From: a virus | IMG/VR virus record: IMGVR_UViG_3300030618_000004 | DNA: 64,000 bases | Direction: 5' to 3' (one strand) | Position numbers and translations under genes: made by a program | Notes under the pieces: model-generated | The model's input: the letters and a program-made list of their open reading frames with translations, nothing else | Databases searched by the model: none | Told to the model about the DNA's origin: nothing | Shown: piece by piece, positions 1 through 64,000 of the stretch | How positions within the stretch are numbered: position 1 is the stretch's first letter | How the letters are laid out: each line of letters starts with the position of its first letter

Positions 1-2
1 GA

Positions 3-263
3 TCATGATTTATTCCTTGCGAGGATTGCTTCTGCGCATTCAAATGCGCTAGATAAGCGATGCTTACTTTCCGCTGCAAGTTGATTAAAGTCATTACATA
101 TTTTCAGACAAGAATCCCTCTCATGCTTCGTGACCAATTCAGCAAAACGACAGAGTTCAATAAATGTAGTCGGTATGCCCAACTCTTTCCAGTCTGGCCA
201 GTGGTCTGAAACTATCGGCATTTCAGCCGTTTTTGCCAGCTTCAATATATCGGCTTGGTTCAT
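3..263 (-). CDS. hypothetical early protein (86 aa), near-identical paralog of 47298..47558
   Basis: Complete ORF. The protein differs from the 47298..47558 product at only a few residues. Its stop overlaps (ATGA) the start codon of a gene running off the left edge. Confidence 0.6.
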   Translation of the reverse strand: MNQADILKLAKTAEMPIVSDHWPDWKELGIPTTFIELCRFAELVTKHERDSCLKICNDFNQLAAESKHRLSSAFECAEAILARNKS

Positions 264-868
264 GGTTGTTCCTTACTAGATACTAAAATGTGATTGCCAA
301 CTTTAGGGTGGACACAGTTTCTCAATATCTGTGCAGGACAATGATTATTTCCATAATAAATATTTTCTTCATAATGAATACCAAGCCAGTCCATTAATTT
401 TTTCTTTCCTTCTAAGTTTGACAGGTTTATAAAACCATCAGGTCTATCAACATCGAAATAATCAAATTCAAAATTTGACCAAATTAAATGCCTTCCCATC
501 TTTTTCGCTGGAATTAGCGGCTCATAATAAGGATTCACATTTTCCACAACCCAATTACCTTTAAAAAAATGCTTAAGAAAAATTATTTCTTGGTATAGCG
601 TCATATCGACATATCGTCTATTTTTGTGACGAGTTGCCTTATTCATCTTACTGTGCGTCTGGCACGGTGGTGAACTCCATATAAAATCAAACTCTGCATA
701 GTGATCTAGAAGATATTGATGTGCATCACCGACAATAACAACATCTTCTGGGTAGAGCCGCTTATAAACATCTGCAATTTTTTGATTATTTTCAACGGAC
801 GTAATCTGGCAACCTGTCCAATCCTTTCTATTTCCTCCAAGACCTGAATAAAGATTTAAAACTTTCAT
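260..868 (-). CDS. DNA (cytosine-5) methyltransferase, unusually short (202 aa)
   Basis: Motif I LNLYSGLGG, motif IV SSPPCQTHS, motif VI VVENV, C-terminal RNCVHPKVGN (motif X-like). There is little room for a target recognition domain. Confidence 0.8.
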   Translation of the reverse strand: MKVLNLYSGLGGNRKDWTGCQITSVENNQKIADVYKRLYPEDVVIVGDAHQYLLDHYAEFDFIWSSPPCQTHSKMNKATRHKNRRYVDMTLYQEIIFLKHFFKGNWVVENVNPYYEPLIPAKKMGRHLIWSNFEFDYFDVDRPDGFINLSNLEGKKKLMDWLGIHYEENIYYGNNHCPAQILRNCVHPKVGNHILVSSKEQP

Positions 869-1032
869 TTCACTTCCTCCGTTGGCATTGCTTCTAGTTC
901 TTTGATTGCTGCGCGGATTACTTTAAATTCAGGTCGCCAATCCACCGGATAATCTTTAACTTGCATAAGCTCTACAGCTAACAATCCCTTACCCAGCGCT
1001 GCTAATATCTGAGCCTTCTGTTGTGGGGTCAT
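865..1032 (-). CDS. hypothetical protein (55 aa; start moved to MTPQQKAQ)
   Basis: This ATG sits just downstream of the upstream gene's stop codon (1034-1036). The longer track ORF (to 1077) would overlap that gene. Confidence 0.4.
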   Translation of the reverse strand: MTPQQKAQILAALGKGLLAVELMQVKDYPVDWRPEFKVIRAAIKELEAMPTEEVK

Positions 1033-1033
1033 A

Positions 1034-1339
1034 TCAAGCCTTTGAATGGCGCTCATAAAGCAGGTTGATAAAATCAATCTGGCGCTGATTCAGCATGTCC
1101 ATTTTGAAAGCGTTGCCGGACGAGATCCAGCAATTGAAAAGGTAGTTCTCTTCCCAGTCAATAATCTTACCGCACTGGCATTTGCCGTGAAGGAAAGTAA
1201 GTTTTTCGGCAGATGAAAATTCATGCTCTGGCTTTGATGCAAGTCCGCACAGTTCAGCCAGTTCGCTGTATGTCGGAAATTCCGCTTTGCCATTGCGATA
1301 TTCTGCAAGATGATTTTCTAATTCGATTAAAGTTTTCAT
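1034..1339 (-). CDS. hypothetical protein (101 aa)
   Basis: ORF tightly packed in the leftward operon. No family recognised. Confidence 0.5.
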   Translation of the reverse strand: MKTLIELENHLAEYRNGKAEFPTYSELAELCGLASKPEHEFSSAEKLTFLHGKCQCGKIIDWEENYLFNCWISSGNAFKMDMLNQRQIDFINLLYERHSKA

Positions 1340-1341
1340 AG

Positions 1342-1509
1342 CTACTTTCTGTAGTTTTGAATTAATCGTTGAACTGCTGGAAGCAATTCATTCAGTCGGA
1401 AATTTGGGCATTGATGGCCTGTTAATCTAACCGATTCAGGATTAATTCCCCGCGCAGCAATATATGCATGGCCGCGTAAATCTTGCTTGAATATTTCAGA
1501 TAAATTCAT
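1342..1509 (-). CDS. small hypothetical protein (55 aa, below the track cutoff)
   Basis: Hand-translated as MNLSEIFKQDLRGHAYIAARGINPESVRLTGHQCPNFRLNELLPAVQRLIQNYRK. GGAG lies about 10 nt upstream. It fills an otherwise empty gap. Confidence 0.3.
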   Translation of the reverse strand: MNLSEIFKQDLRGHAYIAARGINPESVRLTGHQCPNFRLNELLPAVQRLIQNYRK

Positions 1510-1606
1510 TTCCAAAGACTCCGAATAAGAACCAATAAAATAAGAAAAACATAAAAATGAAATGGCGCTGAAAAATGAATCAAAAGATATAGAGCGAATA
1601 TTGAAA

Positions 1607-1831
1607 TCATTTCTTTGTCCGATCTTCGGTTAGCAACGCTTCTGTTTGGCGCTCCAAGACGTATTCTTTGACTTTATCTATCCTTGCTTGATATTCAGCA
1701 AAAGATTCAACCTTGGCCGATTTAACTGGTTCTGTTGACTTCTTCGCTTCGGTGTAATCGCTCGAACTGAATACAACATAACAACCAAAAGCGCAGATAC
1801 ACAATACAATCATTCCTAGTCGAGTGAACAT
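1607..1831 (-). CDS. small membrane or lipoprotein-like protein (74 aa)
   Basis: Hydrophobic N-terminus MFTRLGMIVLCICAFGCYVVF with a lipobox-like AFGC. Confidence 0.45.
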   Translation of the reverse strand: MFTRLGMIVLCICAFGCYVVFSSSDYTEAKKSTEPVKSAKVESFAEYQARIDKVKEYVLERQTEALLTEDRTKK

Positions 1832-1833
1832 GT

Positions 1834-2991
1834 TTAATCCTTAAACAGTGAATTAATAGCAATTTCAGCGTCTTGATGAGATATGTCGAATGATTCTGAT
1901 ATTGCACTAAGAATGTCATTTTTGTTCAATACGATGCCGCCGACGCAGATAATTGGAGCTTCAATTGCATTGATAAAACCAACTGTTGACTCGATCAGCT
2001 TATCAGCGATAATTGCTGGCTTTGGCGATGGTATTACTGATTGCATGTGCGCGAGATATTCCGCTTGCTCTTTCTCGAATTTGGCCTTGTCCTCTTCTGC
2101 TTGGACGGCGGCATTCTGAGCATCGATAGCTTTTTGCTTCTCAGCTTCAAATGCGGCTATCTGAGCGTTTAAATTATCTTGCACTTGCTTTGCTACCAGT
2201 CTTTCGTTTTCGATGGCTTGGCGCTCTGCTTTGATGGCTTCATCACGAATCTTTTGCTCGACTTCCTGCTTAATACGATCTGACTTAGCTTGGTCATCGA
2301 TCAATTTCTGTTGCGCGGCCAATTCCTTGCGGACTCGCTCGTTTTCTTCTCGCTCGGCCTTTAACCTGGCAACTTCGGCTTCGCGTTCCTTCTGTTCCTG
2401 GATGCGTTTTGCTTCTTCCTGCTTCATTTCAACTAGCATATTAGAAATTTTAGCCTTGGATATTTCAGCAACAGATTCAACCTCGGACAGGTATTCTTGG
2501 TAAAAAGTATCTTTATATCCAGTTTCATTTAAATCGTTTAAAATTTGCTCAATGCCTGAAATTGATTGCCCTATACATAAAGCAGGGATATCACGGACAG
2601 TTTCAATAGCATTTTTGATTTTTTCAATCCGCGCACGTTCGGCGGCAATCTTCGCCTGTTTTTCCGCTTCGATCTTTTCATCCCATAAATCACGGATTGC
2701 AAAAATCCTATCTTCTTCTGGTTTGATTAAATCAATCAGGCGCTTTTCTTCTGCAATCACTGCTTTGCTGAACTGCGTTGCGTCTTCGCGTGATTCTTTG
2801 CCGGTCTTAGCGATTGCAATGCGTGTATTGCTTAATGTCATACCTGCGCGATGAATCTGGTCACGTCCTGCATTGTCTTTAATTTCGACTAAATCTTTAG
2901 TCTTGCTGATTAACTCGACCAACTCCAATTCGTATTTCGATGAATTAAGCGCTACAGCCGCACGTTGCACCAATGTTAATGCTTGTGTCAT
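1834..2991 (-). CDS. coiled-coil protein (385 aa), function unknown
   Basis: Long E/K/A/Q-rich heptad-like stretches. The antisense ORFs on the + strand here are by-products of that composition. Confidence 0.6.
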   Translation of the reverse strand: MTQALTLVQRAAVALNSSKYELELVELISKTKDLVEIKDNAGRDQIHRAGMTLSNTRIAIAKTGKESREDATQFSKAVIAEEKRLIDLIKPEEDRIFAIRDLWDEKIEAEKQAKIAAERARIEKIKNAIETVRDIPALCIGQSISGIEQILNDLNETGYKDTFYQEYLSEVESVAEISKAKISNMLVEMKQEEAKRIQEQKEREAEVARLKAEREENERVRKELAAQQKLIDDQAKSDRIKQEVEQKIRDEAIKAERQAIENERLVAKQVQDNLNAQIAAFEAEKQKAIDAQNAAVQAEEDKAKFEKEQAEYLAHMQSVIPSPKPAIIADKLIESTVGFINAIEAPIICVGGIVLNKNDILSAISESFDISHQDAEIAINSLFKD

Positions 2992-3020
2992 TTTATTTTC
3001 TCCGGTTAGTAAGTACAGCC

Positions 3021-3049
3021 ATTATTACTGATTGATTATTGATAGTCAA
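3021..3049 (-). promoter_or_regulatory. sigma70-type early promoter (TTGACT-N17-AATAAT), conserved 29-mer
   Basis: The reverse complement reads TTGACTATCAATAATCAATCAGTAATAAT. It matches 10358..10386 at 28 of 29 positions. It is enclosed by a 10-bp inverted repeat (3015-3024 and 3058-3067). Confidence 0.55.
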
Positions 3050-3077
3050 TAGTTATTTAATGGCTGTTGTTTTTATA

Positions 3078-3500
3078 TCAAAAAGGTGGGTCTTCTAAAT
3101 CATCAAAATTAGGCGATGGTCGAGATTGATTCTGGGGCGGCCTTGGCGCTTGCTTAGACTGAGGTGCTGGCGCAGACTGTGCTGATTTGTTTTCTCCAGC
3201 AAATTCCAGGTTAGTAACTCTGCCTACCAACTTCCATTTTTCCGCGCCATTCGATTGATACGATTCCATATGGACATCATCCACGGTCACATGGAGTAAT
3301 TTGCCTTTACCAAGGTATTGTTCCAGAGCTTCTGCCTGTTTCCCCCATAGGCTCGCGTCAATCCACTGACTAGTCTTATTTCCTGACTGGTCTTTCTTTC
3401 CATAGTTATAAGCCAATGCCAAGTTAATTACAGCATCCCCGGCAGGAGTTCGGCGCAATACGCAATCGCGCCCGATTCTTGTTAGTCCGATTAATTGCAT
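3078..3500 (-). CDS. ssb: single-stranded DNA-binding protein
   Basis: OB-fold-like N-terminus, a Q/P/S-rich linker and an acidic C-terminal tip DDLEDPPF, typical of bacterial and phage SSB. Confidence 0.85.
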   Translation of the reverse strand: MQLIGLTRIGRDCVLRRTPAGDAVINLALAYNYGKKDQSGNKTSQWIDASLWGKQAEALEQYLGKGKLLHVTVDDVHMESYQSNGAEKWKLVGRVTNLEFAGENKSAQSAPAPQSKQAPRPPQNQSRPSPNFDDLEDPPF

Positions 3501-3502
3501 GA

Positions 3503-4276
3503 TTAGCTTTCGTATTCGTAATTGTGATCAATCAAAATTTGCTTCTTCATTCTCTCAATGTAAAGTTGAGCTTCGCGGCAACGTAATAGCATTTTTCTCT
3601 CTATATCAAAATCTCGTTTGTAAGTAACGGTTGTTACCCTTAAAAGCGCGTCGATATGCGAGACTTCATGCAATTTGATATCTTCCCACTTGATCAATTC
3701 TTCTGGGGTATCGACCAACACCCAATCTAGATTAAATTCCGGCACATCGTAGAGATGCATGTAAGCGCGTCCTTGGAACTCGTATAACGTGCTGTGAGCG
3801 CGATGAATTAATTTTGGGAACGTGTCTAGGCTCCATGCGTTTTTAACGTCACGTACGCGCTCACCTGCCACGTAGATGTCACATTCACCGGATAGCAAAT
3901 CAGTTTCAATTCGACCTGAGTGCTTGGCGTATCTGGTGAAATAAACTTGATTGATTAAATCAATTCCAGCCTGTTCGCACATCAATCCTTTATTGAAGGA
4001 TTTCAAATCTAATTCTGCGCGATAACTGTAACTTTTTTCTCCGGCCAAATCTTCCAGATAGGTTTTTGCTCCAGCCGATAACGTGTGATCCCAAAGCGGC
4101 TGCAATAGTTCATGATCGGATGGCGTTTTCTTTTTCGACGAAATCAATTCTTTGGCTTCATCGGGCGAAATCAACATTTTCATGCGCTCAAAGTCAGCGA
4201 CATTCAACAATGATTTATCGATTGATACAGCATCAGTCATAATTTTTCCAATACTGGATGGATGAATGAGTTCCAT
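3503..4276 (-). CDS. PD-(D/E)XK (YqaJ/lambda-exonuclease-like) recombination exonuclease
   Basis: N-terminal HPSSIGKIMT and a D...DVK motif (CDIYVAGERVRDVK). It lies next to the ERF annealase. The start is placed at MELIHPSS (4276); the track start at 4450 would add a W-rich 58-aa extension. Confidence 0.5.
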   Translation of the reverse strand: MELIHPSSIGKIMTDAVSIDKSLLNVADFERMKMLISPDEAKELISSKKKTPSDHELLQPLWDHTLSAGAKTYLEDLAGEKSYSYRAELDLKSFNKGLMCEQAGIDLINQVYFTRYAKHSGRIETDLLSGECDIYVAGERVRDVKNAWSLDTFPKLIHRAHSTLYEFQGRAYMHLYDVPEFNLDWVLVDTPEELIKWEDIKLHEVSHIDALLRVTTVTYKRDFDIERKMLLRCREAQLYIERMKKQILIDHNYEYES

Positions 4277-4415
4277 TATTTTCTCTTTCCAATATTTAAA
4301 ACTAACAATGCGGTTCCACGGAAAATGGAAGTAATAATTCCACCAGCCACGATGATTAATAATAAACATCCCCAAAAATGCCAGCCATTTAAAAACATGA
4401 AATTTAGATATTCCA

Positions 4416-5207
4416 TTATTTTTTACCTTTTTTGAATTCGGATTCAGCATCGCTCAAAGCGATATCCTGATCCGTGGTTAGTTTATATCTGGACAAAATA
4501 TCTGCTTTAGTCCATTCACCTTTTTTGACAGATGCTTCGGCTTTAGCAAATGAACCTTTGGAGAGAGTGCTTTTCGCTTCCTCTTTCTTTTCTAGTTCGG
4601 CATCGCCAGCGCCACGGCCATCGTCATCAATTTCAGATGTAGATAATCCACAAGCTGCCAAGAATGTATAGCGCTGCAAATAAGTTACAGTTGATGATAA
4701 AGATTGAATAGCGTTTTTCTTCCCGGTATTGTCAGGTGGAGCTTCCATTGTGTTCGCTTCGCTATGTCCTAAGCTATGCGTCAATGTGCACGTTACCCGA
4801 ATCATTCCATTTCCAGGCTGTTCTTGTGACCAATTATGCGAGATTCCATAATCAGCCAAGGCAGGAATAACGATATTGCAGATATTACCAAGTGTGGCAT
4901 GGTTGTAACTGATGCCAGAGTGTTCAACGTGGGCATCCTTGCCGATACGGGGCGCATTGCGTTTGAAATCAGACATTGCCGCAACATAGGCTTTCTTGGC
5001 TTCTGCCGCGTCGTATCGCTCTTTTAAATCCATCAGCATCTTAAGTTCTTCGATACTTGCTCCGCGCTGCACAGCCATGCTTAAAAAGTCTGATGGCGTA
5101 GTAGATAACTGGCGCGATGAAGATGCAGAGACTAAATCTGTTTTACGATCTTGAATTACTTCCAACTCAATAGTTTGAGTGTCAACGATTGTTTTTTCTT
5201 CTATCAC
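4416..5207 (-). CDS. erf: ERF-family single-strand annealing protein
   Basis: ISYNHATLGNICNIVIPALADYGI and KKNAIQSLSSTVTYLQRYTFLAACGLSTSEIDDDG match my recollection of the ERF family signature. Confidence 0.8.
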   Translation of the reverse strand: MIEEKTIVDTQTIELEVIQDRKTDLVSASSSRQLSTTPSDFLSMAVQRGASIEELKMLMDLKERYDAAEAKKAYVAAMSDFKRNAPRIGKDAHVEHSGISYNHATLGNICNIVIPALADYGISHNWSQEQPGNGMIRVTCTLTHSLGHSEANTMEAPPDNTGKKNAIQSLSSTVTYLQRYTFLAACGLSTSEIDDDGRGAGDAELEKKEEAKSTLSKGSFAKAEASVKKGEWTKADILSRYKLTTDQDIALSDAESEFKKGKK

Positions 5208-5308
5208 TTTATTCTCCGGTAATTAAAAAATCAGCAGAACAATTATCGACTGTCCGTACGCGCAGATGGCTAACCGTCCTACATTGTACTGCCCTGCTGA
5301 TGGGTTAC

Positions 5309-5336
5309 ATTTTACAGTAAAGCTATCCATAGTCAA
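5309..5336 (-). promoter_or_regulatory. candidate promoter (TTGACT-N16-TAAAAT)
   Basis: The reverse complement reads TTGACTATGGATAGCTTTACTGTAAAAT, upstream of the ERF gene. It shares the extended -35 TTGACTAT with three other promoters. Confidence 0.4.
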
Positions 5337-5360
5337 TAGATATATTATTGATGTTGTTAA

Positions 5361-5867
5361 TTATTCTGATTTCCATGCCTGATTAAATTCCTTATCTGCG
5401 AATAGATCAGCCAAGCCAGTAATTTGTTTTAGTCTTAGCAATTCATCCTTATCCATGCCAACATGCTTTAAAATCCATGCATCAGACATTCCTGCCTTTG
5501 ATAGCTCGGCAACGATACTAGACATTAAATCGATTGAATGCGAACCCCTGGCGCGATTGTGGCGGATCGTTGAGGCCATTCGGTTTGATTCATCCTTATC
5601 GATAACCACTACCGGCAACAATCCATTTTCACGGTCGAAAATACGCCTGCTAGTTTTTAGTGTTGTGTACCGATGATAGCCATCAACTATTTCGTAAATG
5701 TCTTCTTCGGGCAGGTAATAGCATACAACCGGCATTGTGTAGCCATCTTCCCAAATCGAAATTTCCAGAAGCTCCATTTCAGGCGGAGCAACAGAATTAG
5801 GGTTGTAAGTATTAGCTCTGATTTTTTCTAATGGAATTGCTTTGACGTTATAAACTGGACTGCTCAT
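5361..5867 (-). CDS. IbrB-like ParB/Srx-domain protein
   Basis: YEIVDGYHRYTTL and STIRHNRARG motifs. The start is placed at MSSPVYNV, preceded by GGAGAAAAAA. It overlaps the stop of the upstream PAPS-reductase gene by 20 nt. Confidence 0.75.
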   Translation of the reverse strand: MSSPVYNVKAIPLEKIRANTYNPNSVAPPEMELLEISIWEDGYTMPVVCYYLPEEDIYEIVDGYHRYTTLKTSRRIFDRENGLLPVVVIDKDESNRMASTIRHNRARGSHSIDLMSSIVAELSKAGMSDAWILKHVGMDKDELLRLKQITGLADLFADKEFNQAWKSE

Positions 5868-7158
5868 TTTTTTCTCCGAGAATATTTGAATATTTTTTTG
5901 TTGCTTCTGCGCGTAATTGTGTTTCTGTTTTTGTTGCACTAAACCCCATGAACTTACATAGATGATCATTCTTAATAATGCAAACACAAAATCTCTTATA
6001 ACTTGGAATTTCTGAAAACTCCGTTATATCTATATCGTCCACATAATCCATCATGACCGGCAATTTATCTGTTTGAAAATTAGTCTTTTCACCCATTCTG
6101 AATTCGATATTATTTTCACGTAATTTTTCAATCACGCCAGACGAAAGGCAGCCGCCCTTGTCTTTCCAAAAAATCAGACTTTTTTCTAGTTTTTTTTTAT
6201 AGTTTTGCACCGCCGATTCTGGAAGCGTAGTGAGTAAAAATTCCATGTAACTTTTCCATGTATGACCTGAAGGAAGCTTAATGTTGCGCCATCCCATTGC
6301 GGTAGTACCACCGTAAAGACCGGCAAAATTAACTCCGTTGGTGCGGCCAATCATTTTTCCCCAATTCTTCGGATCGATAACTTTATAAAGTTTAAGCGAT
6401 GCAATGCCACACTCATGAAACGGGCTAGCAACGCGCATCTGATCAGGCGTAACACCAGCCTGCCAAAATAAATCATAAAGCTTGTTGTAAGTCCATTGCT
6501 GCTGCGCGTTTGCTACCCAGACATCATTTACTTTCCAGTCAAATATCGGATAAGCGTTATAAACATTTTCAGCCATTTTTAGCGTATAGATTAATTCATT
6601 GTATTTATTTTGATTCTTATCAGAGTGAATTGCTCTCCATCGATTCATTGATTCATCGGTTCGAATTCCAACCAAGCAACAAGTTTTAGTGGCTTGTTTT
6701 TTATTGTGATACCACTCTGCAAAACGGGTTTGCAATTCATAGTCACGCATACCTTTGTTGAACCATTCGAACTCGTGATTTTCTTCGTTGACGCATATTG
6801 ATGGAAGTTCGCGAACCCATAAATGCTTATCGTTTTTATCCCAGGGAATCCAATAAGACGAATGCATTGATGTGGCGCAGGATGCAGCTATTGGCATACA
6901 AATTCTATATACATCAAAAATATCCAGATTTTTCGCCAATTCCTGATCAACATAATCTGTTGTCATTTGGTATTGCGCTTCATAGTCGATATGGAATACG
7001 CCAATTTTTCTATGTGGCGCATGGTTGCGAATATAATCAATGCATAGATTAAGCAATACTCCGCTATCCTTGCCACCAGAAAAAGAAACATAAATATTAT
7101 CAAAATCTTGAAATATTTTATGTATCCTATCGTTTGCCGCCTCAAAAACATTCATCAA
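5848..7158 (-). CDS. IbrA-like PAPS reductase / PP-loop ATPase family protein
   Basis: PP-loop VSFSGGKDSGVLL. The 436-aa size and the pairing with a ParB-like gene match the IbrA/IbrB arrangement. Confidence 0.8.
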   Translation of the reverse strand: MMNVFEAANDRIHKIFQDFDNIYVSFSGGKDSGVLLNLCIDYIRNHAPHRKIGVFHIDYEAQYQMTTDYVDQELAKNLDIFDVYRICMPIAASCATSMHSSYWIPWDKNDKHLWVRELPSICVNEENHEFEWFNKGMRDYELQTRFAEWYHNKKQATKTCCLVGIRTDESMNRWRAIHSDKNQNKYNELIYTLKMAENVYNAYPIFDWKVNDVWVANAQQQWTYNKLYDLFWQAGVTPDQMRVASPFHECGIASLKLYKVIDPKNWGKMIGRTNGVNFAGLYGGTTAMGWRNIKLPSGHTWKSYMEFLLTTLPESAVQNYKKKLEKSLIFWKDKGGCLSSGVIEKLRENNIEFRMGEKTNFQTDKLPVMMDYVDDIDITEFSEIPSYKRFCVCIIKNDHLCKFMGFSATKTETQLRAEATKKYSNILGEKNEQSSL

Positions 7159-7390
7159 TTTTTCTCCGGGCTATTTCTATTTTTTTAAGTGCGATATATG
7201 AATTGCATTGTTCTTTTGAGAATCCAAGACTGACTAGCGCAACGTCATTCTTGAGTATCGCCATGCAAATTTTCCGGTAAGAAGGAACTTTGCCAGAAGC
7301 TTCTAAGATCGGCGGCGCTGAATCCGGTATCCCGTTTGGATATCCCTGCCGCTCCCATTTCTTCACATATTGGATTATTTTTTCTTTCAT
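7142..7390 (-). CDS. hypothetical protein (82 aa) sharing a motif with the IbrA-like C-terminus
   Basis: VPSYRKICMAILKNDVALVSLGFS resembles IPSYKRFCVCIIKNDHLCKFMGFS at the end of 5848..7158. A GAAAGG SD precedes the ATG. Confidence 0.5.
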   Translation of the reverse strand: MKEKIIQYVKKWERQGYPNGIPDSAPPILEASGKVPSYRKICMAILKNDVALVSLGFSKEQCNSYIALKKIEIARRKIDECF

Positions 7391-7748
7391 GCCTTTCTTC
7401 CCATAATTGAATTGCTTCTTTTGCTTTTAAGTTTGCCGCTTCCTGCTGTTCAAGATTAAGAGCATGCCAAGCTTTACGCGTGATATCTTCTGGTGCGCCA
7501 ATTGCTAAACACGTAGCCGCATGGCCAATCCAAGCTTTGCGATTTTGGTTTAAATCGGTCAGATTGTGCTCACATGTTATTGGCCATTGCTCAATAACTA
7601 ACAACATAGCTGCGCCATAAATTTCTGCATTACCAGTGAATTCAATCGCTAAATCAAGATACTGATCGCGATCTTTTCCTGAAACTGTACGCCACATTCC
7701 AGAATTAAAATCTTCCCAAATTTGATATGGGTGAAATATTCGTTTCAT
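7245..7748 (-). CDS. hypothetical protein (167 aa)
   Basis: Clean ORF. Its last ~48 codons overlap the 7142..7390 gene in another frame, so the true C-terminus is uncertain. Confidence 0.5.
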   Translation of the reverse strand: MKRIFHPYQIWEDFNSGMWRTVSGKDRDQYLDLAIEFTGNAEIYGAAMLLVIEQWPITCEHNLTDLNQNRKAWIGHAATCLAIGAPEDITRKAWHALNLEQQEAANLKAKEAIQLWEERHERKNNPICEEMGAAGISKRDTGFSAADLRSFWQSSFLPENLHGDTQE

Positions 7749-7891
7749 TTAATTTTCTCCACAATCTCGACAATAATTTTCTTACGAAACTGGCCTTTTT
7801 TAACGTCAGGGCGTTTTAGATAATCTAGCCAGTTGGCGAACTCCGGTGATGGCTGGAATGCTTCTGGTGGTATGTTGCTGAAGTTATTCAT
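7745..7891 (-). CDS. small hypothetical protein (48 aa, below the track cutoff)
   Basis: Hand-translated as MNNFSNIPPEAFQPSPEFANWLDYLKRPDVKKGQFRKKIIVEIVEKIK. It has ATGA-type overlaps with both neighbours. Confidence 0.3.
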   Translation of the reverse strand: MNNFSNIPPEAFQPSPEFANWLDYLKRPDVKKGQFRKKIIVEIVEKIK

Positions 7892-8528
7892 TATTTTTCG
7901 CCGGATTGAATTTAAAGTTTTTCTTCAGTTTCTCCATCGACTGAACATGATCATATCCACGACAAGGCATCATTGCGACAAGTATTTCTGGGTAGAATTC
8001 AAACTGAATAATAATTGTTGTGCCGATTTCTTCATTTGACCAGAATCGGATAGGAAACGTTTTGGCGCGTTTCATTAAATTTACTTTGTTCAATTTATCC
8101 AAAATATTAGCTGATACATAGCTCGGCATAATAGGTTTCAGTAATTCAAAATCAGGGATGACTTTTCTGAAATCTGGAAACTTAATTTTTTCATTTTCTT
8201 CGACAAAACATTTTCCTGGCTGAATAAATAATTCGTTGCCAGCCACGCCGACAATTTCAAGCCGTTGAGTTTCTTCGTTAATCAAGCATTTATTTTCGTC
8301 ACTTGAACAGTGCTTGAATAAATCCTGATTGACGTAAAATGTCTTTGGCTCAGTTACTATCGCATCTTTATCGATAACAACCATCATGCAATGACCATCA
8401 GTAGCAACTAGTATCGCGCCGCCTTCAGAATATGGTTCGATATGAACGCCTCGTAAGTAATACCGAATATCACCGAAGCCAATGAAGTGTTTCAGTTGTT
8501 TTAGATAACTTGCTTTGAATTGAATCAT
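7884..8528 (-). CDS. DnaN (beta sliding clamp)-like domain protein
   Basis: ILVATDGHCMMVV resembles the VATDGHRLA segment of bacterial beta clamps. At 214 aa it is shorter than a full clamp. Confidence 0.45.
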   Translation of the reverse strand: MIQFKASYLKQLKHFIGFGDIRYYLRGVHIEPYSEGGAILVATDGHCMMVVIDKDAIVTEPKTFYVNQDLFKHCSSDENKCLINEETQRLEIVGVAGNELFIQPGKCFVEENEKIKFPDFRKVIPDFELLKPIMPSYVSANILDKLNKVNLMKRAKTFPIRFWSNEEIGTTIIIQFEFYPEILVAMMPCRGYDHVQSMEKLKKNFKFNPAKNNE

Positions 8529-9463
8529 GACACATTCTCCAGTTGAATTTTAGCTTGTGATGCCTTTGCTGCTTTATCGCGCAATTTTTGTTCGGCATCT
8601 TCCTTTGCATCGTTCGTCGCTTCCAGATTTTGAATCAAGAAAAATAGCGATTTGATCGATACATTGATTGAAATTATTTCATCCGGCTCGTTAAATGTTT
8701 TAAGCGAACCAGCGCGAGCAATAATTTCAGGTTGAATATGCTCAATCAATGAATGTGCATGTTTAACCATTGGGGCAAGTAGTTTTGCTGGTGGCGACCA
8801 AGGCTTAATAGTTTTTGCAGTAACTTTACCACCTGATTTTTTAGCTGCATCGTCAATAATCTTTCCAGCTGATTCTCCATGCTCACGAACCACATTAATT
8901 GCTGCCGTGGCCGATATGGTTTCATTGGTAATGGCATTGTGAACATCATGGTTTGCACCGGCTAGAATCAGCATTTGATCGACATGTTGCCGTGTCTTAT
9001 GTACGCCTTTGGCAATATCGTCAGGCGATACGCCAAATTTAGCTAACCGCGCATAGCCTTTCGCTGTTTGAATGGCCGTAATTGATTCTTTCTCATTCGA
9101 TGTAAAAAGTCTGAATGTGCGCTCAATGTCATTACCAACAAAGTGAACAATTGGAATCCAAACCTCATTATCTTTTTTATCCTGCAATGGTGCGCCAGCA
9201 GCAACGGCGCGGCATAATTGAGTATAGCGACGATGGCCATCAACAATCCATACACCACCTTCATTACGCGGCCTTACTTCCAAATTAGGAAGTATTCCAC
9301 CGGACATAATGTACTGAAATAACGATTCATCATTTTCGCTATTTCCATCATTACGACCTTCAAGATTAAATCCAGGCTCAATATGAATATCCTGCAATTT
9401 GACCTTATTCATATCGGCACGTTTGATAATTTTTTCTTTTTCCATCTGGGTAAAACTTGCCAT
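8525..9463 (-). CDS. ParB N-terminal (ParB/Srx) domain protein
   Basis: WIVDGHRRYTQL motif. It overlaps the downstream clamp-like gene by 4 nt. Confidence 0.7.
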   Translation of the reverse strand: MASFTQMEKEKIIKRADMNKVKLQDIHIEPGFNLEGRNDGNSENDESLFQYIMSGGILPNLEVRPRNEGGVWIVDGHRRYTQLCRAVAAGAPLQDKKDNEVWIPIVHFVGNDIERTFRLFTSNEKESITAIQTAKGYARLAKFGVSPDDIAKGVHKTRQHVDQMLILAGANHDVHNAITNETISATAAINVVREHGESAGKIIDDAAKKSGGKVTAKTIKPWSPPAKLLAPMVKHAHSLIEHIQPEIIARAGSLKTFNEPDEIISINVSIKSLFFLIQNLEATNDAKEDAEQKLRDKAAKASQAKIQLENVS

Positions 9464-9477
9464 TTTATTTTCTCCGA

Positions 9478-10326
9478 TTATTTATTAATTTCAGCACTCT
9501 GCTTCATATCAGCTAAAGCATTTTCATTTGAATCAAAAAATCTGCATGGGTTGATTGGTGATCTACTTTCACGATAAATCAACTGTGCGGCCAATGCGGT
9601 TGAGTTAAAGAATTTTTGAAGCGCATATCCTTCTTCGCCAGCCAAATGTACAACCCATCCGGCTCGGCAATGCGTGGTATCACAAACATGCCATTTAGAC
9701 ATATTCAATGCATCTGGCGCAGCAGTGACAGCAGCATAAACAGCCTGATCAATCTGCTCAATCACTGGAATTTTGACCGGAGTTTCTTTTTTGTCGCTGC
9801 AATCGCTGCAACCGATGCAACCGCTGCAATCGCTGCAATCGCTGCAATCGCTGCAACCGCTGCAACCGCTGCAATAGCGGCAACCGCTGCAATCGCTGCA
9901 ATCGCTGCAACCGATGCAACTGCTGCAACCGCTGCAATCGCTGCAACTGCTGCAACCGATGCAACCGCTGCAACCGCTGCAACTGCTGCAACCGATGCAA
10001 CTGCTGCAACCGATGCAACTGCTGCAACCGCTGCAACCGCTGCAACCTCTGCAATAGCGGCAACCGCTGCAATCGCTGCAATCGCTGCAACCGATGCAAC
10101 TGCTGCAACCTCTGCAATAGCGGCAACCGCTGCAATCGCTGCAACTGCTGCAACCGATGCAACTGCTGCAACCGCTGCAATCGCTGCAACCGCTGCAATA
10201 GCGGCAATTATAACAATTCGTATTGTTATTCGCGTCCATCTTGGCAGCTTGTTCGTTAGCTTTTTCCTGTGATTCAAGGCTGAATCCGGTGTTGCCTTTT
10301 GATGTTTTTATTGATTCGAATTTCAT
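9478..10326 (-). CDS. Cys-X-X tandem-repeat protein with a globular C-terminal domain
   Basis: 47 consecutive C-x-x units (CSG/CSD/CSS/CIG/CRY/CRG), followed by a domain with SKWHVCDTTHCRAGW. The start is placed at MKFESIK behind an AGGAGA SD; the track start at 10386 lies inside the promoter. Confidence 0.7.
   Translation of the reverse strand: MKFESIKTSKGNTGFSLESQEKANEQAAKMDANNNTNCYNCRYCSGCSDCSGCSSCIGCSSCSDCSGCRYCRGCSSCIGCSDCSDCSGCRYCRGCSGCSGCSSCIGCSSCIGCSSCSGCSGCIGCSSCSDCSGCSSCIGCSDCSDCSGCRYCSGCSGCSDCSDCSDCSGCIGCSDCSDKKETPVKIPVIEQIDQAVYAAVTAAPDALNMSKWHVCDTTHCRAGWVVHLAGEEGYALQKFFNSTALAAQLIYRESRSPINPCRFFDSNENALADMKQSAEINK
9793..10215. repeat. 9-nt tandem repeat, 47 units (GCAACCGCT and variants on the + strand)
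   Basis: Read directly from the sequence. The repeat has no stop codon in any frame, which produces several spurious long ORFs on both strands. Confidence 0.95.
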
Positions 10327-10357
10327 TTCATTCTCCTGTTTGTTTGTTCGATGGTTC

Positions 10358-10386
10358 ATTATTACTGATTGATTATGGATAGTCAA
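10358..10386 (-). promoter_or_regulatory. sigma70-type promoter, second copy of the conserved 29-mer
   Basis: The reverse complement reads TTGACTATCCATAATCAATCAGTAATAAT, directly upstream of the Cys-repeat gene. Confidence 0.55.
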
Positions 10387-10392
10387 GCAGTT

Positions 10393-11751
10393 TTATATTT
10401 TAGATGAAAGATTTTTCCGTTCAGGCTTATTTTGTGGTTCTTTTGGTTGCCATCCATAGGCTAGGTTTTCAAATCTTGTTTGCTCTCCTATGTAGGAAAG
10501 TCCGACTACTCCTGGCGATCCTTGGCGCTGCTTAACAATTGAAACCTCACAAATCCCCTTATCGAATGTATCAGGGTTATAGACTTCATCACGGTATAGC
10601 ATGATGACGTTTGCCGCGTCCTGTTCGATACTTCCTGATGAAGCTAAGTCAGCCATTATTGGCCGCTTGTCTGATCTCTTTTCACATTCACGATTTAACT
10701 GTGCCAACAAAACAACAGGTACATCTAATTCTTTAGCGAGTTGGATTAATGCGCGGGTGTATTCTCCTATATATTCCCATTGCTTTTCAGATGTCGCGCC
10801 AGTGATAAAACTCAACTGGTCGATAACAATTAAATCTAAACCATTTTGTCGTTTAACTTTGCGTGATTTAGCGCGAATTTGTAGCAAATTCAATCCGGTC
10901 TGATCGTCAATGTAAAAATTTAAATCCTGCGAATCAGAAAATGCCTTTGTCATTCGATTCCAATAATCCTGCTCATTAATTTTTTCAACCTTGGCCGGAT
11001 TGCGCAAAAATGAAAGTGGTACTTTTCCCAATGCTGAAACATTTCTATCTACAACTTGAGTTTCCGACATTTCCATGGATAGAAATAACGAACTTCCCCA
11101 AAATGAGACATTTCTAGCAAAACCAAGTCCTAACGCTGTTTTCCCCATTGCAGGTCTTCCGGCAATAACCGTTAAGGTTCCACGCTCCAGTCCACCACCA
11201 AGTTTGAAATCCAAATCAGCGAACCCTGTTTCAATCGGCTTAATTTTTCCATTCATTCGATCTTCAACTACATTTGCATAATTCACCAAAAGATCAGAAA
11301 GTTTTTTTGGTTCCTTTTCTACTCTATTGCGTGAAAGTAATTCAAGTTTAGATGCCACTAAATCGACCAATACGGCGCTTTCCTCGTGCCTATCTGCAAT
11401 CTCCATGCCTTCATTACAAATCGCAGCCAGAGAGCGTTTGATTGATTTATCAATGACAATTGCAGCATATTTGATAATCCCAGAACTCGATGGAGTGTTT
11501 TGTTGGATTGAATTAAGATAGGACATTGCATCTTGAACAGATTCTTTTAGCGCAATGCCAACAGTAACCACGTCAGCACGTTGGCCGGAGATAATTTGTT
11601 TGCATATCTCTGAAAATATTGTTCTATGTTCCTGACGATAAAAATGCTCAATGCTTAGTTTTTCTGATATCCGGTCTAATGCGTTATTGTCTATTAGTAA
11701 AGCACCTAAAATACTTTGCTCCGCTTCGATTGATGCGTTTTTAATGATCAT
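10393..11751 (-). CDS. dnaB: replicative DNA helicase (DnaB family)
   Basis: N-terminal EAEQSILGALLIDN, Walker A AGRPAMGKTALG, and a 452-aa size typical of DnaB. Confidence 0.9.
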   Translation of the reverse strand: MIIKNASIEAEQSILGALLIDNNALDRISEKLSIEHFYRQEHRTIFSEICKQIISGQRADVVTVGIALKESVQDAMSYLNSIQQNTPSSSGIIKYAAIVIDKSIKRSLAAICNEGMEIADRHEESAVLVDLVASKLELLSRNRVEKEPKKLSDLLVNYANVVEDRMNGKIKPIETGFADLDFKLGGGLERGTLTVIAGRPAMGKTALGLGFARNVSFWGSSLFLSMEMSETQVVDRNVSALGKVPLSFLRNPAKVEKINEQDYWNRMTKAFSDSQDLNFYIDDQTGLNLLQIRAKSRKVKRQNGLDLIVIDQLSFITGATSEKQWEYIGEYTRALIQLAKELDVPVVLLAQLNRECEKRSDKRPIMADLASSGSIEQDAANVIMLYRDEVYNPDTFDKGICEVSIVKQRQGSPGVVGLSYIGEQTRFENLAYGWQPKEPQNKPERKNLSSKI

Positions 11752-12455
11752 TGTGAATCCTTGTTATGGAAAATTTCTGCTTGCTTGCCTTCATTTGTTA
11801 AAAAATATTCGCCTTCTTGTGTAATCGCCCAAAGTTTCAAATAATTGTTTTCGATGTAATTTTTAAAAGCTCTGCGCCAGTCTTTATATTTTTTTGTTTT
11901 TTCGGAATCGTTTATTTTTCTACAAAATTCATGCCAAGCAAGAACTACAAAATCAAAAGGTATTCCAGCAGATTCTTGATATTCCCAAAGTGGCCGATAG
12001 TTTTTAATAGGTCTTTCGTCTTTTAGCACGCATTCATCAAGAAATTCAGATAATGAAATTTCTTCTTTTTTTCTTGAGGACTTCTTTTCAGGTTCTATTC
12101 TAGGTTTAACTTCTAGGTTAGTAGTCAACGGTTGACCTACCCCTGGGTCAACCGTTGACCTACCCCCAGCCAATGGTTGACCTACCCCCCCAATATTCAA
12201 TAGGTATTGATTTGGCAAATTAACACCATCTTGGAATTTTGGTATTATTTGCAAATAACCTTTTTCACTTAACCATAAAATATGGTTTTTAAGACTTGAA
12301 ACACTCATTGAGCATTCTTCAGCGAGTCTTTTATGAGATGGATTGCATTGACCTGTGTGCTTATTGCAGTAATTTGAAAGCATTAATAAAACAAGTTTTT
12401 GCCCTGCATTATCCGTTTTTATATCTACCGCCCATGACATGGCTTGAAAGCTCAT
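11748..12455 (-). CDS. replication initiator (lambda O-like role) with an N-terminal winged-helix domain
   Basis: HTH-like N-terminus (KRLAEECSMSVSSLKNHILWLSEKGYL). It lies immediately upstream of DnaB and carries iterons inside its coding sequence. Confidence 0.7.
   Translation of the reverse strand: MSFQAMSWAVDIKTDNAGQKLVLLMLSNYCNKHTGQCNPSHKRLAEECSMSVSSLKNHILWLSEKGYLQIIPKFQDGVNLPNQYLLNIGGVGQPLAGGRSTVDPGVGQPLTTNLEVKPRIEPEKKSSRKKEEISLSEFLDECVLKDERPIKNYRPLWEYQESAGIPFDFVVLAWHEFCRKINDSEKTKKYKDWRRAFKNYIENNYLKLWAITQEGEYFLTNEGKQAEIFHNKDSQ
12125..12190. promoter_or_regulatory. candidate replication origin: three GGTTGACCTACCCC iterons
   Basis: tcaacggttgacctacccc, tcaaccgttgacctaccccc and ccaatggttgacctaccccccc lie about 22-23 nt apart. 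Each contains a GTCAAC-N-GTTGAC palindrome, and AT-rich DNA lies alongside. Confidence 0.6.
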
Positions 12456-12589
12456 TTTTTAGCTCCAATCATTGATATAAGACTTTTACAAAGAATATGA
12501 GCCTGAGATTGTTTTAATGATTTAGCAGAAAGTTTTTTGATTTGGTGCGCTAGTCGCATTTGATGTTGAAATAATTGTTCTTTGTTCAT
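12452..12589 (-). CDS. small hypothetical protein (45 aa, start at MNKEQLF)
   Basis: An AGGA SD precedes this ATG. The longer track ORF adds an implausible leader. Confidence 0.35.
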   Translation of the reverse strand: MNKEQLFQHQMRLAHQIKKLSAKSLKQSQAHILCKSLISMIGAKK

Positions 12590-12758
12590 TTCATTTTCCT
12601 TTAGGCGTAAAAAAACCCACATTTGAAGTGGCGGGGTATTTCCATATTGCCGGATAACGGCAAAGAGCAACATGGAAAGCCACTACAAATATGGGCTTTC
12701 CGTTATCCATTTATTGCGCCCTGTCCCCACAAGGTTATGCAACAAATTAAATTGTAAC

Positions 12759-13355
12759 TCATAAACTAAGTAAATCAACGCGTTTTTTTATTCTCCGCGC
12801 TTTTTTTTCGAATATTTTTTTAAGGCGCAACAGATATTCTCGGGAAAATTTGACGGTTCTGTTGTCGTTGTCGAGTCGTTCAACTTTGCCGATACCGATA
12901 TGGACTATCAGCCTGACCCGGTATTCTGAATAATTGCCGGACAGATGCCTATTGCAATATTTGCACTGCCCCCAAGCTGCATTGAGATTGAACCGAAGAT
13001 GGCCAGCAGTAAGCCTAGACCGGTAGTGGCCGCAGTCAAAACCGCCGCCAACGCCACCGATATGCAAAGGTGTGCCACAGCTTATGCACCCGTGTTTAAA
13101 CCGAACAGCGCGAAGCCTGACGTATAAATTGAACGATGTTTGAGCATCAGCGATTAACTTAGGCAGATTATCGAGTGATTTTAACTTTTCCTTCGTGATC
13201 TTTTTATCCGCAATCTTAGTTTTTCTGTTCTGAGCAGCAGTGACCGATTTGCCGATAATATGAGCGCAAGGCGCAGAACAGGCCTTCTGCCAGGATGAAA
13301 TCGGCTGAAATGGCGTTTTACAGACCGAGCATTTTTTTAGTTTTGGTTTAATCAC
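12759..13355 (-). CDS. ninG: NinG/Rap-like structure-specific endonuclease
   Basis: KCSVCKTPF...KACSAPC, FDCGHYRSR and WGQCKYCNRHLSGN match the NinG cysteine pattern. Confidence 0.75.
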   Translation of the reverse strand: MIKPKLKKCSVCKTPFQPISSWQKACSAPCAHIIGKSVTAAQNRKTKIADKKITKEKLKSLDNLPKLIADAQTSFNLYVRLRAVRFKHGCISCGTPLHIGGVGGGFDCGHYRSRLTAGHLRFNLNAAWGQCKYCNRHLSGNYSEYRVRLIVHIGIGKVERLDNDNRTVKFSREYLLRLKKIFEKKARRIKKRVDLLSL

Positions 13356-13813
13356 GCAAATTCCAAAACTTGATTAACGATATGTTCGATATCTTCCCGT
13401 GAATACTTAGTAAGTATTCGTTGCAAAATTACGTCAATAATTGCTGAATATAATTTTTCTCTTTCTTCATGCGGCATAGCTGAAAAATTTAAGCTCTTTG
13501 CGACATATCTAAGTTCACCTTTGAAATTAAATATTGGCTCGCCAAATCCAGCAAGAATAGTAATATCCTTTCTAAATTGATCGAAATTCTTTTGAATTAT
13601 TTCGCCTTTATATTTAACTTCTTCCGGCGTCCAAGCTTCAAATGCGAGATTAAATAATGCAAATAATTTTCTATGGAACTGAGGATTATTATGCTTTTTT
13701 ACATCAGCTTGGAAGCCCTGGTTCACTTTGAATTTTTTGATTATGTCGGATGATTGCTGATCTAACGGGAATAGGCTTCCATCTTCGCGTTTAAATAAAT
13801 TTAGCTCGGCCAT
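13352..13813 (-). CDS. DUF1367-like (NinB-position) protein
   Basis: NPQFHRKLFALFNLAFEAW. The layout is shared with 54262..54786 (VFHRGHMKMMSVIFEQ). The family name is from memory. Confidence 0.55.
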   Translation of the reverse strand: MAELNLFKREDGSLFPLDQQSSDIIKKFKVNQGFQADVKKHNNPQFHRKLFALFNLAFEAWTPEEVKYKGEIIQKNFDQFRKDITILAGFGEPIFNFKGELRYVAKSLNFSAMPHEEREKLYSAIIDVILQRILTKYSREDIEHIVNQVLEFA

Positions 13814-13815
13814 TA

Positions 13816-14256
13816 TTAATCCAACAATCCAAGTTTTTTATTGGTAAGCGCATTCTTGCCAAATAGTTCAATGGCTTTTTTATCGAATGCAAGGGCGGCA
13901 CCTTTGGCATCATCAAAAATACCCAGATGGATTGGACTTCCTTCCGTATCTATAATCTTTGATGCGAATTTTCCAGAACTAAGTAAGGCGATTCCACGAA
14001 ATCCATGCTTATATTCATGCGGTACTATAGAGTCTTCAGTGATTTTGAATTTATCCTTGCGAGTAGCCTTGATTAATCGCTCAGTTATTTTTCTACTTAC
14101 GACAGAGCCGCGACATTTGCCGTTAATTAGAGTTTTGATGCTAACTTCAGCTTCATCACATACTCGCGTACGCAATTCAACTAACTTAGCCTTTTCAATT
14201 CGACTAATTCCTTTTTGTCCCGGATTGGTGGATTCTAGCCATTGTGCGACATTCAT
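13816..14256 (-). CDS. AP2-domain DNA-binding protein, first gene of the leftward operon
   Basis: HGFRGIALLSSGKFASKIIDTEGSPIHLGIFDDAKGAALAFDKKAIELFG is an AP2-like fold signature. Confidence 0.6.
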   Translation of the reverse strand: MNVAQWLESTNPGQKGISRIEKAKLVELRTRVCDEAEVSIKTLINGKCRGSVVSRKITERLIKATRKDKFKITEDSIVPHEYKHGFRGIALLSSGKFASKIIDTEGSPIHLGIFDDAKGAALAFDKKAIELFGKNALTNKKLGLLD

Positions 14257-14284
14257 ATTCTTCCTTTGTAAAAATAATTAATTC

Positions 14285-14313
14285 ATTATATCTCTGCTGA
14301 TATATATAATCAA
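14285..14313 (-). promoter_or_regulatory. leftward early promoter (TTGATT-N17-TATAAT)
   Basis: The reverse complement reads TTGATTATATATATCAGCAGAGATATAAT, about 30 nt upstream of the 14256 start. Confidence 0.5.
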
Positions 14314-14371
14314 TCTGTATTCTATGTTATAGTTTAACTGTTATTCTCCGCGCTGCGAAAGTAGCGATTTG

Positions 14372-14400
14372 TCCGTGTTGTAAAAGGCACGGATTTTTTT
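14372..14400 (+). terminator. rho-independent terminator hairpin plus T7 run
   Basis: tccgtg-ttgtaaaagg-cacgga followed by ttttttt. It lies upstream of the rightward promoter, so it would end a short + strand transcript. Confidence 0.5.
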
Positions 14401-14421
14401 CAATAAAAGGATAAATACACC

Positions 14422-14450
14422 TTGACTATGAATAATCAATGAATTATTAT
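14422..14450 (+). promoter_or_regulatory. rightward promoter (TTGACT-N17-TATTAT)
   Basis: TTGACTATGAATAATCAATGAATTATTAT. It shares TTGACTAT and ATAATCAAT with the 3049 and 10386 promoters. Confidence 0.6.
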
Positions 14451-14492
14451 TTGATCGTTGTTTGAATTTTTAAATTAAATCACGGAGAATAT

Positions 14493-15110
14493 ATGAAAAT
14501 TACAAAAGAATTATTGAAAGAATGGGACGCATGCAGCAATGGCTTTAAATGGTTTTTGCAAAAGTTCCCTCAAGGTGGCGATGTGCATGAAGTTGGTTCA
14601 ACTCTGCGTGTAGACAAAAGATACGACGATGCGCGTTGGCTGACATCTCACGTGTTTGAGCAGTTCATCAAAACACCTAGTGATATCGCTTCATACGTTG
14701 AGGGCGATGTCGCAGCAGTGATAAAGGAAACTGATATCGCCGTGACGCTGAAAGCCGTAGAGGGTTCGCCTATTTTTGCATCCGGCGATTACAGCAAGGC
14801 AGCGTCATCCGGCGATTACAGCAAGGCAGCGTCATCCGGCGATTACAGCACTGCAGCGTCATCCGGCAATTCCAGCACTGCAGCGTCATCCGGCTATTCC
14901 AGCAAGGCAGAAGCAATTGGAGAAAAAACTGTATCAATGGTTGCAGGATGTAATGGTCGCGCAAAAGCTGGCTTGAAAGGTGCATTTGCATTAGCTTGGC
15001 ATGATGAAAATTCGGGATCAATGAAAATTTGCGTTGGAGAAGTTGGATTTAATGGAATAAAAGCGGATGTGTTTTATTGTGTTAAAAATGGCGTTTTGGT
15101 AGAATTTTGA
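14493..15110 (+). CDS. tandem-repeat protein (SGDYSKAAS nonapeptide units)
   Basis: GGAGAA SD. The N-terminal domain contains EWDACSNGFKWF, followed by five 9-aa units and a C-terminal domain ending GIKADVFYCVKNGVLVEF. Confidence 0.7.
   Translation: MKITKELLKEWDACSNGFKWFLQKFPQGGDVHEVGSTLRVDKRYDDARWLTSHVFEQFIKTPSDIASYVEGDVAAVIKETDIAVTLKAVEGSPIFASGDYSKAASSGDYSKAASSGDYSTAASSGNSSTAASSGYSSKAEAIGEKTVSMVAGCNGRAKAGLKGAFALAWHDENSGSMKICVGEVGFNGIKADVFYCVKNGVLVEF
14781..14915. repeat. 27-nt tandem repeat, 5 units
   Basis: tccggcgattacagcaaggcagcgtca occurs twice exactly, followed by three diverged units. Confidence 0.9.
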
Positions 15111-15134
15111 CTTGTAATATATTTATATAAGTTT

Positions 15135-15855
15135 CCTGATACTTTAAAAATCAGGGTCAAGACGCATGAGGATTGCAAGATGCGACTGCCCACGGGTCGC
15201 TCGTTGTGGGACGGTAGCAGTCCTCAGTCGTGTTGGTGAATGCGAAGACTGATTCGCAATGAAGACCAGAGTCGGTAATTTAATCATGTTAGATAGACGC
15301 TGAATCTAACAAGCTGGAGATCAGTACCAGACATCAACTGACAGGCCGGAAAGACGGCACTAAATTAAGTTCACTGATGAGCCTGCGAAATTCAGGCGAA
15401 ACGCGAAAGCGTATGAACGTCGGAACTACACCGTAACCATCCTCAGGATGAAAAGGGATGTAGGCTGTTGCCGCGATTGTAGTCCGATAGAGTCGCGCTG
15501 CCGTAACAGTAGGTCGAAGGAAAGCCGGTCGAAGACCAAAAAAGTTTTACGGGACACATGGCTTGACAGCTGGAGAGACAGCAATGAATTGATGGGTTGC
15601 GATCGCGCATCCCTAAACAGGTGACCGAATAATTCGGGGTACTAACAAATGCGACGGCATTTTCCCGGTGCGGAACACGGGATTGAGTTAGGAAGAAATA
15701 CTGGTGAAACAGTTGGGCGATTGGCAGATCGGAAAGACGGTCAATGATTTCACACCAGAAGCACAGTAAAATGGCTACGTGAAAAATCATAGTGAGCATC
15801 GGCACGAATCGGTAAATTGTCAGATCAATTCCGGCGATGCAATTTAAAACTTACT
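15135..15855 (+). ncRNA. candidate large structured non-coding RNA (class unknown)
   Basis: 755 nt lie between genes with no + strand ORF of 60 aa or more. G+C is visibly higher: 31/60 in the 15421 line against 18/60 and 24/60 in the flanking lines I counted. Many short hairpins carry purine-rich loops, for example acgc-GAAA-gcgt at 15401-15412, gccg-GAAAGA-cggc at 15345-15358 and gatcg-GAAAGA-cggtc at 15727-15742. G-U pairs and GNRA loops favour the + strand. Confidence 0.45.
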
Positions 15856-15865
15856 GGAGAATACA

Positions 15866-16210
15866 ATGAAGAAATTATTAATTATTTTGTCAATATTATC
15901 ATTAACGGCTTGCGGATATTCAATTCGTGATGCTGAATTAGTAGGGCAGGTTAAAAAGGTAATTACAAATACTCCCTTGTTTTGTCCAAACTACATTGAG
16001 GCAGATATTAGCCTGGGCGTAATTCGCAATGGCGTTGGTTCAATGTCAACACAAGACATTTGGGTTGTCGTTAATAAAGGCGACGCTGAAATTTTAAAAT
16101 CTGCGGCTGAAAATGGCGAAATTGTAAAAATAAACTACGATGAGGAACGCCTAATGTCAGTCTGGTGTACATCAGGCCGTAAAGCGACTAGTGTAGAAAT
16201 ATCCAAATAA
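15866..16210 (+). CDS. lipoprotein (114 aa)
   Basis: Signal peptide with lipobox MKKLLIILSILSLTAC. A GGAGAA SD precedes the start. Confidence 0.7.
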   Translation: MKKLLIILSILSLTACGYSIRDAELVGQVKKVITNTPLFCPNYIEADISLGVIRNGVGSMSTQDIWVVVNKGDAEILKSAAENGEIVKINYDEERLMSVWCTSGRKATSVEISK

Positions 16211-16332
16211 TGAAAACATTATCGGTGCTTCTGTGTATTTTTAGTGCGTTGGTATATGCATTAGGGTATATCCCTGATGCTATTTATTTCATGGCCATGG
16301 CAATATTCTTTTCACTGAACGATAAAAAATGA
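16210..16332 (+). CDS. small membrane protein (40 aa, below the track cutoff)
   Basis: TAATG overlap with the lipoprotein stop. Hand-translated as MKTLSVLLCIFSALVYALGYIPDAIYFMAMAIFFSLNDKK. Confidence 0.35.
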   Translation: MKTLSVLLCIFSALVYALGYIPDAIYFMAMAIFFSLNDKK

Positions 16333-16415
16333 TTTATATTTTATCTCTTTCATTGGGGATAGATTCTTTTCGCTCCTCAGATCAAGGGGATTAACACAAT
16401 TACTAGGAGATTAAA

Positions 16416-16706
16416 ATGAGTATCAATTTAAGTGAAGTATTTTTAAAGTTTGAAGACGAGTATCATAAATTTGATTTAATTGAAAATAAACCAAGCAAAA
16501 GGCCTGATTTATGCGCGTTTTTATTGTTAGATAAAATAATTCCTGGTAATTCAGATATTGTCGGCGCTGCTGAGCACGATGAAATTTATTTAGGCGTTGA
16601 TTGCGAAGTTTTATCGGAAATCGCCACTGAAGACGATATTTTATATCTTGTTCGATGTGGCGTGATTTATAACGAAGAATACGACAGTTTATCAATGTTC
16701 GCTTGA
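16416..16706 (+). CDS. acidic hypothetical protein (96 aa)
   Basis: An AGGAGAT SD 5 nt upstream. No family recognised. Confidence 0.5.
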   Translation: MSINLSEVFLKFEDEYHKFDLIENKPSKRPDLCAFLLLDKIIPGNSDIVGAAEHDEIYLGVDCEVLSEIATEDDILYLVRCGVIYNEEYDSLSMFA

Positions 16707-16751
16707 TAGATAGGTCAAAAAAATTGATGCGTAATTTAACTGGGGTAAATC

Positions 16752-17069
16752 ATGACTGATAAAGAATTATTGTCACTGGCTGCAAAGGCAATTGGTCTAA
16801 AAATTACACACATGCCCATGTCTGAATTGACTGTTATTGAAGGAAAAGAATTGAGTACGATATGGAATCCATTATCTGACGATGGCGACGCATTGCGATT
16901 GGCAATGAAGTTAGATTTAACTATTTGCACCCATGGACAAGGAATTTATGTTTCTTCTGTGCAAAACATGCTTGCTTCCGCTCGCGAATGCAATGATGAG
17001 GATAAGCCTGCATTAGTTAGGCGCACAATAGTTCGCGCCGCTGCCGAAATCGGTAAAATGATGAAATAG
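16752..17069 (+). CDS. DUF2591-like phage protein
   Basis: ELLSLAAKAIGL...WNPLSDDGDALRLAMKLDL. It is a paralog of 45006..45338. The family name is from memory. Confidence 0.6.
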   Translation: MTDKELLSLAAKAIGLKITHMPMSELTVIEGKELSTIWNPLSDDGDALRLAMKLDLTICTHGQGIYVSSVQNMLASARECNDEDKPALVRRTIVRAAAEIGKMMK

Positions 17070-17077
17070 AATCAATC

Positions 17078-17185
17078 ATGCTAACCATTATATTAGTTGC
17101 TATAACATTATCAGTATTTGCATCAATATGCTTGGGCATGATTCTTTACGGAATTAATAAGATTAACAGTCTGGAGGATGAGTAA
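17078..17185 (+). CDS. small membrane protein (35 aa, below the track cutoff)
   Basis: Hand-translated as MLTIILVAITLSVFASICLGMILYGINKINSLEDE. Confidence 0.3.
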   Translation: MLTIILVAITLSVFASICLGMILYGINKINSLEDE

Positions 17186-17259
17186 AAGAGTTGCTTATAG
17201 GGCGCATCGGTTAGGTTGGCGTATAATAAAAACCAACACATAACAAGCCGGGTTAAGAA

Positions 17260-17919
17260 ATGTCTTCCTCAGAAAATAAACCAGAAGCCAAAAAAATAGA
17301 TTGGGAGCGAATAGAGATTGAATACCGCGCCGGACTTCTTTCTGTAAGGGAAATAGCAAAGTCCCATGGTATAACACATGGCGCAATCAATAAGCGTTGC
17401 AAGCGTGACGGATGGGTGAAAGACCTTCAAGCAAAGATCAAGGCCAAGGCAGATGAATTGGTATCCAAACGGGAAGTATCCGCTTTGGTATCCAAAGAAG
17501 TGGCTACTAGTGAACGGATACTGATAGAATCCAATGCAAGCGTTATTGCTGATATTCGAATGGCACATAGAACGGATATTAAACGAGCCAGATTGCTTGC
17601 GATGGAATTAATGAGGGAATTGGAAAGTCAGACTATTAATGCTCAGTTGTTCGAGGAGTTCGGAGAATTGATGCGGAAAGAAAATAAAGATGGCATTGAC
17701 AGAATGAATGATCTGTATCACAAGATTATTTCAGGTGCTGGCCGGATAGATGGAATGAAAAAACTGTCTGATACTATTAAGAATCTAATTGGTCTTGAGC
17801 GTGAAGCGTACGGATTATCGACAATAGAGGCTCCTACTCAGGCAGTTATCAATAATAACTTCAGTCAATCACCGGAAGAGTATGAGCAACGAGCAGCCAA
17901 GTTACTTAAAGAGGTCTGA
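17260..17919 (+). CDS. terS: terminase small subunit
   Basis: HTH LSVREIAKSHGITHGAINKRCKRDGW. It lies directly upstream of, and overlaps, the large subunit gene. Confidence 0.65.
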   Translation: MSSSENKPEAKKIDWERIEIEYRAGLLSVREIAKSHGITHGAINKRCKRDGWVKDLQAKIKAKADELVSKREVSALVSKEVATSERILIESNASVIADIRMAHRTDIKRARLLAMELMRELESQTINAQLFEEFGELMRKENKDGIDRMNDLYHKIISGAGRIDGMKKLSDTIKNLIGLEREAYGLSTIEAPTQAVINNNFSQSPEEYEQRAAKLLKEV

Positions 17920-19285
17920 TCCGAAAGACAGGGAAGCTGCTGCGATTACTGCTAGACAAGATTTATACTTCTTTAGCCGGTGGATGTTTTTGCAGCGCCG
18001 TGGCTTTCTCTGGCAAAAATCATTTCATCATAAAATAATGTGCGATGCTTTGATGCGCGTATATACGGGTGAATGCAAGCGTCTGATTATTAATGTCCCT
18101 CCAAGATATTCAAAAACGGAATTGGCTGTTGTTAATTTCATAGCATGGGCTATGGGAAAAAGCCCTGATTCTGAATTTATTCATGTTAGCTATTCATCAG
18201 ACTTAGCAGCCAACAACAGCGCCAATACTAAGTTTATGATGATGCACGAAGCTTACAATGAGATATTTCCTAATGTTAAGTTCTTAGGCACTGCACAGGC
18301 TCATTGGAAGACAACAGAGGGTGGTGTAATGTATTCTGCTGGTACTGGTGGCACGTTGACCGGGTTTGGTGCTGGCAAGCATCGCCAAGGATTCGGCGGG
18401 GCTATTATTATTGATGATCCACATAAGGCCAGTGAAGCGCGATCTGATGTGATTCGTAAAGGGGTTCTTGATTGGTTTCAGACAACATTGGAAAGTAGAA
18501 AAAACGATCCTAAGCAAACCCCTATCATTTTAATCATGCAAAGATTGCACGAGTCCGATTTAGCTGGATGGTTGCTTGAAAAGGGGAACGGTGAAGAATG
18601 GGAGCATATTTGCTTTCCTGCTATTCAGGCTGACGGCACTGCACTATGGGATGAAAAGCATACTTTGGAAGATTTGCGCAGGATGGAGCAAGCAAACCCA
18701 TATGTTTTTGCTGGTCAATATCAACAAAGACCGTCCCCAGGCGAAGGGGGAATATTTAAACCAGATCAATTGCAGATTGTTGATGCAATACCATCAGGAA
18801 AGATTAAATGGTGCCGTGGATGGGACTTTGCCGCGACGCTGGATGGCGACTTTACCGCTGGAGCCAAGATAGGTCGATTAGATGATGGCAGATTCATTAT
18901 CGCAGATATGGTAAGAATACGATGCGAAACACATGAGCGCGACGCGGCCATAAAAAATACTGCCAATAGAGATATGCGCGAAACTAAAATCAGTATGCCG
19001 CAAGACCCTGGACAAGCTGGAAAGACGCAGGTGATATATTTAACACGCGAATTGTCCGGTTATGATGTAAAATCTTCGCCTGAAACTGGCGATAAAGTTA
19101 CTAGAGCAGAGCCATACGCGGCTCAACTTAATGTTGGAAACGTATTAATGCTTCGCGCACCGTGGAATGAACAATACATTAATGAGCTTAGAATGTTTCC
19201 AAATGGCACATTTGACGATCAGGTTGATGCAAGTTCGAGAGCATTTTCTGAGGTTATGATTCCCCGTAGGTCATTTTTTGGGTAA
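17882..19285 (+). CDS. terL: terminase large subunit
   Basis: Walker A-like VPPRYSKTE, Walker B AIIIDDPHK, coupling motif IMQRLHESD and a C-terminal nuclease region (WDFAAT...FDDQVDA). Confidence 0.85.
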   Translation: MSNEQPSYLKRSDPKDREAAAITARQDLYFFSRWMFLQRRGFLWQKSFHHKIMCDALMRVYTGECKRLIINVPPRYSKTELAVVNFIAWAMGKSPDSEFIHVSYSSDLAANNSANTKFMMMHEAYNEIFPNVKFLGTAQAHWKTTEGGVMYSAGTGGTLTGFGAGKHRQGFGGAIIIDDPHKASEARSDVIRKGVLDWFQTTLESRKNDPKQTPIILIMQRLHESDLAGWLLEKGNGEEWEHICFPAIQADGTALWDEKHTLEDLRRMEQANPYVFAGQYQQRPSPGEGGIFKPDQLQIVDAIPSGKIKWCRGWDFAATLDGDFTAGAKIGRLDDGRFIIADMVRIRCETHERDAAIKNTANRDMRETKISMPQDPGQAGKTQVIYLTRELSGYDVKSSPETGDKVTRAEPYAAQLNVGNVLMLRAPWNEQYINELRMFPNGTFDDQVDASSRAFSEVMIPRRSFFG

Positions 19286-19287
19286 AT

Positions 19288-20775
19288 ATGTTCAATTTCT
19301 TCAAAAAGAAGCAAACAGAAGTAACTAAACCAAAAGAGCGAAAATCGCAATGGTCAACTCATTTCGGCTTAGATGACAATCGCGGCGATAAAGCACGAGA
19401 TTTGATTGCTGAGATATTCAGAAAACAGCCAATCATAAGCGGTGAGTTCGCCCAGGATGACAGCTCAAACGGCTTTCCATCCTTCAAGCAATACAACAAT
19501 CAAATAAACTCGGCCAGTGACACGCTGGTCTTTTGGTATTCAACGCAAGGATTTATCGGGCATCAGCTTTGCGGCATCATTGCGCAGAACTGGTTAATCA
19601 ATAAAGCATGTTCCATGCCGGCCGTTGACGCGGTTCGTAAAGGGTACAATATTGTCAGTATCGATGGAGACGATTTAGACCCTGAAGCCACTAAATTGCT
19701 GAAGCGATACGATAGAAAGATGGGAATCAACAAGCATTTGCGCGAATTTATACGCAAAGGTCGCATCTTCGGTGTGCGTATTGCTATGTTCAAAGTTGAT
19801 TCGACAGACCCGCTTTATTACGAAAATCCATTCAATATCGATGGTGTGACACCAGGAAGCTACAAGGGTATCGTTCAGATCGATCCTTACTGGACTGCGC
19901 CGCTACTAGACCAAGCAGGAGCTAGTCAGCCTGATAGCTTGCATTTCTATGAGCCTTCCTATTGGATGATCAATGGAAAAAAGGTTCATCGATCACATCT
20001 AATCATATTCCGTCATTCTGAGCCAGTGGATGTGATTAAGCCGCAATATCTCTATGGCGGAGTGCCATTGCCGCAGCAGATCATGGAGCGCGTCTATGCC
20101 GCTGAGAGAACGGCTAATGAAGCCCCTCAACTGGCAATGACGAAGCGGATAAGTGTCTGGTTGACCGATATGGAAGCGGTCATGGCCGATACTACTTCCA
20201 CGGTTAATCGCCTTAACGATTGGGCAATGTTTCGTGACAACTATGGAATCAAGTTAGGCGACAAAGAAGGTGACGAATATAGCCAGTTCGATACCAGCTT
20301 GGCTGATATGGATGCGCTCATCATGACTCAATATCAATTGGTCTGCGCTCAATCCGGTGTGCCGTCAACTAAGATGCTTGGAACTTCTCCGAAAGGCTTT
20401 GGCGCGTCTGGCGAGTATGAGGAAGCGAGTTATCATGAAATGCTGGAGTCATTACAGGAAAGCGACTTAACACCATTTCTTGAAAGGCACCATGCATTAG
20501 TCATGCAAGCATATGTCGTGCCAGCATTAGGCGCGATGGATATTGAAACAACAGTTCAATGGAATCCGCTCGATACGCCAACAGCTAAAGAATTGGCAGA
20601 TACAAATCTGGTCAAGGCTCAAACAGGGCTTGCGTTGATACAATCTGGAGCTATCGATAGCTCAGTAGAACAGCGTCGCGTGGCAACTGATAAGACAAGC
20701 GGCTATCACGATCTTGGCCTTGAAGATATGGATATTGAGCCTTTAGAGTCTGATAATGATCAAAGCGAAGAATAA
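19288..20775 (+). CDS. portal protein
   Basis: A 495-aa protein immediately after terL with an acidic C-terminus. Position and size fit a DUF1073-type portal (family from memory). Confidence 0.8.
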   Translation: MFNFFKKKQTEVTKPKERKSQWSTHFGLDDNRGDKARDLIAEIFRKQPIISGEFAQDDSSNGFPSFKQYNNQINSASDTLVFWYSTQGFIGHQLCGIIAQNWLINKACSMPAVDAVRKGYNIVSIDGDDLDPEATKLLKRYDRKMGINKHLREFIRKGRIFGVRIAMFKVDSTDPLYYENPFNIDGVTPGSYKGIVQIDPYWTAPLLDQAGASQPDSLHFYEPSYWMINGKKVHRSHLIIFRHSEPVDVIKPQYLYGGVPLPQQIMERVYAAERTANEAPQLAMTKRISVWLTDMEAVMADTTSTVNRLNDWAMFRDNYGIKLGDKEGDEYSQFDTSLADMDALIMTQYQLVCAQSGVPSTKMLGTSPKGFGASGEYEEASYHEMLESLQESDLTPFLERHHALVMQAYVVPALGAMDIETTVQWNPLDTPTAKELADTNLVKAQTGLALIQSGAIDSSVEQRRVATDKTSGYHDLGLEDMDIEPLESDNDQSEE

Positions 20776-21568
20776 GCAGGAAGCATTGCCATTGATTCCA
20801 TCGGCCAAGATAAGCCAAGAATTCAGTGAATCAATTATCAAGGAAATTGAGCTATTCCACCGCGCCGTGTTGCGCGAGATTAAACAGGCATTCAGTGGCA
20901 CCGCATATGCAATGGATGCGAACGTTGCGTCAGATAGCAGAATCAGATTAAACAAATTGCGTATGGATTGGAATTCACGTTTTAATGAGTTGGCTAAATC
21001 ATCGGTAGGAAAGATGATCGAAAAGGTTAAAAAGAATTCGACGGTTACGATTAACATGTCATTGCGGACGATATCGAAAGAATTCGAAATAGACACATCA
21101 TTCAGTGACCAGAGATTGCAAGACGTGATTATTGCCAGCACCCAGGAAGCGGCCAATCTCATTAAATTGATACCTGAGAAATATCTGGCCGAGGTTCAAG
21201 GCGCTGTCATGCGATCTATCACATCTGGCCAAGGAATGAAAGATTTAGTACCATTTTTAACAAAAAAATATCAGGGTGATATAAAATGGGCTAGACATGT
21301 TGCTCTTGACCAAACGCGTAAAGCTTATACTTCAATCAATCGAGTAAGGCTTAATAAGGCTGGCGTTGAATCATTTATTTGGCGGCACACAGGCGGGTCG
21401 GCGCATCCCAGAAAAGATCATATAGCTCTTTCTGGTAAGGAATTTAGATATGATGATCCTCCGATAATTGATAATCGAAGTGGTGAAAAAGGATTTCCTT
21501 CTCAACTTCCGTTCTGTAGATGCCTAGAGATACCAGTGTTTTCGTTTCTAAAATCAGAAAGTAAATAA
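20756..21568 (+). CDS. head morphogenesis protein (Mu F / SPP1 gp7 family)
   Basis: SAHPRKDHIALSGKEFRYDDPP...LPFCRC is the characteristic C-terminal motif. Confidence 0.8.
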   Translation: MIKAKNKQEALPLIPSAKISQEFSESIIKEIELFHRAVLREIKQAFSGTAYAMDANVASDSRIRLNKLRMDWNSRFNELAKSSVGKMIEKVKKNSTVTINMSLRTISKEFEIDTSFSDQRLQDVIIASTQEAANLIKLIPEKYLAEVQGAVMRSITSGQGMKDLVPFLTKKYQGDIKWARHVALDQTRKAYTSINRVRLNKAGVESFIWRHTGGSAHPRKDHIALSGKEFRYDDPPIIDNRSGEKGFPSQLPFCRCLEIPVFSFLKSESK

Positions 21569-23194
21569 ATGCCACTTAAGCAAGGAAGCAGCAAAGCAGA
21601 TATATCAGCGAATGTAGCTGAGTTAATGAAGGCTGGACATAGCCAGTCTCAGAGCATTGCTATTGCTTATTCCGAAGCGCGTAAATCGCACGGCATCGAT
21701 TCATCTGAATCAAAAGAACGTGATAAATCGGATAAGGATGCTGATTTGGTGGCGTTCATTTGCTATACCAATGAAGACAAGATTTTATGGTTGCATCGGA
21801 CTAAAGACGGTTCATGGGGTTTCCCAGGTGGGCATGTTGAAAAAGGCGAATCATGTATTGAGGGCGCTATTCGTGAGTCACGCGAAGAAATTCAACATAC
21901 TCCAGAAACCGGCGTTAGCCTGATATGGTCAGAAGGCAAAGTTAGACTATATGCCTGTGACGACGGATCATTTTCGCCTATCTTGAATGATGAACATGAT
22001 GGTTTTATGTGGGCAACTTTAGAAGAGGCTCCAGACCCTATGTTTCCCAAGATTGAAGAATCTACCGAAGAAATCGAAGCGGAAATTGAATCGAGTTCTG
22101 GATCGATGGATCGGCGCGAATACGATACTAATGGCTGGTTCACCGTAGAAGATAACCCACTTTCAAAGATTGGCGTTTATCAATACTCGGGCGCAATGAT
22201 CGATCCGTTGGGTCTTGACCCTGAGATTGACCCTTCGAGACTTTACAATGTCTTTCGCAGCCCAGAAGAACTTGGCGATGTAGAATGTATCGAAAGTTTC
22301 AAACTATTGCCATGGATTGACAATCATGTTATGTTAGGCTCTGAAGAAGCAGGATTGATGCCAGCAGAGCAAAAAGGCATTCAGGGCGTAATAGGCGAAC
22401 AAGTTTATTTTGACGGAGAAACACTTTTTGGCAACATAAAGGTATTTTCCGAAGCAATGGCCGGATTGATCAAATCTGGCAAAAAAGAATTATCAAGCGG
22501 CTATCGCTGCAAGTATAAAAAGCTGGCAGGTATTTGGAAGAATCAAGTTTATGATTTTATTCAATGCGCTGTGCGTGGTAATCATTTGGCATTAGTTAAT
22601 TCTGGTCGAATGGGTGCAGAGGTAGCAGTATTAGATCAATCCGAACTTAATAAGGAAACTATCATGGCTGAAGAAGCGAAGAAAGAAGATGTAAAAAAAG
22701 AGCCTGTCAAAGCCGAAGGCGAAGATGGGGAATCCGGCGAAATGAGTATGGAGCAAGCTCATGAGCATCTGAAAACGATCATGCCTATCATTGCCAAAAT
22801 GCAAAAATTGCTTGGTGGTGGTGGCGAAACTAAGGGCAATGAAGCCGTTGGTGAAGATGAGGAAGAAGACAAGAAAAAAGGCGATGAAGAAAAAGGTTCT
22901 GGCATGGATGCGGCTGAGTTTGCCAAAGTCGTGACAGCCACCATCGCAGAGAAAGAATCTCTGTACAAATCATTGTCTGCCCACATTGGCACATTCGATC
23001 ATTCCGAAATGGATTTGGACAAAATGGCTAAATATGGCTGCAAGAAATTGGAAATTGAAGCGCCGAAAGAAAATCGCGCTCTATTCCTGAAAGCTTACCT
23101 ATCTGGTAAAGGCGCTCCGAAGGTCGTATATGGTATGGATTCCAGTGCGGCTAAAAAGGGCAATTTCGTTGACCGTCATATTCAAGGAGCTTAA
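21569..23194 (+). CDS. Nudix hydrolase fused to a head scaffold/prohead-core (DUF2213-like) protein
   Basis: Nudix box [22 protein letters not shown] (G-x5-E-x7-REx2EE). It is followed by [24 protein letters not shown]...[13 protein letters not shown] and an E/K-rich tail, in the scaffold position between MuF and the capsid gene. Confidence 0.75.
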
Positions 23195-23196
23195 TC

Positions 23197-23910
23197 ATGA
23201 CTGCTGCTGTATTTCAATCAACTGTCAATGTTACGCTCAGTTTTGGCGTAGTTGGCGAACTTATCGTGGATGGCCCGCAACGGGCTGAATCACTTACTCT
23301 TGATACCAATGGCGGTACGATCGGTTACGGATTTACCAAAAGTAACAGTACGAACGTAGCGACTATGGGCGGCACGATTGCCAATGGCGTAGTATTCGCT
23401 GGTATCTTGGCTAATCCTAAAACTTACGCATCGTTTGGTGCGGTTAGTGGTAATCCTCTCGATCCTAACCTGTTTTTACCTGCTAACTCACAAGGTGAAT
23501 TCTTGACAATGGGGACAATCGTTGTAGCATCGGGCAGTGCCGGAAATATCGGTGACTTGGTGCAGTTCAATAACACCACAGGCGCGATCTCAACATTGCC
23601 ACCTACATCAACATTCACAGCATCACAAGCGACTACCGTGCTGACCGTAACTGGTACGCCTACAGGCAATTTGGGCGTTGGCGCTGATGTTTATAGTACA
23701 GCTGGCGTGTTTATTGGCAAGATTGAAAGTCTTGGTACTGGTACTGGTGGTGCTGGAACTTACAACTTAACTACCTCGGCAACTGTGAGTTCTGAAGCAA
23801 TGACCGCTAACACTCAGCCAGCGTCCGGCAATCAATTTGTGCCAAATGCTGTTATCTATCGTTTCCCAACCTCCGCGTCTGGCTTAATCGCTATCCGCAT
23901 GACTGAATAA
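23197..23910 (+). CDS. putative capsid decoration/cement protein
   Basis: G/T/A-rich 237-aa protein between the scaffold and major capsid genes. The call rests on position only. Confidence 0.45.
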   Translation: MTAAVFQSTVNVTLSFGVVGELIVDGPQRAESLTLDTNGGTIGYGFTKSNSTNVATMGGTIANGVVFAGILANPKTYASFGAVSGNPLDPNLFLPANSQGEFLTMGTIVVASGSAGNIGDLVQFNNTTGAISTLPPTSTFTASQATTVLTVTGTPTGNLGVGADVYSTAGVFIGKIESLGTGTGGAGTYNLTTSATVSSEAMTANTQPASGNQFVPNAVIYRFPTSASGLIAIRMTE

Positions 23911-23919
23911 GGATAAATC

Positions 23920-25026
23920 ATGATTAAATCAATTGAGCACAGTCATTTATCGGCGCTTCAAGTGCGTCCGGTTGTGATGACGATGGATGACGTAGAGGAT
24001 TATGTCGCACTATCCAAAATCGGTATTAACTTCACTCCGCAGCAAGTCAAGATTATGGCTAGCTTCGCGATGGATGCTGCCAATCAAGCTGGCGTTACTG
24101 CCGGCTCGATGACAACTCCGGTTCAGTTTTTACAGAACTGGCTTCCTGGCTTTGTCCGCGTACTGACCGCTAAACGAAAGATCGATGAATTAGTCGGGAT
24201 TACCACATCAGGCTCGTGGGAAGACGAAGAAGTCATACAGGGTCTGTTGGAAAATCTGGGTACAGCCGTTCCTTATGGTGACTATACCAATGTCCCATTG
24301 AGTTCGTGGAATGCTAACTTTGTTCGTCGCAATGTTGTTCGCTTCGAACAAGGTTTAAAAGTTGGCGCTTTGGAAGAAGCTCGCGCAGCACGTATTCGTA
24401 TTAGCACTGCTGCTGAAAAACGGGCATCGGCTGCTTTGACTCTGGAAATTCAGCGTAACTTGATCGGATTCAACGGCTTTAATGCAGGTAATAACCTGAC
24501 TTATGGATTCCTGAACGATCCGTCATTGCCAGCTTATGTCACTGTGGCGACTGGTGCATCATCTTCTACTTTATGGTCGAAGAAAACAGCATTGGAAATT
24601 ATCACTGATATTCAAACTGCGGCTGCTCAATTGCAAATCCAATCTCAGGACAACATCAATCCTGAAGATACGCCGACCACATTGGCTGTTGCGACTGCCA
24701 TTTACCAATGGTTAAGCTCAGTATCAACTCTGGTTGCAAACTCGGTTCGCACATGGATGACTCAAACTTATCCTAAAATGCGTGTCGTATCTGCCCCCCA
24801 GTTGAGTGCGGCCAATGGTGGCGCTAACGTGTTTTATCTGTACGCCGATGCTGTAGAAGATGGCGCAACAGACGATTCACGCACCTGGATTCAAGTTGTG
24901 CCTGCCAAGTTCCAAGCTCTCGGTGTTGAAAAACAATCGAAATGGTATGTTGAAGATTACACCAATGCGACTGCTGGAGTGATGTTAAAACGGCCATACG
25001 CAGTTGTAAGATACACGGGATGTTGA
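23920..25026 (+). CDS. major capsid protein
   Basis: 368 aa, in the right position and followed by a strong hairpin. It resembles DUF2184-type capsid proteins from memory. Confidence 0.7.
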   Translation: MIKSIEHSHLSALQVRPVVMTMDDVEDYVALSKIGINFTPQQVKIMASFAMDAANQAGVTAGSMTTPVQFLQNWLPGFVRVLTAKRKIDELVGITTSGSWEDEEVIQGLLENLGTAVPYGDYTNVPLSSWNANFVRRNVVRFEQGLKVGALEEARAARIRISTAAEKRASAALTLEIQRNLIGFNGFNAGNNLTYGFLNDPSLPAYVTVATGASSSTLWSKKTALEIITDIQTAAAQLQIQSQDNINPEDTPTTLAVATAIYQWLSSVSTLVANSVRTWMTQTYPKMRVVSAPQLSAANGGANVFYLYADAVEDGATDDSRTWIQVVPAKFQALGVEKQSKWYVEDYTNATAGVMLKRPYAVVRYTGC

Positions 25027-25070
25027 AATTAACACCAATTAACGAGTAATCAGCGTAGAGTGCGTTAATA

Positions 25071-25095
25071 TACCCCCTGTTAATAACGGGGGGTA
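25071..25095 (+). terminator. stem-loop after the capsid gene (possible partial terminator)
   Basis: taccccc-N11-gggggta, a 7-bp G/C-rich stem. No clear T run follows. Confidence 0.4.
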
Positions 25096-25148
25096 CTTAC
25101 ATGAAAAGCGGTTAGAATTTAATTCTCAATTAAAATCGGAGCAATAAA

Positions 25149-25520
25149 ATGGCAAAGAATTCCTACGTATTTTCAACATTGGCAAACGATCAGCAATATG
25201 TCAATTGGGTGAAAAATGATAACGGCAACAATGAAAAACAGCATCCTGTTTTGATTAAGGGTGGAACTGGCGTTGCTAATGATCGGTTTGTTACGCCATT
25301 GGGCGTGGCGACTGAAGTAGATGAAAATCAATTGGCAGAATTAAAGAAAAATCCATGCTTCATCGAACATGAAAAGCTAGGGTTCATCGTTGTTCAATCG
25401 AAAAAAGCCGATCCTGAAAAGGTTGCTGCTGATATGGATTTGAAAGATAAATCGGCGCCAATTACTCCTTCCGATTACAAGGAAGAAGGCGAAGAAGCAT
25501 TGACTGTGACCACTAATTAA
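25149..25520 (+). CDS. hypothetical head-associated protein (123 aa)
   Basis: ORF with a GGAG SD in the head module. Confidence 0.5.
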   Translation: MAKNSYVFSTLANDQQYVNWVKNDNGNNEKQHPVLIKGGTGVANDRFVTPLGVATEVDENQLAELKKNPCFIEHEKLGFIVVQSKKADPEKVAADMDLKDKSAPITPSDYKEEGEEALTVTTN

Positions 25521-25522
25521 TC

Positions 25523-25960
25523 ATGACTACGCCTGTCTATAACGACACTAATTTCCGCGCTCAGTTTCCGGTATTCGCCAATATGACGACTTATCCTGAA
25601 GCGATGCTGTCTGGTTATTGGGCTATGGGCAGTGCGTACATCAGCACGAACAATGTAAATTGTGTGTGGACTTCGGCGCAAGCTCAATTAGCAAATGATT
25701 TAATGGCTGCTCACTTAGCGCAATCGTTCACACTGATTAATAATGGAGTTCCTGTCGTATTGGTTCAAGGCTCTACAGAAGGCTCTGTGACTGTTTCCGT
25801 TACGCCGCCGCCCGTTAAGTCGTCATTCGGATATTGGCTTGCCACAACGCCATATGGTATGCAACTACGCGCATTGTTGAAAGCCGTTGCAGGTGTTGGT
25901 TTATATGTTGGTGGATTGCCTGAGCGTTCGGCATTTAGAAAAGTAGCAGGTATATTCTAA
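25523..25960 (+). CDS. head-tail connector protein (DUF4054-like)
   Basis: N-terminal NDTNFRAQFPVFANMTTYPEAML and its position. The family name is from memory. Confidence 0.55.
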   Translation: MTTPVYNDTNFRAQFPVFANMTTYPEAMLSGYWAMGSAYISTNNVNCVWTSAQAQLANDLMAAHLAQSFTLINNGVPVVLVQGSTEGSVTVSVTPPPVKSSFGYWLATTPYGMQLRALLKAVAGVGLYVGGLPERSAFRKVAGIF

Positions 25961-26514
25961 TGGCGACTAAATTTAATTTAGATAAAATCAAGGCTAAATT
26001 AGAAAAAGCGCCCAAAGAATTTGATGGCATCGTGGCGCAGATCGGCATTCCTAAAAGCGCTGTTTATGAAAATGGCGAATCGGTAGCGTACATTGCATCA
26101 ATTCAGGAATTCGGTGCGCCATCAGTCAAGATTCCACCTAGACCATTTTTCAGGCCGACAGCAGAAGAAAAACAAGGAAAATGGATTGATATTATTAAAC
26201 ATCTTGCGCCCAATGTCGTAAAAGGTGAGATGAGTGGATTTGATGTTTTAGATACTGTTGGCCGTGTAGCTGCGTTAGATATTCAAGATACCGTAGCAGG
26301 TATTTATACTCCGGCATTATCGCCAATTACTGTACTGCTTCGTAAGTGGCGCAAGGCTGGTGAGAAAATTACTGGCAGAACTGTTGGGGAAGCTGCATTT
26401 GCCATAGCTAATGGTGTTAATCCAGGCAATGACAATAAACCTCTTAACGATTCCGGCTATATGATTGCATCTATTCGAAGCGCAGTAGCTAAAAAAGATT
26501 CGGAGATGGACTGA
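25960..26514 (+). CDS. head-tail joining protein (HK97 gp10-like)
   Basis: IQEFGAPSVKIPPRPFFRP motif and its position. Confidence 0.5.
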   Translation: MATKFNLDKIKAKLEKAPKEFDGIVAQIGIPKSAVYENGESVAYIASIQEFGAPSVKIPPRPFFRPTAEEKQGKWIDIIKHLAPNVVKGEMSGFDVLDTVGRVAALDIQDTVAGIYTPALSPITVLLRKWRKAGEKITGRTVGEAAFAIANGVNPGNDNKPLNDSGYMIASIRSAVAKKDSEMD

Positions 26515-26906
26515 TGGGATTTTTTGACGTTCGATCAATTGCCAACCCATTTACTCAGATCACGAATCCGAATCAAGAAATTGCTTGGCTTCAGAATTCT
26601 GGCTATACCACTGATGCAACGGGTCACAGAACGCCATTGCAAACAACAGTGCCGATTCAAGCCCAGATACAAGGCTTGTCCGCTGCTGATTTAAGGCATT
26701 TAGACGGATTGAATATTGAGGGAGTATTGCGCTCGGTGCATATGTTCGGAAATGTGCAGGGCGTTGTTCGCGCGGATCAAAAAGGCGGGGATATTTTGCA
26801 ATTCCCTGAAATTCCCGGTGGCACAATAAAAAATTGGCTTATTATTAAAGTCATGGAAACTTGGACTAATTGGGCACGCGTTGTCGTTGCATTGCAAAAC
26901 CCATGA
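26514..26906 (+). CDS. neck/tail completion protein
   Basis: Position only. ATGA overlaps on both sides. Confidence 0.45.
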   Translation: MGFFDVRSIANPFTQITNPNQEIAWLQNSGYTTDATGHRTPLQTTVPIQAQIQGLSAADLRHLDGLNIEGVLRSVHMFGNVQGVVRADQKGGDILQFPEIPGGTIKNWLIIKVMETWTNWARVVVALQNP

Positions 26907-27433
26907 CTATCTCTCAATCAATATTAGAAACAGATGTATTTACGGCGCTCAGAGCGTTTTTATTGCTTATCCTGCCATCTGGCACGGAAGTAGTCCAAGC
27001 GCAGGACAATCAAGTATCCATGCCATCTGGCGCGTTTGTTGCGATGACTCCGGCAGGTCAGAAAAGATTCAATACGAACATAAATAATAATTGGGTTCCA
27101 GGCTCATCGAATCCAGGTAGCGCAGATGTGGAATCACACATCAAATATGATATGCAATTAGATTTTTATGGAGCGTTATCTTCGGATTGGGCAAATGTAA
27201 CTCAGGTATTATTCCGGGATAATTTTGGCGTTGAGAATTTTCCGGCAAACATAGTTCCTTTATATACGAATGACCCGATGCAAATGCCATTGATTGATGG
27301 CGAAGAACAATACGAACAAAGATGGAAATTAACAGTGTCTATGCAGTACAATCCTGTTATAACAGTAACACAAGATTTTGCAGCTACTATTGATGTCACT
27401 CTCGCAGAAGTAGATCAAACATTCAAACCATAA
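26903..27433 (+). CDS. tail completion protein (start moved to MTISQSIL)
   Basis: ATGA overlap with the upstream stop. Position only. Confidence 0.45.
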   Translation: MTISQSILETDVFTALRAFLLLILPSGTEVVQAQDNQVSMPSGAFVAMTPAGQKRFNTNINNNWVPGSSNPGSADVESHIKYDMQLDFYGALSSDWANVTQVLFRDNFGVENFPANIVPLYTNDPMQMPLIDGEEQYEQRWKLTVSMQYNPVITVTQDFAATIDVTLAEVDQTFKP

Positions 27434-27443
27434 TGAGGTAACT

Positions 27444-28931
27444 ATGAGCACGATTCCTTTTTCACTAATTGCAAATGTAATTCCTTCTGTGCTGACTGCT
27501 GGTGGCGAAGCAATCGATTTGAATGGGTTGCTACTCTCGCAAAGTACCTATGCGCCATACGGTCAGGTTTTGCAATTTCCTAATCAGGCTGCTGTAGCAT
27601 CCTATTTTGGCGCGAATTCAATTGAAGCTCAATTAGCTACCAATTATTTCAGTGGCTATACTGGCGCAACGGCTGCTCCGGGTAATTTATTGATTACACT
27701 TTATCCTGAAGCGGCAACAGCCGGTTTTTTGCGTAGCGCTTCATTGGCTTCGATGACATTGGCTCAATTACAAGCATTATCGGGAACGTTGATTCTGACT
27801 GTCGCTGGAACTCAATTCACATCAAGCACAATTACATTGTCCGGTGATTCTAGCTTCAGTGCTGCCGCTGCGACAATTCAGGCGGCATTTACTTCGCCAA
27901 CTTTTACTGTGGTATTCGACTCGACAACGAATGCATTCATTTTCACCACAAGCACAACTGGCGCAACTGAAACGATTACATTTGCTACAGGTACATTGGC
28001 GACTGGATTGTCATTAACTCAGGCCACAGGCGCTGTATTGTCGCAGGGCGCGGCATTGGCGACACCTGCCGCATTCATGCCAATGATTACCGGCCTGTAT
28101 AACAACTACGCGACATTCGGCACAACATGGGAATCAATTCTCACTGAAAAAGAAGCTTTTGCAACATGGTCTAACTCTGTCCAGCCGAGATTCTTGTATT
28201 GCCCATGTGATTCAGATGTAAATATCCTGACTCCAAACAATACGGTTACTTTCGGTAACTATTTGCAGACAAATAAACTAATTGGGACATGCCCGACTTA
28301 TGGAACAGTGAATCACGCTGCTTTTGCAATGGGTTATGCTGCATCATTGAATTTCGAAGCATTGAATGGCCGTGCGACACTAGCTTTCCGTTCGCAATCT
28401 GGATTGACGCCATATGTCTCCAGCGCATCAGCCTACAAAGCTGCATTGAGCAACGGATATAATTCATATGGCATCTGGGGCGCAAACAATCCAGTCAACA
28501 ATACAAATTTCATGAGTCCTGGCTTGGTTTCTGGGGTTTGGGCATGGGCTGATAGTTATTTGAATCAAATTTGGTTGAACGCAAATTTGCAATTGGCAAT
28601 TGTCGAACTTCAAACCAGTGTCGGCTCTATTCCTTACACGCCTCAGGGTTATAGTTTGGTGTATTCCGCATTGCTTGCCCCGATTAATGCTGCAATCAAT
28701 TTTGGCGCTATTCGTGTTGGGGGCACTTTCTCCAGTTCTCAAATTCAAGAAATGACTTTGGCTCTCGGCGTTAATCCCGCTGCCACTATTTCAGCGACAG
28801 GATTTTATTTGCAGATTGGTGCGGCAAGCCCAACTACTCGTATTGCTCGCGGTAGTCCACCTTGCACATTGTATTATTTTGATGGCCAGTCAATCCAGCA
28901 AATCAATTTGGCAAGCATTGAAGTTCAGTAA
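27444..28931 (+). CDS. tail sheath protein
   Basis: 495 aa directly upstream of the tube, chaperone and tape measure genes. It resembles DUF3383-type sheaths from memory. Confidence 0.65.
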   Translation: MSTIPFSLIANVIPSVLTAGGEAIDLNGLLLSQSTYAPYGQVLQFPNQAAVASYFGANSIEAQLATNYFSGYTGATAAPGNLLITLYPEAATAGFLRSASLASMTLAQLQALSGTLILTVAGTQFTSSTITLSGDSSFSAAAATIQAAFTSPTFTVVFDSTTNAFIFTTSTTGATETITFATGTLATGLSLTQATGAVLSQGAALATPAAFMPMITGLYNNYATFGTTWESILTEKEAFATWSNSVQPRFLYCPCDSDVNILTPNNTVTFGNYLQTNKLIGTCPTYGTVNHAAFAMGYAASLNFEALNGRATLAFRSQSGLTPYVSSASAYKAALSNGYNSYGIWGANNPVNNTNFMSPGLVSGVWAWADSYLNQIWLNANLQLAIVELQTSVGSIPYTPQGYSLVYSALLAPINAAINFGAIRVGGTFSSSQIQEMTLALGVNPAATISATGFYLQIGAASPTTRIARGSPPCTLYYFDGQSIQQINLASIEVQ

Positions 28932-28960
28932 TCAATTAAATAATTTAATAGGGGCAAATA

Positions 28961-29398
28961 ATGTCAACATTAACAGGCGCAAATAGTGTTTTAACTCTGT
29001 CCTTTGCTGGACTTTATGATGCCCCGGTGACGATTCAAGGCTATGCTCTTGATGATGCATTTAAATCGGAATCAGTGCCACAGGCTGAGACACGTATGGG
29101 TGTTGATGGTCGATTATCTGCTGGTAAGATTTTCTCGCCATACAAAATCACTATTATGATTCAGCCCGATTCGCCATCTCTGGCAATCTTTGAAACATTG
29201 CGCACGACGCAGGATGCGGTGGTGGATGTATTCGAGGCAAGCGGCGTTATTTTCTTGCCGAGTATCGGTATGCAATACACCTTGATTCGAGGTTTCTTGA
29301 CTTCGGCTCATCCGTTCCCTGATGTTAAAAAGCTGTTCGAGCCGATGCCTTATGAATTCACATGGAATTTGATTACTAGCGCACCGATTGGATTTTAA
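28961..29398 (+). CDS. tail tube protein
   Basis: 145 aa between the sheath and chaperone genes. Confidence 0.6.
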   Translation: MSTLTGANSVLTLSFAGLYDAPVTIQGYALDDAFKSESVPQAETRMGVDGRLSAGKIFSPYKITIMIQPDSPSLAIFETLRTTQDAVVDVFEASGVIFLPSIGMQYTLIRGFLTSAHPFPDVKKLFEPMPYEFTWNLITSAPIGF

Positions 29399-29400
29399 TC

Positions 29401-29865
29401 ATGCGTAAAGAAATCATTTATACGGTGACTGATGAGGGTCGCGATACCGGCAAGAAATTCAAGATTACGGAAATGCCAGCATTCCAAGCGCATAAGTTCG
29501 CGCTAAAGGCATTTTCCAAGGCTGTGCGAGCTGGAATGAATACACCACAGGGCGCAGAATCATCCGGCATGATGGCGCTTGCCAAGGCTGGCTATTCGAT
29601 TCTGGTGGCCATGCCATTTGAATTAAGCGAAGAATTATTTGATGAACTATTCGCTTGCGTCCAAGTTGTAACGAGCGCCAATATTGTTCGCGCTGTCGAT
29701 TCATCAGACATAGAAGAAATCCAGACAATTTTAAAATTGAATAAAGCGGTTTATGAATTGCATGTTGATTTTTTTCCCGCTGGCAGTCAGTTGACTTCGG
29801 AGTCAGAAATATCTCAACAGGTCGTAAAAAAACCTTCATTGAATATCAAAATACCCCGTCGATAA
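29401..29865 (+). CDS. tail assembly chaperone (G-like, zero-frame product)
   Basis: Located just before the tape measure gene and contains a slippery heptamer near its 3' end. Confidence 0.65.
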   Translation: MRKEIIYTVTDEGRDTGKKFKITEMPAFQAHKFALKAFSKAVRAGMNTPQGAESSGMMALAKAGYSILVAMPFELSEELFDELFACVQVVTSANIVRAVDSSDIEEIQTILKLNKAVYELHVDFFPAGSQLTSESEISQQVVKKPSLNIKIPRR

Positions 29866-29999
29866 TTGCTACTGCCGTAACATCTGGATATGGTTCAATG
29901 CATGACTTTCAAAGCATTTATGGCACCGAAGATTTATGGATGATGCTGGAAATAAACGCGGTCAATAACCATAATAACAATCTAGCAAGGTCAGAATAA
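29826..29999 (+). promoter_or_regulatory. programmed -1 ribosomal frameshift (A AAA AAA at 29826-29832) giving a GT-like extension
   Basis: In the zero frame the codons read gta aaa aaa cct. The -1 frame is open for 55 codons (TFIEYQNTPSIIATAVTSGYGSMHDFQSIYGTEDLWMMLEINAVNNHNNNLARSE). It stops at the TAA (29997-29999) that overlaps the tape measure ATG. Confidence 0.6.
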
Positions 30000-31594
30000 T
30001 GGCGAGCATAATTGACAGTCTTTTTATCGAGCTAGGAATCGAGACAAGCAAGTTTGATGCTGGTCAAAAAGAAGCTATTAAGAAAATTAAGGACATTGAA
30101 AAAGCGTCTTTGAGTCTTGACCGCGAGTTAAAAAAATCACAATCTGAAAAAGAATCTGCGGCTAAAAAAGCACAGGTCGAAGCCGATAAGCAAAGAAAAA
30201 TCGAAGAGTCAGCAAATAAAGAACGGCTCAATGGGTTAAACAAAGCCAAGGATGCCATTCTTGGATTCGGTCTTGCTACACTCGGCGTGGCGGGATTCAA
30301 GGACTTCGTGCAGCAAACCGTCCAAGGAAATGCCGCGTTAGGTCGCCAAGCAAAAATACTCAGTACTTCAGGAACAGACTTAGACGCATGGGGGAAAGTA
30401 GTTGAGCAATCTGGCGGCTCACTTCAAACGTTTCAATCGTCACTTCAGAGCATCGAAGGCGGCATTGCTGATTTTAAAATCGGCAAGAGTTCGGCTATCT
30501 ATCAAAGTCTCGCGCAACTATCTGCACTGGATAGCGTGGATATGCAAAAAGGTACTGTTGACCTGTATAAATTATCAGATGCAGTTGTCCGATATTCCGA
30601 AGTTCATGGCATTCAAGCAGCGCGTTCCCGCTCATTAGAAATAATGGATGAAAGCATGTTTAATACCATGCTGAAAGGCGGCGATGCGGTTAAAGACTTG
30701 CACGATGAAATGTATAAACTTTCTGGTGTTACTGATGAAAATATCGATAAGGCTACAAAATTAAATAATAAATGGACAGAATTAGCCCAAACATTAAGCA
30801 AAAATAAACAGGACATTTTCGGAATATTAGCTAATCCAATGAGTGAAACGCTAGATGCGACCACGTCGATGATGAAGGGTGGAATTGGCAGTAGCGTCTA
30901 TGACATATTGCATCCGGGCGACCAATCAGATAGGAAGAAAAAACAAAATGTAATGGATTTTTTGAAGTCATCTAATCCACTTGCTGCGCCATTCCTAAGC
31001 TTATTTGATTCATCATATCCATCTGGCGAGCATCATTCAGATGAATCTCATGGTGGACATATTGGCGGTTCGGGCGGCATTGATTTGGATGCCATTAAAA
31101 AAATAGAATCAAACGGAAATCCAAATGCTATTTCTTCTAAAGGAGCAAAAGGCGCATATCAATTCATAGATTCGACTGCTTCACAATATGGACTGCATGG
31201 TAGCGATGTATTTGATGAATCGAAATCTCGTATTGCGGCAGACCATTTGTTTAAAGATTTATTAAAACAATTTGGCGGCGATGTCGACAAGGCTTTAGCT
31301 GGGTACAATTGGGGAACTTCGGGATTAAATTCCGATATTGCAAAAAATGGATCTGATTGGTTGAGTCATGCCCCTAAAGAAACTCAATCGTACATTAGAC
31401 AATATCATGATTATGTTGGCGCAAAAATGGGCGTAAATAGCTCAGGTGGAAATAGCACGTCATCATCTTCAGTTCAGATTCAAAATATGAATATCAATAC
31501 CAGTGCGACGAATGCCGCTCAATTGGGAAGTGATATACACAGTGAATTAAACAATAATTCATTTATCAATGCCGGAACGATGGGGGCGAGATAA
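29999..31594 (+). CDS. tape measure protein with a C-terminal lytic transglycosylase domain
   Basis: Coiled-coil N-terminal part. SLT motif KKIESNGNPNAISSKGAKGAYQFIDSTASQYGL. Confidence 0.8.
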   Translation: MASIIDSLFIELGIETSKFDAGQKEAIKKIKDIEKASLSLDRELKKSQSEKESAAKKAQVEADKQRKIEESANKERLNGLNKAKDAILGFGLATLGVAGFKDFVQQTVQGNAALGRQAKILSTSGTDLDAWGKVVEQSGGSLQTFQSSLQSIEGGIADFKIGKSSAIYQSLAQLSALDSVDMQKGTVDLYKLSDAVVRYSEVHGIQAARSRSLEIMDESMFNTMLKGGDAVKDLHDEMYKLSGVTDENIDKATKLNNKWTELAQTLSKNKQDIFGILANPMSETLDATTSMMKGGIGSSVYDILHPGDQSDRKKKQNVMDFLKSSNPLAAPFLSLFDSSYPSGEHHSDESHGGHIGGSGGIDLDAIKKIESNGNPNAISSKGAKGAYQFIDSTASQYGLHGSDVFDESKSRIAADHLFKDLLKQFGGDVDKALAGYNWGTSGLNSDIAKNGSDWLSHAPKETQSYIRQYHDYVGAKMGVNSSGGNSTSSSSVQIQNMNINTSATNAAQLGSDIHSELNNNSFINAGTMGAR

Positions 31595-32250
31595 TGCCGC
31601 TTATACCTTATCCAAATGTTCCTGCATTACCTGGCGTCCCCAGTCTTCCTGTGCCTCCTATAGGCTATCAGCAGCCGGTCTCGCCCGTAGATACAACTAC
31701 TTTGTTGCAGAGTTCGACTACACCGTCCGTATCCACCGCATCGACACAACAATCTCAATGGGCGATACAGGACATATTGGGAAACTTAACATTAGTCCCA
31801 GATTCAGTAATCGATTTTGATTATAGAAATGAACGAAAGATACCTAACTATCCGATTGAGCAAGGCGCATTTTCAAGTTACAACAAAGTTGCATTACCTT
31901 ACGAAATTAGAATGACAGTAGCTTGCAATGGCAATGGCGAAATGACACGTAATTTATTCATATCTACTGTGCAGGACATGCTAGATTCATTGGATTTATT
32001 TACAATCGTTACGCCAGATGAGATATATGAGAATGCAAATTTAATTCACGCAAATTATAATAGAACTGCGCGGCAAGGCGTAACATTGCTGCTTGTTGAA
32101 TTGGTTTTTGAGGAAGTACGCCAGACTGGAACTGGCACCATTACAACAGCGACGCCAAGCGGTCAGGCACAGGTCAATAATGGTCAGCTAAATCCAGTTA
32201 CTCCAACACCGATTCAAAACAATGCAATAACTTCTACGCCGATCCAATGA
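31594..32250 (+). CDS. tail/baseplate protein
   Basis: Position after the tape measure gene. Pro-rich N-terminus. Confidence 0.45.
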   Translation: MPLIPYPNVPALPGVPSLPVPPIGYQQPVSPVDTTTLLQSSTTPSVSTASTQQSQWAIQDILGNLTLVPDSVIDFDYRNERKIPNYPIEQGAFSSYNKVALPYEIRMTVACNGNGEMTRNLFISTVQDMLDSLDLFTIVTPDEIYENANLIHANYNRTARQGVTLLLVELVFEEVRQTGTGTITTATPSGQAQVNNGQLNPVTPTPIQNNAITSTPIQ

Positions 32251-32549
32251 GCCAAATAATACCTATTACTGATGACGAATCACAATCTTTCACCATCACT
32301 TTGAATGGTCAGAGCTGCTTAATCGCGATTTACACCAAAGATACGGGAATGTATTTTGATTTAACGCTGAATGGAACTCTGATTGTTAGCACAATGATTT
32401 GCTTAGATAGGGTTAATTTAGTTCGCTACGCTTATTTAGGATTTATCGGCAATCTCGCATTTATCGACACACAGGGAACGACCGACCCTGTTTATACTGG
32501 ATTGGGAAGTCGATATATCCTCACTTATTTTTTACCGGGCGAACAATGA
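32247..32549 (+). CDS. tail/baseplate protein (100 aa)
   Basis: Position only. 4-nt overlaps on both sides. Confidence 0.45.
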   Translation: MSQIIPITDDESQSFTITLNGQSCLIAIYTKDTGMYFDLTLNGTLIVSTMICLDRVNLVRYAYLGFIGNLAFIDTQGTTDPVYTGLGSRYILTYFLPGEQ

Positions 32550-33394
32550 GCTTCGTTGAGCGGCAAATTAATTTGCAATTTTCTGATGGAAACACAACCC
32601 TATCTTTGGAGGGGCTGAGGTGCACTGCGCTGATTACAAATCTTGGCGGGTATAACTCGGCAGGACAATTACAGTTGCGCGTATATGGAATGTCTTTAGA
32701 TCAAATGAATCAGTATTCATCGACTGGAACAGATCAGGCAGCGGTTCTCAACAGAGAGGTTTTGATTAGTGCTGGCGATGTTGGATCGAATCTTATTCAG
32801 GTATTTTCAGGCACGATATTCAGATCGTTCATTGACTTCTCTGGACTTCCTGATGTTTCATTTTGCGTGGCCGCATGTGCCGGCTATTACAATAAGGCGA
32901 CTGCATCAAGCGCAAATCACTATCCTGGCGCACAGAATGCAGAGGATATTATCGCGGCACTATCTGCCAAAGCTGGCTTTGAATTTGTGAATAATGGTGC
33001 ACATGCTGTTTTGCAGAATCAATACTGCTATGGGTCTATCGTAGATCAGATACAAAGTGTAGCGAAGGCGGCGATTATTCCCATGGCGATTGAGAATAAC
33101 AAAGTTTATATCTGGCCTAACGATGGCACTCGGGACGATACGATAATATCCATATCCCCCGATAATGGCATGATTGGTTACCCTGCATATTGGGAAGCTG
33201 GATTTATCGTTAAATGTGAATTCAATCCACAAATAGCGAATGGTCGGACAATAGCCTTGACAAGTTCAATACCAAAATCAAATGTTACTGTTCCAGTTCA
33301 AATGGTCACGCATGAACTGTCCACATTGACACCGAATGGCGCGTGGTTCACCACTTCAAAATTATCTCCGTCGAATTATGTCCCAGTCAACTAA
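32546..33394 (+). CDS. putative baseplate hub protein
   Basis: Position upstream of the spike and wedge genes. Confidence 0.45.
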   Translation: MSFVERQINLQFSDGNTTLSLEGLRCTALITNLGGYNSAGQLQLRVYGMSLDQMNQYSSTGTDQAAVLNREVLISAGDVGSNLIQVFSGTIFRSFIDFSGLPDVSFCVAACAGYYNKATASSANHYPGAQNAEDIIAALSAKAGFEFVNNGAHAVLQNQYCYGSIVDQIQSVAKAAIIPMAIENNKVYIWPNDGTRDDTIISISPDNGMIGYPAYWEAGFIVKCEFNPQIANGRTIALTSSIPKSNVTVPVQMVTHELSTLTPNGAWFTTSKLSPSNYVPVN

Positions 33395-34040
33395 ATCTAA
33401 TTTCACACCGGCTAGTAATGCATCCGATATTGGTCGCACGGATTTTATTATTCAATCCGCATTAAGCGGGATGAGAACAACGATGCCAGTGCAAGTTATT
33501 TCATGCACCAATGATGGCGGGCTTAGTCAAATCGGCTATGTAAGCGTGCAGCCGCTTGTTAGCGCCATTGATGGGAATGGAGTTGCATGGCCGCATATGG
33601 TTATAGAAAACGTCCCATACATGCGTTATCAGGGCGGAGCTAACGCGGTAATCATCGATCCTGTTGCCGGAGATATCGGACTCGCATCAGTCTGCGACAG
33701 AGACATCTCCACAGTTAAATCAACGCAATCAATTTCCTCGCCCGGATCGAATAGAAAAAATGATATGTCTGATATGGTTTATTTAATGACCATCATTGGC
33801 GCTGCACCGACACAGGTCATTCAATTTAATTCTGCTGGCATAACAGTTTTATCCCCAACCGCTGTAACAGTGAATGCTCCTCAAATTAATATCGGCGCAA
33901 CAGGGGAAACTTTGCAAGCACTGGTTAATGCCAGCTTTGAAACATTATATAATGCTCATACTCATTCAAGCGGCGGCACTGGAATCCCTAATATCCTAAT
34001 GAGTAGCACTCAATTAACTTCCACATTAAAGGCGGGATAA
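33378..34040 (+). CDS. baseplate spike protein (Mu gp45 / P2 gpV-like), start moved to MSQSTKSNF
   Basis: GRTDFIIQSALSGMRTTMPVQVIS OB-like N-terminus and its position. Confidence 0.55.
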   Translation: MSQSTKSNFTPASNASDIGRTDFIIQSALSGMRTTMPVQVISCTNDGGLSQIGYVSVQPLVSAIDGNGVAWPHMVIENVPYMRYQGGANAVIIDPVAGDIGLASVCDRDISTVKSTQSISSPGSNRKNDMSDMVYLMTIIGAAPTQVIQFNSAGITVLSPTAVTVNAPQINIGATGETLQALVNASFETLYNAHTHSSGGTGIPNILMSSTQLTSTLKAG

Positions 34041-34041
34041 A

Positions 34042-34410
34042 TTGGCTATTAATCAACAGACAATGCTTTTAGATCAAAGCGCATGGGATTTGGTGCTTGA
34101 TAACAATGGCAATTGGGCGGCGGCAAATGCGCCATATTCCATTGCCCAAGATGTTGCCAGTGCGGTAGGAACTTTTCTGGGCGAATGCTGGTACAACCAG
34201 AGTTTAGGGATACCATATTGGCAAAATATTCTAGGTCAAAACCCGACTTTAAGCTATTATCGTTCTCAAATAGTTGCAGCGGCAATGACTGTGCCAAATG
34301 TTTCCAAAGTAAATGTCATTTTCAGTGAATTTACGAACCGTGTTTTAACCGGGCAAATTCAAATTATCGATACAGATGGCGTTGAGTCTGATATCTCATT
34401 CGGGAGTTAA
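34042..34410 (+). CDS. baseplate wedge protein (gp25/W-like), TTG start
   Basis: 122 aa immediately upstream of the J-like gene. WDLVLDNNGNWA...IAQDVASAVGTFLGE pattern. Confidence 0.5.
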   Translation: MAINQQTMLLDQSAWDLVLDNNGNWAAANAPYSIAQDVASAVGTFLGECWYNQSLGIPYWQNILGQNPTLSYYRSQIVAAAMTVPNVSKVNVIFSEFTNRVLTGQIQIIDTDGVESDISFGS

Positions 34411-34412
34411 TA

Positions 34413-35630
34413 GTGTCAACAAATGTTCCTGGTATAGTTTGGGTCAATGGCTCTCCGGTTCTTCCCACAGATTCAGCTATTCTATCTGGCGTTCAGGCTG
34501 ATATTGATGGCGCATTTGGGGGCGGCGTAAATCAAACTTTGACTACGCCGCAAGGACAGATAGCGCAATCCGAAACAGCGATTATCAGTGACAAAAATGC
34601 TCAAATAGCTCTTGTTTCGAATCAAGTTAATCCAGCGACAGCGAGTGGCCAATGGCAAGATGCCCTTGGATACATCTATTTCATCAACCGCATTCAAGCT
34701 GCTGGAACAGTAGTTAATGTAACTTGTACGGGCGCGGTTGGCGTGGATATTCCAGCGGGATCGGTGGCGCAAGATACATCTGGCTATCTCTATTCAAGTA
34801 CAGCCGATGCGGTTATTCCTGCTGGCGGCAGTATATCGGTTCAGTTCCAGAATCAGACCCCAGGCGCTATTGCTTGCGCCATTGGTTCGTTAAATAAAAT
34901 TTATGTCAATATCCCTGGGTGGGACACGATATCGAATCCAGCTGTCGGCGCATTGGGAAATTTGGTTGAAAGTAGATCGGCGTTTGAAACAAGGCGACAA
35001 CAGAGTGTCGCTGGAAACTCCGTAAATTCAATTCAGGCCGTTCAGGCGGCGATTCTTGCGTTATCTGGCGTGATAGATGCCTACACAATCGACAACCCAA
35101 CGAACGCAACCATTGCAATCGGTTCAACAGCTTATCCATTGGCAGCAAATAGCACATTGCTATCCGTGGCTGGTGGCTCTGCGTCGAGTATTGCGCAAGC
35201 ATTTTGGAGTAAAAAGGGCGCTGGAAGTCCTTACGCTCCGGGAAACACTTCATTTGTGATTTATGATGAAACATACAATATCCCATATCCGGCCTATACA
35301 ATTAGCTGGCTTACGCCCTACTCTGCCAATGTTTATTTTGCTATTCAGATAAAAAATCTTCCGACATTGCCATCGAATATTGTTTCATTAGTTCAGTCAG
35401 CGGTAGTTCAATCATTTTACGGTCAGGATGGAGGGACAAAGGCTAGAATTAATCAAACCATTTTTAATGGCAGATTTTATGCGAATATCACTGCTCTTGA
35501 CCCTAGCGTAGAAATATTGTCTTTGTTGATTGGATTTAGCGCACTCGCCGCGACAAATACCTCACTAACTTTTGGTATAGATCAGTTGCCCGTTATGTCC
35601 GCGGCGAATGTTGCGGTTGCTTTGGTGTAA
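34413..35630 (+). CDS. baseplate J-like protein, GTG start
   Basis: 405 aa in the canonical position. Confidence 0.65.
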   Translation: MSTNVPGIVWVNGSPVLPTDSAILSGVQADIDGAFGGGVNQTLTTPQGQIAQSETAIISDKNAQIALVSNQVNPATASGQWQDALGYIYFINRIQAAGTVVNVTCTGAVGVDIPAGSVAQDTSGYLYSSTADAVIPAGGSISVQFQNQTPGAIACAIGSLNKIYVNIPGWDTISNPAVGALGNLVESRSAFETRRQQSVAGNSVNSIQAVQAAILALSGVIDAYTIDNPTNATIAIGSTAYPLAANSTLLSVAGGSASSIAQAFWSKKGAGSPYAPGNTSFVIYDETYNIPYPAYTISWLTPYSANVYFAIQIKNLPTLPSNIVSLVQSAVVQSFYGQDGGTKARINQTIFNGRFYANITALDPSVEILSLLIGFSALAATNTSLTFGIDQLPVMSAANVAVALV

Positions 35631-35632
35631 TC

Positions 35633-36277
35633 ATGCAAAATTATACGGAAACATTACTAAGTCAGTATGCAAATAGCCCTACAATGATGGCGATCATTGA
35701 GGCGATGAACGATGCAATTGATCCAAGCGTAGACATACAAAATCTTTACAATAATATATGGAATGTTAATACGGCAGTCGGGTATGGTTTAGATGTATGG
35801 GGAAATATTGTTGGGGTTTCCCGCAATTTGTTGGTGCCAACATCGCAAGTTTATTTCGGATTTTATGAAGCTTATGTCCCCGGTTATTCAGTGAATCCTC
35901 AGCCATTTGATACATATCCATTTTACAATAATGAATCAACAACTCAAATTTATACATTGGGCGACGAACAATTCAGAGAATTAATTTTAGCAAAAGCTTA
36001 TGCTAACATTTCAAATTTGAGCGTTCCATCGGTCAATAAGTTATTGCAGATTCTTTTTATGAATACGTCAAGTTTTTATGTGGCTGAAGGCTACGTTGCT
36101 GATGGTTACATTGTAGAGAATGGATATACTCAATATGCGTATATCGCAGATGGTGGAAATATGGAATATACCGTTGTCTTTAATTTCAATCCAACACCTG
36201 TACAATTGGCAATATTATTAAATTCTGGCGTATTCCCTCGACCTTGCGGCGTTAAAATAAATTATGAAATCAATTAA
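35633..36277 (+). CDS. baseplate/tail-fibre-associated protein (DUF2612-like)
   Basis: LLSQYANSPTMMAIIEAM...NTAVGYGLDVWGNIVGVSRN. The family name is from memory. Confidence 0.6.
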   Translation: MQNYTETLLSQYANSPTMMAIIEAMNDAIDPSVDIQNLYNNIWNVNTAVGYGLDVWGNIVGVSRNLLVPTSQVYFGFYEAYVPGYSVNPQPFDTYPFYNNESTTQIYTLGDEQFRELILAKAYANISNLSVPSVNKLLQILFMNTSSFYVAEGYVADGYIVENGYTQYAYIADGGNMEYTVVFNFNPTPVQLAILLNSGVFPRPCGVKINYEIN

Positions 36278-36285
36278 GGTATTTT

Positions 36286-37056
36286 ATGAATCTGTCTAGT
36301 TATATCGCAGCGAAAATATCGGCCATTTTTGCGGCATCGGGAACAGCTAATGCAATCCCACTAACAGCATCTGGCGTAACTTTGCCAAACAATGCATCGT
36401 TCGATGTTGGGTTTCCTAGTGTTACTATGCTTCCAATTCCTTCTGGCGGATTGCCTCCCGTAGGCGCTGATTTTAATGGCATATTTAAATTAATAACTGC
36501 TCTAAATAACTTTCAAAGTGCTGGTGGATTGTTTCCTTACGATTCAGGATTTTCCACTTCGGTCGGCGGTTATCCTAAAGGTGCTGTTTTATTGCAAGCT
36601 GCTGGTTCTGGATTTTGGCAATCTACAGTAGATAACAATGTGACAGACCCGGATACGGGCGGCGCTGGTTGGATCGACCCCGTAGCGCATCAATTGACGG
36701 GCTATTTAACAACAGCTTTGGCGGCGACCACCTATACACCATTAAACGAATTTACCCATGGATCAAATGCAAATGGATTCTGGACGAAACGACCAGATGG
36801 AATAATTGAACAATATGGAATCACTGCGGCATTTACTTCTGAAGGGGGTAAGACGATTACTCTGCCTATTCCTTTTACAAGTTCAATTAATGGATATGGT
36901 GCTACAGTTTATTTAAATAGTCCGACAGACTTCGCGGATCAGGTTGCGCAAGTGTATTCTCCGACATTAACCACATTGGGGGTTTATATGCAAACGATAG
37001 GCGGTGGCACGCCAACATTCCCAATTTATGCAGTATGGTTTGCGACTGGAATATAA
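36286..37056 (+). CDS. tail fibre protein
   Basis: GGLPPVGADFNGIFKLITALNNFQSAGGLFPYD...GGYPKGAVL is a common tail-fibre N-terminal pattern. Confidence 0.6.
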   Translation: MNLSSYIAAKISAIFAASGTANAIPLTASGVTLPNNASFDVGFPSVTMLPIPSGGLPPVGADFNGIFKLITALNNFQSAGGLFPYDSGFSTSVGGYPKGAVLLQAAGSGFWQSTVDNNVTDPDTGGAGWIDPVAHQLTGYLTTALAATTYTPLNEFTHGSNANGFWTKRPDGIIEQYGITAAFTSEGGKTITLPIPFTSSINGYGATVYLNSPTDFADQVAQVYSPTLTTLGVYMQTIGGGTPTFPIYAVWFATGI

Positions 37057-39015
37057 ATGACAATTACGCCTTTAGCATTAGCCTTGCGGGGAAATCAATC
37101 CGTAGAATTATCATGGATTCAAGAGGATGGAAATTTCTCAGCCATACAAACGGCAGTAAATGCGCTAATTGGAGAAAGCTCTGGTCAAATGGTAGCTGAA
37201 GGACCATTTTTTTCCGGGACAGGATTTACGCCCGGAACGACGACCACATTAACCTTATCTCAGTCTTATGTTGCACCACAAAATCTATGGGTATTCTTTG
37301 ATGCTGGTTACCAAGGATTCGATACCTATATCATTTCAGGCGCAACAATCGTATTTAATAATCCGATTCCAGTGGGAACATCGGAAGTATTTATAGTTGG
37401 TGGGACTATTCTTCCGATTAATGCCCCGGCAGCAAATTCAGTTGGCATCAATCAATTACAAGCATCTGTATTAAACTTTTTCACTCAAAAATCAGTTTTG
37501 GCATCCTCAGCCGGATCGTCATCAATCGGATATAACCAAGGCAGTACAGGCGCTGCAACGATCATGCAGCAGGCTAAAAATCAGCAAACAATCAACGTGC
37601 TTGATTTTACTGGGATTGATCCAACTGGATTGACAGATAGCACTACCGGCGTTCAGGCGGCATTAAATTCGCTTGGCACTTCTGGTGGAACGCTGGAAAT
37701 ATCTAATGACACAAAAATTTTACTGAACAGCAACTTAACTGTTCCGGCGAACGTCACCATCAAAGGACAATATGCATTTTGTGGCTCGCCTGGACGTGCG
37801 CTTACCGTTCCATACGGAAGTTTTTCTGCGCTTTTGGTTTCATCATCTGCGACAATTACGCTGGATAGCGGGTCTGGCATTGTAGGCATCTACATATTTC
37901 GCAGCACAATGACATTTCCAGCGGCAAATTCATCTGCGTATGCGGGAACCGCAATAACCGCTGCTGGCGACGATATATTCGTATCGAAGTGCATGATTGT
38001 GGGATTCAACCAGGCGATCAATTCTACTGGATATCAAAGCCCAAGAATTGAGTACGTTTATCACGACAATATTAACGGCATACTTGTCAGTAATTGCGCG
38101 GACATTTCTTATGTAACTAACTGCCATGCTTGGCCATTCGGCACTATTGGCTATGGCGCAGCGGCCGCAAAGGATCAGCGTAGCGGAATCGCATATAGTT
38201 TTAGTTCTGTTGGTGACGATAATAAGATCACGAACTGCTTTAGTTGGAACTACATTACCGGGTTCAATGTCAATGGCACCAGTAGTTTGACACTGCTTAA
38301 TTGCACCGCAGATGCAAATGCCTCCCTGCCAACTACTGGCCAAGTTGGATTCAATATAACTGGGACCAGTAACGACACGCGGTTGATTGGCTGCCAAGCG
38401 TCTGCTCAGCAGTACGGCTATGCGATAGGAACAAGCACAGGTCAGAATTATCACACAAGGATGATCGGTTGCGATTCATGGGCATCTGGCACCGCTGGCG
38501 TAATCGTCAACTCTGGCGATGTTTCTATTATCGGAGGAATTAGCCGAAACAACTTCAACGGAATCGAGATTAACAGCACAACGTCATCAGTCATTATCGA
38601 TGATGTGCGCTTCGCAGGAAATGCTACGTCTGAAATCGCTTTCTTGGTCGCGAACAGCACGGCATATATTGGCAAGGGAAATGACTTTCAGTCGTTCGCA
38701 TCTGGAGTTGTTCCATTTGTGAATCCATCCAATAAAACCGTACCGACCATTGCGGCATCAGACCCGTTATTGCTGCCAAATAATGGTGATACATTCATCA
38801 TTAGCGGAACATTGAGCAGCGGAACTTTGCTGAGTGGATGGGCAGGCAGGGAGGTGATGCTGATTTTCTCTACTGGCGGAACTTTATACGATGCACTCAC
38901 TGGCCCAAACACACTTAAACTAAACGGAAATGCAAACTTTGTACCAGTCGCTAATAGTGCAATCACGTTACGTCATGATGGCGTTCACTGGTTTGAGGTT
39001 GGAAGAAACGCATAA
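37057..39015 (+). CDS. right-handed beta-helix tailspike (probable polysaccharide depolymerase)
   Basis: Repeated PbH1-like coils: VSKCMIVGF, VSNCADISYVTNCHAW, ITNCFSWNYITGFNVNG, LLNCTADAN, RLIGCQAS, RMIGCDSWASG. Confidence 0.7.
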   Translation: MTITPLALALRGNQSVELSWIQEDGNFSAIQTAVNALIGESSGQMVAEGPFFSGTGFTPGTTTTLTLSQSYVAPQNLWVFFDAGYQGFDTYIISGATIVFNNPIPVGTSEVFIVGGTILPINAPAANSVGINQLQASVLNFFTQKSVLASSAGSSSIGYNQGSTGAATIMQQAKNQQTINVLDFTGIDPTGLTDSTTGVQAALNSLGTSGGTLEISNDTKILLNSNLTVPANVTIKGQYAFCGSPGRALTVPYGSFSALLVSSSATITLDSGSGIVGIYIFRSTMTFPAANSSAYAGTAITAAGDDIFVSKCMIVGFNQAINSTGYQSPRIEYVYHDNINGILVSNCADISYVTNCHAWPFGTIGYGAAAAKDQRSGIAYSFSSVGDDNKITNCFSWNYITGFNVNGTSSLTLLNCTADANASLPTTGQVGFNITGTSNDTRLIGCQASAQQYGYAIGTSTGQNYHTRMIGCDSWASGTAGVIVNSGDVSIIGGISRNNFNGIEINSTTSSVIIDDVRFAGNATSEIAFLVANSTAYIGKGNDFQSFASGVVPFVNPSNKTVPTIAASDPLLLPNNGDTFIISGTLSSGTLLSGWAGREVMLIFSTGGTLYDALTGPNTLKLNGNANFVPVANSAITLRHDGVHWFEVGRNA

Positions 39016-39112
39016 TGAATTACATTTACAAAAACAATTTCGCCATTGGCTACATGCTGGCTGACAAAGAAGTTCTGTTTGTATCGCCAATACCAATTAA
39101 TTTACTTATGGA

Positions 39113-40657
39113 TTGATCATGAAAAAATTATTTATACTGTTATGGTTTGTGTCAGCAAGTTTATTTGCTCAGACAAAAATGCCGATTCAATTATTAAATC
39201 CTTCTGGGTCAACATCGGGTCAGGTAATTGAATCAACTGGAGCAACGACTGCGCCAGCGTGGACTACGATTACTTTATTTTCATATCCTAGCGCTGGAAT
39301 ACCTAACTCAACAGGATCGGCATGGGGGTCGTCTTATTCGACGACAGGTACAGGTGCGGTCGTTCTAAATACTGCACCTATCTTATCTGGATTGCTTACC
39401 ACCGGGTCATTAAAAGCTAATGCATCAATATCTGGATCATCTACATCTGGGGCAATTAATTATGGGACGATTAGCTATTCTGATACCAATTTATTCGAAT
39501 CGTATCAAACAAGTGCAAATAGCTATGCTCAATCGATTTGGCAAAACACGAATAGCGGAACTACGGCTTCGACAGATTTAGTTTTATCGAACGACCAAGG
39601 GACTTCCACTACGCACTATGCTAATTTTGGGATTAACAGCTCTGGATTTACTGGTGCAGGGTCATTGAATTTGCCTGGCGCAAGTTATCTTACTGGAACT
39701 ACATCTGATTTGGTAATTGGAACTACAACATCAAACGCGATCCATTTTTTAGCAAATAGCTCTGCAACTGATGCAGCAACCATAACGACTGGAAATGTAT
39801 TCACCTTGATTTCGTCAGTATTGGGTACGCCTAATTCTGGAGTGATAACTAATTTAAGTGGCACATGCGCATCATGTTCAATTGGTGGCAATGCGGCCAG
39901 TGCTACTCTAGCTGCAACAGTAACGACTAATGCCAACTTAACAGGCGTAATAACCAGCTCTGGTAATACGACATCAACTGGATCACAAACAGGTACAGGC
40001 AATACATTTGTTATGAGCGTATCGCCATCCTTAACGACACCGGCGTTAGGAACGCCAGCGTCAGGCGTAATTACTAATTTATCTGGTACTTGTGCAAGTT
40101 GTAGTGTTGGTGGTAACGCGGCAACAGCAACGACTGCGACCAATCAATCGGGTGGAACCGTGGCAGCAACGACGTTGACCGCATCTAGCACAGTCACGTT
40201 ATCACCTGCGTCGGCCAATGTGAGTATTAGTCCAACAGGAACTGGTACAGTAACTATTAACCCATCCACCGCTTCCGCAATGAACAATGTTTCATTGGGC
40301 CTAACTACTCCATTAGCACTTGGATCGACTTCGATTGCACATACATTGCAAGAATTAGATACTGGCTATACTTTCAATACTCCGACGACAGGAGCCACTG
40401 TAACGCTCGCGACCGGCACCGAAACGGCATTAATTGTGCCAGCGGGGACATTGGCAGCATTGACTGTTACTTTACCGGGATGCACAAGCGGATATAATGG
40501 TAGCATTGCGAGGTTTTCTAGCACTCAAATAATCACGGCATTGACAGTAAACGCAACGAGTGGGACTGTAGCAGATGCTCCGACAACGCTTGCTTTGGGC
40601 GCTGGTCACGGATATTTATGCAGAGGCAGCACAACAACGTGGTATCAACTTTATTAA
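39113..40657 (+). CDS. tail fibre protein with an internal duplicated module
   Basis: LGTP(N/A)SGVITNLSGTCASCS(I/V)GGNAA occurs twice. The protein is S/T/G-rich. Confidence 0.65.
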   Translation: MIMKKLFILLWFVSASLFAQTKMPIQLLNPSGSTSGQVIESTGATTAPAWTTITLFSYPSAGIPNSTGSAWGSSYSTTGTGAVVLNTAPILSGLLTTGSLKANASISGSSTSGAINYGTISYSDTNLFESYQTSANSYAQSIWQNTNSGTTASTDLVLSNDQGTSTTHYANFGINSSGFTGAGSLNLPGASYLTGTTSDLVIGTTTSNAIHFLANSSATDAATITTGNVFTLISSVLGTPNSGVITNLSGTCASCSIGGNAASATLAATVTTNANLTGVITSSGNTTSTGSQTGTGNTFVMSVSPSLTTPALGTPASGVITNLSGTCASCSVGGNAATATTATNQSGGTVAATTLTASSTVTLSPASANVSISPTGTGTVTINPSTASAMNNVSLGLTTPLALGSTSIAHTLQELDTGYTFNTPTTGATVTLATGTETALIVPAGTLAALTVTLPGCTSGYNGSIARFSSTQIITALTVNATSGTVADAPTTLALGAGHGYLCRGSTTTWYQLY

Positions 40658-40675
40658 CTTAATGGAGATTTAAAA

Positions 40676-40786
40676 ATGGATGACGATCAAACTTTTCCGG
40701 TTCCTGAATTACCGAATGATCCTGTTGGTGAGGATGAGGAAGATATCGGCGGCGACTTGCCACAAAAACCGGGCGTAAGCAAATAA
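40676..40786 (+). CDS. small acidic protein (36 aa, below the track cutoff)
   Basis: A GGAGAT SD precedes the start. Hand-translated as MDDDQTFPVPELPNDPVGEDEEDIGGDLPQKPGVSK. Confidence 0.3.
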   Translation: MDDDQTFPVPELPNDPVGEDEEDIGGDLPQKPGVSK

Positions 40787-40787
40787 A

Positions 40788-41204
40788 ATGCGCGGCCTAG
40801 AATCTCGATTAACTGCTCTGATTATATTGCTATGGTCGGACTTTTTATCGTGGCATGTTCTACGATTCATTCACACGAACGAGAGCTATCTTTTCGCTTG
40901 TGTGAATTTCAGCTTTTTGACTTTGCTGATTATTCTGAAAAATAAGCCGACGAATCTTATGGTGGACATTTCAGTGTTAATGTTTAGTCAAATGATGATT
41001 CACATTATTGCTTGGTGCCACGTAGTTCTGATAGGTTATCCGAATTTTTATTCCGGTGCAGTAACACTTATTGTTACAATAACCTATTTAAGATTATTGT
41101 GGATAGGTAAAAATGATGGAAACATTTTGGAATATCCTGATTGGCTGCTATTTTGTCGCGATTATAATTTGGTCTGTTTATTTAATAAAGACATTCAAAG
41201 ATGA
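40788..41204 (+). CDS. multi-pass membrane protein (138 aa)
   Basis: About four hydrophobic segments, at the start of the lysis region. Confidence 0.5.
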   Translation: MRGLESRLTALIILLWSDFLSWHVLRFIHTNESYLFACVNFSFLTLLIILKNKPTNLMVDISVLMFSQMMIHIIAWCHVVLIGYPNFYSGAVTLIVTITYLRLLWIGKNDGNILEYPDWLLFCRDYNLVCLFNKDIQR

Positions 41205-41467
41205 ACATAATTATGATGACAGTAATAGACAAAGTGAAAGAGATTCTGGAGTCTCCGGCGACAGGATACGCGACAGCAGGATCAATGTCCGCGATGGGGA
41301 TTCTTGATTTATTTTACCGAGTTACCCAAGATGTTTTAGGCATGATATCGCTGCTCGTTGGTGTGATTATCGGTATCATTGTATTGCGAATCCAACTAAT
41401 CAATCTCCGGCTTAAATTGAAACAAAAGAAAGCGTCCGATGACGCAGAAGAATATGACTCCTACTAA
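41201..41467 (+). CDS. holin-like membrane protein
   Basis: One strong TM segment (MISLLVGVIIGIIVLRIQLI) with a charged C-terminal tail. It lies directly upstream of the endolysin. Confidence 0.45.
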   Translation: MNIIMMTVIDKVKEILESPATGYATAGSMSAMGILDLFYRVTQDVLGMISLLVGVIIGIIVLRIQLINLRLKLKQKKASDDAEEYDSY

Positions 41468-41918
41468 TCTTTTGGCCTTATGCGCCGAATTAACAAATGA
41501 AGAAGGCTCTTGTGCTACAGTTTATTTTGACAATGCAGTTCCTCCAAATCCTTCTATTGGCGTTGGCCACAATCTAAATGTATCACCCCTTCCTGAGGGT
41601 TGGACTACTCCATTAACTGGAAGCCAAATCCAGCAATTATTGGTAATGGATGTGCAATCGAAAGCGATCAGTCCTTTAAATCAATTTATACCGTGGTGGT
41701 CAAGCCTAGATGATGTTAGGCAGCGCGTCATTGCCGATATGTGTTTTAACGAAGGAATAGGCCATCTGATGGGATTTAAATTAATGCTTGCAGCACTTCA
41801 GTCAAATAATTATGATGGTGCTGCTTCCGAAATGGAAAATTCGCTTTGGTATTCACAGGTCGGACAGCGATCAGTACGCTTAACGCAAGCCATGAAAACA
41901 GGAGTAATGCCGTCATGA
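41439..41918 (+). CDS. endolysin, T4-lysozyme-like (GH24)
   Basis: NEEGSCATVYFDNAVPPNPSIGVGHN matches the E...D...(T)IG(I)GH catalytic region. Confidence 0.7.
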   Translation: MTQKNMTPTNLLALCAELTNEEGSCATVYFDNAVPPNPSIGVGHNLNVSPLPEGWTTPLTGSQIQQLLVMDVQSKAISPLNQFIPWWSSLDDVRQRVIADMCFNEGIGHLMGFKLMLAALQSNNYDGAASEMENSLWYSQVGQRSVRLTQAMKTGVMPS

Positions 41919-42172
41919 ATCCAATAATCATCTTAATCGCAAAATTAATCGTCGGACTTGTTTTGTTTAGCGCATGGGTTTATCTCACTCTCTATCCGCA
42001 AACTAATCAAGCAGCAATTGTCAGTTTTATTCAAATGACTTTAGGTGGATTGGTAACTCACCTTGTATCAGGTCAGGCAACAATTAATTTACCTCAATCA
42101 GTAGATCAGCCTAAAATTCAGGCGGTTCAAACTGTTTTACCCAGTAACCAACTTACAGAGGTTTCAAAATGA
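41915..42172 (+). CDS. membrane protein (i-spanin position), start moved to MNPIIILI
   Basis: ATGA overlap with the endolysin stop. N-terminal TM segment. Confidence 0.45.
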   Translation: MNPIIILIAKLIVGLVLFSAWVYLTLYPQTNQAAIVSFIQMTLGGLVTHLVSGQATINLPQSVDQPKIQAVQTVLPSNQLTEVSK

Positions 42173-42495
42173 AACGAATATTAAGTTTTTTGGCAGTAAT
42201 GGCTTTAGCAATTGGCTTGTTCGGCTGCGCGACTACGGCTACGACTCAATCAGACCAAGTAGCTTACGTACAGGCTTGTACAGCTTACGAATCTGGCTTC
42301 TCGGCTGCTTTACAGCTTCGCGAACAAGGCAAATTGAATGCAGAACAAATTTCAGCTATTACGACCTTGGACAGTCAGATATCGACTATCTGCGAAGGGT
42401 CTTTACCTACAACAACGACAGCAGCGACAGAACAAATAACAGCGGCAGTAACAACACTTACCGCGACAATCGCAGTACAACAAGGGGCAAAATAA
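42169..42495 (+). CDS. lipoprotein (o-spanin position)
   Basis: Lipobox MKRILSFLAVMALAIGLFGC. Confidence 0.55.
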   Translation: MKRILSFLAVMALAIGLFGCATTATTQSDQVAYVQACTAYESGFSAALQLREQGKLNAEQISAITTLDSQISTICEGSLPTTTTAATEQITAAVTTLTATIAVQQGAK

Positions 42496-42770
42496 TGGAT
42501 TCGCAATTAGAAAATACAGTAATTAATACCACTGAAGAAGTATTGCCAATTGTGGCTGCTGCATCTGGTAATCCGGCTGTTCAATCGGCTGCTGCGCTGG
42601 CTCCCATCGCCATTCAATTTCTTCAATCTGCACAGGCTATTCAAGCTGCCGGATTGATGACTGAAGAACAGTTGGCGGCTAACTTTGCCAGTGTTGGTCA
42701 AAGTATTCAAGCTACCCATCAAGCCTGGCTTAATTTGAATGCTAAACCAGTGACAACTACTGTCGAATGA
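42495..42770 (+). CDS. A/Q-rich hypothetical protein (91 aa, start at MDSQLEN)
   Basis: TAATG overlap with the lipoprotein stop. The longer track ORF (42276) overlaps the lipoprotein gene. Confidence 0.4.
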   Translation: MDSQLENTVINTTEEVLPIVAAASGNPAVQSAAALAPIAIQFLQSAQAIQAAGLMTEEQLAANFASVGQSIQATHQAWLNLNAKPVTTTVE

Positions 42771-43366
42771 TGTCATTACGGGATTGGGCGCTAATTGCTC
42801 AAGAGTCCTATACAGCGCAGCCTGATTTAGGTAAAAGCAATTCGTCAGGCCGCGTTGTATTCGTTCAAAGCCAGGAGGGTTTGATTCTAGCCATTCCTGG
42901 AACCAACAACATTGAATGCCTTTTGGCTGATATTGATATATTGGCTCATGATGCCGGTGAGTGCGGAATCGTTCATAGCGGCATCTGGAACGCTTTTGAC
43001 GAAGTATGGCTGGATGTATCGCAATTGTCAGTTCATGCGCTTGTAGGCCACAGCGAAGGCGCTGCTGGCGCCATTTTTCTTGCTGCCAGATTGTGTTTAA
43101 TCGGTAAAGCGCCAAAAGTGGTATATGCGTTCGAGCCGCCACACACCAGCATTGACTCAAAACTTGCCGATATATTCACAAAATTCAATGTTGAATTGCA
43201 TGTTTTACGGCATGGGCTGGATATCATCACAACGGTTGCCATTCCGTTGCCTGATTTTCCTTGGCAACATCCGAAGTTATTGGAATTATTTGGAAAGGCT
43301 TGCTTGCCGTTTGATAATATTGAAGATCATTTGATGAAAAACATCATTGCCGATCTTCCTGATTAA
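42767..43366 (+). CDS. class-3 lipase / alpha-beta hydrolase
   Basis: Nucleophile elbow VGHSEGAAGA, with candidate Asp (RHGLDIITTV) and His (NIEDHLMK). It is the last gene of the rightward block. Confidence 0.65.
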   Translation: MMSLRDWALIAQESYTAQPDLGKSNSSGRVVFVQSQEGLILAIPGTNNIECLLADIDILAHDAGECGIVHSGIWNAFDEVWLDVSQLSVHALVGHSEGAAGAIFLAARLCLIGKAPKVVYAFEPPHTSIDSKLADIFTKFNVELHVLRHGLDIITTVAIPLPDFPWQHPKLLELFGKACLPFDNIEDHLMKNIIADLPD

Positions 43367-43668
43367 TGTGGCGGCTGATTGGGATCACGCGGGTCGCATG
43401 GTTCTGGTATATCTTTCTCGCTGAAAACATCAAATGAAGTTATGAACTGGATTAGGTGCAGCGGCCATAAATGAGGTATTCCATCTGGCCTCTCAATTAC
43501 TGCGCAAGAAAAACTACCCACTCCATATTGTGACTTTTGGAAGTCAACACCAAGACCATGAAATAACGCTATTCCATCTTCGACTTTAAGCATAAATGTC
43601 TTGCCAGAATTCTTATCGACAGTTTCAACAAATTTAAACAATCGTACTTTACGCATAACCATCTCCAA
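43363..43668 (-). CDS. hypothetical protein (101 aa)
   Basis: Convergent with the lipase gene. No family recognised. Confidence 0.5.
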   Translation of the reverse strand: MEMVMRKVRLFKFVETVDKNSGKTFMLKVEDGIALFHGLGVDFQKSQYGVGSFSCAVIERPDGIPHLWPLHLIQFITSFDVFSEKDIPEPCDPRDPNQPPH

Positions 43669-43675
43669 AATTGTT

Positions 43676-43702
43676 TAAAAATACCGGGGAATTTCACCCC
43701 GG
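43676..43702 (-). terminator. rho-independent terminator after the DIRRE-repeat gene
   Basis: On the minus strand: CCGGGG-tgaaatt-CCCCGG followed by tattttt. Confidence 0.6.
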
Positions 43703-43710
43703 ATAAATGA

Positions 43711-44319
43711 TTAAACTACAGTTGGATAAGTTGCCCCTGTTGGCGCACCATAGCTGAAAGTACCATGGTCACGATGATGGCCACGGTCATCACAACAACG
43801 ATCACGCTTATGATCATCTTCCAAATTTTTGAATCGCAGAGCATCAATAGTTTGTTGATTGATGAGAGCACGTGTTTGCGCACCATCAGCAACGAGTTGT
43901 TGACCCAATAATGCTTGAGCCAATTGGTTAGCGGCTTGAGACTGAGCGGCAGACAATTGAATTGCAGCCAGAGTTTGGTTGAAATTCGAATTGGTGGTTG
44001 CGGTCAATGCTGCCAAGGCGGAAGCATTGGAGAAGTTTTGAGACTGACCGGCAATAAAATAAGCCGTATCTTGAGCGGTAATGCGGGTCGATGTTTCATT
44101 GATACGGTCTGCAACGTCCCATCCAGATTGTTTCACCGCACTGCGCGTATCACTTGATTCTGATGCTTGCTCTCTGCGAATGTCGCTTGCGTCAGCGGCT
44201 ACTTCGCGCCGGATATCAGCTGTGTCCTGTCCTAACTCGCGGCGAATATCTGCTTCACCACGTAGAACTTGACTTAAATCGACTTGCCCAGTCACGGTTC
44301 CTGTAACGATATCACTCAT
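43711..44319 (-). CDS. DIRRE-repeat protein (module gene R, copy 1)
   Basis: ADIRRELGQDTADIRREVAADASDIRREQ, then a Q/A/N-rich middle and a D/H/R/C-rich tail (DDHKRDRCCDDRGHHRDHG). A paralog starts at 63650. Confidence 0.65.
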   Translation of the reverse strand: MSDIVTGTVTGQVDLSQVLRGEADIRRELGQDTADIRREVAADASDIRREQASESSDTRSAVKQSGWDVADRINETSTRITAQDTAYFIAGQSQNFSNASALAALTATTNSNFNQTLAAIQLSAAQSQAANQLAQALLGQQLVADGAQTRALINQQTIDALRFKNLEDDHKRDRCCDDRGHHRDHGTFSYGAPTGATYPTVV

Positions 44320-44457
44320 GATAATTTCCTTTAAGAATTAGATCGGCAAAATTGCCAGATTTAATTTTAAGGCTCGTAGCGTATTACCAACACATAGTAA
44401 AAGTATTACGAAATATCATATAAAATGAATAAATAAATCGTGTAGGGGAATGCTGAC
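44320..44457. promoter_or_regulatory. divergent control region of the R/S module (copy 1)
   Basis: Inverted repeat GGCAA-N2-TTGCC (44345-44356). Two GTATTAC cores lie exactly 22 bp apart (44381, 44403). All are conserved in the inverted copy at 63512-63649. Confidence 0.5.
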
Positions 44458-44661
44458 ATGACAGACTTTAAACAAGATTGCGCTATGGATACTTACAGCC
44501 ATAAGCTGAATGCAGCTCACGCTATTAAAGCGCGCAAAATTGGAAAGGGGAATGAATCTCTCGGGGTACGCATCGCGCTAGAAAGATTCAATTTAGATGA
44601 AGAAAAAAAAGAGCGCCGGATAAACGATAAGGACAGGCGCAAGCTTATTATGGATTTTTAG
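44458..44661 (+). CDS. small basic putative DNA-binding protein (module gene S, copy 1)
   Basis: AHAIKARKIGKGNESLGVRIALERF is helix-turn-helix-like. A paralog lies at 63314..63511. Confidence 0.55.
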   Translation: MTDFKQDCAMDTYSHKLNAAHAIKARKIGKGNESLGVRIALERFNLDEEKKERRINDKDRRKLIMDF

Positions 44662-44781
44662 CACCAAGTCACGAATTTATAATCAACGGTGCGCTGTATG
44701 ACGCTATGCCTGCCACTAGAATTAGTCCAACTAGCTATTTCTAAATAAGCGTAAGCCAGGATAACAATGCTATACGACATT

Positions 44782-45009
44782 TTAGAATTCATGGCTCAAC
44801 TTGTCCGCGAATTTAAAATGCTTCATGTCGAATGATTCGACGCTGCCATCATCGAACTCAACAATGGCCTTAATCATGCGCACACAGAACCCAGGCGTGA
44901 ATTCCGTATCTTCGCTTAGGAAGCCATGGAAAACGCCTTGACGGTCTTCTGATACTTTTATTTTTCCTCCCTTGACGCAATCTGCTTTATATGTGATTAC
45001 TTTTCTCAT
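44782..45009 (-). CDS. hypothetical protein (75 aa)
   Basis: Last ORF of the unit B leftward operon. Confidence 0.5.
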   Translation of the reverse strand: MRKVITYKADCVKGGKIKVSEDRQGVFHGFLSEDTEFTPGFCVRMIKAIVEFDDGSVESFDMKHFKFADKLSHEF

Positions 45010-45338
45010 GATTTATTCAACTCTTCATTTAGTTTTTCACCAATAGCGGCAGCAGCGCGAACTATTGCGCGTCGGGTGGCTGAAAATTTATCAATATTAT
45101 TAGCCCATAATTCTTGCGCCAATGATGGAAAATTAAATTTTTCATCCGATAAAGTGCTTGATGATTCGGAAAATTCAGATGACGATGCTACAATCAAATT
45201 TAACTTTACTGCCAATCGTAGTGCGTCTCCATCGTCGGTTAAGGGATTGAAATGTTTTTTCATGTCAGCATCCTGACCTAAGTCGGCGCCACTGAAAGCT
45301 GCTTTAAACGCTAATTTCGTAAGTTCTGAATCCGTCAT
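45006..45338 (-). CDS. DUF2591-like phage protein
   Basis: ELTKLAFKAAF...FNPLTDDGDALRLAVKLNL. It is a paralog of 16752..17069. Confidence 0.6.
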   Translation of the reverse strand: MTDSELTKLAFKAAFSGADLGQDADMKKHFNPLTDDGDALRLAVKLNLIVASSSEFSESSSTLSDEKFNFPSLAQELWANNIDKFSATRRAIVRAAAAIGEKLNEELNKS

Positions 45339-45892
45339 GCTGCTCTCCCGTGATTTTCTGTAAATTCATTGGTCAACTGGAATTTTTTAACAGCTAAAGC
45401 GGCCACTTTAATATCATCGAATAGTCCGATATGGTGGCGCTTGCCATTTACCGTCGATTGAGAACACCATCTCTTTGTCTGCTTATGCCAAACCACGCCA
45501 GATATACCAGAAGTGTTGTTCGAATTTAATTTACTGTTACGCTGGTTAATGCCCTTAGGGACATCTCGAAGATTATCAATTCTGTTGTTAAGTTTATCTT
45601 GATCAATATGATCAACTTCACCAGCAACCAAGTTCCCCATTACAATGAACCAAGCAAGTTGATGAGTTCTTATCCTGAATGGCTTTCCCCCATCAAATCT
45701 AAACAGTATTCTCCTATACCCCTTATCATCAATAGTCCCACATTCGACACCACCATACCGAGAGTTCCATCTGAGAGAATCTTTAACTTCAGGCGGCTTT
45801 CTCCGCCAAGTCATAATTCCTGTGTATGCGTTGTAGTAAACCATTCCTGCTGCCTTCGCCGCTAATTCAAGTAATTCACGATCTGTACTCAT
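45335..45892 (-). CDS. HNH homing-type endonuclease with an AP2 DNA-binding domain
   Basis: EVDHIDQDKLNNRIDNLRDV (HNH_3-like) and TSGISGVVWHKQTKRWCSQSTVNGKRHHIGLFDDIKVAALAVKK (AP2). Confidence 0.7.
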   Translation of the reverse strand: MSTDRELLELAAKAAGMVYYNAYTGIMTWRRKPPEVKDSLRWNSRYGGVECGTIDDKGYRRILFRFDGGKPFRIRTHQLAWFIVMGNLVAGEVDHIDQDKLNNRIDNLRDVPKGINQRNSKLNSNNTSGISGVVWHKQTKRWCSQSTVNGKRHHIGLFDDIKVAALAVKKFQLTNEFTENHGRAA

Positions 45893-46185
45893 ATCTTCAC
45901 CTGTTCTATGATTGATTCTAGGTTGATGGTTTCGATAGCGTCGTCTTCGTCGGAATAGCGCAGGTTTTCGGTAACAGCTTCCAGAGTCTTTACAATAGTA
46001 GCCAATTGAATCTCGCGGACTTTTTCTGCCGATATGTATTCGACTGCTGGAAAGTTAGGAGGCAAATCCTCTTTTCTGGAAAGTTCAACATTGATAAATC
46101 CCATGAATCTGCCAGCGGTATCGGCTCTTCCCCAATTCCTTGTGTAGGCATAAACCCTATCCGGCCAGTTTTGGTTATTGCTCAT
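45889..46185 (-). CDS. hypothetical protein (98 aa)
   Basis: Operon-packed ORF with 4-nt overlap. Confidence 0.5.
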   Translation of the reverse strand: MSNNQNWPDRVYAYTRNWGRADTAGRFMGFINVELSRKEDLPPNFPAVEYISAEKVREIQLATIVKTLEAVTENLRYSDEDDAIETINLESIIEQVKI

Positions 46186-46402
46186 GATTTATCACCTTAT
46201 CAGCTTGTTTTGCTGAAATTTCCTCTCGATATAATTTAGCAATGCAATAATGCGTCATACTGGTTGCGTGTGGACACGGGCAGTTTGGGTATGTGCATTC
46301 GCCAGAAGTGTACTCAGGGGAAAAGTCGGAAAGCTTAAACGTTGCGTCTGGGTAAGGGCGAACATTACCAAGCTTATTTTGCCAGTCACTCATAATCCAC
46401 AC
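46175..46402 (-). CDS. hypothetical Cys-containing protein (75 aa; start may be MSDWQ at 46393)
   Basis: ORF only. Confidence 0.45.
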   Translation of the reverse strand: MWIMSDWQNKLGNVRPYPDATFKLSDFSPEYTSGECTYPNCPCPHATSMTHYCIAKLYREEISAKQADKVINHEQ

Positions 46403-46433
46403 TCCAGATTAGATGTTAGGTTATTGGTCATTT

Positions 46434-46661
46434 TTATTCGCTTTCTATCTTAAAAACCTGCTTTGCCCACGATTTATTTTTTAGATACATTGCGACAATG
46501 AAATAGAGATTTTTCGTTTTGTTGATAATTACTTCTTCTTTATCGGTTCCATAATTAAGAACGTCTTTTACCGAAGCTTTAAAAAATTTATCCGATTGGA
46601 CAATCAGTATTGTGTCGCCAATCTTGAATTGTCCGAACATATCAACCAAGACTAATTTCAT
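46434..46661 (-). CDS. hypothetical protein (75 aa)
   Basis: ORF only. Confidence 0.45.
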   Translation of the reverse strand: MKLVLVDMFGQFKIGDTILIVQSDKFFKASVKDVLNYGTDKEEVIINKTKNLYFIVAMYLKNKSWAKQVFKIESE

Positions 46662-47041
46662 TTTGTTTCTCCAAGATTAGTTAGCTTGGTAATGGCTGCT
46701 TTGATTTTTTTAAGCTCCGTTGTTCTGCAATCTATAACTTCATACCTACACGGATTCTCTTCATCAGCATTGTAAGCATCTGTCAATTCATTATCAGCAG
46801 CATCTTCCCCCAATTTCAAAGCCTCCAACAACTCCGCTTTCAGTTCGAAGGTTAGTGCTGGTGCTGCCCGTCCAGCATAACCAGAAATTATGTCAATAAT
46901 TATTTTCCTGCGTCGTGGGTAGTCGCGCTCCAGATTTTCCTTTAACAACGACTCGCAGTTATTTCCACTGCAAAGCAAAGCGCTATCAATTGCATCTGCG
47001 GCATTTTGTATCCACGCCACTGGCTCCGATTTATTGCTCAT
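46658..47041 (-). CDS. hypothetical protein (127 aa)
   Basis: ORF with 4-nt overlaps. Confidence 0.5.
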   Translation of the reverse strand: MSNKSEPVAWIQNAADAIDSALLCSGNNCESLLKENLERDYPRRRKIIIDIISGYAGRAAPALTFELKAELLEALKLGEDAADNELTDAYNADEENPCRYEVIDCRTTELKKIKAAITKLTNLGETK

Positions 47042-47301
47042 GATTGTCCTTTAAATTCACGGATTTTATCCACCACTTCCCAGATGAAATTATCAGGCGG
47101 AATACTTGCTTCCAACCGCTTAATGAGGTATTCGTCACGCTGCTCTGATCCTAACTGCATAGAGAGTTCGACCAAGGATTGAACTGCATCCATTAAATCT
47201 ACTGGACTCATTCCTTTAGCTGTCAAAATGGATGGATAGAAAGGATTTTTATTAAAACCAGACTTTGTTGCGAGTTCCAACACTGTTTTTTGATCGATCA
47301 T
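47038..47301 (-). CDS. hypothetical protein (87 aa)
   Basis: ORF. Its start codon context (gatcat) is duplicated at window positions 1-6, so a homolog probably lies just left of the window. Confidence 0.5.
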   Translation of the reverse strand: MIDQKTVLELATKSGFNKNPFYPSILTAKGMSPVDLMDAVQSLVELSMQLGSEQRDEYLIKRLEASIPPDNFIWEVVDKIREFKGQS

Positions 47302-47558
47302 GATTTATTCCTTGCGAGGATTGCTTCTGCGCATTCAAATGCGCTAGATAAGCGATGCTTACTTTCCGCTGCAAGTTGATTAAAGTCATTACATATTTTC
47401 AGACAAGAATCCCTCTCATGCTGCGCGACCAGTTCAGCAAAACGACAGAGTTCAATAAATGTAGTCGGTATGCCCAACTCTTTCCAGTCTGGCCAGTGGT
47501 CTGAAACTATCTGCATTTCAGCCGTTTTTGCCAGCTTCAATATATCGGCTTGGTTCAT
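47298..47558 (-). CDS. hypothetical early protein (86 aa), paralog of 3..263
   Basis: The start is placed at MNQADIL to match copy 1. The nucleotide sequence is near-identical over about 263 nt. Confidence 0.6.
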   Translation of the reverse strand: MNQADILKLAKTAEMQIVSDHWPDWKELGIPTTFIELCRFAELVAQHERDSCLKICNDFNQLAAESKHRLSSAFECAEAILARNKS

Positions 47559-47764
47559 GGCTTGTTCCTTTGTTTTGCTGAACGGTCTTTCCATGAAAAT
47601 AAACAAAAAAGAACAGATACCCCATTACATCCCATTTCGTTTCTATCTTCAAATTCAAGTTCAAGATCAAATTTCATTTCTTCTGGGATTGCTCCGCTAC
47701 CATCTGAAAAAGTATATGTGTTGGTATTTACATCAAAATTTGTCCTCCCTAGAAATGGAGTCAT
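47555..47764 (-). CDS. hypothetical protein (69 aa)
   Basis: ATGA overlaps at both ends. Confidence 0.4.
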   Translation of the reverse strand: MTPFLGRTNFDVNTNTYTFSDGSGAIPEEMKFDLELEFEDRNEMGCNGVSVLFCLFSWKDRSAKQRNKP

Positions 47765-47886
47765 ATCAATCCCTTAAGTGCAGAATCACAAATAGACCAA
47801 ACACAAAGCAGAACAAAAATAATTAAGAAAAGACCGATTGCAACTAGATCAATAATTGAATCGTCTGGGTCTTTGTCGTCTTCCAT
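47764..47886 (-). CDS. small membrane protein (40 aa, below the track cutoff)
   Basis: Hand-translated as MEDDKDPDDSIIDLVAIGLFLIIFVLLCVWSICDSALKGLI. Confidence 0.3.
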
Positions 47887-47889
47887 GAT

Positions 47890-48273
47890 TTAACTTTCTA
47901 AAGGTAACTGCGATTTAAAAGATTCAGTGCATGCATTGCTTAAAACGTGTTCCAATCTGGATATCCACGCATCTAAGCTTTCCGATTGATTCTTAACCAG
48001 GTCACTACGCTGATTGAGAATAATTTTTGGTTTGTATGAAACGTACATTTCGGGCCAGTGTTCAGTGCCGCGATACAAGCGAATTGAACGTAAAATTTCC
48101 ACCAACCAAACCAATCGTTTTAATTCAAACGTGATGTTCTGCCACTTCTCACTCGGGTATGCCACGTGTAGGTAGCAAAACCACTCCTTAGCGCCATTGG
48201 TGCTGTGTGATGATGTTCCTAGCATAGGGCATCCAAACGCGGCGCAATCGCAATAGACGTGGTTTTGGCTCAT
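47890..48273 (-). CDS. hypothetical Cys/His-containing protein (127 aa)
   Basis: ORF only. Confidence 0.5.
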   Translation of the reverse strand: MSQNHVYCDCAAFGCPMLGTSSHSTNGAKEWFCYLHVAYPSEKWQNITFELKRLVWLVEILRSIRLYRGTEHWPEMYVSYKPKIILNQRSDLVKNQSESLDAWISRLEHVLSNACTESFKSQLPLES

Positions 48274-48509
48274 GATTTATCCTCGAACCACGAACCATCA
48301 ACCCCGCAAACAGTATTAGGGCTAATCATAAATTCTGGGTCTCTCAGTAGATTCAAGGAATAGCGAGGATCCCTGTAACCCAACACTAGAGAAATCGGCA
48401 TATTTTTTTCATTCGAACAATAAGCCCGATTACTAACAGGAACCAAGAAAGATGGTTCTACTTCCGGAACGAAATATTTGCAATTAACGCACAACTTTAA
48501 ATCGCTCAT
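48270..48509 (-). CDS. hypothetical Cys-containing protein (79 aa)
   Basis: CVNCKYF...YCSN...VCG pattern. ORF only. Confidence 0.5.
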   Translation of the reverse strand: MSDLKLCVNCKYFVPEVEPSFLVPVSNRAYCSNEKNMPISLVLGYRDPRYSLNLLRDPEFMISPNTVCGVDGSWFEDKS

Positions 48510-48649
48510 GATTTAACCTCAATCGTAGTTTTAGTCATATCCTCGACGGTCGCGTCGCGCCAGTATCCACCTTGACTGTTATTGAAAAAAATTTGAAGAA
48601 TTAAAACGTAAGCACCCTTCTCAACGCCGACTCGGTATCTGATGGTCAT
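48506..48649 (-). CDS. small hypothetical protein (47 aa, below the track cutoff)
   Basis: Hand-translated as MTIRYRVGVEKGAYVLILQIFFNNSQGGYWRDATVEDMTKTTIEVKS. ATGA overlap downstream. Confidence 0.3.
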   Translation of the reverse strand: MTIRYRVGVEKGAYVLILQIFFNNSQGGYWRDATVEDMTKTTIEVKS

Positions 48650-48651
48650 GA

Positions 48652-49323
48652 TTAGCTAACTCCGGATGGTTGTACAGGCTTAATTTTGATTGAATTTAAG
48701 AGCTTCTTGACTTCCTCTTTACCGTTACCGTTTTTGTTTGAATTCGTTAGCAAAGGATGCTCAGTAACGCCGGAAATTCGCAAAATGTTTTCTGCGCACT
48801 CGGGCAGAATCTTGACCGCGTGATCAATGCTGATTAAGCCGTCCTTAACCGCATCACACAAAACAGATTCACGTCCTCCGCGATCAGAACCAGAGGAAAG
48901 AAAATAAACCGGCTTACGACCTTCCAACTTCGCGCGTTCGATCAATCGATCGTACGCGTCGCGAAATGCCATCCGTGCCGCGTTCGATTCACCTTGCTCG
49001 AGCAACGGTGTAGCGTAGGACATGGCTTGGGAAATTTCATTCGTCATCAGAGCGCTTTCACTTTCCGATTGCGGCATTTTCGCCCAAGCTTCGTCGGCAC
49101 CCAACCATGTACCCGGGCATTGAATCTCGCAACCGTGAATGATTTCCGACAGCTGCGGCTTAAACTTGCTTGTGGCAATGAAATGCTGGGCCGACTTCAT
49201 GACGCTTCCCTTCGGATAACTGGACAGCTTGTAGAACCACATAGCCAGTCTGGATCCATCGAAAGCTGGCATGTCGTACTCTGCTGTCAGCAGCGCTATC
49301 GCTTGTGAAATTTCATTTTTCAT
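48652..49323 (-). CDS. putative helicase loader (G39P-like N-terminal domain)
   Basis: SAQHFIATSKFKPQLSEIIHG resembles the G39P loader signature. It lies directly downstream of the initiator gene. Confidence 0.55.
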   Translation of the reverse strand: MKNEISQAIALLTAEYDMPAFDGSRLAMWFYKLSSYPKGSVMKSAQHFIATSKFKPQLSEIIHGCEIQCPGTWLGADEAWAKMPQSESESALMTNEISQAMSYATPLLEQGESNAARMAFRDAYDRLIERAKLEGRKPVYFLSSGSDRGGRESVLCDAVKDGLISIDHAVKILPECAENILRISGVTEHPLLTNSNKNGNGKEEVKKLLNSIKIKPVQPSGVS

Positions 49324-50177
49324 GAATGCTTCTCCAAAAATAAATTCATGTTTTCCAACGTCTTACGCCTGTTTTCACTCATGTCAGAATTCAAAATGAC
49401 GCCGCGTTCGGCCATTTTTATAAAACTATCAAGTTTTACCGCCGTACGACAAATTAATTCAATGTCATCAAAAACGGTGTTTCTGTCATTTTTACCTTGA
49501 CTGAATGGATCGATAAAACACCCATCGATGGCTTTGCAAATTTCTCCCACTGTGTAACCGTCAAGCAAACGGGCTTTGATCGCCCTTAATCTTTTTGAAT
49601 CCAGTTTGGCATTTGGATGATTTAATTTTAATTGCCAATATTCAAAAATTTCTTCGACTTCCAAATTTGTGCTTGGAGTTATTTTTTTTTGTGGTTCAAC
49701 TGGACTGTGCTTTTCTCCTTCCCTTCCCTTCCCTTCCCATTCCCTTCCCTTCCCTTCCCCTTGGAAAAGATCGGCACGCGTAGTTGACGCGTGCTTCACG
49801 CGTGCTTCACGCGTTGGAACCCATATCTGGCTTAGTTCTTCGTGAGGTGATGGTATTTTAGATGCGCTTTCTTTATTATTTATCACTTGATGTTTTGACC
49901 ACGAAGGAATGAACCCGTAAATCTTGTTTTCTGACGTGTATTTAGAAATAAATCCACGCGTGAACAACGCGTCAAGCACGCGTGAAAAATCTAATTCATC
50001 GTGAGGCAGGCAGTCTAATTTTAGTGTTTTTGGGAGCCATTCGAATCGGCCTTCACGGTCACACGCCGTGAAAAGTCCTGCAAATGCAACTCTCATAGGT
50101 AATCCAGTTTCCTTCTCAAGGTCATAAAGACCCTCGTGTCTGAAAAAATCTGGTTTGACGGTTCTAATGCGGCCCAT
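49320..50177 (-). CDS. replication initiator-like protein carrying internal iterons
   Basis: N-terminal IRTVKPDFFRHEGLYDL...FTACDREGRFEW...IPSWSKHQVINNKE, and C-terminal FEYWQLKLNHPNAKLDSKRLRAIKARL. ACGCGT iterons lie inside the gene. Confidence 0.65.
   Translation of the reverse strand: MGRIRTVKPDFFRHEGLYDLEKETGLPMRVAFAGLFTACDREGRFEWLPKTLKLDCLPHDELDFSRVLDALFTRGFISKYTSENKIYGFIPSWSKHQVINNKESASKIPSPHEELSQIWVPTREARVKHASTTRADLFQGEGKGREWEGKGREGEKHSPVEPQKKITPSTNLEVEEIFEYWQLKLNHPNAKLDSKRLRAIKARLLDGYTVGEICKAIDGCFIDPFSQGKNDRNTVFDDIELICRTAVKLDSFIKMAERGVILNSDMSENRRKTLENMNLFLEKHS
49719..49759. repeat. (TTCCC)4-A-(TTCCC)4 pentanucleotide tract
   Basis: Read directly from the sequence. On the coding strand it is (GGGAA)n, encoding GKGREWEGKGREGE. 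Confidence 0.9.
49776..49983. promoter_or_regulatory. candidate replication origin: seven ACGCGT sites in two 11-bp-phased clusters
   Basis: ACGCGT occurs at 49776, 49787, 49798 and 49809, and again at 49956, 49967 and 49978. Spacing within each cluster is exactly 11 bp. Confidence 0.6.
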
Positions 50178-50186
50178 AATTTAAAG

Positions 50187-50278
50187 TACTTTCAGGAAGA
50201 GGCTTACGGGTAAAGTAAGCAAGACTGAAAACTGGACGACGGACAGGACGCAGCCTATGTCACTTCCTGAAAATACTC
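50187..50278 (-). promoter_or_regulatory. long imperfect hairpin in the leader of the initiator operon
   Basis: gtactttcaggaag (50187-50200) pairs with cttcctgaaaatac (50265-50278) at 13 of 14 positions. The stem is extended by aggct/agcct, with an inner gcttac-N7-gtaagc hairpin. Confidence 0.4.
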
Positions 50279-50340
50279 TAAAATTTGATTTCATTTTTGT
50301 CTATCGTCTGAGGTTATGGATTACCAGCCCATATTTCGAA

Positions 50341-50368
50341 TCATAAACTTACGACTAGTAATGTCAAG
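50341..50368 (-). promoter_or_regulatory. candidate promoter (TTGACA-N16-TATGAT)
   Basis: The reverse complement reads TTGACATTACTAGTCGTAAGTTTATGAT, in the 195-nt gap between rusA and the initiator gene. Confidence 0.5.
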
Positions 50369-50372
50369 AACT

Positions 50373-50807
50373 TTATGCCGGTTCGCCGTCAAGTTCTTTG
50401 ATAAATATGACAACTCGTTGATTATCGGAATAGTCTTTTTGCACGATTAATCGAATAACTTGGGCGTCATCTTTCCAACATTTTTCATTTAAAGCATCAG
50501 AAATTAATTTGACACAGTTGTCAAGATCGGGCTTTGAAGTTGGCTTAATCAAGCCTTGTGAAGCCATCAGGCGGCGTTTTTTAGACCAACTGGCAGGTAT
50601 GGTCATGCAGAAGTGCAAAGAAAGCTCTATAGGCCTTACACTGGCACCCATCAACGACATTGCTTCACGTGCGTAACCCTGAATACGTTTTTCTTCATTC
50701 ACCGTTTTTTCTGGCGTATAAGTCGAAACGAAATTACCGCGACGTGCGAATTTTGGTCTTTGCTTGGCTACAGGTTGACCGGGAACCACAAATTTGATTT
50801 CCATCAC
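50373..50807 (-). CDS. rusA: Holliday junction resolvase RusA
   Basis: VPGQPVAKQRPKF and KPDLDNCVKLISDALN motifs. Confidence 0.85.
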   Translation of the reverse strand: MMEIKFVVPGQPVAKQRPKFARRGNFVSTYTPEKTVNEEKRIQGYAREAMSLMGASVRPIELSLHFCMTIPASWSKKRRLMASQGLIKPTSKPDLDNCVKLISDALNEKCWKDDAQVIRLIVQKDYSDNQRVVIFIKELDGEPA

Positions 50808-51169
50808 ATCAATCCCTTAGTTTTCAAAATAGCTTGGCTTACTTCTCTAGCAACGTTAAACCGGCCCCGTACATAATCGCGATCAACACCAAAATGTACA
50901 TAACCTCCGTCATACCAAGCATGACAACTAAAACAGGCAAAACACCCCTCTTCGTCACGAGCCTTGATACCAATTCCTTTACCGTCTTCGGTCTCGTTTG
51001 AATGCGCCCATACAACTGTTTCGGTTTCATTTGTGCATACTCCTTCAATTTTTAAGGTGCATTTTTGACCTTTGGCAGACTGGCGAATCTTCGATGTTTT
51101 TGGACGTGATTTTTTCATCGCCGTTCTTTTCATCGGTTTTGTGCTTGGTTTCATCGCAGATCGTTTCAT
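50804..51169 (-). CDS. YbcO/DUF1364-like putative nuclease
   Basis: KCTLKIEGVCTNETETVVWAHSN...GCFACFSCHAWYDGG. The family name is from memory. Confidence 0.55.
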   Translation of the reverse strand: MKRSAMKPSTKPMKRTAMKKSRPKTSKIRQSAKGQKCTLKIEGVCTNETETVVWAHSNETEDGKGIGIKARDEEGCFACFSCHAWYDGGYVHFGVDRDYVRGRFNVAREVSQAILKTKGLM

Positions 51170-51348
51170 TTCAACGAATATCCCACATAAAAATTAACAT
51201 GGTCCCTGATGGTACTTTCACCGACGCCATATTTACGGGCCAACGAAGCATAACCAAATCCGCGCTTGCCAGGTTTGTATTCCTGGCGTATTGCGCGAAT
51301 CTGATCGAGTGTTAATGATTTACGCCTCGTCATCGAATAAATCTCCAT
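51166..51348 (-). CDS. small HTH protein
   Basis: GYASLARKYGVGESTIRDHV. Confidence 0.5.
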   Translation of the reverse strand: MEIYSMTRRKSLTLDQIRAIRQEYKPGKRGFGYASLARKYGVGESTIRDHVNFYVGYSLK

Positions 51349-53575
51349 TCAATGATTTTGCTTGATGCATGTTTTTTACAGCTTGTTCGTAATAACTTGG
51401 CTTTAATTCGCTGCCAATGAATCTACGTCCCATTTTTACTGCCGTAAATCCTTCGCTACCAACTCCAGTAAAAGGACTGAATACCAAATCATCCGGTGCT
51501 GTCCATAAATCCATCGCACGTTCAATTACATCTAACTGTAACGGGCATATATGCTTAACATCATCTTCCTCTCTCGCATCACGGAAATTGAGAGTTCTGG
51601 ATTGGTCAATATCAAACCATACGGGCGAGGCATAACGCTGCCACATAGTCACTGGAAATTCTTCTGCGGTATGGCTGATAAACTTCTCATTCTGTCCTGG
51701 CTTGCGAAAAATAACCAGATAGTCAGCTAATCCCTGCCGAGACATTGAGCTGTCTTTTTTAATCGTTTTGTGTAGAAGCCCAAGTGCTTTAGTGCGTTGC
51801 ATTGCAACTACTGGGTCTTTCCATATACACACTTCTGAATGATAGATAAATCCTGCTTTTTGATGTGCGCGGATAATGTCGCCACGGAAATCACGGATAC
51901 CTATAAATCCATCATTGGCCTTTGATGTGGTCAGGTTCATACAATGCACGGCGACAAGTCGTCCAGCTTTCATCATCCTGAAATTTTGCTCAATCAAAAA
52001 CTGATAATGAATCTGAAACGCTTCCGATGATTTATTATTTCCCATATCACGGTCAGAATTTGAATAAGTGAACAGTGACTCAAAAGGCGGAGAGTAGATT
52101 GTAAAATCAACAGATTCATCCGGTATTTCCTTGGATAAATCAATGCAATCGGAATTATGGATTGTCCACTTATCTGTTTCTGTTACTTGACGCACATACT
52201 CGGTCTTTTCGTTGGATAATCCGAATATTTCTTTTTTCATTGATTCAGACATATATTTAACCATTTCTGCGCCCATCAGCGCGTTTTGTTCTTCTTTGCG
52301 TTTAATATTAGCAACGACTGCGCCTTCCGATTCTGCGCTGATCACATGCACATTCACTTCGTGCGTTTGTCCAAATCGGTAAAACCGTCGAATAGCCTGG
52401 TAGTATTGCTCCCATGAATCGGACAATCCAACAAATGCAGTATTGAAACAATGCTGGAAATTCATACCCGCACCAAGAATCTTTGGCTTGCTGACCAAAA
52501 CACGAATAGACCCATCAATAAATCCATCGACAGATTGCTCTTTATGCTCAATTGAATCACTGCCAGATACATCAACTGCGCCATCAATTAACTTGCATAG
52601 CTTTTCAGCTTCTTCGTTACGATGACACCATATAACAAATTGCTCTGAGCTAGAATTAACTACATCAGCACATTTTGCGACACGATCATCAATTGATTCT
52701 TTTCTAGCTTGATTTCTTTCCATTAAGCCTGAAGCAATGTCAGCAAACAATCCATCAGTTGATTTTGATTCGACCACGTGATCAAACATATTCAACTTTG
52801 GCAAAACATATGCAGAGCCATCGAATCCAAGATCAGCAGGGCTACGAATCACACAAGACCAAGTAGATAACCATTCCCAGAACTTAGCCTTACCATGCCC
52901 CTTTAAAACCCATGTCCCAGTATCGCCGGCATCATTGATAAAGAACATAGCTAACATTTCAGTCATCGTCATAATTCCTAAGAATTCGGCCTGATTGCCT
53001 AATTCCATAAAATCATTTGGTGAAGGTGTAGCTGTGCAACTCAATCGATATGGCACTTGTTGACATGCCGAAATAATCGCATTTCGTGTTTTGCCATCAC
53101 GGTTTTTAATGATTGAAGATTCATCTAAAACAATACCGTGATAATCATCGAGATTAAATTTATCCAGCATTTCATAGTTAGTAATGTTGATTCCTGGCTT
53201 CGCATGTTCCTGATCGCGGCAAAAGTTAATATCAATGCCAAACTTTTGACCCTCTCGCACGGTCTGCTGTGCGACGCATAACGGCGCAACAATCAGAACA
53301 TCACCATCGGTATATTTGACTACCTGATATGCCCATGAAGTTTGCATCAATGTTTTGCCAAGACCAGTATCAGCAAATATCGCCGCACGACCACGTTTTA
53401 AAGCCCATTTAACTATGACGCGTTGAAAATCAAATAAATTCGAATTCAACTCAGTTAAATCAACATCAAATCCAGAAATAATCGGTGTTATTTTCTTCTG
53501 TTCTAAAAATTCGGCGTAATCCATAATTTCCCTAGTCGGCAAAGTGCTTGTCATGTATCGATTCCATCGTTTCAA
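51320..53575 (-). CDS. SNF2-family helicase fused to a beta-class N6A/N4C DNA methyltransferase
   Basis: Helicase motifs ADTGLGKT and VLDESS. Methyltransferase motif IV IYSPPF precedes motif I FSPFTGVGSEG. The start may instead be MDYAEF at 53524, which avoids overlap with the upstream gene. Confidence 0.8.
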   Translation of the reverse strand: MKRWNRYMTSTLPTREIMDYAEFLEQKKITPIISGFDVDLTELNSNLFDFQRVIVKWALKRGRAAIFADTGLGKTLMQTSWAYQVVKYTDGDVLIVAPLCVAQQTVREGQKFGIDINFCRDQEHAKPGINITNYEMLDKFNLDDYHGIVLDESSIIKNRDGKTRNAIISACQQVPYRLSCTATPSPNDFMELGNQAEFLGIMTMTEMLAMFFINDAGDTGTWVLKGHGKAKFWEWLSTWSCVIRSPADLGFDGSAYVLPKLNMFDHVVESKSTDGLFADIASGLMERNQARKESIDDRVAKCADVVNSSSEQFVIWCHRNEEAEKLCKLIDGAVDVSGSDSIEHKEQSVDGFIDGSIRVLVSKPKILGAGMNFQHCFNTAFVGLSDSWEQYYQAIRRFYRFGQTHEVNVHVISAESEGAVVANIKRKEEQNALMGAEMVKYMSESMKKEIFGLSNEKTEYVRQVTETDKWTIHNSDCIDLSKEIPDESVDFTIYSPPFESLFTYSNSDRDMGNNKSSEAFQIHYQFLIEQNFRMMKAGRLVAVHCMNLTTSKANDGFIGIRDFRGDIIRAHQKAGFIYHSEVCIWKDPVVAMQRTKALGLLHKTIKKDSSMSRQGLADYLVIFRKPGQNEKFISHTAEEFPVTMWQRYASPVWFDIDQSRTLNFRDAREEDDVKHICPLQLDVIERAMDLWTAPDDLVFSPFTGVGSEGFTAVKMGRRFIGSELKPSYYEQAVKNMHQAKSLNGDLFDDEA

Positions 53576-53720
53576 TCTGATTAGGACTCAACGAAGCGGT
53601 TACAGTGCCTTGTTTGGTCTGATTCCAGATTGATTTGATGAAATTATTTTGCCACGGCGTGAGATCCTTGGTATCTACCATTCCGTGGAGTTTTTGTAAT
53701 CCGGTTTTGATGTTTTTCAT
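53532..53720 (-). CDS. hypothetical protein (62 aa)
   Basis: ORF only. Confidence 0.45.
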   Translation of the reverse strand: MKNIKTGLQKLHGMVDTKDLTPWQNNFIKSIWNQTKQGTVTASLSPNQIETMESIHDKHFAD

Positions 53721-54265
53721 TCTATGTACTCATCGTGTGAAACAAACTTTCCATCGTCCAGAAAGAAACCCCATTTCTGAACATACCTGAACGTGATAAA
53801 TAAAGTAGTGACCGGAACTGGTTTGACTTGAAAAACTCGAATATGTCCAGCGTCTACAAATTCACCAGTTAGCACTTCATTCAAAACAAGTCGATGCCTG
53901 GATTTCTCTGTTCTAAACAGAATTGATCCAGCACTGTATTTTTTAGATCGTTCTCCATCTGCTTCGGGCGTCACTTCCTGATACCCGCCCTTCAAAATGA
54001 TCGAACAAAATTTCCATGGATGATTGTGCATGTGTCGATCTGAATCGGACCGTAAAATTTCATGCACACGAACAGCAATTCCGAAGCACTGGATAAATCT
54101 GGCGATAGGACGCTTACGCCAAGAAACATATCCGCATCCCTGCTTACCGGCCAGCTTGCCAACGTATGGAACCAACCAGTAACGGTTCATATATCCGTCA
54201 AGATGGAAATAAGGTGTTTTCTTTGATCGTTCGATCAAGTAATCAGCAATTCGATTCAACATCAA
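53717..54265 (-). CDS. hypothetical protein (182 aa) with an HNHPW motif
   Basis: ORF. DRHMHNHPWKFCSIILKGGY. No family assigned. Confidence 0.5.
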   Translation of the reverse strand: MMLNRIADYLIERSKKTPYFHLDGYMNRYWLVPYVGKLAGKQGCGYVSWRKRPIARFIQCFGIAVRVHEILRSDSDRHMHNHPWKFCSIILKGGYQEVTPEADGERSKKYSAGSILFRTEKSRHRLVLNEVLTGEFVDAGHIRVFQVKPVPVTTLFITFRYVQKWGFFLDDGKFVSHDEYIE

Positions 54266-54786
54266 TGAAGCCTTTCAAATGACTTTAAAATTTCATTCAT
54301 CGAGATATCTGAAATAGTAGAAGACAGCGATGGCCAGAGTATTTTCTGAGCGTGTTCGGTACGAAAAAAATTACATGCGTCTTCGTGAAATAATCGCATT
54401 TCATCTTCGGAGCAGTCGTCAAAATTAACTGACTTCGGTACCGGAATTAATTCACCATCGCCGTTAGGAACGTAGTCAACAAAACCAGCGCCCAGCTTTA
54501 CCCACGAACGAAATATTCTGAAATCTTCGAACGTCTCTTGCTGCTCGAAAATCACAGACATCATTTTCATGTGTCCACGGTGAAATACGCCCGAACGCTG
54601 GCGCCATAGTTTGATTAGAAAGTATTCGCCTTCCGCAGCGTCGTTCAAAGAACCGCAGAACCGACGCCAAGCCCTCTTATCCACCAAGTTCAAACCATCG
54701 ATATACTCAAACAAAAAACGACGCACAACCGATGCTTCCTGATCAGTCATTTTGTTGTCTGTCTGTTTTACAAGCACGATTTCCAA
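54262..54786 (-). CDS. DUF1367-like protein (paralog class of 13352..13813)
   Basis: VFHRGHMKMMSVIFEQ...VKLGAGF...KSVNFDDCSEDEM parallels the unit A protein. Confidence 0.55.
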   Translation of the reverse strand: MEIVLVKQTDNKMTDQEASVVRRFLFEYIDGLNLVDKRAWRRFCGSLNDAAEGEYFLIKLWRQRSGVFHRGHMKMMSVIFEQQETFEDFRIFRSWVKLGAGFVDYVPNGDGELIPVPKSVNFDDCSEDEMRLFHEDACNFFRTEHAQKILWPSLSSTISDISMNEILKSFERLH

Positions 54787-54957
54787 TTAAACACCTTTGA
54801 AATAATCAAGAAGTTTTTTCAGTGTTTTAAATGACGGCGAAGTATTTTTTCCGTTCGCTATTTTTAGAATAGTTAAATACGAAAGATTGACCGTCTCGGC
54901 CACCTTCTTGATATTTCTATCCTCAAGTTGTTTAACCACATACTCTAGATCATTCAT
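54787..54957 (-). CDS. Cro/XRE-type HTH regulator (56 aa, start moved to MNDLEYV)
   Basis: IKKVAETVNLSYLTILKIANGKN. A GGAGAA SD lies 8 nt upstream of this ATG. Confidence 0.65.
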   Translation of the reverse strand: MNDLEYVVKQLEDRNIKKVAETVNLSYLTILKIANGKNTSPSFKTLKKLLDYFKGV

Positions 54958-54985
54958 TTTTATTTTCTCCAATCCGATAAATTGC

Positions 54986-55014
54986 ATCGTAGTATCATTA
55001 AATGATAAAGTCAA
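54986..55014 (-). promoter_or_regulatory. leftward promoter (TTGACT-N17-TACGAT) with an embedded palindromic operator
   Basis: The reverse complement reads TTGACTTTATCATTTAATGATACTACGAT. The 13-bp palindrome ATCATT-A-AATGAT (54994-55006) sits in the spacer. Confidence 0.5.
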
Positions 55015-55037
55015 TATATAAATAAGTATAAAATATC

Positions 55038-55066
55038 TTGACAGGTAGATTATTGCGTCTTAATAT
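55038..55066 (+). promoter_or_regulatory. rightward promoter (TTGACA-N17-TAATAT)
   Basis: TTGACAGGTAGATTATTGCGTCTTAATAT, 58 nt upstream of the 55124 start. Confidence 0.6.
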
Positions 55067-55123
55067 TAGACATGAATTAAATGCCGACCACGGGCATCAG
55101 TGGTATTTAGTCAGGAGCTTTAA

Positions 55124-55441
55124 ATGTTGAAAATTATTCGTCAGGGAGATGTCTGCCTTCAATCAGTAAAATCAATACCAGTCGGTGCTGTCGAGATCAA
55201 AACAGAAGATAAACGCGTTGTATTGGCTTACGGCGAAGTAACTGGACATGCTCATGCTATCTATGAAGATATCGATCAAGTCAAAGTATGGGCGATTGGA
55301 AAGGTTAAATATTTGGAAGTGATGGCTTCGGTAGTTTTGAAACACGAAGAACATACTCACGCCAAGATCGAACCAGGTATCTACAAATTGCCTGTTCAGG
55401 TTGAATACTCGCCGAAAGAATTGCGCATCACGCGCGATTAA
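55124..55441 (+). CDS. hypothetical protein (105 aa) with RQGDV...GEVTGHAH motifs
   Basis: An AGGAG SD precedes the start. The ORF is followed by a terminator. Confidence 0.55.
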   Translation: MLKIIRQGDVCLQSVKSIPVGAVEIKTEDKRVVLAYGEVTGHAHAIYEDIDQVKVWAIGKVKYLEVMASVVLKHEEHTHAKIEPGIYKLPVQVEYSPKELRITRD

Positions 55442-55450
55442 CCAAAAATA

Positions 55451-55484
55451 ATTTACCTATTTCGGTAGGTAAATTTATTTATTT
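55451..55484 (+). terminator. rho-independent terminator
   Basis: atttacct-N8-aggtaaat followed by ttatttattt. Confidence 0.6.
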
Positions 55485-55501
55485 CATAACGGGAGATTTA
55501 C

Positions 55502-56959
55502 ATGTTGAAAAAAATTAACTCATTAACGCCAGATCAAGAATTAAAAATGGCTGAGTTTCGGGATAAATGGCTCGGGATTGGTTTTTCTTGCCAGCCTGCA
55601 GACCGAGTGACAGCAGTTATTGGTGTAAATGAAGCATATCAATCTGCAGGCATGGAACCACCAAAATATATTATTTGGCTGGACAGCCCACTTTCTGGAG
55701 TATATGGCGCTGCAATTTTGGCTAACTCTCAAGTCGGGGCTCAGGTCGGGGCTCAGGTCTGGGATCAGGTCAGGGCTCAGGTCGGGGCTCAGGTCAGGGC
55801 TCAGGTCGGGGCTCAGGTCTGGGCTCAAGTCGGGGCTCAGGTCGGGGCTCAGGTCAGGGCTCAGGTCGGGGATCAGGTCGGGGCTCAGGTCAGGGCTCAG
55901 GTCGGGGATCAGGTCTGGGATCAAGTCGGGGCTCAGGTCGGGGATCAGGTCGGGGCTCAGGTCAGGGCTCAGGTCGGGGATCAGGTCGGGGATCAGGTCT
56001 GGGATCAAGTCGGGGATCAGGTCTGGGCTCAGGTCAGGGATCAAGTCGGGGATCAGGTCTGGGCTCAGGTCAGGGATCAGGTCTGGGATCAAGTCGGGGC
56101 TCAAGTCAGGGCTCAAGTCGGGGCTCAAGTCGGGGCTCAGGTCAGGGCTCAAGTCGGGGCTCAGGTCAGGGCTCAGGTCGGGGCTCAGGTCTGGGCTCAA
56201 GTCGGGGCTCAGGTCGGGGATCAGGTCAGGGCTCAGGTCGGGGCTCAGGTCTGGGATCAGGTCTACAAAGCTGGCTATGGCCAGCACGACGCAAATTGGT
56301 TGGCGTTTTATGACTTTTTCAATTTTTTAGGGATCGTTGAAACATCTAAACTTTCTGGAATGAATAAAATAGCTCAATCATCCGGGTGGTTTTGGCCTTT
56401 TAAAAATTTATGTATTTTGTCGGAACGACCCATTCACCTTTTCCGAGACAGTTCTAACCAGCTTCATTCAGAAAATAAAGCGGCGCTCGAATACAAGGAC
56501 GGATTCAAATTGTTCCGGTGGCATGGTGTCACGGTTCCTCAATGGCTAATTGAAAACCCAGAATTGGTCACGGTCGAAAAAATCGAATCAGAACAAAATT
56601 CAGAGGTTCGCCGGTGCATGATGGAGCGTTATGGATATGAGCGCTATATACGTGACTGCAATGCTGTTGTTGTAGATTCTTGTGATATCAATCATCCTAT
56701 CGTTGGTCTGCGTGATGCAAAGCTTTTGGTTAAAAAAGTTGTCGACGACGAAGACATTGTTTTTGTCGATATGTTGAATTCTACTCCGGAACCAGACGGT
56801 AGCGTTAATCGGTATTTGATACGTGTTGATCCAACTGCTTATGACGGCGACGCGGCACTTTATTGTCACGCTGCTGCGGCATCTACATGGCGCGACGAAT
56901 TGAATGGTGAATTTACTTTCAAAAACTGGAAAGACTACACTCCAGAATTTGAATCTTAA
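55502..56959 (+). CDS. tetrapeptide (Q-V-x-x) tandem-repeat protein with a conserved C-terminal domain
   Basis: 44 QV(G/R/W)(A/D) units. The C-terminal domain contains [15 protein letters not shown]...[20 protein letters not shown]...[15 protein letters not shown], which I recall as DUF6745-like (unverified). Confidence 0.7.
55730..56269. repeat. 12-nt tandem repeat, 44 units plus one degenerate unit
   Basis: The unit is CAGGTCGGGGCT. Substitutions are confined to three positions (G/A/T, C/A and a silent G/A). All frames are stop-free, which produces spurious ORFs. Confidence 0.95.
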
Positions 56960-57284
56960 CCGGTAGAACCGGCACTTCCCTGGGTGGAAAAGTCCTGAGT
57001 CTATGCTTAGCCAGGAAAACGTAGTTGGAAGTCGTTACCAGCACCAAGATTAGAACGGTCTCGGCAATATTCTGGTCATGACAGAAGCAAGCATTCGGTT
57101 CCAGACACATTACCCAGATCCTGGCAATGCAACCTTCACAGGTAAGACTGTTCTAATGTTGGTGTCGCATGACTGGAACCGGCTGGGTAGCATCCTCGCC
57201 CGAAAATCCGTGACGAAGTTTGGAGCACGCCCCATCGTACATAGTGAAGGTAGCCCGGCACCAACATTAATTTACAGGATAAAA
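56960..57284 (+). ncRNA. ORF-poor structured leader or ncRNA with mutually exclusive helices
   Basis: 57041-57061 pairs with 57145-57165 over 21 bp, with one G-G mismatch and three G-U pairs. The same 57154-57167 segment pairs with 57256-57269 over 14 bp, just upstream of the AGGA SD and the ATG at 57285. Confidence 0.45.
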
Positions 57285-58091
57285 ATGTCACAAAAAATAA
57301 TATCAGTTAGAGCTTCATCATTCGGAACGCTGTTTGATTGTGCGTACCGTTTTGAGGGTGAGCAGTTGATGAAGATGAACAAGCCTAGCAGCTTGCGCGC
57401 GTGGATGGGAACGTCTATTCATGCCAGTACGGCGGCGTTTGACTTGGCGGCATTAGATGGCAAACCAATTAGCGCCAATGAAGCTGCTGATGTTCTAGTT
57501 GAAAAACTTCATAATCCAGATTGCGAAGTGAATTACGAAGACGACAATATCAATCTTCGTGAAGCTGAGAAAATATCTCTGACATTGCATTCTCGGTATT
57601 GCGCAGAAATTGCTCCAAAGATGGTTTATCAGTCGATTGAAATGCCTTTATCGCCATTGGATATCGATTGTGGTGATAATCTGATTATTCGACTTACCGG
57701 CACCATGGATCGTGCCAGAGTCGTTAAATCGGTAGATGGCAAGGTCATTGCGGATTTAAAGACCGGAAGCCGATTAATCACTGAAGACAAGGTAAGTACC
57801 AAAGGCCGCGCAGCGCAGTTGGGAACTTACCAGATTTTGAGTGAGCACACGGACGGAGAAGAAACTTACGGAGCACAGATCATCGCGTTGCAGACCACAT
57901 CGGCAACGAAGGTGGGCGTCAGCAAAGTGTTTGATGCCAAGAAAGTGATGTTAGGCGATGAAAATCAGGAAGGTTTGATTCATATGGCAGCCAAGATGTT
58001 TAAAATCGGGTTATTCCCGCCAAATCCACAAAGCGTTTTATGCGACAAGAAGTATTGCAGTCGCTGGGGAGTTTGCACCTATCATGAATAA
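57285..58091 (+). CDS. Cas4/RecB-like PD-(D/E)XK exonuclease (start moved to MSQKIISV)
   Basis: RASSFGTLFDCAYRF, GTMDRARVV...IADLKTG and the C-terminal Cys cluster CDKKYCSRWGVC. Confidence 0.7.
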   Translation: MSQKIISVRASSFGTLFDCAYRFEGEQLMKMNKPSSLRAWMGTSIHASTAAFDLAALDGKPISANEAADVLVEKLHNPDCEVNYEDDNINLREAEKISLTLHSRYCAEIAPKMVYQSIEMPLSPLDIDCGDNLIIRLTGTMDRARVVKSVDGKVIADLKTGSRLITEDKVSTKGRAAQLGTYQILSEHTDGEETYGAQIIALQTTSATKVGVSKVFDAKKVMLGDENQEGLIHMAAKMFKIGLFPPNPQSVLCDKKYCSRWGVCTYHE

Positions 58092-58302
58092 ATTATTGAT
58101 TTTATTGTCTTGCGCCGTTCTGTCTGGTTGTATGGATAAAGGTAAGTGTTTGTTGTCGCATGAAGAAACATTTTTGCAACCTCAGTATTTCACAATGTGT
58201 GATTCAAAAGGAACGTGTACTTCACAATATCAGTACTCAATTCCAATTGAAGAAAATGTTTGCGATAAATGGGAGTTTCCAGAGGGTCGTAAAAAAGAGT
58301 AA
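58084..58302 (+). CDS. small lipoprotein (72 aa)
   Basis: Lipobox MNKLLILLSCAVLSGC. Confidence 0.6.
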   Translation: MNKLLILLSCAVLSGCMDKGKCLLSHEETFLQPQYFTMCDSKGTCTSQYQYSIPIEENVCDKWEFPEGRKKE

Positions 58303-58377
58303 AACGTACCATAAATCGATCATTAAGAGGTTACGGATCGATTTATCGAACAAAATTTTATTAATTGGGAGATTTAA

Positions 58378-59529
58378 ATGCAAGAAACAAAAACAGTTGA
58401 GCAACTTAAAAGTTCATCATCGCGTGAGATAGCGAACGTTCCAGATTTAAAAATCGATATGTTCTCGCTACGTGGATTCGAGCTAGCTCAGCGCATATCC
58501 AAGGCATTCGCAACATCTGACGCCGTTCCGGCAATATTCAGATCACACAACGTCAAAAAAACCAAAGAAGGGGAAGTTTGGGTTGAAAATCCTTCGTCTT
58601 TCGGAAATTGCTTGGTTGCGGTTGAAACTGCTCAAGCGGTCGGAATGTCGATTACTGCAGTAATGCAAAACGCCAACGTAATCGAAGGTAAATTGTCGTG
58701 GTCTGGAAAGTTCATTATCGCGGCAGTCAACGCTTCGAGACGATTCACGCCGTTGCGCTTTGATATCCAAAACAAAGGCATGATCACCGCAAAATATAAA
58801 GAAAAACAGGTGTGGAATAAAGAAAAAGGTGGTTACGATTTCACTGAAAAATCGGTTGAAGTTGAAAACCTTGAATGTACGGCCTGGGCATATATTATGG
58901 AAAGCGGCAAGGCCACACAAGAACGCATCGAAGGAGCACCGGTCAGCATGAAAATGGCTGTCGAAGAAGGCTGGTACGGAAAATCAGGAAGTAAATGGCA
59001 AACAGAAATGAAACATTTGATGCTTCAATACCGCGCTGGCGCTTACTTCGGAAACATCCACGCTCCGGACGTTGTAATGGGTATGGGAAGGACAACCGAA
59101 GAATTGGTTGATATGGGAACTATTGACGTTGAAAAACAGCCTGATGGTTCGTATGCAGCGACCAATCTGGAAGAACTACGCGGATCGGTTGAACCTAACC
59201 AGAACAAGAAACAAAAAGTCGATGCCCAAGAAGTGGACGTCAAAGAACAAGCCAAAGACACTAACCCAGAGAAAGACACCAGTGAAGTAACTGAACAGTG
59301 CCGATTTATTGAAAGAGCCATTGAACAATCAAAAACTGTTGATGACTTGCACTTGGCGGCCGATCTAATCAAAGACGTATTTGATACCAATCTGCAAGCA
59401 GGTTTGACTTACAAATACAAAAAGTGTCTGCATGATAGATTCGAAAATCCTGCAACTACTCCTGTTGAAGAAAAAAAACCAATTTCACGCCGCGGTAAAT
59501 CAACCACGTCTGACTTGAAAGTAGAGTAA
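58378..59529 (+). CDS. recT: RecT-family single-strand annealing protein
   Basis: GGGAGAT SD. The central region (GKLSWSGKFIIAAVNASRRF...WYGKSGSKWQTEMKHLMLQYRAGAYF) resembles RecT. It lies next to a nuclease gene. Confidence 0.65.
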   Translation: MQETKTVEQLKSSSSREIANVPDLKIDMFSLRGFELAQRISKAFATSDAVPAIFRSHNVKKTKEGEVWVENPSSFGNCLVAVETAQAVGMSITAVMQNANVIEGKLSWSGKFIIAAVNASRRFTPLRFDIQNKGMITAKYKEKQVWNKEKGGYDFTEKSVEVENLECTAWAYIMESGKATQERIEGAPVSMKMAVEEGWYGKSGSKWQTEMKHLMLQYRAGAYFGNIHAPDVVMGMGRTTEELVDMGTIDVEKQPDGSYAATNLEELRGSVEPNQNKKQKVDAQEVDVKEQAKDTNPEKDTSEVTEQCRFIERAIEQSKTVDDLHLAADLIKDVFDTNLQAGLTYKYKKCLHDRFENPATTPVEEKKPISRRGKSTTSDLKVE

Positions 59530-59560
59530 TTTAACCAGTCCTTATTAAAGGGGAGAATCC

Positions 59561-60250
59561 ATGTTTGAATTAGTAAAAGAACGCTGCAACTTAGCGCATG
59601 TCAATGTCCGGTCTGAATTGCATGGTGATGAAAAACAAACTGCTTACGATGTGAAATTTACCGTGTCGTTGGTAAATGCCGTGCTACTGAAATTTCATCC
59701 AGAATTGCGCGATGCATTTTATAAACAAGGTGAAAACAAGGACATTGATCCTGATTTTGTTCCGAACATAAAATTTCCATTGTTAGGGGCTATTTCGTGG
59801 GATCTGGAAATACCTCGCACACTTCTGTGCATTCACGACGAGTTTGAAAATAACGACGTGGTTCTATCTGGTGGTCGTACCAATAAATTCACATTCAAAT
59901 TAAAAGAAGGTGGAACCGTTGAAATGGCGTTTCGTTGCCAATTCTCAGAAGCGGATCCAGCCGACATTGCGCGGCTATTGTGTGCACTTGGTCAGACAAT
60001 GCCAATATCTCTGTCGTGCGAAGCGGTTGAAGAAGAACCTGATAAGTTTGAACAGGCCGATTTACTCAGTAAAGAACCCATGAGTGATGCGCGCGAAGAA
60101 GCCGAAAAGGTCTTTGCCGGCATGAAATCAAACGCCGCCGTGGATGACGTGGTAGACGCTGAATTTGATGAAAATAAAACCAACGTCACAGAAATTTCAA
60201 CCAAGAAACGAGGACGAAAAAAAGTAGGTAATTCGGTAGATATCGAGTAA
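59561..60250 (+). CDS. hypothetical protein with an acidic then basic tail (229 aa)
   Basis: GGGGAGA SD. ORF only. Confidence 0.5.
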   Translation: MFELVKERCNLAHVNVRSELHGDEKQTAYDVKFTVSLVNAVLLKFHPELRDAFYKQGENKDIDPDFVPNIKFPLLGAISWDLEIPRTLLCIHDEFENNDVVLSGGRTNKFTFKLKEGGTVEMAFRCQFSEADPADIARLLCALGQTMPISLSCEAVEEEPDKFEQADLLSKEPMSDAREEAEKVFAGMKSNAAVDDVVDAEFDENKTNVTEISTKKRGRKKVGNSVDIE

Positions 60251-60316
60251 AAACAGCATTATGATGTTCAGAGGGAAGAATTAATTTACTTCCCATTTTA
60301 ATTAACGGGAGATTGT

Positions 60317-62074
60317 ATGAAGATCACACGCATCCAGATCGATGGAATTTTAGGTATTTCATCGGTTGATGTTCGAATCAAAACGCCTATCGCTCTTTTC
60401 TGCGGCGAAAACTATTCAGGAAAGAGTTCAATCCGAGACAACGTGGCACTGGCAATTGCACAGCAACATTCGCGCAACATTACACTCAAAAAAAATTATC
60501 AAGAATTCGTCAATGACCAGGTGAAATCTGGCGGCGCGGTTGTTACGATTAATGATGATCCTGATCAAAGCTACGCATTCAACATGCCGGCCGGTGAATT
60601 CAACGGACCAGAAGTTTCTGCATCAATGCGCGTTGCTCTGGACGGACAGCTGTTCTCCAGCATGAAACCCGATGAGCGCCGTACTTTTTTGTTTGATTTA
60701 ACTAAGTGCCGCCCAAATGCCGAAAACGTCAAAAAACGCATGCTTGCGAAAGAATGCGATTCAGAAAAAATAGAGGAAGTATTGCCAATGCTGCGCACTG
60801 GTTTTCCTTCTTCCTGCGAATTCGCCAAGAAACGAGCTACCGAGTGTAAAGGAAGTTGGAAACAAATTACTGGCGCTACTTACGGATCAAAAGTTGGTGA
60901 ATCATGGAAGGCTGAAAAACCGGACAAGCCAGAATTCAATTCTGATGCCATGAAACTTGAACTGGTTGAACTCGACAAGGACATAGCCAAAAATAATCAG
61001 GACATTGGCGTTATCAACAGTGAGAAAAAAACTCACGATGAAAACACCAAAAAACGTGCTGCGTTGAAAGCATCGGTTGATAAAGTTCCTGACATTGAAA
61101 AACAGATTCCTTTAGCTGAAAAAGAACTCGCAGAGTTTGAGCCAAAAGTTATCGATCTGCGTAACCGTGCAAAGTGTGTCGCGCGTGTCGGACTCATTCA
61201 CGACATGGCGAAATTTATCATTGAATGCGAGGGAGATACCGAAGCTGATGCATTGATCAAACGCTACGAGTCAGAATATGGAAAACCTGACGGCGGCAAG
61301 GTCGATATGGAAGCACAAGCATCGTTGCCTGAATACGAAAAAGCACTTCAGGTCTTGGTGCACCGAGTCGCCAATTTGAAGCGCGATCTTGATTCATGCA
61401 AACAGGCTAAAGGTCAGTACGACGCATTGAAAATTGATGAGTCAATGGACTACGATTCTGCTTTGTCAAAGGTCCAGTCGTTCATGAAAGAAGACCAAGC
61501 CAGACGCGATCAGTTGGTTAAATCGATATCGGCGATTGAATCTGTTATCACCAAACGCGCCGAAGCGGATCAAAAAACTAAAGATGCTCAGTCACATCAC
61601 AATGATGTGGTTGCGTGGACAGTAGTAGCAGACGCATTATCACCTGACGGAATTCCGTCAGAAATGTTGATTGAGTCCTTAAAACCAGTCAACACAGCGT
61701 TAGAACAAGCTGCACTAGACACGGATTGGAAAAAGGTAGTAATCAACAAGGAAATGGAAATAACGGCTTCAGGACGCCCATATCATCTTTTGAGCGAATC
61801 CGAACAATGGCGCACCGATGCCATGATTGCTCAAGTCGTTGCCGAAATATCTGGTCTGAAAATCATGCTACTGGACCGCATGGATGTGCTGAACCTTCAA
61901 GGTCGAAAAGAAGTCCTTGAATGGATGGATATTTTGGCATCAGAAGGCATCATCGACACGTCGCTGTTATTTGCAACTTTGAAGGCCATGCCAGCGTCGT
62001 TACCTGAAACCATCACCTCGTTTTGGGTTAAAAAAGGAGAAGTAATGGGGCAAGAAAAGCGAGCTTCAGCATGA
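60317..62074 (+). CDS. Rad50/SbcC-like ABC ATPase with a long coiled coil
   Basis: Walker A GENYSGKSS near the N-terminus, a central coiled-coil region of about 350 aa, and Walker B/D-loop IMLLDRMDVL near the C-terminus. Confidence 0.7.
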   Translation: MKITRIQIDGILGISSVDVRIKTPIALFCGENYSGKSSIRDNVALAIAQQHSRNITLKKNYQEFVNDQVKSGGAVVTINDDPDQSYAFNMPAGEFNGPEVSASMRVALDGQLFSSMKPDERRTFLFDLTKCRPNAENVKKRMLAKECDSEKIEEVLPMLRTGFPSSCEFAKKRATECKGSWKQITGATYGSKVGESWKAEKPDKPEFNSDAMKLELVELDKDIAKNNQDIGVINSEKKTHDENTKKRAALKASVDKVPDIEKQIPLAEKELAEFEPKVIDLRNRAKCVARVGLIHDMAKFIIECEGDTEADALIKRYESEYGKPDGGKVDMEAQASLPEYEKALQVLVHRVANLKRDLDSCKQAKGQYDALKIDESMDYDSALSKVQSFMKEDQARRDQLVKSISAIESVITKRAEADQKTKDAQSHHNDVVAWTVVADALSPDGIPSEMLIESLKPVNTALEQAALDTDWKKVVINKEMEITASGRPYHLLSESEQWRTDAMIAQVVAEISGLKIMLLDRMDVLNLQGRKEVLEWMDILASEGIIDTSLLFATLKAMPASLPETITSFWVKKGEVMGQEKRASA

Positions 62075-62505
62075 GAAAGTTCAAAGTTTATAAATTGTCT
62101 GTGGAAAAGGTTAAAAATCCATTGCCAGTTCCGACTATATGTCCGAACTGCAGTAGTTCAGTAGAACTGATCAGCAACAGTAAAATTTACCGGAAAGAAA
62201 TTGGTGAATGGCCTTTTGCGTATCGGTGCACTGGATCTGAATGTCAAAGTTATGTTGGAATTCATCCGAAGACTGACATTCCTTTAGGGACTCTGGCCGA
62301 TGAGAAAACACGTAAAGCCAGATCAGCAGCAAAAGCTATTTTTCAGCCAATGTGGGAAATAGATGGCTTTACTAAAGATTCTGCTTATGCCTGGTTAGCG
62401 GAAAAGATGGGCATCAAACATGAACACTGCCATGTTGGATGGTTCAATTTTGAGCAGTGCAACCAAGTAATTGAAATTTGTAAGAAACAACGGGAGATTA
62501 AATGA
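62071..62505 (+). CDS. zinc-ribbon protein (DUF3268-like)
   Basis: CPNCSS...YRCTGSECQSYVGIHPKTDIPLGTLADEKTRKARSAAKAIF. The family name is from memory. Confidence 0.5.
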   Translation: MRKFKVYKLSVEKVKNPLPVPTICPNCSSSVELISNSKIYRKEIGEWPFAYRCTGSECQSYVGIHPKTDIPLGTLADEKTRKARSAAKAIFQPMWEIDGFTKDSAYAWLAEKMGIKHEHCHVGWFNFEQCNQVIEICKKQREIK

Positions 62506-63140
62506 TGAAAACTATTATTGCCTATGACACGGAAACCCTTGGCATACCTCTTTGGAGCTTACCATCTGAACATCCAGATCAGCCTCGTGTTTTGCAAATT
62601 GCCGCGGAACTGTGCGAAGAGGAAACCGGAGAAACGATTGAAAAACTGTGCTACATCATCAAGCCAGACGGTTGGATTATTCCTGATGAAATTCAGTTAT
62701 TGACCGGCATCACCATGGAACGCGCCAACGACGAAGGCGTACCGATCGAATTTGCATTGAACGAATTCATCGAACTGTGGAAGAAATCCGATTTGCGTGT
62801 TGCGCACAACGAATCGTTCGACATGCGCATGATTCGGATCGAGTTAATGCGGCATCCTGTTTATTCCATGGCTGTGATCGGAGAAGAACCGTTTGCAGAT
62901 TACTGGAAGAAAGCACCAGCATTCTGCACACAAGGTCAAAGCACTAAGATCGTCAACTTACCACCGGCCGAAAAAATGTTGGCGGCGAAACGTAAAACAC
63001 CAAAATCACCAAATCTTGGCGAAGCGTACCTATTCTTTACTGGCAGAGATTTGGAAGGTGCGCACGACGCTGGTGTCGATGTGATGGCCTGTAAGGCGGT
63101 CTATTACGGAATTAAAAACCATTTGGCTAAAGCCGCATAA
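62502..63140 (+). CDS. DnaQ-like 3'-5' exonuclease
   Basis: ExoI AYDTETLG, ExoII AHNESFDMRM, ExoIII AHDAGVDVMA. Confidence 0.8.
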   Translation: MMKTIIAYDTETLGIPLWSLPSEHPDQPRVLQIAAELCEEETGETIEKLCYIIKPDGWIIPDEIQLLTGITMERANDEGVPIEFALNEFIELWKKSDLRVAHNESFDMRMIRIELMRHPVYSMAVIGEEPFADYWKKAPAFCTQGQSTKIVNLPPAEKMLAAKRKTPKSPNLGEAYLFFTGRDLEGAHDAGVDVMACKAVYYGIKNHLAKAA

Positions 63141-63310
63141 TGTCTGTCGTCGGGAAACTCTGCACAGCCTGGTTTAATGGTGGTTGGATTTTAGGATCAA
63201 TTAAAGCCCACCGCGTTAAGCTAGGTCAGTGCGATGTTCAAACGGAAAAGTACGGTTTAATTACCGTGCTTTCTTGCAAGATTAGGATGTTGGATAAAGA
63301 GGATGAGTAA
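63140..63310 (+). CDS. small hypothetical protein (56 aa, below the track cutoff)
   Basis: TAATG overlap with the exonuclease stop. Hand-translated as MSVVGKLCTAWFNGGWILGSIKAHRVKLGQCDVQTEKYGLITVLSCKIRMLDKEDE. Confidence 0.3.
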   Translation: MSVVGKLCTAWFNGGWILGSIKAHRVKLGQCDVQTEKYGLITVLSCKIRMLDKEDE

Positions 63311-63313
63311 TAT

Positions 63314-63511
63314 TTATTTTTTTCTTCGATCACCAATGTTCACTCTTCGATCTTTCGCTACCTGATAATCATCTTCGTTAAATTTCTCTAACGCGATCCG
63401 AACTCCTTCGGATTGATTTCCCTTTCCGATTCTTCTGGCTTTTCTAGAGTGAGCAGCTCTAAGACGATGTGGATAAACGTCCATTGGGCCATCTTGATCA
63501 AAACTATTCAT
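63314..63511 (-). CDS. small basic putative DNA-binding protein (module gene S, copy 2, inverted)
   Basis: AHSRKARRIGKGNQSEGVRIALEKF aligns with the 44458..44661 product. Confidence 0.55.
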   Translation of the reverse strand: MNSFDQDGPMDVYPHRLRAAHSRKARRIGKGNQSEGVRIALEKFNEDDYQVAKDRRVNIGDRRKK

Positions 63512-63649
63512 GTCACGGGTCCCCTACACGATTTACTTTCGTGAGTATAGAGTTTTTTTCGTATTACGATAGTTATATGTCGGTATTACGATACTGGTAA
63601 TAGAATTAAATCTGGCAATTTTGCCGACTCAATTCTTAAAGGAAATATC
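63512..63649. promoter_or_regulatory. divergent control region of the R/S module (copy 2)
   Basis: GGCAA-N2-TTGCC at 63614-63625. GTATTAC cores at 63561 and 63583 are 22 bp apart. aaatcgtgtagggga is conserved on the opposite strand. Confidence 0.5.
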
Positions 63650-64000
63650 ATGTCCGATATAGTTACTGGCACCGTAACGGGCCAAGTCGATTTAAGTCAA
63701 ATTCTCCGTGGTCAGGCAGATATACGGCGCGAGTTGGGATCAGACACTGCGGATATTCGCAGAGAAGTAGCTTCTGATACCAGCGATGTTCGCCGCGAGC
63801 AAGCCAAAGAGGCGAGCGATACACGTACTGAAGTTGTGGGTAGTGCTGATCGTAATATCACTCAGGGAACAGCCTATTTCATCGCTGGACAGTCTCAAAA
63901 CTTCTCCAATGCTACAGCCTTGGCCGCGTTGACCGCAACCACTAATTCGAATTTCAATCAAACTCTGGCTGCTATTCAATTATCTGCCGCTCAGTCCCAG
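63650..64000 (+). CDS. DIRRE-repeat protein (module gene R, copy 2), 3'-truncated by the window edge
   Basis: Absent from the ORF track because no stop is reached. Hand-translated as MSDIVTGTVTGQVDLSQILRGQADIRRELGSDTADIRREVASDTSDVRREQAKEASDTR...NFNQTLAAIQLSAAQSQ, open for 117 codons to the window end. Confidence 0.65.
   Translation, partial: MSDIVTGTVTGQVDLSQILRGQADIRRELGSDTADIRREVASDTSDVRREQAKEASDTRTEVVGSADRNITQGTAYFIAGQSQNFSNATALAALTATTNSNFNQTLAAIQLSAAQSQ

What the first reader, a model, noticed from the sequence alone, without database searches (positions are those of the whole stretch)
9478..10326. Early protein with 47 consecutive Cys-X-X triplets (one third cysteine over 141 residues)
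The 9-nt DNA repeat at 9793-10215 encodes an uninterrupted C-x-x array. It uses only six unit types: CSG, CSD, CSS, CIG, CRY and CRG. The array sits between a short N-terminal segment and a C-terminal domain of about 100 aa that contains SKWHVCDTTHCRAGW.

A strict period-3 cysteine lattice is neither a pentapeptide repeat nor a typical metallothionein pattern. It could instead form a metal-thiolate or disulfide-laddered rod.

The unit length is a multiple of 3, so slipped-strand gain or loss of units changes the protein length without breaking the frame. The gene has its own copy of the conserved 29-mer promoter.
Basis: seen in the sequence. Interest (0 to 1): 0.7.

Follow-up and report, generated by a model that had tools for sequence, protein, structure and literature searches.

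The report
Phage protein with 47 Cys-x-x repeats
This is a real phage gene whose protein has a cysteine at every third residue for 141 residues. It belongs to a large, undescribed family of phage proteins built as cap, Cys-Ser-X array and tail, whose array changes length between strains, can be replaced by a pentapeptide repeat in relatives, and is often mis-called by gene finders.

Summary
The gene at 9478-10326 (-) encodes 282 aa with 47 uninterrupted Cys-x-x units at 9793-10215.

The Cys frame is the selected one. Relatives keep Cys-Ser-X but use different serine codons (AGC, AGT, TCC, TCG/TCA), and their other frames carry stops.

The protein is not unique. It belongs to a large family with no Pfam or NCBIfam model and only "unknown function" PHROGs. 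Members have a ~37-aa cap, a (Cys-Ser-[D/G/R/Y/N])n array and one of several unrelated tails. Read directly from DNA, arrays reach 56 units.

Two of the tails (A, as here, and C) are fused in other phages to classic pentapeptide repeats. The two repeat types therefore look like interchangeable modules.

Near-identical phage strains from peat metagenomes carry 47, 46, 27 or 20 units, all in frame. Each length goes with its own SNP pattern in the flanks.

Family members lie in phage early, replication or recombination regions and have no conserved partner gene and no RiPP maturation enzymes nearby.

AlphaFold folds the cap and tail confidently but not the array. Foldseek finds no structural relative.

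My best reading, which is inferred, is a cytoplasmic rod of four Cys-x-x units per turn with a thiolate (probably metal) core. It would do the job of a pentapeptide helix and present the tail to a host target. Function is unknown.

The parts
10358..10386 (-). Sigma-70-like promoter 29-mer, TTGACT-17 nt-AATAAT, in the dnaB-to-gene spacer
   Evidence: It matches 10 of 12 consensus positions. A second copy with one mismatch lies at 3021-3049 (-), and none is expected by chance. Promoter activity was not tested.
10333..10337 (-). Shine-Dalgarno sequence AGGAG, 6 nt before the ATG
9478..10326 (-). Coding sequence, 282 aa plus stop: cap, 47 C-x-x units, linker and tail A
   Evidence: The same architecture is seen in homologs.
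10216..10326 (-). Head or cap, residues 1-37 (MKFESIKTSKGNTGFSLESQEKANEQAAKMDANNNTN)
   Evidence: About 66% identical by eye to the heads of P0127 and P0130, which carry a different tail. With an array-rich alignment AlphaFold gives pLDDT 92-95: short strands plus helix 20-32.
9793..10215 (-). Array of 47 Cys-x-x units, residues 38-178
   Evidence: Protein-level selection is shown. pLDDT is 33-48 for most of the array.
10049..10110 (-). First copy of the 62-nt exact internal repeat (units SSCIGCSDCSDCSGCRYC)
   Evidence: The 27-unit allele is exactly the 180-nt deletion between the two copies.
9869..9930 (-). Second copy of the 62-nt internal repeat, 180 nt (20 units) downstream in the gene
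9490..9771 (-). Tail A domain, residues 186-279, all-alpha
   Evidence: 424 homologs found. It matches PHROG 31265 at E 4.6e-19. pLDDT is 92-98 over most of the domain. There is no Pfam or PDB relative. It is 44-48% identical to the tail of Ralstonia phage pentapeptide-repeat proteins.
9667..9690 (-). Conserved motif H-x-C-x3-H-C (HVCDTTHC, residues 213-220) inside WHxCxTTHCRAGW
   Evidence: C215, H219, C220, R221 and G223 are invariant. W212 and H213 are at least 90% conserved across 112 sequences. Its role, metal site or catalytic dyad, is inferred only.
9762..10277 (-). Spurious 171-aa Ala-rich ORF in the +1 frame of the array; public gene callers chose it in place of the true gene
   Evidence: The gene tables show a 171-aa gene plus a 95-aa gene at this position.

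Best explanation
Shown here. The gene is real and lies in the replication module of a phage. Its product belongs to a large, uncharacterised, modular family with three parts:
- a small folded N-terminal cap;
- a tandem array (Cys-Ser-[Asp/Gly/Arg/Tyr/Asn])n, kept by selection on the protein and gaining or losing whole 9-nt units by slippage or recombination;
- one of several unrelated C-terminal tails.
Here the tail is tail A, an all-alpha domain with an invariant H-x-C-x3-H-C motif.

Inferred.
- The array is a structural repeat module, not a disordered linker or a peptide precursor.
- It most likely forms a narrow four-sided solenoid with four Cys-x-x units (12 residues) per turn, as in the Tenebrio antifreeze beta-helix, where positions 2, 5, 8 and 11 point inward.
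- All four inward positions would then be cysteine. In the reducing cytoplasm the core would be a column of metal-thiolate centres (most simply one Zn per four Cys) rather than disulfides.
- Such a rod would be a smaller counterpart of the four-sided pentapeptide-repeat helix that replaces it on the same tails in other phages.
- By analogy with pentapeptide-repeat proteins, it would act early in infection as an elongated scaffold or nucleic-acid-like surface that presents the tail to a host or phage target (host takeover or counter-defence).
- Its length would be tunable and not critical.

Confidence by part: about 0.9 for gene and family membership, about 0.5 for 'structural module equivalent to a pentapeptide helix', about 0.3 for the 12-residue metal-core solenoid, and about 0.25 for a counter-defence or DNA-mimic role.
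For: Frame and selection.
- The Cys frame joins cap to tail without a stop.
- Arrays in relatives use AGC, AGT, TCC or TCG/TCA for Ser, yet all encode Cys-Ser-X.
- Other frames carry up to 16 stops in some members.

Family size and architecture.
- 463 hits and 1277 clusters at 50% identity match the cap plus array.
- Heads fall into four variants. The three main tail types are unrelated by hhalign after trimming.
- Position 2 is Ser in about 70% of units, and position 3 is D, G, R, Y or N.
- Read from DNA, in-frame arrays lie upstream of tail A in 78 of 78 analysed loci among the best-ranked viral loci and in 27 of 59 genome loci, with up to 56 units.

Interchange with pentapeptide repeats.
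- Tail A is fused to Pfam-verified pentapeptide repeats in a Ralstonia phage protein and to pentapeptide-like repeats (pattern match) in 18 of 59 genome loci.
- Tail C is fused to pentapeptide repeats in Acinetobacter and Rheinheimera phages.
- PHROG 31567 combines a pentapeptide-like region with tail C.

Cap.
- AlphaFold gives the head pLDDT 92-95, falling to about 78 over the first few units of the array.
- Head-plus-array modules recur several times within long proteins.

Fold analogy.
- The only PDB sequence that resembles the array in Cys spacing is the Tenebrio antifreeze protein 1EZG (E 0.004).
- Unit identity autocorrelates most strongly at lag 4 (z 5.3).

Context.
- Members sit in early, replication or recombination regions (ERF, YqaJ, DnaB, CI/Cro, methylases) with no conserved neighbour.
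- One relative fuses the modules to an S-adenosylmethionine lyase domain, which from my own knowledge is a phage anti-restriction enzyme type.

Length polymorphism.
- Alleles of 47, 46, 27 and 20 units each go with a distinct SNP pattern in the flanks.
Against: - No structure prediction supports any fold for the array: pLDDT is 33-48 for most of it in both runs.
- The 1EZG match is weak and driven by composition.
- The lag-4 signal has no harmonics at lags 8 or 12 and may only reflect duplication history.
- Unit counts show no preference for multiples of 4 or 2, although a solenoid can end on any side.
- Side-chain charge of the Cys arrays is near neutral: 58% of arrays are net acidic, against 95% of the pentapeptide arrays on the same tail. 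DNA mimicry would therefore need the charge of the metal-thiolate centres.
- Metal binding, cellular location, time of expression and target are all untested.
- Sharing a tail does not prove that the two repeat types have the same function.
Confidence: 0.4

Rival explanations
1. Metal or thiol sponge. The array would be a metallothionein-like, largely unstructured polythiol. It would sequester Zn, Cu or Fe, or buffer oxidants and electrophiles, in the infected cell. Capacity would scale with unit number, and the cap and tail would only stabilise or localise it.
For: - One third of the array is Cys.
- AlphaFold gives it no fold, which from my own knowledge is also usual for metal-free metallothioneins.
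- Length varies freely between strains with no parity constraint, as expected if only capacity matters.
- CP220 gp032 has a cap and array but no tail.
Against: - No metallothionein model matches.
- The spacing is strictly C-x-x with no CxC or CC, and Tyr and Arg are common.
- Ser at position 2 and turn-forming D, G or N at position 3 are strongly conserved, which suggests a defined backbone geometry.
- A dedicated folded cap precedes the array.
- Replacement by pentapeptide repeats on the same tails is hard to explain for a sponge.
Confidence: 0.2
2. Redox-switched or cross-linking disordered linker. The array would be intrinsically disordered when reduced and would form intra- or intermolecular disulfides under oxidative conditions, or late in infection. 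That would switch or aggregate the tail domain.
For: pLDDT is low in the array. The beetle antifreeze protein shows that Cys-laddered helices stabilised by disulfides exist. Array length is tolerant of change.
Against: - The protein lacks a hydrophobic N-terminus by inspection, so it is probably cytoplasmic, and the cytoplasm is reducing.
- Positions 2 and 3 are strongly conserved and a cap is present.
- The array can be replaced by a rigid pentapeptide helix.
Confidence: 0.1
3. Precursor of a thiazole/oxazole-modified peptide (RiPP). It would resemble the heterocycloanthracins, whose Cys-Xaa-Xaa repeats are turned into heterocycles by a cyclodehydratase and a dehydrogenase. Those enzymes might be encoded by the host.
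For: Heterocycloanthracin precursors are the only described proteins with strain-variable Cys-Xaa-Xaa repeats, and their maturation genes can lie far away (PMC2674419). Cys-Ser pairs are classic substrates for heterocycle formation.
Against: - NCBIfam, which should include the heterocycloanthracin precursor model TIGR03601, gives no match.
- The array is internal and is followed by a conserved 100-aa folded domain, not placed at the C-terminus of a 50-90 aa peptide.
- No YcaO-type cyclodehydratase, SagB-type dehydrogenase or radical-SAM gene appears in the 20 window ORFs scanned, in five other family loci, or in the clustering of flanking ORFs around about 140 tail-A loci.
- Hosts span many phyla.
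Confidence: 0.05
4. Not a real protein feature. The array would be an assembly artefact, a non-coding DNA repeat, or read in another frame (the Ala-rich ORF that public gene callers chose).
For: Public gene calls use the Ala frame. Three contigs (L007, L014, L016) end inside the array. The 27-unit allele is exactly what a collapse across the 62-nt repeat would give.
Against: - The identical 47-unit array appears in five other assemblies from two pipelines.
- The shorter alleles go with distinct SNP patterns in the flanks.
- The Cys frame alone is open and conserved across relatives that use different codons.
- The cap and tail are in frame with it.
Confidence: 0.03

Closest known systems
Heterocycloanthracin/sonorensin bacteriocin precursors (Haft 2009, PMC2674419; model TIGR03601)
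   Same: Tandem Cys-Xaa-Xaa units whose number differs between strains. The sequence is low-complexity and gene callers often miss it.
   Different: Those are 50-90 aa peptides of Bacillus with a leader, a C-terminal Gly-rich array of about 13 Cys, and dedicated cyclodehydratase, dehydrogenase and scaffold genes. Here the array is internal, has 47 units rich in Ser, lies between two folded domains, is carried by a phage, and has no maturation genes or matching NCBIfam model.
Tenebrio molitor-type antifreeze beta-helix (PDB 1EZG; 12-residue repeat TCTxSxNCxxAx)
   Same: A Cys-rich tandem repeat in which every third residue (2, 5, 8, 11) points into a very narrow core. A hydroxyl residue follows Cys and Asn precedes it. 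Isoforms differ in repeat number. It is the only PDB sequence that resembles the array in Cys spacing (E 0.004; PMC8038014).
   Different: The antifreeze protein is secreted, has Cys at only two of the four inward positions, forms one disulfide per coil, and carries a TCT ice-binding face. The phage array has Cys at all four positions, no apparent signal peptide and no 12-residue consensus. The fold is not predicted by AlphaFold.
Pentapeptide-repeat proteins (Pfam PF00805; Qnr, MfpA, AlbG, McbG) and phage pentapeptide-plus-tail fusions (Ralstonia phage RsoP1IDN_4, Acinetobacter phage Acba_11 ACBA11_092, Rheinheimera phage Barba gp043)
   Same: The same C-terminal tails (A or C) follow the repeat, which is of similar length (roughly 60-170 residues). 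The genes sit in the same early phage regions. From my own knowledge, both can be drawn as four-sided helices, with 4 x 5 or 4 x 3 residues per turn.
   Different: The period is 3, not 5. The core residue is Cys, not Leu or Phe. No Pfam pentapeptide model matches. The N-terminal caps differ. The function of the phage pentapeptide-plus-tail proteins is itself unknown.
Metallothioneins
   Same: About one third Cys over a long stretch and no predicted fold without metal.
   Different: The spacing is strictly C-x-x with no CxC or CC. The array is flanked by folded domains, has aromatic and Arg residues, and matches no metallothionein model. Metal binding is untested.
PHROG 15341 and PHROG 31265 (both 'unknown function'), e.g. 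Campylobacter phage CP220 gp032 (YP_009169166.1)
   Same: True homologs. PHROG 15341 covers the cap plus Cys array (E 3.8e-18) and PHROG 31265 covers tail A (E 4.6e-19). CP220 gp032 has a cap and 27 units.
   Different: These are only sequence clusters with no described function or structure. The window protein combines a head usually seen with tail C with tail A instead, and has one of the longest arrays.

Membership tests
Cap-(Cys-Ser-X)n-tail phage family (PHROG 15341 plus PHROG 31265; no curated name) | A conserved ~35-aa head directly before the array | tested here: met
   The head is about 66% identical by eye to those of P0127 and P0130. AlphaFold pLDDT is 92-95.
Cap-(Cys-Ser-X)n-tail phage family (PHROG 15341 plus PHROG 31265; no curated name) | An uninterrupted C-x-x array with Ser-rich position 2 and D/G/R/Y/N at position 3 | tested here: met
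   47 units, 33 of them with Ser at position 2. The array matches PHROG 15341 at E 3.8e-18.
Cap-(Cys-Ser-X)n-tail phage family (PHROG 15341 plus PHROG 31265; no curated name) | Tail A domain with WHxCxTTHCRAGW | tested here: met
   424 homologs at 60-74% identity. The invariant residues are present. It matches PHROG 31265 at E 4.6e-19.
Heterocycloanthracin / thiazole-oxazole peptide precursor | A leader peptide matching the family model (TIGR03601) | tested here: not met
   NCBIfam, which should include TIGR03601, gives no hit at E up to 1.
Heterocycloanthracin / thiazole-oxazole peptide precursor | A small precursor (50-90 aa) whose Cys-rich core is C-terminal | tested here: not met
   The protein has 282 aa, and the array is followed by a conserved folded 100-aa domain.
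Heterocycloanthracin / thiazole-oxazole peptide precursor | Cyclodehydratase, dehydrogenase and scaffold genes in the same genome | tested here: not met
   None appears among 20 window ORFs, in the gene tables, or in the clustering of flanking ORFs around about 140 tail-A loci. Host-encoded enzymes cannot be excluded.
Heterocycloanthracin / thiazole-oxazole peptide precursor | A strain-variable number of Cys-Xaa-Xaa units | tested here: met
   Alleles of 47, 46, 27 and 20 units.
Pentapeptide repeat family (PF00805) | Tandem A(D/N)LXX pentapeptides recognised by the Pfam models | tested here: not met
   No Pfam hit at E up to 1 and the period is 3. The Ralstonia homolog of the tail does hit PF00805 at 4e-41.
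Metallothionein | CxC, CC or CxxC motif pattern and a match to a metallothionein family model | tested here: not met
   No Pfam or NCBIfam hit. Only C-x-x-C spacing is present.
Metallothionein | Metal-thiolate clusters | not testable with these tools
   This needs ICP-MS or spectroscopy on purified protein.
Tenebrio-type antifreeze beta-helix | A 12-residue TCTxSxNCxxAx consensus with a Thr-Cys-Thr face | tested here: not met
   There is no 12-residue consensus and no TCT. The phmmer E-value of 0.004 comes from Cys spacing alone.
Tenebrio-type antifreeze beta-helix | Inward-pointing residues every third position in a 12-residue coil | tested here: inconclusive
   The sequence pattern is compatible. 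The lag-4 unit autocorrelation has z 5.3 but no harmonics. AlphaFold does not fold the array.
Tenebrio-type antifreeze beta-helix | A secreted protein with one disulfide per coil | tested here: not met
   The N-terminus MKFESIKTSKGNTGFS is hydrophilic by inspection, so there is no apparent signal peptide. Disulfide state is not testable here.
DnaJ-type CXXCXGXG zinc finger / zinc ribbon | CXXCXGXG or paired CxxC knuckles recognised by Pfam | tested here: not met
   No Pfam hit at E up to 1.

The most novel reading that the evidence does not exclude
The Cys-Ser-X array would be a protein fold not yet described. It would be a capped solenoid of 12 residues per turn whose core is a continuous column of metal-thiolate centres, one metal per four cysteines. 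Phages of many bacterial phyla would use it, interchangeably with the pentapeptide-repeat helix, as a length-tunable and probably polyanionic rod for host takeover or counter-defence. The family would have stayed unnoticed partly because gene finders prefer the Ala-rich frame and split the gene.
Probability: 0.22. Interest if true: 0.85.

Novelty: categorically new. Interest (0 to 1): 0.68.

Why it matters
- A strict cysteine-every-third-residue array of 20-56 units, with its own cap, would be a new class of protein repeat. It matches no curated family model and no solved structure.
- The family is common: at least 1277 clusters at 50% identity. It occurs in phages and prophages of Proteobacteria, Acidobacteriota, Planctomycetota, Bacteroidota, Cyanobacteria and in Campylobacter phages.
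- It sits among early genes, where host-takeover and counter-defence functions are usually found.
- Its replacement by pentapeptide repeats on the same tails gives a direct experimental handle on both protein types, neither of which has a known role in phages.
- The locus varies in length within a natural phage population, which makes it a natural experiment.
- Long arrays are split or called in the wrong frame by standard gene finders. Protein databases therefore under-represent them: the longest array among the protein-database hits examined had 37 units, against 56 read from DNA.
- A metal-core rod would also interest protein designers.

Tried and rejected
Searches that found nothing:
- Pfam, NCBIfam and PADLOC scans of the protein and of relatives with other tails gave no hit.
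- A profile search of tail A against PDB sequences gave only a chance hit at E 1.6.
- Foldseek of both AlphaFold models against PDB and BFVD gave nothing below E 3. Helical N-terminal domains of DnaB recur at probability 0.01-0.04 with rmsd 11-14 A. I treat this as noise despite the neighbouring dnaB gene.
- A megablast of the first 25 kb against GenBank phages gave no match.
- Literature searches for CSGCSG-type strings, CXX repeats, and phage pentapeptide or DNA-mimic proteins found only Haft 2009 as relevant.

False leads:
- The 'cysteine-rich repeat / phage attP' papers (PMC7379824 and related) concern eukaryotic defensin-like repeats.
- The Acinetobacter phage Loki and Asgard virus papers concern DnaJ-like or HNH zinc sites.

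Analyses that needed correction or stayed open:
- My first hhalign run suggested that the tails are related. That was caused by leftover Cys units; after trimming there is no similarity.
- Clustering the ORFs that flank about 140 tail-A loci found no conserved partner gene. The commonest neighbours, recombinase or exonuclease genes, occur in at most 8 loci.
- The test for a 4-unit structural period was inconclusive.
- The test for parity or multiple-of-4 constraints on unit number was negative.
- The exact protein is absent from the public protein collection, because gene callers split it.
Full report
**1. The observation**

The minus strand of 9478-10326 is an open frame of 282 codons. It starts at an ATG (10326) that follows an AGGAG by six bases and ends at a TAA. 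Residues 38-178 are 47 consecutive Cys-x-x triplets, encoded by exactly 9793-10215. Tandem Repeats Finder independently reports a 9-nt period with 44.9 copies and score 549.

There are seven unit types: CSG 13, CSD 12, CSS 8, CIG 7, CRY 4, CRG 2 and CYN 1. Codon usage is almost uniform, with TGC in 46 of 47 Cys codons and AGC in all 33 Ser codons. The array is therefore young at the DNA level.

A sigma-70-like 29-mer (TTGACT-17-AATAAT) lies in the 66-nt spacer after dnaB, at 10358-10386. Its only other copy in the window is at 3021-3049. The flanking genes are a DnaB helicase (10393-11751) and a ParB-like protein (8525-9463). Further along the same strand lie an HTH_36 replication-initiator-like gene, NinG, a PAPS-reductase/DUF3440 gene with a ParB_N gene, and an ERF recombinase. 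This is a phage replication and recombination module. 'Early' is therefore a reasonable inference, but it was not tested.

**2. Is the array real?**

The exact protein is not in the public protein collection, although both neighbours are. The reason is gene calling. On the contigs that carry this phage, the callers annotated two genes in its place. One is a 171-aa gene in the Ala-rich +1 frame, which is window ORF 9762-10277. The other is a 95-aa fragment of the C-terminal domain.

I extracted the interval between dnaB and parB from 14 loci on 12 distinct contigs. The first 111 and last 315 bases of the gene are 100% identical in all of them, while the array has 47, 46, 27 or 20 units, always in frame.
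- The 47-unit array is identical in five other assemblies made by two pipelines. Contigs from four of them are 100% identical to the window over 3.7-9.4 kb, and the fifth (L004) differs only by a 27-nt indel.
- The 27-unit allele is exactly a 180-nt deletion between two copies of a 62-nt internal repeat. The 20-unit allele is a 243-nt deletion across 44 nt of homology.
- Collapse during assembly could produce such deletions. However, the three 27-unit contigs and the 20-unit contig each differ from the window by about 0.2-0.8% SNPs in the flanks, and the 46-unit allele has its own unit substitutions. Each length thus goes with a distinct strain.
- The longest internal repeat (62 nt) is below the final assembly k-mer of 141.

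I conclude that the array is real and varies in length within a natural population. Read-level confirmation is still needed.

**3. Which frame is selected?**

It is not. In six relatives read from DNA, the array always encodes Cys at position 1. Five of the six have mainly Ser at position 2; the degenerate CP220 array has only two. The serine codon differs between arrays: AGC, AGT, TCC, or TCG/TCA. The other frames carry up to 16 stops. AGY and TCN serine codons cannot interconvert by a single step while remaining serine. The Cys-Ser-X pattern is therefore maintained by selection on the protein, while each array is homogenised at the DNA level (6-13 distinct 9-mers per array). The older, degenerate array of Campylobacter phage CP220 has 23 distinct 9-mers in 27 units.

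**4. What family is it?**

The C-terminal domain, which I call tail A, has 424 homologs at 60-74% identity. None has a Pfam domain or an informative name. Of the 120 best, 22 carry a short head plus 3-13 Cys-x-x units.

Searching with the head plus array gave 463 hits. An exhaustive HMMER scan of 1.84 billion representatives gave 1277 clusters at E up to 0.001. All show the same plan:
- A head of about 35 aa in four sequence variants.
- An array with Ser at position 2 in about 70% of units and D, G, R, Y or N at position 3.
- One of several tails. Tail A carries WHxCxTTHCRAGW. Tail B carries IGSR..TT.YW..VCGCFKGTLEEFE. Tail C carries NGL.WPVSTDGK.IQIGCQ.HS. Others occur, and some members have no tail.

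After trimming leftover Cys units, the three main tails show no profile-profile similarity. The window protein combines the head that usually goes with tail C (about 66% identity by eye) with tail A, so domains have been shuffled.

Read directly from DNA, and so free of gene-calling errors, in-frame arrays precede tail A in all 78 analysed loci among the best-ranked IMG/VR loci and in 27 of 59 analysed loci in reference genomes. Totals reach 56, 53, 49, 48, 48, 46 and 46 units. The 47 units here are therefore at the long end but not unique. The protein-database hits examined top out at 37 units, which suggests long arrays are lost to mis-calling.

Hosts of the genome loci include Alpha- and Gammaproteobacteria, Acidobacteriota, Planctomycetota, Bacteroidota and Cyanobacteria. 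A cultured example is Campylobacter phage CP220 gp032, with a head and 27 units but no tail. Curated libraries know none of this. Pfam, NCBIfam and PADLOC give no hit, and PHROGs 15341 and 31265 are labelled 'unknown function'. The literature I could search has no description either.

**5. The link to pentapeptide repeats**

Tail A is 44-48% identical to the C-terminus of proteins of Ralstonia Autographiviridae phages. The N-terminal part of one such protein is a classic pentapeptide repeat (PF00805, E 4e-41). In reference genomes, 18 of 59 tail-A loci carry pentapeptide-like repeats (by pattern match) instead of a Cys array. Tail C likewise follows pentapeptide repeats in Acinetobacter phage Acba_11, Rheinheimera phage Barba and others, and PHROG 31567 joins the two.

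Two unrelated tails each pair with either repeat type, and the repeat lengths are similar. This is the strongest functional clue I found. The Cys array behaves as a structural module equivalent to a pentapeptide beta-helix, not as a linker or a peptide precursor.

**6. Structure**

With a tail-rich alignment, AlphaFold2 gives tail A pLDDT 92-97 over most of its length (six helices) and the array 40-48. With an array-rich alignment, the head rises to pLDDT 92-95 (short strands plus helix 20-32), the first few Cys units reach about 78, and the interior of the array stays at 33-45. Foldseek finds nothing below E 3 in PDB or BFVD, and a profile search of PDB sequences finds nothing for the tail.

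The only PDB sequence that resembles the array in Cys spacing is the Tenebrio molitor antifreeze protein 1EZG (E 0.004). That match is weak and compositional, but it is instructive. [quoted passage not shown] The inward residues are C2, S5, C8 and A11, and there is a C2-C8 disulfide (PMC8038014). This is a period-3 inward pattern. A Cys-x-x array threaded on it would place four cysteines in the core of every turn. It would be a four-sided helix of 4 x 3 residues, next to the 4 x 5 residues of the pentapeptide helix.

The protein lacks a hydrophobic N-terminus by inspection, so it is probably cytoplasmic, and a metal-thiolate core is more plausible than disulfides. This is inference. Support from the sequences is thin. 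Unit identity autocorrelates best at lag 4 (z 5.3), but there are no harmonics. Unit numbers show no preference for multiples of 4.

**7. Context and function**

Family members in a Granulicella prophage and in four metagenomic phage contigs sit among small early genes, next to CI/Cro-like repressors, ERF/YqaJ or RecT recombination genes, DnaB and methylases. Clustering all flanking ORFs around about 140 tail-A loci found no conserved partner. No cyclodehydratase, dehydrogenase or radical-SAM gene occurs in the window ORFs scanned or in those loci. This, together with the internal position of the array and the missing NCBIfam match, argues against the heterocycloanthracin-type RiPP reading (Haft 2009, PMC2674419), which is otherwise the closest described Cys-Xaa-Xaa repeat.

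One long relative (P0247) fuses several head-plus-array modules to an S-adenosylmethionine lyase domain (PF23780, E 4.7e-11). From my own knowledge, that enzyme type serves phages against restriction. This is a single hint towards counter-defence.

Side-chain charge of the Cys arrays is close to neutral, whereas the pentapeptide arrays on the same tail are acidic. A DNA-mimic role would therefore depend on the negative charge of the metal-thiolate centres.

**8. Verdict**

The metal or disulfide rod idea remains a hypothesis, now with a concrete geometric model and a clear set of experiments.

The feature belongs to a widespread family that has not been described. I rate it as far from any known kind, with two caveats. 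The sequences already sit in databases as hypothetical proteins, and no function has been shown.

Noticed in passing
window 55728-56263 (ORF 55502-56959, +): A second very long coding tandem repeat. A 12-nt unit repeated 44.7 times encodes about 45 tetrapeptides [A/D]-Q-V-[G/R/W], directly before a DUF6745 domain (PF20530, E 8e-48).
   Followed up: partly
window 14779-14910 (ORF 14493-15110, +): A 27-nt repeat, 4.9 copies, encodes the nonapeptide SGDYSKAAS five times in a YdhT_N-like protein. It also varies in length: contig L004 has a 196-aa product instead of 205 aa, and a 27-nt gap relative to the window.
   Followed up: partly
window 12123-12189, inside gene 11748-12455 (-): Three 22-nt iteron-like repeats (GTCAACGGTTGACCTACCCC), each with the palindrome CAACGGTTG. 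They lie inside the HTH_36 replication-initiator-like gene, which looks like a lambda-style origin within the initiator gene.
   Followed up: no
window 49717-49814, inside ORF 49320-50177 (-): (CCTTC) repeated 8 times, interrupted once, inside a coding frame (GEGKGREWEGKGREGEK). It is followed by 3.6 copies of the 11-nt CACGCGTGCTT. A 5-nt unit in a coding region would shift the frame on slippage, so this may be a phase-variable tract or an origin-like repeat.
   Followed up: no
loci L003-L018, gene tables (window 9478-10326): Public gene calls replace the Cys-array gene with an Ala-frame 171-aa ORF plus a 95-aa tail fragment. Only the 20-unit allele is called in the true frame (212 aa, from an upstream ATG that overlaps the -10 box). 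Many 'stand-alone' tail A proteins of about 95-110 aa in databases may be similar truncations.
   Followed up: partly
P0247 (836 aa): A long relative joins an S-adenosylmethionine lyase domain (PF23780) to several head-plus-Cys-array modules. Other multi-module proteins of 350-1400 aa (P0246, P0248, P0250, P0251) repeat the head-plus-array module many times.
   Followed up: partly
P0059 (146 aa): It carries VGIAAIAAIAAS, the +1 frame of a CSD/CSG-type array, in frame with tail A. This is either a frameshifted natural variant or a sequencing error.
   Followed up: no
window 3021-3049 (-): The second copy of the 29-mer promoter-like sequence (one mismatch) lies just upstream of ORF 1834-2991 (385 aa, no Pfam hit).
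   Followed up: no
window 51320-53575 (-): A 751-aa fusion of an SNF2/DEAD helicase with an N6/N4 DNA methylase. Downstream lie a PD-(D/E)XK nuclease (57078-58091) and an AAA_15 ATPase (60317-62074). This may be a defence or counter-defence cluster, or a separate element at the right end of the window.
   Followed up: no

Follow-up and report, generated by a model that had tools for sequence, protein, structure and literature searches.

A gene-free stretch of an IMG/VR phage as a probable array of separable structured RNA modules with a predicted hammerhead ribozyme

The reading that we prefer, at a probability of roughly 0.6, is that the gene-free stretch described here forms an array of five or more separable structured-RNA modules on one strand, co-transcribed as a precursor of small RNAs much like that of a tRNA island. 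Its modules are the clamp of unit A, a hammerhead fused to unit B, unit C and unit D, and three hairpins of one family punctuate them (Table 1). Comparison with other phages and prophages established, at the level of sequence, that the hammerhead, the hairpin and units A, B and C each belong to a sequence family, with compensatory changes on this strand that preserve the helices. The array is best read as resembling the non-tRNA part of a phage tRNA island, inserted between a gene for a YdhT_N-domain protein and a mobile lipoprotein gene. Throughout, the window is the whole 64-kb stretch of viral DNA that was analysed.

Results

The gene-free stretch and its surroundings

The gap covers 755 nt (15111-15865), from the stop codon of the 205-aa YdhT_N-domain gene (TGA, 15108-15110) to the ATG of a 114-aa lipoprotein gene at 15866. 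The first-pass annotation had described it as 755 nt without a plus-strand open reading frame of 60 aa or more, and the longest such frame is indeed 58 aa; the sole larger one in the gap is a 120-aa frame on the minus strand (15443-15805). The G+C content is 0.466 over the gap and 0.496 over 15160-15760, compared with 0.423 for the whole window, and the earlier G+C counts (31/60, 18/60 and 24/60) were exact on recount. The plus strand folds with a minimum free energy (MFE) of -236.7 kcal/mol against -205.0 +/- 6.5 for dinucleotide shuffles (z -4.9, with 0 of 20 shuffles as good), whereas the minus strand reaches a z of -1.5, which agrees with the earlier claim that the structure belongs to the plus strand. 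Every hairpin listed in that annotation is present, with coordinates right to within 1 nt, but several of them were recognised as something else. The pair at 15381-97 and 15401-12 forms stems II and III of a hammerhead, the GAAAGA hairpin that occurs twice repeats a motif found widely in phages, and ccgaat-a-attcgg corresponds to helix P3 of a pseudoknotted RNA that is conserved. Compensatory changes, the check on which a structured-RNA reading of the homologues depended, are present in the hammerhead, in the hairpin family and in units A, B and C.

Judging from the consensus scan, a rightward transcript probably starts at the promoter-like site of the divergent control region and would pass through the 205-aa gene before entering the RNA array. 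No terminator-like site lies on the plus strand between the modules, and the operon that holds the stretch runs on into terminase genes. ARAGORN found no tRNA gene in the window, and the Rfam tRNA model likewise had no match there.

Table 1. Features of the gene-free stretch and its flanks (positions in the window)
Feature	Position	Strand	Basis or remark
Promoter-like site TTGACT-17-TATTAT	14422..14450	+	consensus scan; in divergent control region
Weaker promoter-like site TTGGTA-16-TATATT	15096-15123	+	consensus scan
Boundary hairpin CCUGAU-(9 nt)-AUCAGG	15135..15155	+	MFE fold
Unit A, long clamp helix	15158..15235	+	recurrence in other phages
Hairpin UGCGAA-GACUGA-UUCGCA	15241..15258	+	after unit A
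Hairpin GUUAGAU-N9-AUCUAAC	15288-15310	+	sequence
Hairpin CUGG-AGAUCAGUA-CCAG	15314-15330	+	relatives in L405, L460
H1, cUGACAG-GCCG-GAAAGA-CGGC	15338..15358	+	motif scan
Type I hammerhead	15369..15418	+	structural matcher, family alignment
Unit B, variable 5' part and conserved core	15419..15562	+	nhmmer, core pattern
H2, UUGACA-GCUG-GAGAGA-CAGC	15563..15582	+	motif scan
Unit C with H3	15586..15749	+	covariance model R1, alignment A3
H3, UUGGCA-GAUCG-GAAAGA-CGGUC	15721-42	+	motif scan; inside unit C model span
Unit D, two predicted hairpins (15745-15789, 15796-15840)	15745..15840	+	MFE fold
3' junction, RBS (GGAG) and lipoprotein start codon	15840..15868	+	95%-identical lipoprotein cassette (L011/L012) begins here
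Terminator-like hairpin	16258-16280		consensus scan

Database searches and copies of the stretch

The first-pass annotation had been unable to match the stretch to GOLLD or ROOL, and a cmscan-type search bears this out: at gathering score the whole window has no match of any Rfam family, and within 14900-16100 models for GOLLD, ROOL, HEARO, OLE, raiA and group I/II introns have no match even at E<=10, where only the weak hammerhead and a few scattered sub-threshold hits of unrelated families appear. The contigs L401 and L135, which carry unit C, searched at the same E<=10, gave tRNAs, weak hammerheads and scattered sub-threshold unrelated families only. Neither the stretch nor canonical unit C has a BLAST match among 50,697 GenBank phage records, and the surrounding 8 kb matches these records in the terminase gene only, at about 65% identity. 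Protein-anchored scans, with the lipoprotein in genome and viral contigs and with the small terminase in metagenome contigs, returned no relatives. Look-ups by exact protein found 10 independent metagenome contigs that carry the stretch at 99.7-100% identity, thus it is a stable part of this phage; these copies, the close relatives of the whole stretch all being identical, hold no covariation information, either within modules or between them. Units A-C and the hairpin appeared undescribed in the literature, which was queried with the motif sequences as well as by subject, the motif set of Fremin et al. 2023 lying outside the comparison.

Unit A and the small hairpins

The clamp of unit A consists of an outer stem CAAGACG/CGUGUUG (15158-64 with 15229-35), a 2x2 internal loop (CA / GU) and an inner stem UGAGGAUUG/CAGUCCUCA (15167-75 with 15218-26), which encloses a 42-nt insert. 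The same clamp, ACACG-CA-UGRGN ... NCYCA-GY-CGUGU, surrounds unrelated inserts in L037, L460, L405 and L451; L037 has four copies in tandem after a tRNA-Leu, and L460, an Undibacterium prophage, has three. Both stems show compensatory changes in an alignment read by eye. The hairpin that follows unit A has its counterpart at the equivalent place after the unit A copies of L405 and L460 (GCGCA-GGCUGA-UGCGC), and the hairpin at 15314-15330 corresponds to CCGG-AGAUCAGCA-CCGG, which in L405 stands immediately 5' of a GAAAGA hairpin and is also present in L460. The nhmmer searches found no relatives of the 15288-15310 hairpin, of unit D or of the segment labelled unit A2. Unit D and the 15288-15310 hairpin may be filler.

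The hammerhead and unit B

On structural criteria the element between H1 and unit B is a type I hammerhead, despite scores below every Rfam gathering threshold for hammerheads (Hammerhead_3, 21.8 bits against 48.5; RAGATH-1-hammerhead, 18.2 against 56.3); owing to the permuted topology, the Hammerhead_3 match is limited to the core and stem II. Stem I is GUUCA/UGAAC (5 bp), the core is made of CUGAUGA (15374-15380) and GAAA (15398-15401), stem II is GCCUG/CAGGC (5 bp, beginning with G-C, loop CGAAAUU) and stem III is ACGC/GCGU (4 bp, beginning with A-U, loop GAAA). In the standard numbering the sequence has C3 U4 G5 A6 N7 G8 A9, G12 A13 A14, G10.1-C11.1 and A15.1-U16.1; its cleavage triplet is GUA, with the non-G nucleotide A15413 as H17, and the ribozyme would cut a long transcript at the predicted site A15413/U15414. 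Run over both strands of the 64 kb, the structural matcher finds this one hammerhead site, and 300 shuffled windows yield no site at all. A set of 19 related viral hammerheads shows 94% pairing with covariation in all three stems, and the copy in the window forms 13 of the 13 pairs scored in this family alignment. No tertiary contact between stem I and loop II could be established, and with a stem I of only 5 bp the activity at physiological Mg2+ is therefore putative. A hairpin of the GARAGA type also stands directly 5' of the hammerheads of L037 and L027. In the window, H1 ends 10 nt upstream of the hammerhead.

Unit B follows without a gap, and nhmmer aligns hammerhead and unit B together (15369-15565) to L030 (E 8e-10) and also to L035/L036, L020 and L027. 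Its core, GGUCGAAGGAAAGCCGGUCGAAGACCAAAAAAG, occupies 15512-15544, and its helix P1 pairs AAGCC (15522-26) with GGCUU (15560-64), running straight into H2. The core pattern GAAAGCC ... GGCUUGACA-hairpin(GAGAGA) recurs in 17 other sequences, with P1 changed to AAGUC/GACUU in L139 and L175 and to ACGC/GCGU in L027. Unit B matches no family of Rfam 15.

Unit C

Unit C is about 140 nt long and opens with GAAUUGAUGGGU. Its helices are S1 (GGG/CCC, 15594-96 with 15611-13), a pseudoknot of AUCGCGCA (15602-09) with UGGGCGAU (15714-21), P2 (CAG(G), 15618-21, with (A)CUG, 15699-15702) and P3 (CCGAA-UAA-UUCGG, 15625-37), after which come a variable P4 arm, AACAGU and then H3; the invariant junctions are UGAUGGGU, UCCCUnAAC and AACAGU. 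Covariance model R1, built from 28 sequences with the window left out, matches the plus strand at 118 bits (E 5.6e-25) over model positions 1-140 of 140. In alignment A3 (32 sequences) 91.9% of the cells pair, compared with at most 56% when the partners are slid; the pseudoknot has compensatory changes in 8 of 8 pairs, and the central pair of P2 occurs as four pair types with none unpaired. The copy in the window forms 3/3 pairs of S1, 7/8 of the pseudoknot, 3/4 of P2 and 5/5 of P3, and has all 33 of the 33 invariant A3 columns.

The unit C model confirmed 13 of 16 GTDB genome matches at 84-130 bits and a 14th at 48 bits, among them prophages of Yersinia similis, Paraburkholderia, Pararobbsia and Undibacterium. 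In L452, L385, L401, L356 and L135 copies of unit C stand 0-10 nt after tRNA genes and between tRNAs. A tRNA on the same strand occurs within 1 kb of 13 of the 46 copies, a tRNA on the opposite strand near none of them. Several copies are surrounded by a closing helix GUGUUUCAAUAUGGU/ACCAUAUUGAAGCAC; the two ends of unit C are joined in some phages by a helix of 14 bp. No protein family is common to more than 7 of the 52 loci, and Rfam 15 has no family match for unit C, whether HDV-like or other ribozyme. Since no phage protein travels with it and the 14-bp helix joins its ends, unit C is most likely a discrete RNA acting alone or with host factors.

The UGACA-stem-GARAGA hairpins

The hairpin family is defined by (U)UGRCA followed by one arm of a 4-5 bp stem, the hexaloop GARAGA and the other arm, in the orientation of the genes downstream; H1, H2 and H3 are the only three copies in the window. 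An earlier pattern that required AANGAAT after the stem gave 3 true cases out of 52, the rest being almost all coding noise. The motif is found in at least 120 viral contigs, sometimes in tandem, with some copies directly 5' of tRNAs. Among 118 hairpins the three stem positions that the search pattern left free pair in 75-87% of sequences against 42-61% in shuffles, and G.U cells outnumber A.C cells (32 vs 10). A same-strand tRNA lies within 400 nt of the hairpin in 18 of the 118, an opposite-strand tRNA in none, and in eight cases the tRNA starts 4-9 nt 3' of the hairpin. Across 115 family members no flanking position is conserved beyond UGACA. A promoter reading of the hairpin was tried on these 115 sequences and rejected, the -10 element being absent and the information content after the hairpin about 0.

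Modularity

The modules recur singly in other phages and prophages, in other orders and combinations, beside or between tRNA genes, and L030 and L460 have non-coding stretches of 0.6-1 kb made from similar pieces. The clearest comparison is with the related phage L011, which has the same two borders and another interior. At the 5' end, L011 446-487 shares 79% identity with 15121-15160 and likewise opens a non-coding stretch 5' of the same lipoprotein gene (98% identical in protein); at the 3' end similarity of the lipoprotein cassette of L011/L012 starts at 15840. The two phages diverge exactly at the hairpin. The place that unit D takes in the window, from this hairpin to the shared 3' junction, is occupied exactly by a tRNA-Ser(UGA) in L011. 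The stretch is absent from the contexts of distant homologues of both flanking genes, thus it is tied to neither. Only about a quarter of the unit C copies and 15% of the hairpin copies are near a tRNA, and the window itself has none; the term tRNA-island-like therefore describes a tendency and not a rule.

Discussion

According to the reading that we prefer, the array would be transcribed rightwards together with the flanking genes and the hammerhead would cut after A15413. The upstream piece would then carry a terminal 2',3'-cyclic phosphate after a compact fold, the downstream piece, which comprises units B, C and D and the lipoprotein mRNA, would start with a 5'-OH, and host RNases might trim the other modules to discrete small RNAs. 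In tRNA islands the modules would presumably be released by RNase P and by tRNA 3'-end processing.

A rival reading, which we consider unlikely, takes the stretch for a cis-acting antitermination leader, in which the hairpins serve as boxB/nut sites for an N-like protein or unit C acts as an RNA of the HK022 put or Bacillus EAR kind, and transcription thereby crosses a long untranslated stretch and reaches the lipoprotein and packaging genes. The boxB loops of lambda are GAAAA and GAAGA and that of P22 is GACAA, and the hairpin of the window shares with them a G+C-rich stem of 4-5 bp and a purine-rich loop, whereas its loop has 6 nt and not 5. The promoter-proximal place in an operon that reaches terminase genes suits the idea, as do the terminator-like hairpin downstream, the nature of untranslated arrays as Rho targets and the lack of a protein partner of unit C, which a put-like, protein-free RNA should have in common with it. 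One would expect, however, a boxA, and 15000-15900 contains none (CGCUCUUA-like; no GCTCTT); beside the hairpin nothing is conserved except UGACA. The many copies, some in tandem and some abutting tRNAs 4-9 nt before the mature 5' ends, are unlike the nut arrangement, no N-like gene was identified and the adjacent 146-aa protein has no Pfam match, while the closing helix around unit C elsewhere suggests a discrete RNA.

The first-pass annotation had proposed a single large RNA of about 0.7 kb in the manner of GOLLD or ROOL, with the hairpins as domains of one fold. A part of this proposal stands, namely that the stretch is non-coding, structured, specific to the plus strand and located in a phage; its unity is rather improbable, as the modules recur independently and in varying order and a hammerhead lies in their midst, where it would sever the RNA. 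GOLLD and ROOL are non-coding, highly structured RNAs of prophages, often beside tRNA genes (PMC5737381), and it speaks for a single RNA that it would share this habitat, that all modules are on one strand with no terminator-like site between them on that strand, that the whole folds far better than shuffles and that L030 and L460 have non-coding stretches of comparable length. Yet those RNAs each have one conserved fold of 600-800 nt, unlike the small modules seen here, and no large-RNA model of Rfam matches even at E<=10. Furthermore, L011 keeps the borders and exchanges the interior for a tRNA, and the sole predicted long-range closing helix, UAAGUUU/AAACUUA, consists of 7 A-U-rich pairs that are not kept in L011.

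A long shot, compatible with the array, is that unit C represents an undescribed class of catalytic or autonomous phage RNA in tRNA-type precursors and that the hairpin is its recognition or docking companion. Its roughly 33 invariant nucleotides concentrated at junctions, the long-range pseudoknot, the lack of a protein partner, the placement 0-10 nt after tRNA 3' ends and the hammerhead nearby fit this idea without proving it. One possible form of it would be self-cleavage at the 5' border of unit C, which would free the 3' end of the preceding tRNA or module, a role also proposed for the HDV-like theta ribozymes.

It is very unlikely that the stretch is a 5' UTR riboswitch or attenuator specific to the lipoprotein gene. 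The stretch does lie immediately 5' of this gene, L011 has a non-coding stretch with the same borders before a 98%-identical lipoprotein, and the invariant junction nucleotides and pseudoknot of unit C are typical of aptamers; but more distant homologues of the lipoprotein directly abut their upstream genes, and units B, C and the hairpin stand before tRNAs and before many genes of unrelated kinds. Additionally, unit D places about 100 nt of unrelated sequence between unit C and the RBS, and no terminator or RBS-sequestering helix was seen.

One could also take the hairpins for DNA signals, either promoters with UUGACA as -35 or recombination sites for cassette shuffling, and the rest for decayed filler. 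Phages of the T4 type have promoter-stem-loop cassettes, which the hairpin breakpoint between the window and L011 resembles; (T)TGACA precedes each hairpin, two copies were picked by a sigma-70 scan and the divergence falls exactly at a hairpin. We nevertheless find this highly improbable: no -10 is conserved at any distance after the motif, the tRNA 5' ends 4-9 nt after the hairpin lie upstream of the would-be start, the stems covary with G.U far above A.C, and units A, B and C are not decayed but intact, with high scores.

A minus-strand protein gene or frameshifted pseudogene is effectively refuted: the 120-aa frame does exist, but, as the earlier doubt about its composition had it, it is implausible, with one relative, a repetitive 983-aa protein, in a search of 1.84 billion representative proteins, none of the nine longest stop-to-stop fragments of the stretch matches PHROGs and none of the four longest Pfam, the G+C content lacks the codon-position pattern of the flanking genes, homologous stretches differ by compensatory base-pair changes, and similar antisense frames that overlie unit C in other contigs clearly arise as a by-product of the RNA's own sequence. 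Annotators should be cautious here, as ORF finders yield such antisense frames over unit C and these cluster like protein families.

The array of the window can be set beside several known systems. The T4 tRNA cluster encodes stable non-tRNA RNAs (species 1 and 2, or RNAs C and D), which tRNA-processing enzymes cut out of a shared precursor. The likeness lies in structured non-tRNA RNAs occupying slots of phage tRNA clusters, and the difference is that the array of the window has no tRNA and carries a predicted self-cleaving ribozyme. For hammerheads between genes of phages and prophages, a role in dividing long transcripts into shorter ones has been suggested (Perreault et al. 2011, PMC3088659); the one described here likewise has a full catalytic core, three helices and GUA and lies between genes of a phage operon. 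It differs from them as a type I form with an open stem I of 5 bp and a GAAA-capped stem III of 4 bp, sub-threshold in Rfam, fused to unit B downstream and with a GARAGA hairpin on its 5' side. Theta ribozymes are HDV-like, adjoin phage tRNAs and are proposed to process the tRNA precursor (PMC10879173). Their position recalls that of unit C, which begins 0-10 nt after several tRNA 3' ends, but unit C has no HDV-like match in Rfam and the ribozyme of the window is a hammerhead. Fremin et al. 2023 collected 8,495 covariation-supported phage motifs of 29-151 nt, tRNA-like ones included, from IMG/VR, the source of our sequence as well; the text of that study (PMC10690425) neither names nor characterises any of them.

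The roles of the non-tRNA RNAs of phage tRNA islands, of which GOLLD, ROOL and the stable RNAs of T4 are examples, are almost wholly unknown. The window offers a compact, tRNA-free case in which four recurring modules are delimited to the nucleotide. The hammerhead is a known class; units A, B and C occur widely among IMG/VR contigs and among prophages of Burkholderiales and other Proteobacteria, including Yersinia. Should they prove to be undescribed, units A-C would be candidate new RNA families and would suit biochemical tests of self-cleavage, RNase processing, antitermination and counter-defence.

The non-coding stretch and its setting

The ORF-free stretch 15111-15865 is well supported as an array of RNA modules that are separable and lie on the same strand as the rightward operon. 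The first-pass annotation had described a gap with no + strand ORF of 60 aa or more, and so it is: the flanking genes lie 755 nt apart, the longest + strand ORF has 58 aa and the single larger one (120 aa) is on the minus strand. Its G+C counts were exact on recount, the rise in G+C is real (49.6% in the core 15160-15760 versus 42.3% in the window), and all hairpins that it listed were found at most 1 nt from where it had placed them. The structure which it assigned to the + strand is reflected in a folding z of -4.9 against dinucleotide shuffles, compared to -1.5 for the minus strand. The minus-strand ORF, whose composition it had judged implausible, matches a single entry in a set of 1.84 billion representative proteins; this entry is repetitive and has 983 aa. 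Six-frame fragments of the stretch gave no PHROGs or Pfam match and the stretch carries no codon-position G+C pattern. Since the ORF is a near-orphan, the fragments are without matches and the codon-position pattern is missing, coding is excluded as far as the sequence allows.

The stretch forms a cassette site that is not tied to the genes beside it. Two related loci, L011 and L012, encode a lipoprotein 98% identical to that of the window in a different phage backbone, and their similarity to the window begins at 15840. Further upstream, L011 and the window have two elements in common, the hairpin that opens the stretch (15121-15160) and the GAAAGA hairpin along with its flank; L011 harbors a tRNA-Ser(UGA) at the place of unit D, and lacks units A-C and the hammerhead described below. 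Such a spacer is absent next to the more distant homologues of the two flanking genes.

Features of the stretch and its surroundings
Feature	Position	Strand	Remark
YdhT_N-domain gene	14493-15110		205 aa; 5' flank of the stretch
Promoter-like sites for the proposed array transcript	14422-14450, 15096-15123
Unit A	15158-15235
GARAGA hairpin copies	15338-58, 15563-82, 15721-42	+
Hammerhead	15369-15418
Unit B	15419-15562
Unit C, S1			GGG/CCC
Unit C, pseudoknot			long-range, S1 loop with the segment 3' of AACAGU
Unit C, P2			long-range helix, 3-4 bp
Unit C, P3			hairpin, followed by a terminal hairpin
Unit D	15745-15840
Lipoprotein gene	15866-16210		114 aa; 3' flank of the stretch
Unit C antisense ORFs	about -100 to +150 relative to UGAUGGG	minus strand of unit C loci	78-104 aa

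Several observations concern the surroundings. The lipoprotein segment is 95% identical in DNA between window 15840-16220 and L011 749-1129, and lipoprotein homologues at 50-62% identity reside in unrelated phages beside DNA polymerase or amidoligase genes; the gene behaves as a mobile cassette. The YdhT_N-domain gene includes tandem 9-aa (27-nt) repeats (SSGDYSKAA...); its product has 205, 196 or 187 aa in otherwise identical metagenome contigs, and its close homologues are 178 and 250 aa long, so the repeat number is polymorphic in the population. A divergent control region (14256-14493) separates the rightward operon from a leftward one (146-aa gene, DUF1367, NinG-like, DnaB); promoter-like sites occur on each of its strands, and a hairpin at 14371-14394 resembles a terminator. 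At 51320-53575 the minus strand encodes a protein of 751 aa in which an SNF2/DEAD-type helicase is fused to an N6/N4 DNA methylase domain. The 64-kb window as a whole looks phage-derived: it has no tRNA, and no host genes could be recognised in it.

A hammerhead ribozyme within the array

A permissive Rfam scan gave weak matches to Hammerhead_3 (21.8 bits) and RAGATH-1-hammerhead (18.2 bits) at 15351-15418. Read directly, 15369-15418 is GUUCA-CUGAUGA-GCCUG(CGAAAUU)CAGGC-GAAA-CGC(GAAA)GCG-UA/UGAAC, a complete type I hammerhead with a perfect core. The closing pairs G10.1-C11.1 and A15.1-U16.1 are both there, A15413 takes the H17 position, and an open helix of 5 bp forms stem I. The hairpins gcctg-N7-caggc and acgc-GAAA-gcgt of the first-pass annotation are stems II and III of a ribozyme that it had missed. 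A matcher of the hammerhead architecture found this one site on both strands of the 64 kb and none in 300 shuffled windows. An IMG/VR pattern scan for hammerheads of like build yielded 23 loci with 19 distinct sequences, in which 94% of cells pair and compensatory changes occur in stems I, II and III; none of the scored stem positions was set by the search pattern. Phage intergenic hammerheads are an established phenomenon (PMC3088659), and the one in the window is a further member of this known class.

The GARAGA-loop hairpin

The motif (U)UGRCA, followed by a stem of 4-5 bp and a GARAGA loop, occurs exactly three times in the window, always inside the stretch. The earlier annotation was right that the GAAAGA hairpin is repeated, but it did not notice that the hairpin belongs to a motif common in phages. 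More than 120 viral contigs among the matches listed contain the pattern TGACA-N3-CGGAAAGACG by itself, some with two or three tandem copies. Three stem positions left free in the pattern are paired in 75-87% of cases (118 distinct sequences) versus 42-61% in shuffled ones, and G.U cells outnumber A.C cells (32 to 10). The family has no conserved upstream sequence and no -10-like element downstream; a sigma-70 promoter reading was rejected. A same-strand tRNA lies within 400 nt of 18/118 copies and an opposite-strand one of 0/118; in 8 cases the tRNA gene starts 4-9 nt 3' of the hairpin. Stem pairing, G.U excess, lack of upstream and -10 signals and the same-strand tRNA setting together are evidence that the hairpin works as RNA on this strand. 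The upstream complement of the 5-mer directly 5' of UGACA is about twice as frequent as for 5-mers at neighbouring offsets, thus the hairpin usually comes after the 3' strand of another helix. A lambda-type nut site was rejected as well, because there is no boxA in 15000-15900; cis-acting antitermination in general, by these hairpins or by unit C, is unlikely.

Unit C, a widespread structured module

Nhmmer linked window 15585-15745 to three viral loci. The conserved 5'-end pattern TGATGGGT-N8-16-TCCCTNAAC occurs in more than 119 viral stretches among the matches listed, and extraction from it gave 37 true copies among 101 distinct sequences. The structure was read from the sequences and then tested on a 32-sequence alignment, where 91.9% of cells pair; with the partners shifted by 1-3 columns the share is no more than 56%. 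The covariation that the first-pass annotation had proposed to look for is evident: all 8/8 pseudoknot pairs show double changes, and the central P2 pair is seen as G-C, U-A, C-G and A-U and is never unpaired. A covariance model of 28 sequences, the window copy left out, recovered 15586-15749 at full length (118 bits, E 5.6e-25) and nothing else significant in the window; a weak match inside a coding region (31350-31441, 15 bits, E 0.06) was taken as chance. Genome scans combined with the model placed unit C in prophages of Yersinia similis, Paraburkholderia, Pararobbsia and Undibacterium and in MAGs assigned to Sulfuriferula, Syntrophus and Chromatiaceae, with a weaker match in a Methylococcaceae MAG. 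Rfam 15 left unit C unmatched in the window and in two further viral loci, L401 and L135.

Unit C often fills a slot in tRNA arrays. It stands 6-10 nt 3' of tRNA-Asp in the 18-tRNA island of L401, between tRNA-Met and tRNA-Glu in Pararobbsia (L452/L385) and between tRNA-Glu and tRNA-Lys in L356. Same-strand tRNAs lie within 1 kb of 13/46 copies, opposite-strand ones of 0/46. No protein family accompanies the unit, the most common one being found at 7/52 loci. In several phages a 14-bp helix of flanking sequence closes unit C together with its hairpin. The boldest reading, that unit C constitutes a new autonomous RNA class, possibly self-cleaving, is unlikely.

A repeated spacer GUGUGUUUCAAUAUGGU 5' of unit C, pairing with ACCAUAUUGAAGCAC 3' of the hairpin, was noted in L420, L440, L393, L401, L407 and L341, and it also precedes some tRNA genes of the same islands. 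In L401 (IMG/VR 3300036770_004970, island at 297-7899, minus strand) unit C and the next tRNA are about 800 nt apart; this additional non-coding DNA is unannotated and may contain more modules.

Units A, B and D

The hammerhead together with the next 150 nt or so can be aligned to L030 (E 8e-10) as well as to L035/L036, L020 and L027. The conserved unit B core, GAAAGCC ... GGCUUGACA-hairpin(GAGAGA), is present in 17 other sequences, directly 3' of a tRNA in L139 and directly 5' of tRNA-Gly in L135; its P1 helix varies from AAGCC/GGCUU to AAGUC/GACUU and to ACGC/GCGU. Unit A is a clamp, ACACG-CA-UGRGG ... CCYCA-GY-CGUGU. In L037, L460, L405 and L451 its two stems, with the 2x2 internal loop, surround inserts that are unrelated, some of which have a tRNA T-arm-like GGUUCGAAUCC; covariation in this unit was read by eye only. 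Four tandem copies run from the 3' end of tRNA-Leu onward in L037, and three lie 3' of a unit C in the Undibacterium prophage L460. For unit D and the hairpin 15288-15310 no relatives were found. One single large RNA, as the first-pass annotation had envisaged, is an improbable account of the stretch.

The third clamp in L037 (oriented 7262-8160) encloses a tRNA-like segment (GGUUAGCCGAGAGG ... GGGUUCGAAUCCCGCC) that is not called by ARAGORN and may represent a tRNA-like RNA in permuted, split or extended form.

Interpretation

We favor, with a probability of about 0.6, the following reading of the module array as a whole. The array would be transcribed together with the neighbour genes, the hammerhead would cut the transcript after A15413, and host RNases would then free the modules as small RNAs, as for like modules between tRNAs. 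All rivals other than antitermination and a single large RNA are minor.

Units A-C and the GARAGA hairpin have no match in Rfam 15, no BLAST match in 50,697 GenBank phage records and no description that we found in the literature. Because this comparison did not extend to the motifs from IMG/VR (8,495, unnamed) in Fremin et al. (2023), we do not call the stretch categorically new and place it with phage non-coding RNAs of the tRNA-island type with ribozyme processing. Across contigs the antisense ORFs over unit C fall into clusters that resemble protein families; these ORFs are artefacts that come from the conservation of the RNA, and false "hypothetical proteins" are likely to stem from them.

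Follow-up and report, generated by a model that had tools for sequence, protein, structure and literature searches.

A 325-nt early-operon spacer of a phage carries three copies of one motif that can form alternative helices, the outer two bounding a 217-nt indel

The spacer in front of a nuclease gene of a phage raises the question whether three copies of one sequence motif, which can pair with each other in two alternative ways, constitute a regulatory RNA or are the trace of some event at the DNA level. The spacer (56960..57284, plus strand) is part of a window of 64,000 nt of phage DNA (IMG/VR record IMGVR_UViG_3300030618_000004) and extends from the stop codon (56957-59) of a DUF6745 protein gene to the ATG (57285) of a PD-(D/E)XK nuclease gene, as judged from the ORF list and from Pfam and PHROGs searches. 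Two operons diverge from an early control region at approximately 55014-55124. In the leftward operon a small HTH regulator comes first, followed by NinB, a helicase/methylase and an O-like replication initiator. The rightward operon, which lies downstream of a promoter-like site at 55038 that was graded good (TTGACA-17-TAATAT), encodes a 105-aa protein, the DUF6745 protein (55502-56959), the nuclease (57285-58091) behind the 325-nt spacer, a 72-aa ORF and then a RecT-like protein, an unknown protein and an SbcC-like protein. On these gene assignments the spacer is intercistronic, within the early operon and immediately 5' of recombination genes. Between 55038 and the spacer no plus-strand terminator-like site was found except one inside the DUF6745 gene, and we infer that transcription continues through the region. 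The nuclease start codon (57285-87) is preceded by a Shine-Dalgarno (SD) sequence, AGGA, at 57276-79 (SD and start codon together 57276..57287, plus strand). The GC content of the spacer is 52%, compared with 42% for the window (top 3% of 217-nt windows), which agrees with the description of the region in the initial annotation as GC-richer than its flanks.

The three motif copies are located where the initial annotation had placed them, as seen both in the sequence itself and with a repeat finder. Element 1 (57038..57061, plus strand) combines the left direct repeat, CCAGCACCAAGATTA at 57038-52, with the stretch 57041-61 that is the 5' arm of helix 1:2; element 2 (57145..57167, plus strand), an inverted copy of the motif, serves helix 1:2 as its 3' arm (57145-65) and helix 2:3 as its 5' arm (57154-67); and element 3 (57255..57269, plus strand) comprises the right direct repeat CCGGCACCAACATTA together with the 3' arm of helix 2:3 (57256-69). 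Read base by base, helix 1:2 (57041-57061 x 57165-57145) contains 18 Watson-Crick pairs, two G-U pairs (57041:57165 and 57057:57149) and one G-G mismatch (57048:57158). It had been described as a 21-position helix with one G-G mismatch, which is correct, and with three G-U pairs, of which only two can be counted; a third requires extending the helix across a C-A mismatch to 57063:57143. Helix 2:3 (57154-57167 x 57269-57256) has the 14 bp originally reported for it, 13 of them Watson-Crick and one G-U. The repeat finder returned the arms 57042-61/57145-64 (20 nt, 90%) and 57154-67/57256-69 (14 nt, 93%). Because both helices use element 2, they are mutually exclusive, as had been proposed, and the distance of 6 nt between the end of element 3 and the AGGA at 57276-79, with the ATG at 57285, was also given correctly.

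Elements 1 and 3 form a 15-nt direct repeat (57038-52/57255-69; consensus CCrGCACCAAsATTA) that is identical at 13 of 15 positions and has a spacing of 217 nt. The alternative description of the elements as three copies of a single motif, oriented forward, reverse and forward, is equally accurate, with a spacing of about 105-112 bp. All three copies keep the core CACCAAsATTA while their flanks vary pair by pair, and across the 64 kb the motif GCACCAAsATTA (up to one mismatch allowed) occurs at these three spacer sites only. In 1000 dinucleotide shuffles of the 325-nt spacer, the best 20-nt inverted match of the spacer (18/20) was reached in 0.1% of cases, and the spacer has four inverted diagonals that match at 10/11 positions or better, against a shuffle mean of 0.24 and a maximum of two. 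The complementarity is thus far beyond chance, as the initial annotation had assumed. The sequence features of the spacer are real and non-random; their meaning is not settled.

Two additional inverted repeats, likewise significant, are present on the plus strand; they cross each other and each of the two main helices. One (57096-57107/57170-57181, 11/12 matches; 57096..57181) crosses helix 1:2, and the other (57129-57139/57244-57254, 10/11 matches; 57129..57254) crosses helices 1:2 and 2:3 as well as the 57096/57170 pair; since the linker from 57254 to 57256 is a single nucleotide, the 57129/57244 repeat cannot coexist with helix 2:3. No single nested fold accounts for all inverted repeats of the spacer, and with two extra crossing repeats the region looks more like a set of repeated DNA motifs or a rearrangement scar than like one RNA fold. 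A search for a longer hidden inverted or direct duplication by gapped local alignment gave only elements 1-3. A simple two-state RNA model does not predict the two extra inverted repeats.

There is only one comparable relative, contig L014, whose nuclease is 90% identical in protein and whose spacer measures 104 nt; in searches that started from nuclease homologues and from the C-terminal domain of DUF6745, L014 alone turned out to share the gene order DUF6745, spacer, nuclease. In the alignment of both spacers a 9-nt indel just after the DUF6745 stop codon is followed by 56975-57047 with three differences. Homology extends to CCAGCACCAA, stops for 217 extra nucleotides and restarts at CATTA before the start codon. 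The segment missing in L014 (57048..57264, plus strand; 217 nt, GC 51.6%), whose register is ambiguous within the 15-nt direct repeat, is bounded by element 1 (CCAGCACCAA-GATTA) and element 3 (CCGGCACCAA-CATTA) and contains the inverted element 2. The single motif copy in L014, CCAGCACCAA-TCC-CATTA, joins the left half of element 1 to the right half of element 3, which is the product expected from a crossover between these two elements. L014 has none of the helices in its 104-nt spacer, and the same nuclease gene follows. The notion of one 325-nt leader therefore had to be abandoned: the spacer is composed of an 88-nt conserved block and a 217-nt indel bounded by elements 1 and 3. The coincidence of three apparently regulatory motif copies with indel boundaries relative to the nearest relative also holds a methodological lesson, namely that such repeat layouts should be checked against relatives before they are called switches.

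Nine other contigs of the window phage have an identical spacer. Eight of them, with identical nuclease, show no differences over 4.7 kb and the ninth (L047) shows one SNP, located outside the spacer; as the contigs are clonal (0-1 SNP in 4.7 kb), their identical spacers carry no information. Among more distant relatives, with nucleases 70-76% identical, small ORFs overlap the nuclease start in L001, L002, L015 and L017, and an HNH endonuclease gene occupies the slot upstream of the nuclease in L022; DUF6745 homologues found elsewhere have different neighbours. This slot is thus an insertion hot spot that has taken up an HNH gene, various small ORFs and, in the window phage, the DUF6745 gene. 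A decayed HNH endonuclease gene, a candidate prompted by L022, was rejected as there is no similarity in the spacer. Homologues of the spacer were found neither among INPHARED phages nor among PLSDB plasmids using blastn. Exact and gapped patterns for the 1:2, 2:3 and 57096/57170 pairs and for the 5' block yielded either no match in IMG/VR or chance matches in coding DNA (checked by blastn), the 1:2 hairpin and the 5' block are missing from GTDB genomes, and the sole match in a metagenome scan by nuclease protein was the 70% relative already known. No second copy of the 217-nt segment exists elsewhere in the window. As far as these collections reach, the element appears to be confined to one clonal phage population.

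Two histories of the indel, each without extra substitutions, can be envisaged: a deletion between elements 1 and 3 in L014, or an integration into an L014-like site. A deletion would be favoured by the direct repeats at the hairpin base and by the high GC content common to the 5' block and the 217-nt segment, an agreement which argues that both belong together. An insertion would be favoured by the variability of the slot in relatives and by a minus-strand ORF that is continuous in L014 but split in the window phage. Replication slippage classically causes deletions where direct repeats lie at a hairpin base (PMC4134008). Here, too, the layout is direct/inverted/direct, and a relative has a single hybrid copy with the intervening DNA gone; in contrast to that model, the direct repeats of the spacer are the hairpin arms themselves, and L014 has three extra nucleotides (TCC) in the hybrid. 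Precise excision of Tn elements is a further example of direct-repeat deletion at the base of a hairpin. However, a small element that integrated through a similar site would leave identical hybrid repeats, which speaks against the deletion model.

Ensemble energies were predicted over 56960-57310 with either helix 1:2 or helix 2:3 forced. For the whole leader on the plus strand we obtained -102.0 kcal/mol with helix 1:2 and -97.9 kcal/mol with helix 2:3, so that the 1:2 state is predicted to be more stable by approximately 4 kcal/mol; the fold comparison recommended in the initial annotation thus places the two conformers close enough for a switch. The predicted probability that the SD (57275-80) is unpaired is 0.01-0.08 in the 2:3 state compared with 0.16-0.9 in the 1:2 state. 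Blocking element 1 in the prediction makes helix 2:3 form, and the SD (57275-80) then pairs with GUCCUG at 56992-97. The hairpin domain 57036-57170 reaches -44 kcal/mol and is more stable relative to shuffles on the plus strand (z = -4.06) than on the minus strand (z = -2.60), but the whole spacer does not fold more stably than shuffles (z = -0.87 and -0.13 for plus and minus strand, respectively). The pairs 57041:57165, 57057:57149 and 57165:57258 are G-U on the plus strand and would be A-C mismatches on the other strand. That both helices, apart from the G-G mismatch, use G-U pairs weakly favours RNA pairing on the plus strand; only two independent events are involved.

Downstream of helix 2:3 the sequence reads AUUUACAGG, downstream of helix 1:2 it reads CGCAUGAC, and there is no plus-strand terminator-like site in 56960-57284. 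The lack of a U-run after any helix excludes a transcription attenuator and leaves a translational switch or a double-stranded processing site. Of the attenuator or riboregulator layout that had been suggested for the three elements, the alternating helices and the predicted masking of the SD in the 2:3 state therefore stand, whereas the transcriptional attenuator does not. In the predictions the spacer combines what a translational riboregulator calls for, i.e. two helices that exclude each other and are similarly stable, and occlusion of the SD by one of them. Helix 1:2, with 20 of 21 positions paired (57041-61:57145-65) inside an operon, is also a candidate RNase III processing site, for which roughly two turns of largely Watson-Crick helix in a transcribed spacer would be expected. 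No leader peptide was recognized: no short plus-strand ORF with an SD overlaps element 1, and the sole open plus-strand frame is the one that runs into the nuclease gene. Rfam 15 gave no match at gathering score in the window and only chance matches for 56800-57450 at E values up to 10 (E = 1.7-7.6), and ARAGORN detected no tRNA or tmRNA.

Our best guess, which we put forward tentatively and which falls somewhat short of an even chance, is that the spacer contains an accessory, dispensable RNA structure of the early-operon mRNA, a hairpin or switch acting in cis, which was lost in L014 by deletion between direct repeats. Elements 1 and 2 would be transcribed first and form a stable 21-position hairpin with an 83-nt loop; due to this order, helix 1:2 should be the default state, in which element 3 and the nuclease SD would stay comparatively open. 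Cleavage, occupation or melting of element 1 would allow element 2 to pair with element 3 instead, and the SD would be buried. In this way the 217-nt segment might determine how the nuclease/RecT message is processed, how stable it is or how well it is translated. It would do so as a two-state translational riboregulator or by providing a long double-stranded target such as RNase III cleaves; based on the predicted folds, an RNA switch in the spacer is possible. Most likely, the L014 lineage would have lost the segment when the direct repeats, brought close to each other by the hairpin, underwent slippage or annealing. The location of the spacer in the operon downstream of the promoter-like site at 55038, the lack of any coding-like frame and a GC content of 52% in a genome of 42%, as is typical of structured RNA, all speak for the RNA reading. 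Against it, the nearest relative does without the structure, and there is no Rfam match.

RNase III hairpins in early phage mRNAs are known from the intercistronic R sites of T7 and from the N-leader site of lambda, which controls N translation. Like these, helix 1:2 pairs imperfectly over some 20 bp, is situated between two cistrons of an early operon and adjoins a ribosome-binding site. The likeness extends to the next spacer of the window operon (58236-58380, upstream of RecT), which contains a second long hairpin region (z = -3.1); on the predicted fold, this would fit a phage using intercistronic hairpins. Unlike the T7 and lambda sites, which have a compact internal bubble, the hairpin has an 83-nt loop and no sequence similarity to them, and it is accompanied by a third element offering an alternative pairing, which the T7 sites do not have. 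Alternating helices are employed by trp-type leaders (1:2/2:3/3:4) and in ermC-type translational attenuation. There, as here, the middle one of three segments pairs with either neighbour and one state masks the SD, in our case by prediction. In contrast to these regulators, however, the spacer lacks an SD-bearing leader peptide and a terminator U-run, has no known ligand and no Rfam family, and its segments are separated by 100 nt instead of adjoining each other. Should the RNA reading prove true, this would be another phage that tunes its recombination genes via an intercistronic hairpin, which is useful for annotation but unsurprising. The element as such is of modest interest unless deeper sampling reveals covariation or mobility.

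The 217 nt might be inserted DNA, a rearrangement relic with no regulatory role whose helices are by-products; we consider this conceivable but rather unlikely. The segment would have arrived by illegitimate insertion or by integration of a small element, elements 1 and 3 representing a duplicated or hybrid target and element 2 being derived from the insert. Indeed, the boundaries of the indel match elements 1 and 3 exactly, and a target CCAGCACCAA/CATTA combined with a donor CCGGCACCAA/GATTA gives precisely elements 1 and 3 with no additional substitutions. The mutual crossing of all helices, the interruption by the segment of a minus-strand ORF that is continuous in L014, and the insertion hot spot upstream of the nuclease in relatives point in the same direction. 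However, the segment ends without terminal inverted repeats, and the target duplication is imperfect. Furthermore, the segment has no second copy in the window or in INPHARED, PLSDB, IMG/VR or GTDB genomes, no recombinase or transposase is found among the scanned ORFs of the window, and the unusual GC content of the segment is the same as that of the adjacent conserved block.

Alternatively, the three motif copies might act as DNA, by binding a regulator of the recombination operon or as crossover sites of a recombinase, which would invert the DNA between elements 1 and 2 or 2 and 3 and delete it between elements 1 and 3. Conservation of the core CACCAAsATTA in all copies, with flanks that differ pair by pair, and the uniqueness of the motif to the spacer within 64 kb are in line with such sites. 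In addition, the other inverted repeats keep their order and are not nested, as would be expected of separate DNA motifs, and L014 resembles a deletion product of elements 1 and 3. Nevertheless we regard DNA-level sites as unlikely. No recombinase or integrase is encoded among the ORFs scanned, the nine contigs compared all (9/9) show one orientation, and L014 retains only a disrupted single copy (CACCAA-TCC-CATTA); G-U pairs at the non-Watson-Crick positions favour RNA, if weakly. The HTH regulator of the phage should act in the early promoter region, from which the motif is missing, and no operator common to this region and the spacer was found. An invertible switch or shufflon finds no support in the single orientation seen in nine contigs, which are assembled sequences, or in the scanned ORFs, which include no recombinase. 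A replication origin of the iteron type was also rejected for the spacer; iterons (CACGCGTG) are located at 49775-49986, inside the O-like initiator gene and outside the spacer.

A further explanation concerns the opposite strand. The 5' third of the spacer might be a small antisense gene (56919..57110, minus strand, 63 aa) for a type I toxin-like or other small membrane protein with a hydrophobic helix and a basic tail, so that the early operon would be transcribed antisense to the gene; elements 2 and 1 would then form a long-range hairpin in the mRNA of this gene that encloses its start codon. The ORF was called as a gene by three public pipelines, encodes a hydrophobic stretch followed by KHRLRTFPPRE, and has its core in the conserved block. 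The frame is uninterrupted in both phages, the 9-nt indel preserves it, and of the three substitutions seen in the conserved block two are synonymous for this ORF and the third changes N to S. Such a gene would also explain why the block is conserved when the other spacers in the 4.7-kb comparison reach only 40-55% identity. However, the ORF is an orphan in 5.8 billion clusters and 1.84 billion representatives, matches no Pfam or PHROG family, has a codon-usage score below that of every real coding window and lacks a promoter-like site upstream on the minus strand. The N-termini of the ORFs are wholly different in the two phages, and the L014 ORF has no SD. Synonymous changes in the block are far fewer than in neighbouring real genes, at 96% nucleotide identity, and are thus too few for coding alone to account for its conservation. 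Judged from its sequence, the 63-aa ORF is a possible, though doubtful, gene, and we hold it improbable that an antisense gene explains this part of the spacer.

A second minus-strand ORF (57136..57291, 51 aa) overlaps the indel, and its first 11 codons (MTFLSCKLMLV) correspond to the N-terminus of the minus-strand ORF of L014 (MIILCLIMGLV). Deletion of the 217 nt would join the 51-aa ORF in frame to the core of the 63-aa ORF (57291 - 57110 = 181; 181 - 217 = -36). Loci of the hok/sok type, which is a type I toxin-antitoxin locus, likewise have a small ORF with a hydrophobic helix that lies antisense to the surrounding transcription and a long-range hairpin around its start. In contrast to such loci, the ORF in the spacer has no family match or promoter, its codon usage is poor, and its N-termini in the two phages are not homologous.

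Quite improbable, in our estimation, is a reading in which the 217 nt represent a miniature integrative element without any ORF, inserted via a folded hairpin site, similar to attC cassettes or the CTX-phi attP. Element 1 or 3 would pair with element 2 in single-stranded DNA, landing in the early operon would leave the hybrid repeats, and L014 would represent the empty or excised site. The attC of integron cassettes and the folded attP of the CTX-phi type are known systems of hairpin-site integration. The spacer shares with them sites in forward/reverse/forward arrangement and hybrid direct repeats that end a short unit, and its inverted pair 2:3 spans 116 nt, which is within the size range of attC. 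Unlike attC and CTX-phi, it offers neither a GTTRRRY/RYYYAAC core nor a dif-like site, lies in no integrase or Xer context and is present as a single copy. Several specific candidates of this kind were rejected: an integron cassette with attC (the element sequences misfit RYYYAAC ... GTTRRRY cores, and the scanned ORFs include no integrase), a dif-like site (from reading the sequence for ends and cores), and a MITE or IS-derived element (neither 57048-57264 nor 57053-57254 ends in inverted repeats, the repeat that flanks the segment matches at 13 of 15 positions, and the segment is single copy).

That the spacer codes on the plus strand, with the nuclease starting at ATG 57078 and carrying a 69-aa N-terminal extension as in some public records, is hardly credible: the frame is open from 57054 and a 337-aa product is recorded in five contigs, but more than 100 homologues have 264-287 aa (mostly 264-271), the closest homologues examined begin at the equivalent of 57285, no SD precedes 57078 whereas AGGA precedes 57285, L014 is entirely without the extension, the codon score of the extension is below 99% of real coding windows, and its sole family match, a Leuconostoc phage prohead protease, is at chance level (E = 0.011 and 0.1). 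Homologue lengths, the starts equivalent to 57285 and the codon score thus show the 57078 ORF to be an artefact of the open upstream frame, as had been suspected from the outset. Six-frame translation, Pfam and PHROGs searches with every ORF, tblastn against phages and codon scoring likewise revealed no coding-like frame in the spacer.

The first 88 nt of the spacer form a block that is 96% identical to L014 and, with 58 of 60 identical positions, includes one of the two best-conserved 60-nt stretches of the 4.7-kb comparison. Its main part (56975..57047) has three differences in 73 nt, none of them compensatory, and is no more stably structured than shuffles (z = -0.44, plus strand). This near-invariant 73-nt block directly adjoins the indel, and the leading RNA model leaves its conservation unaccounted for. 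Together with the slot upstream of the nuclease, which collects insertions, the block may be of interest to researchers working on phage mosaicism. At its 5' side the spacer begins with an imperfect 9-nt tandem duplication, CCGGTAGAA / CCGGCACTT (56960..56977, plus strand), of which L014 has one copy in the alignment and which in the predicted fold makes a small CCGG-TAGAA-CCGG hairpin.

A non-coding block of 73 nt near the 5' end of the spacer between the DUF6745 gene and the PD-(D/E)XK nuclease gene (56975-57047) is 96% identical between the window and L014, the only comparable relative in which the same two genes flank a spacer in this order; around the block, identity to L014 is about 65-85% in the flanking genes and 40-55% in other spacers. 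Within these 73 nt we found neither structure nor a match to a promoter consensus, and translation of the minus strand would give LVLVTTSNYVFLAKHRLRTFPPRE. Directly past the DUF6745 stop codon lies an imperfect tandem duplication of 9 nt (56960-56977; CCGGTAGAA / CCGGCACTT), which creates a CCGG-TAGAA-CCGG mini-hairpin and whose unit is present in one copy in L014 versus two in the window.

Within the DUF6745 gene itself (55502-56959), a long tandem repeat with a high GC content of about 65% covers 55700-56240 and codes for (G/D/R/W)AQV units. The number of repeats varies among otherwise identical contigs, with products of 485, 361, 329 and 321 amino acids. The DUF6745 product is a hypervariable repeat protein; no mention of DUF6745 was found in the literature searched.

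On the other side of the spacer, the nuclease is listed in a number of public records (5 contigs of up to 100,266 nt) as a product of 337 amino acids that starts at the upstream in-frame ATG at 57078 (57078-58091). This start is mis-called and is propagating through databases. In the more distant relative L022, whose nuclease is 72% identical to that of the window, a free-standing HNH endonuclease gene (2041-2500) is located on the plus strand directly 5' of the nuclease gene; the public gene call at this position, a minus-strand ORF of 69 amino acids, is spurious. It seems that insertions are frequent in this slot in front of the nuclease gene, making it a hot spot. Another free-standing endonuclease gene, with HNH_3 and AP2 domains, is found in the leftward early region of the window (45335-45892, minus strand).

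The spacer 5' of the RecT-like gene (58236-58380) shows an unusually good fold (-33.8 kcal/mol, z = -3.1), in which a perfect hairpin of 11 bp (AUAAAUCGAUC...) is enclosed by an outer stem of 10 bp; at the corresponding position L014 carries a small, unrelated Cys-rich ORF.

A cluster of direct and inverted repeats with CACGCGTG at 49775-49986, which is probably the phage origin, falls within the gene for the O-like replication initiator (49320-50177, minus strand). Genes for replication and recombination fall into two sets in the window, one (ERF/DnaB/ParB) at 4-12 kb and the other (RecT/O-like/helicase) at 48-60 kb. The window further contains an exact direct repeat of 265 nt, the copies of which (1-265, truncated by the window start, and 47296-47560) are 47,295 nt apart. 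Together, the repeat and the two gene sets could reflect either a join made during assembly or the presence of two elements that are related.
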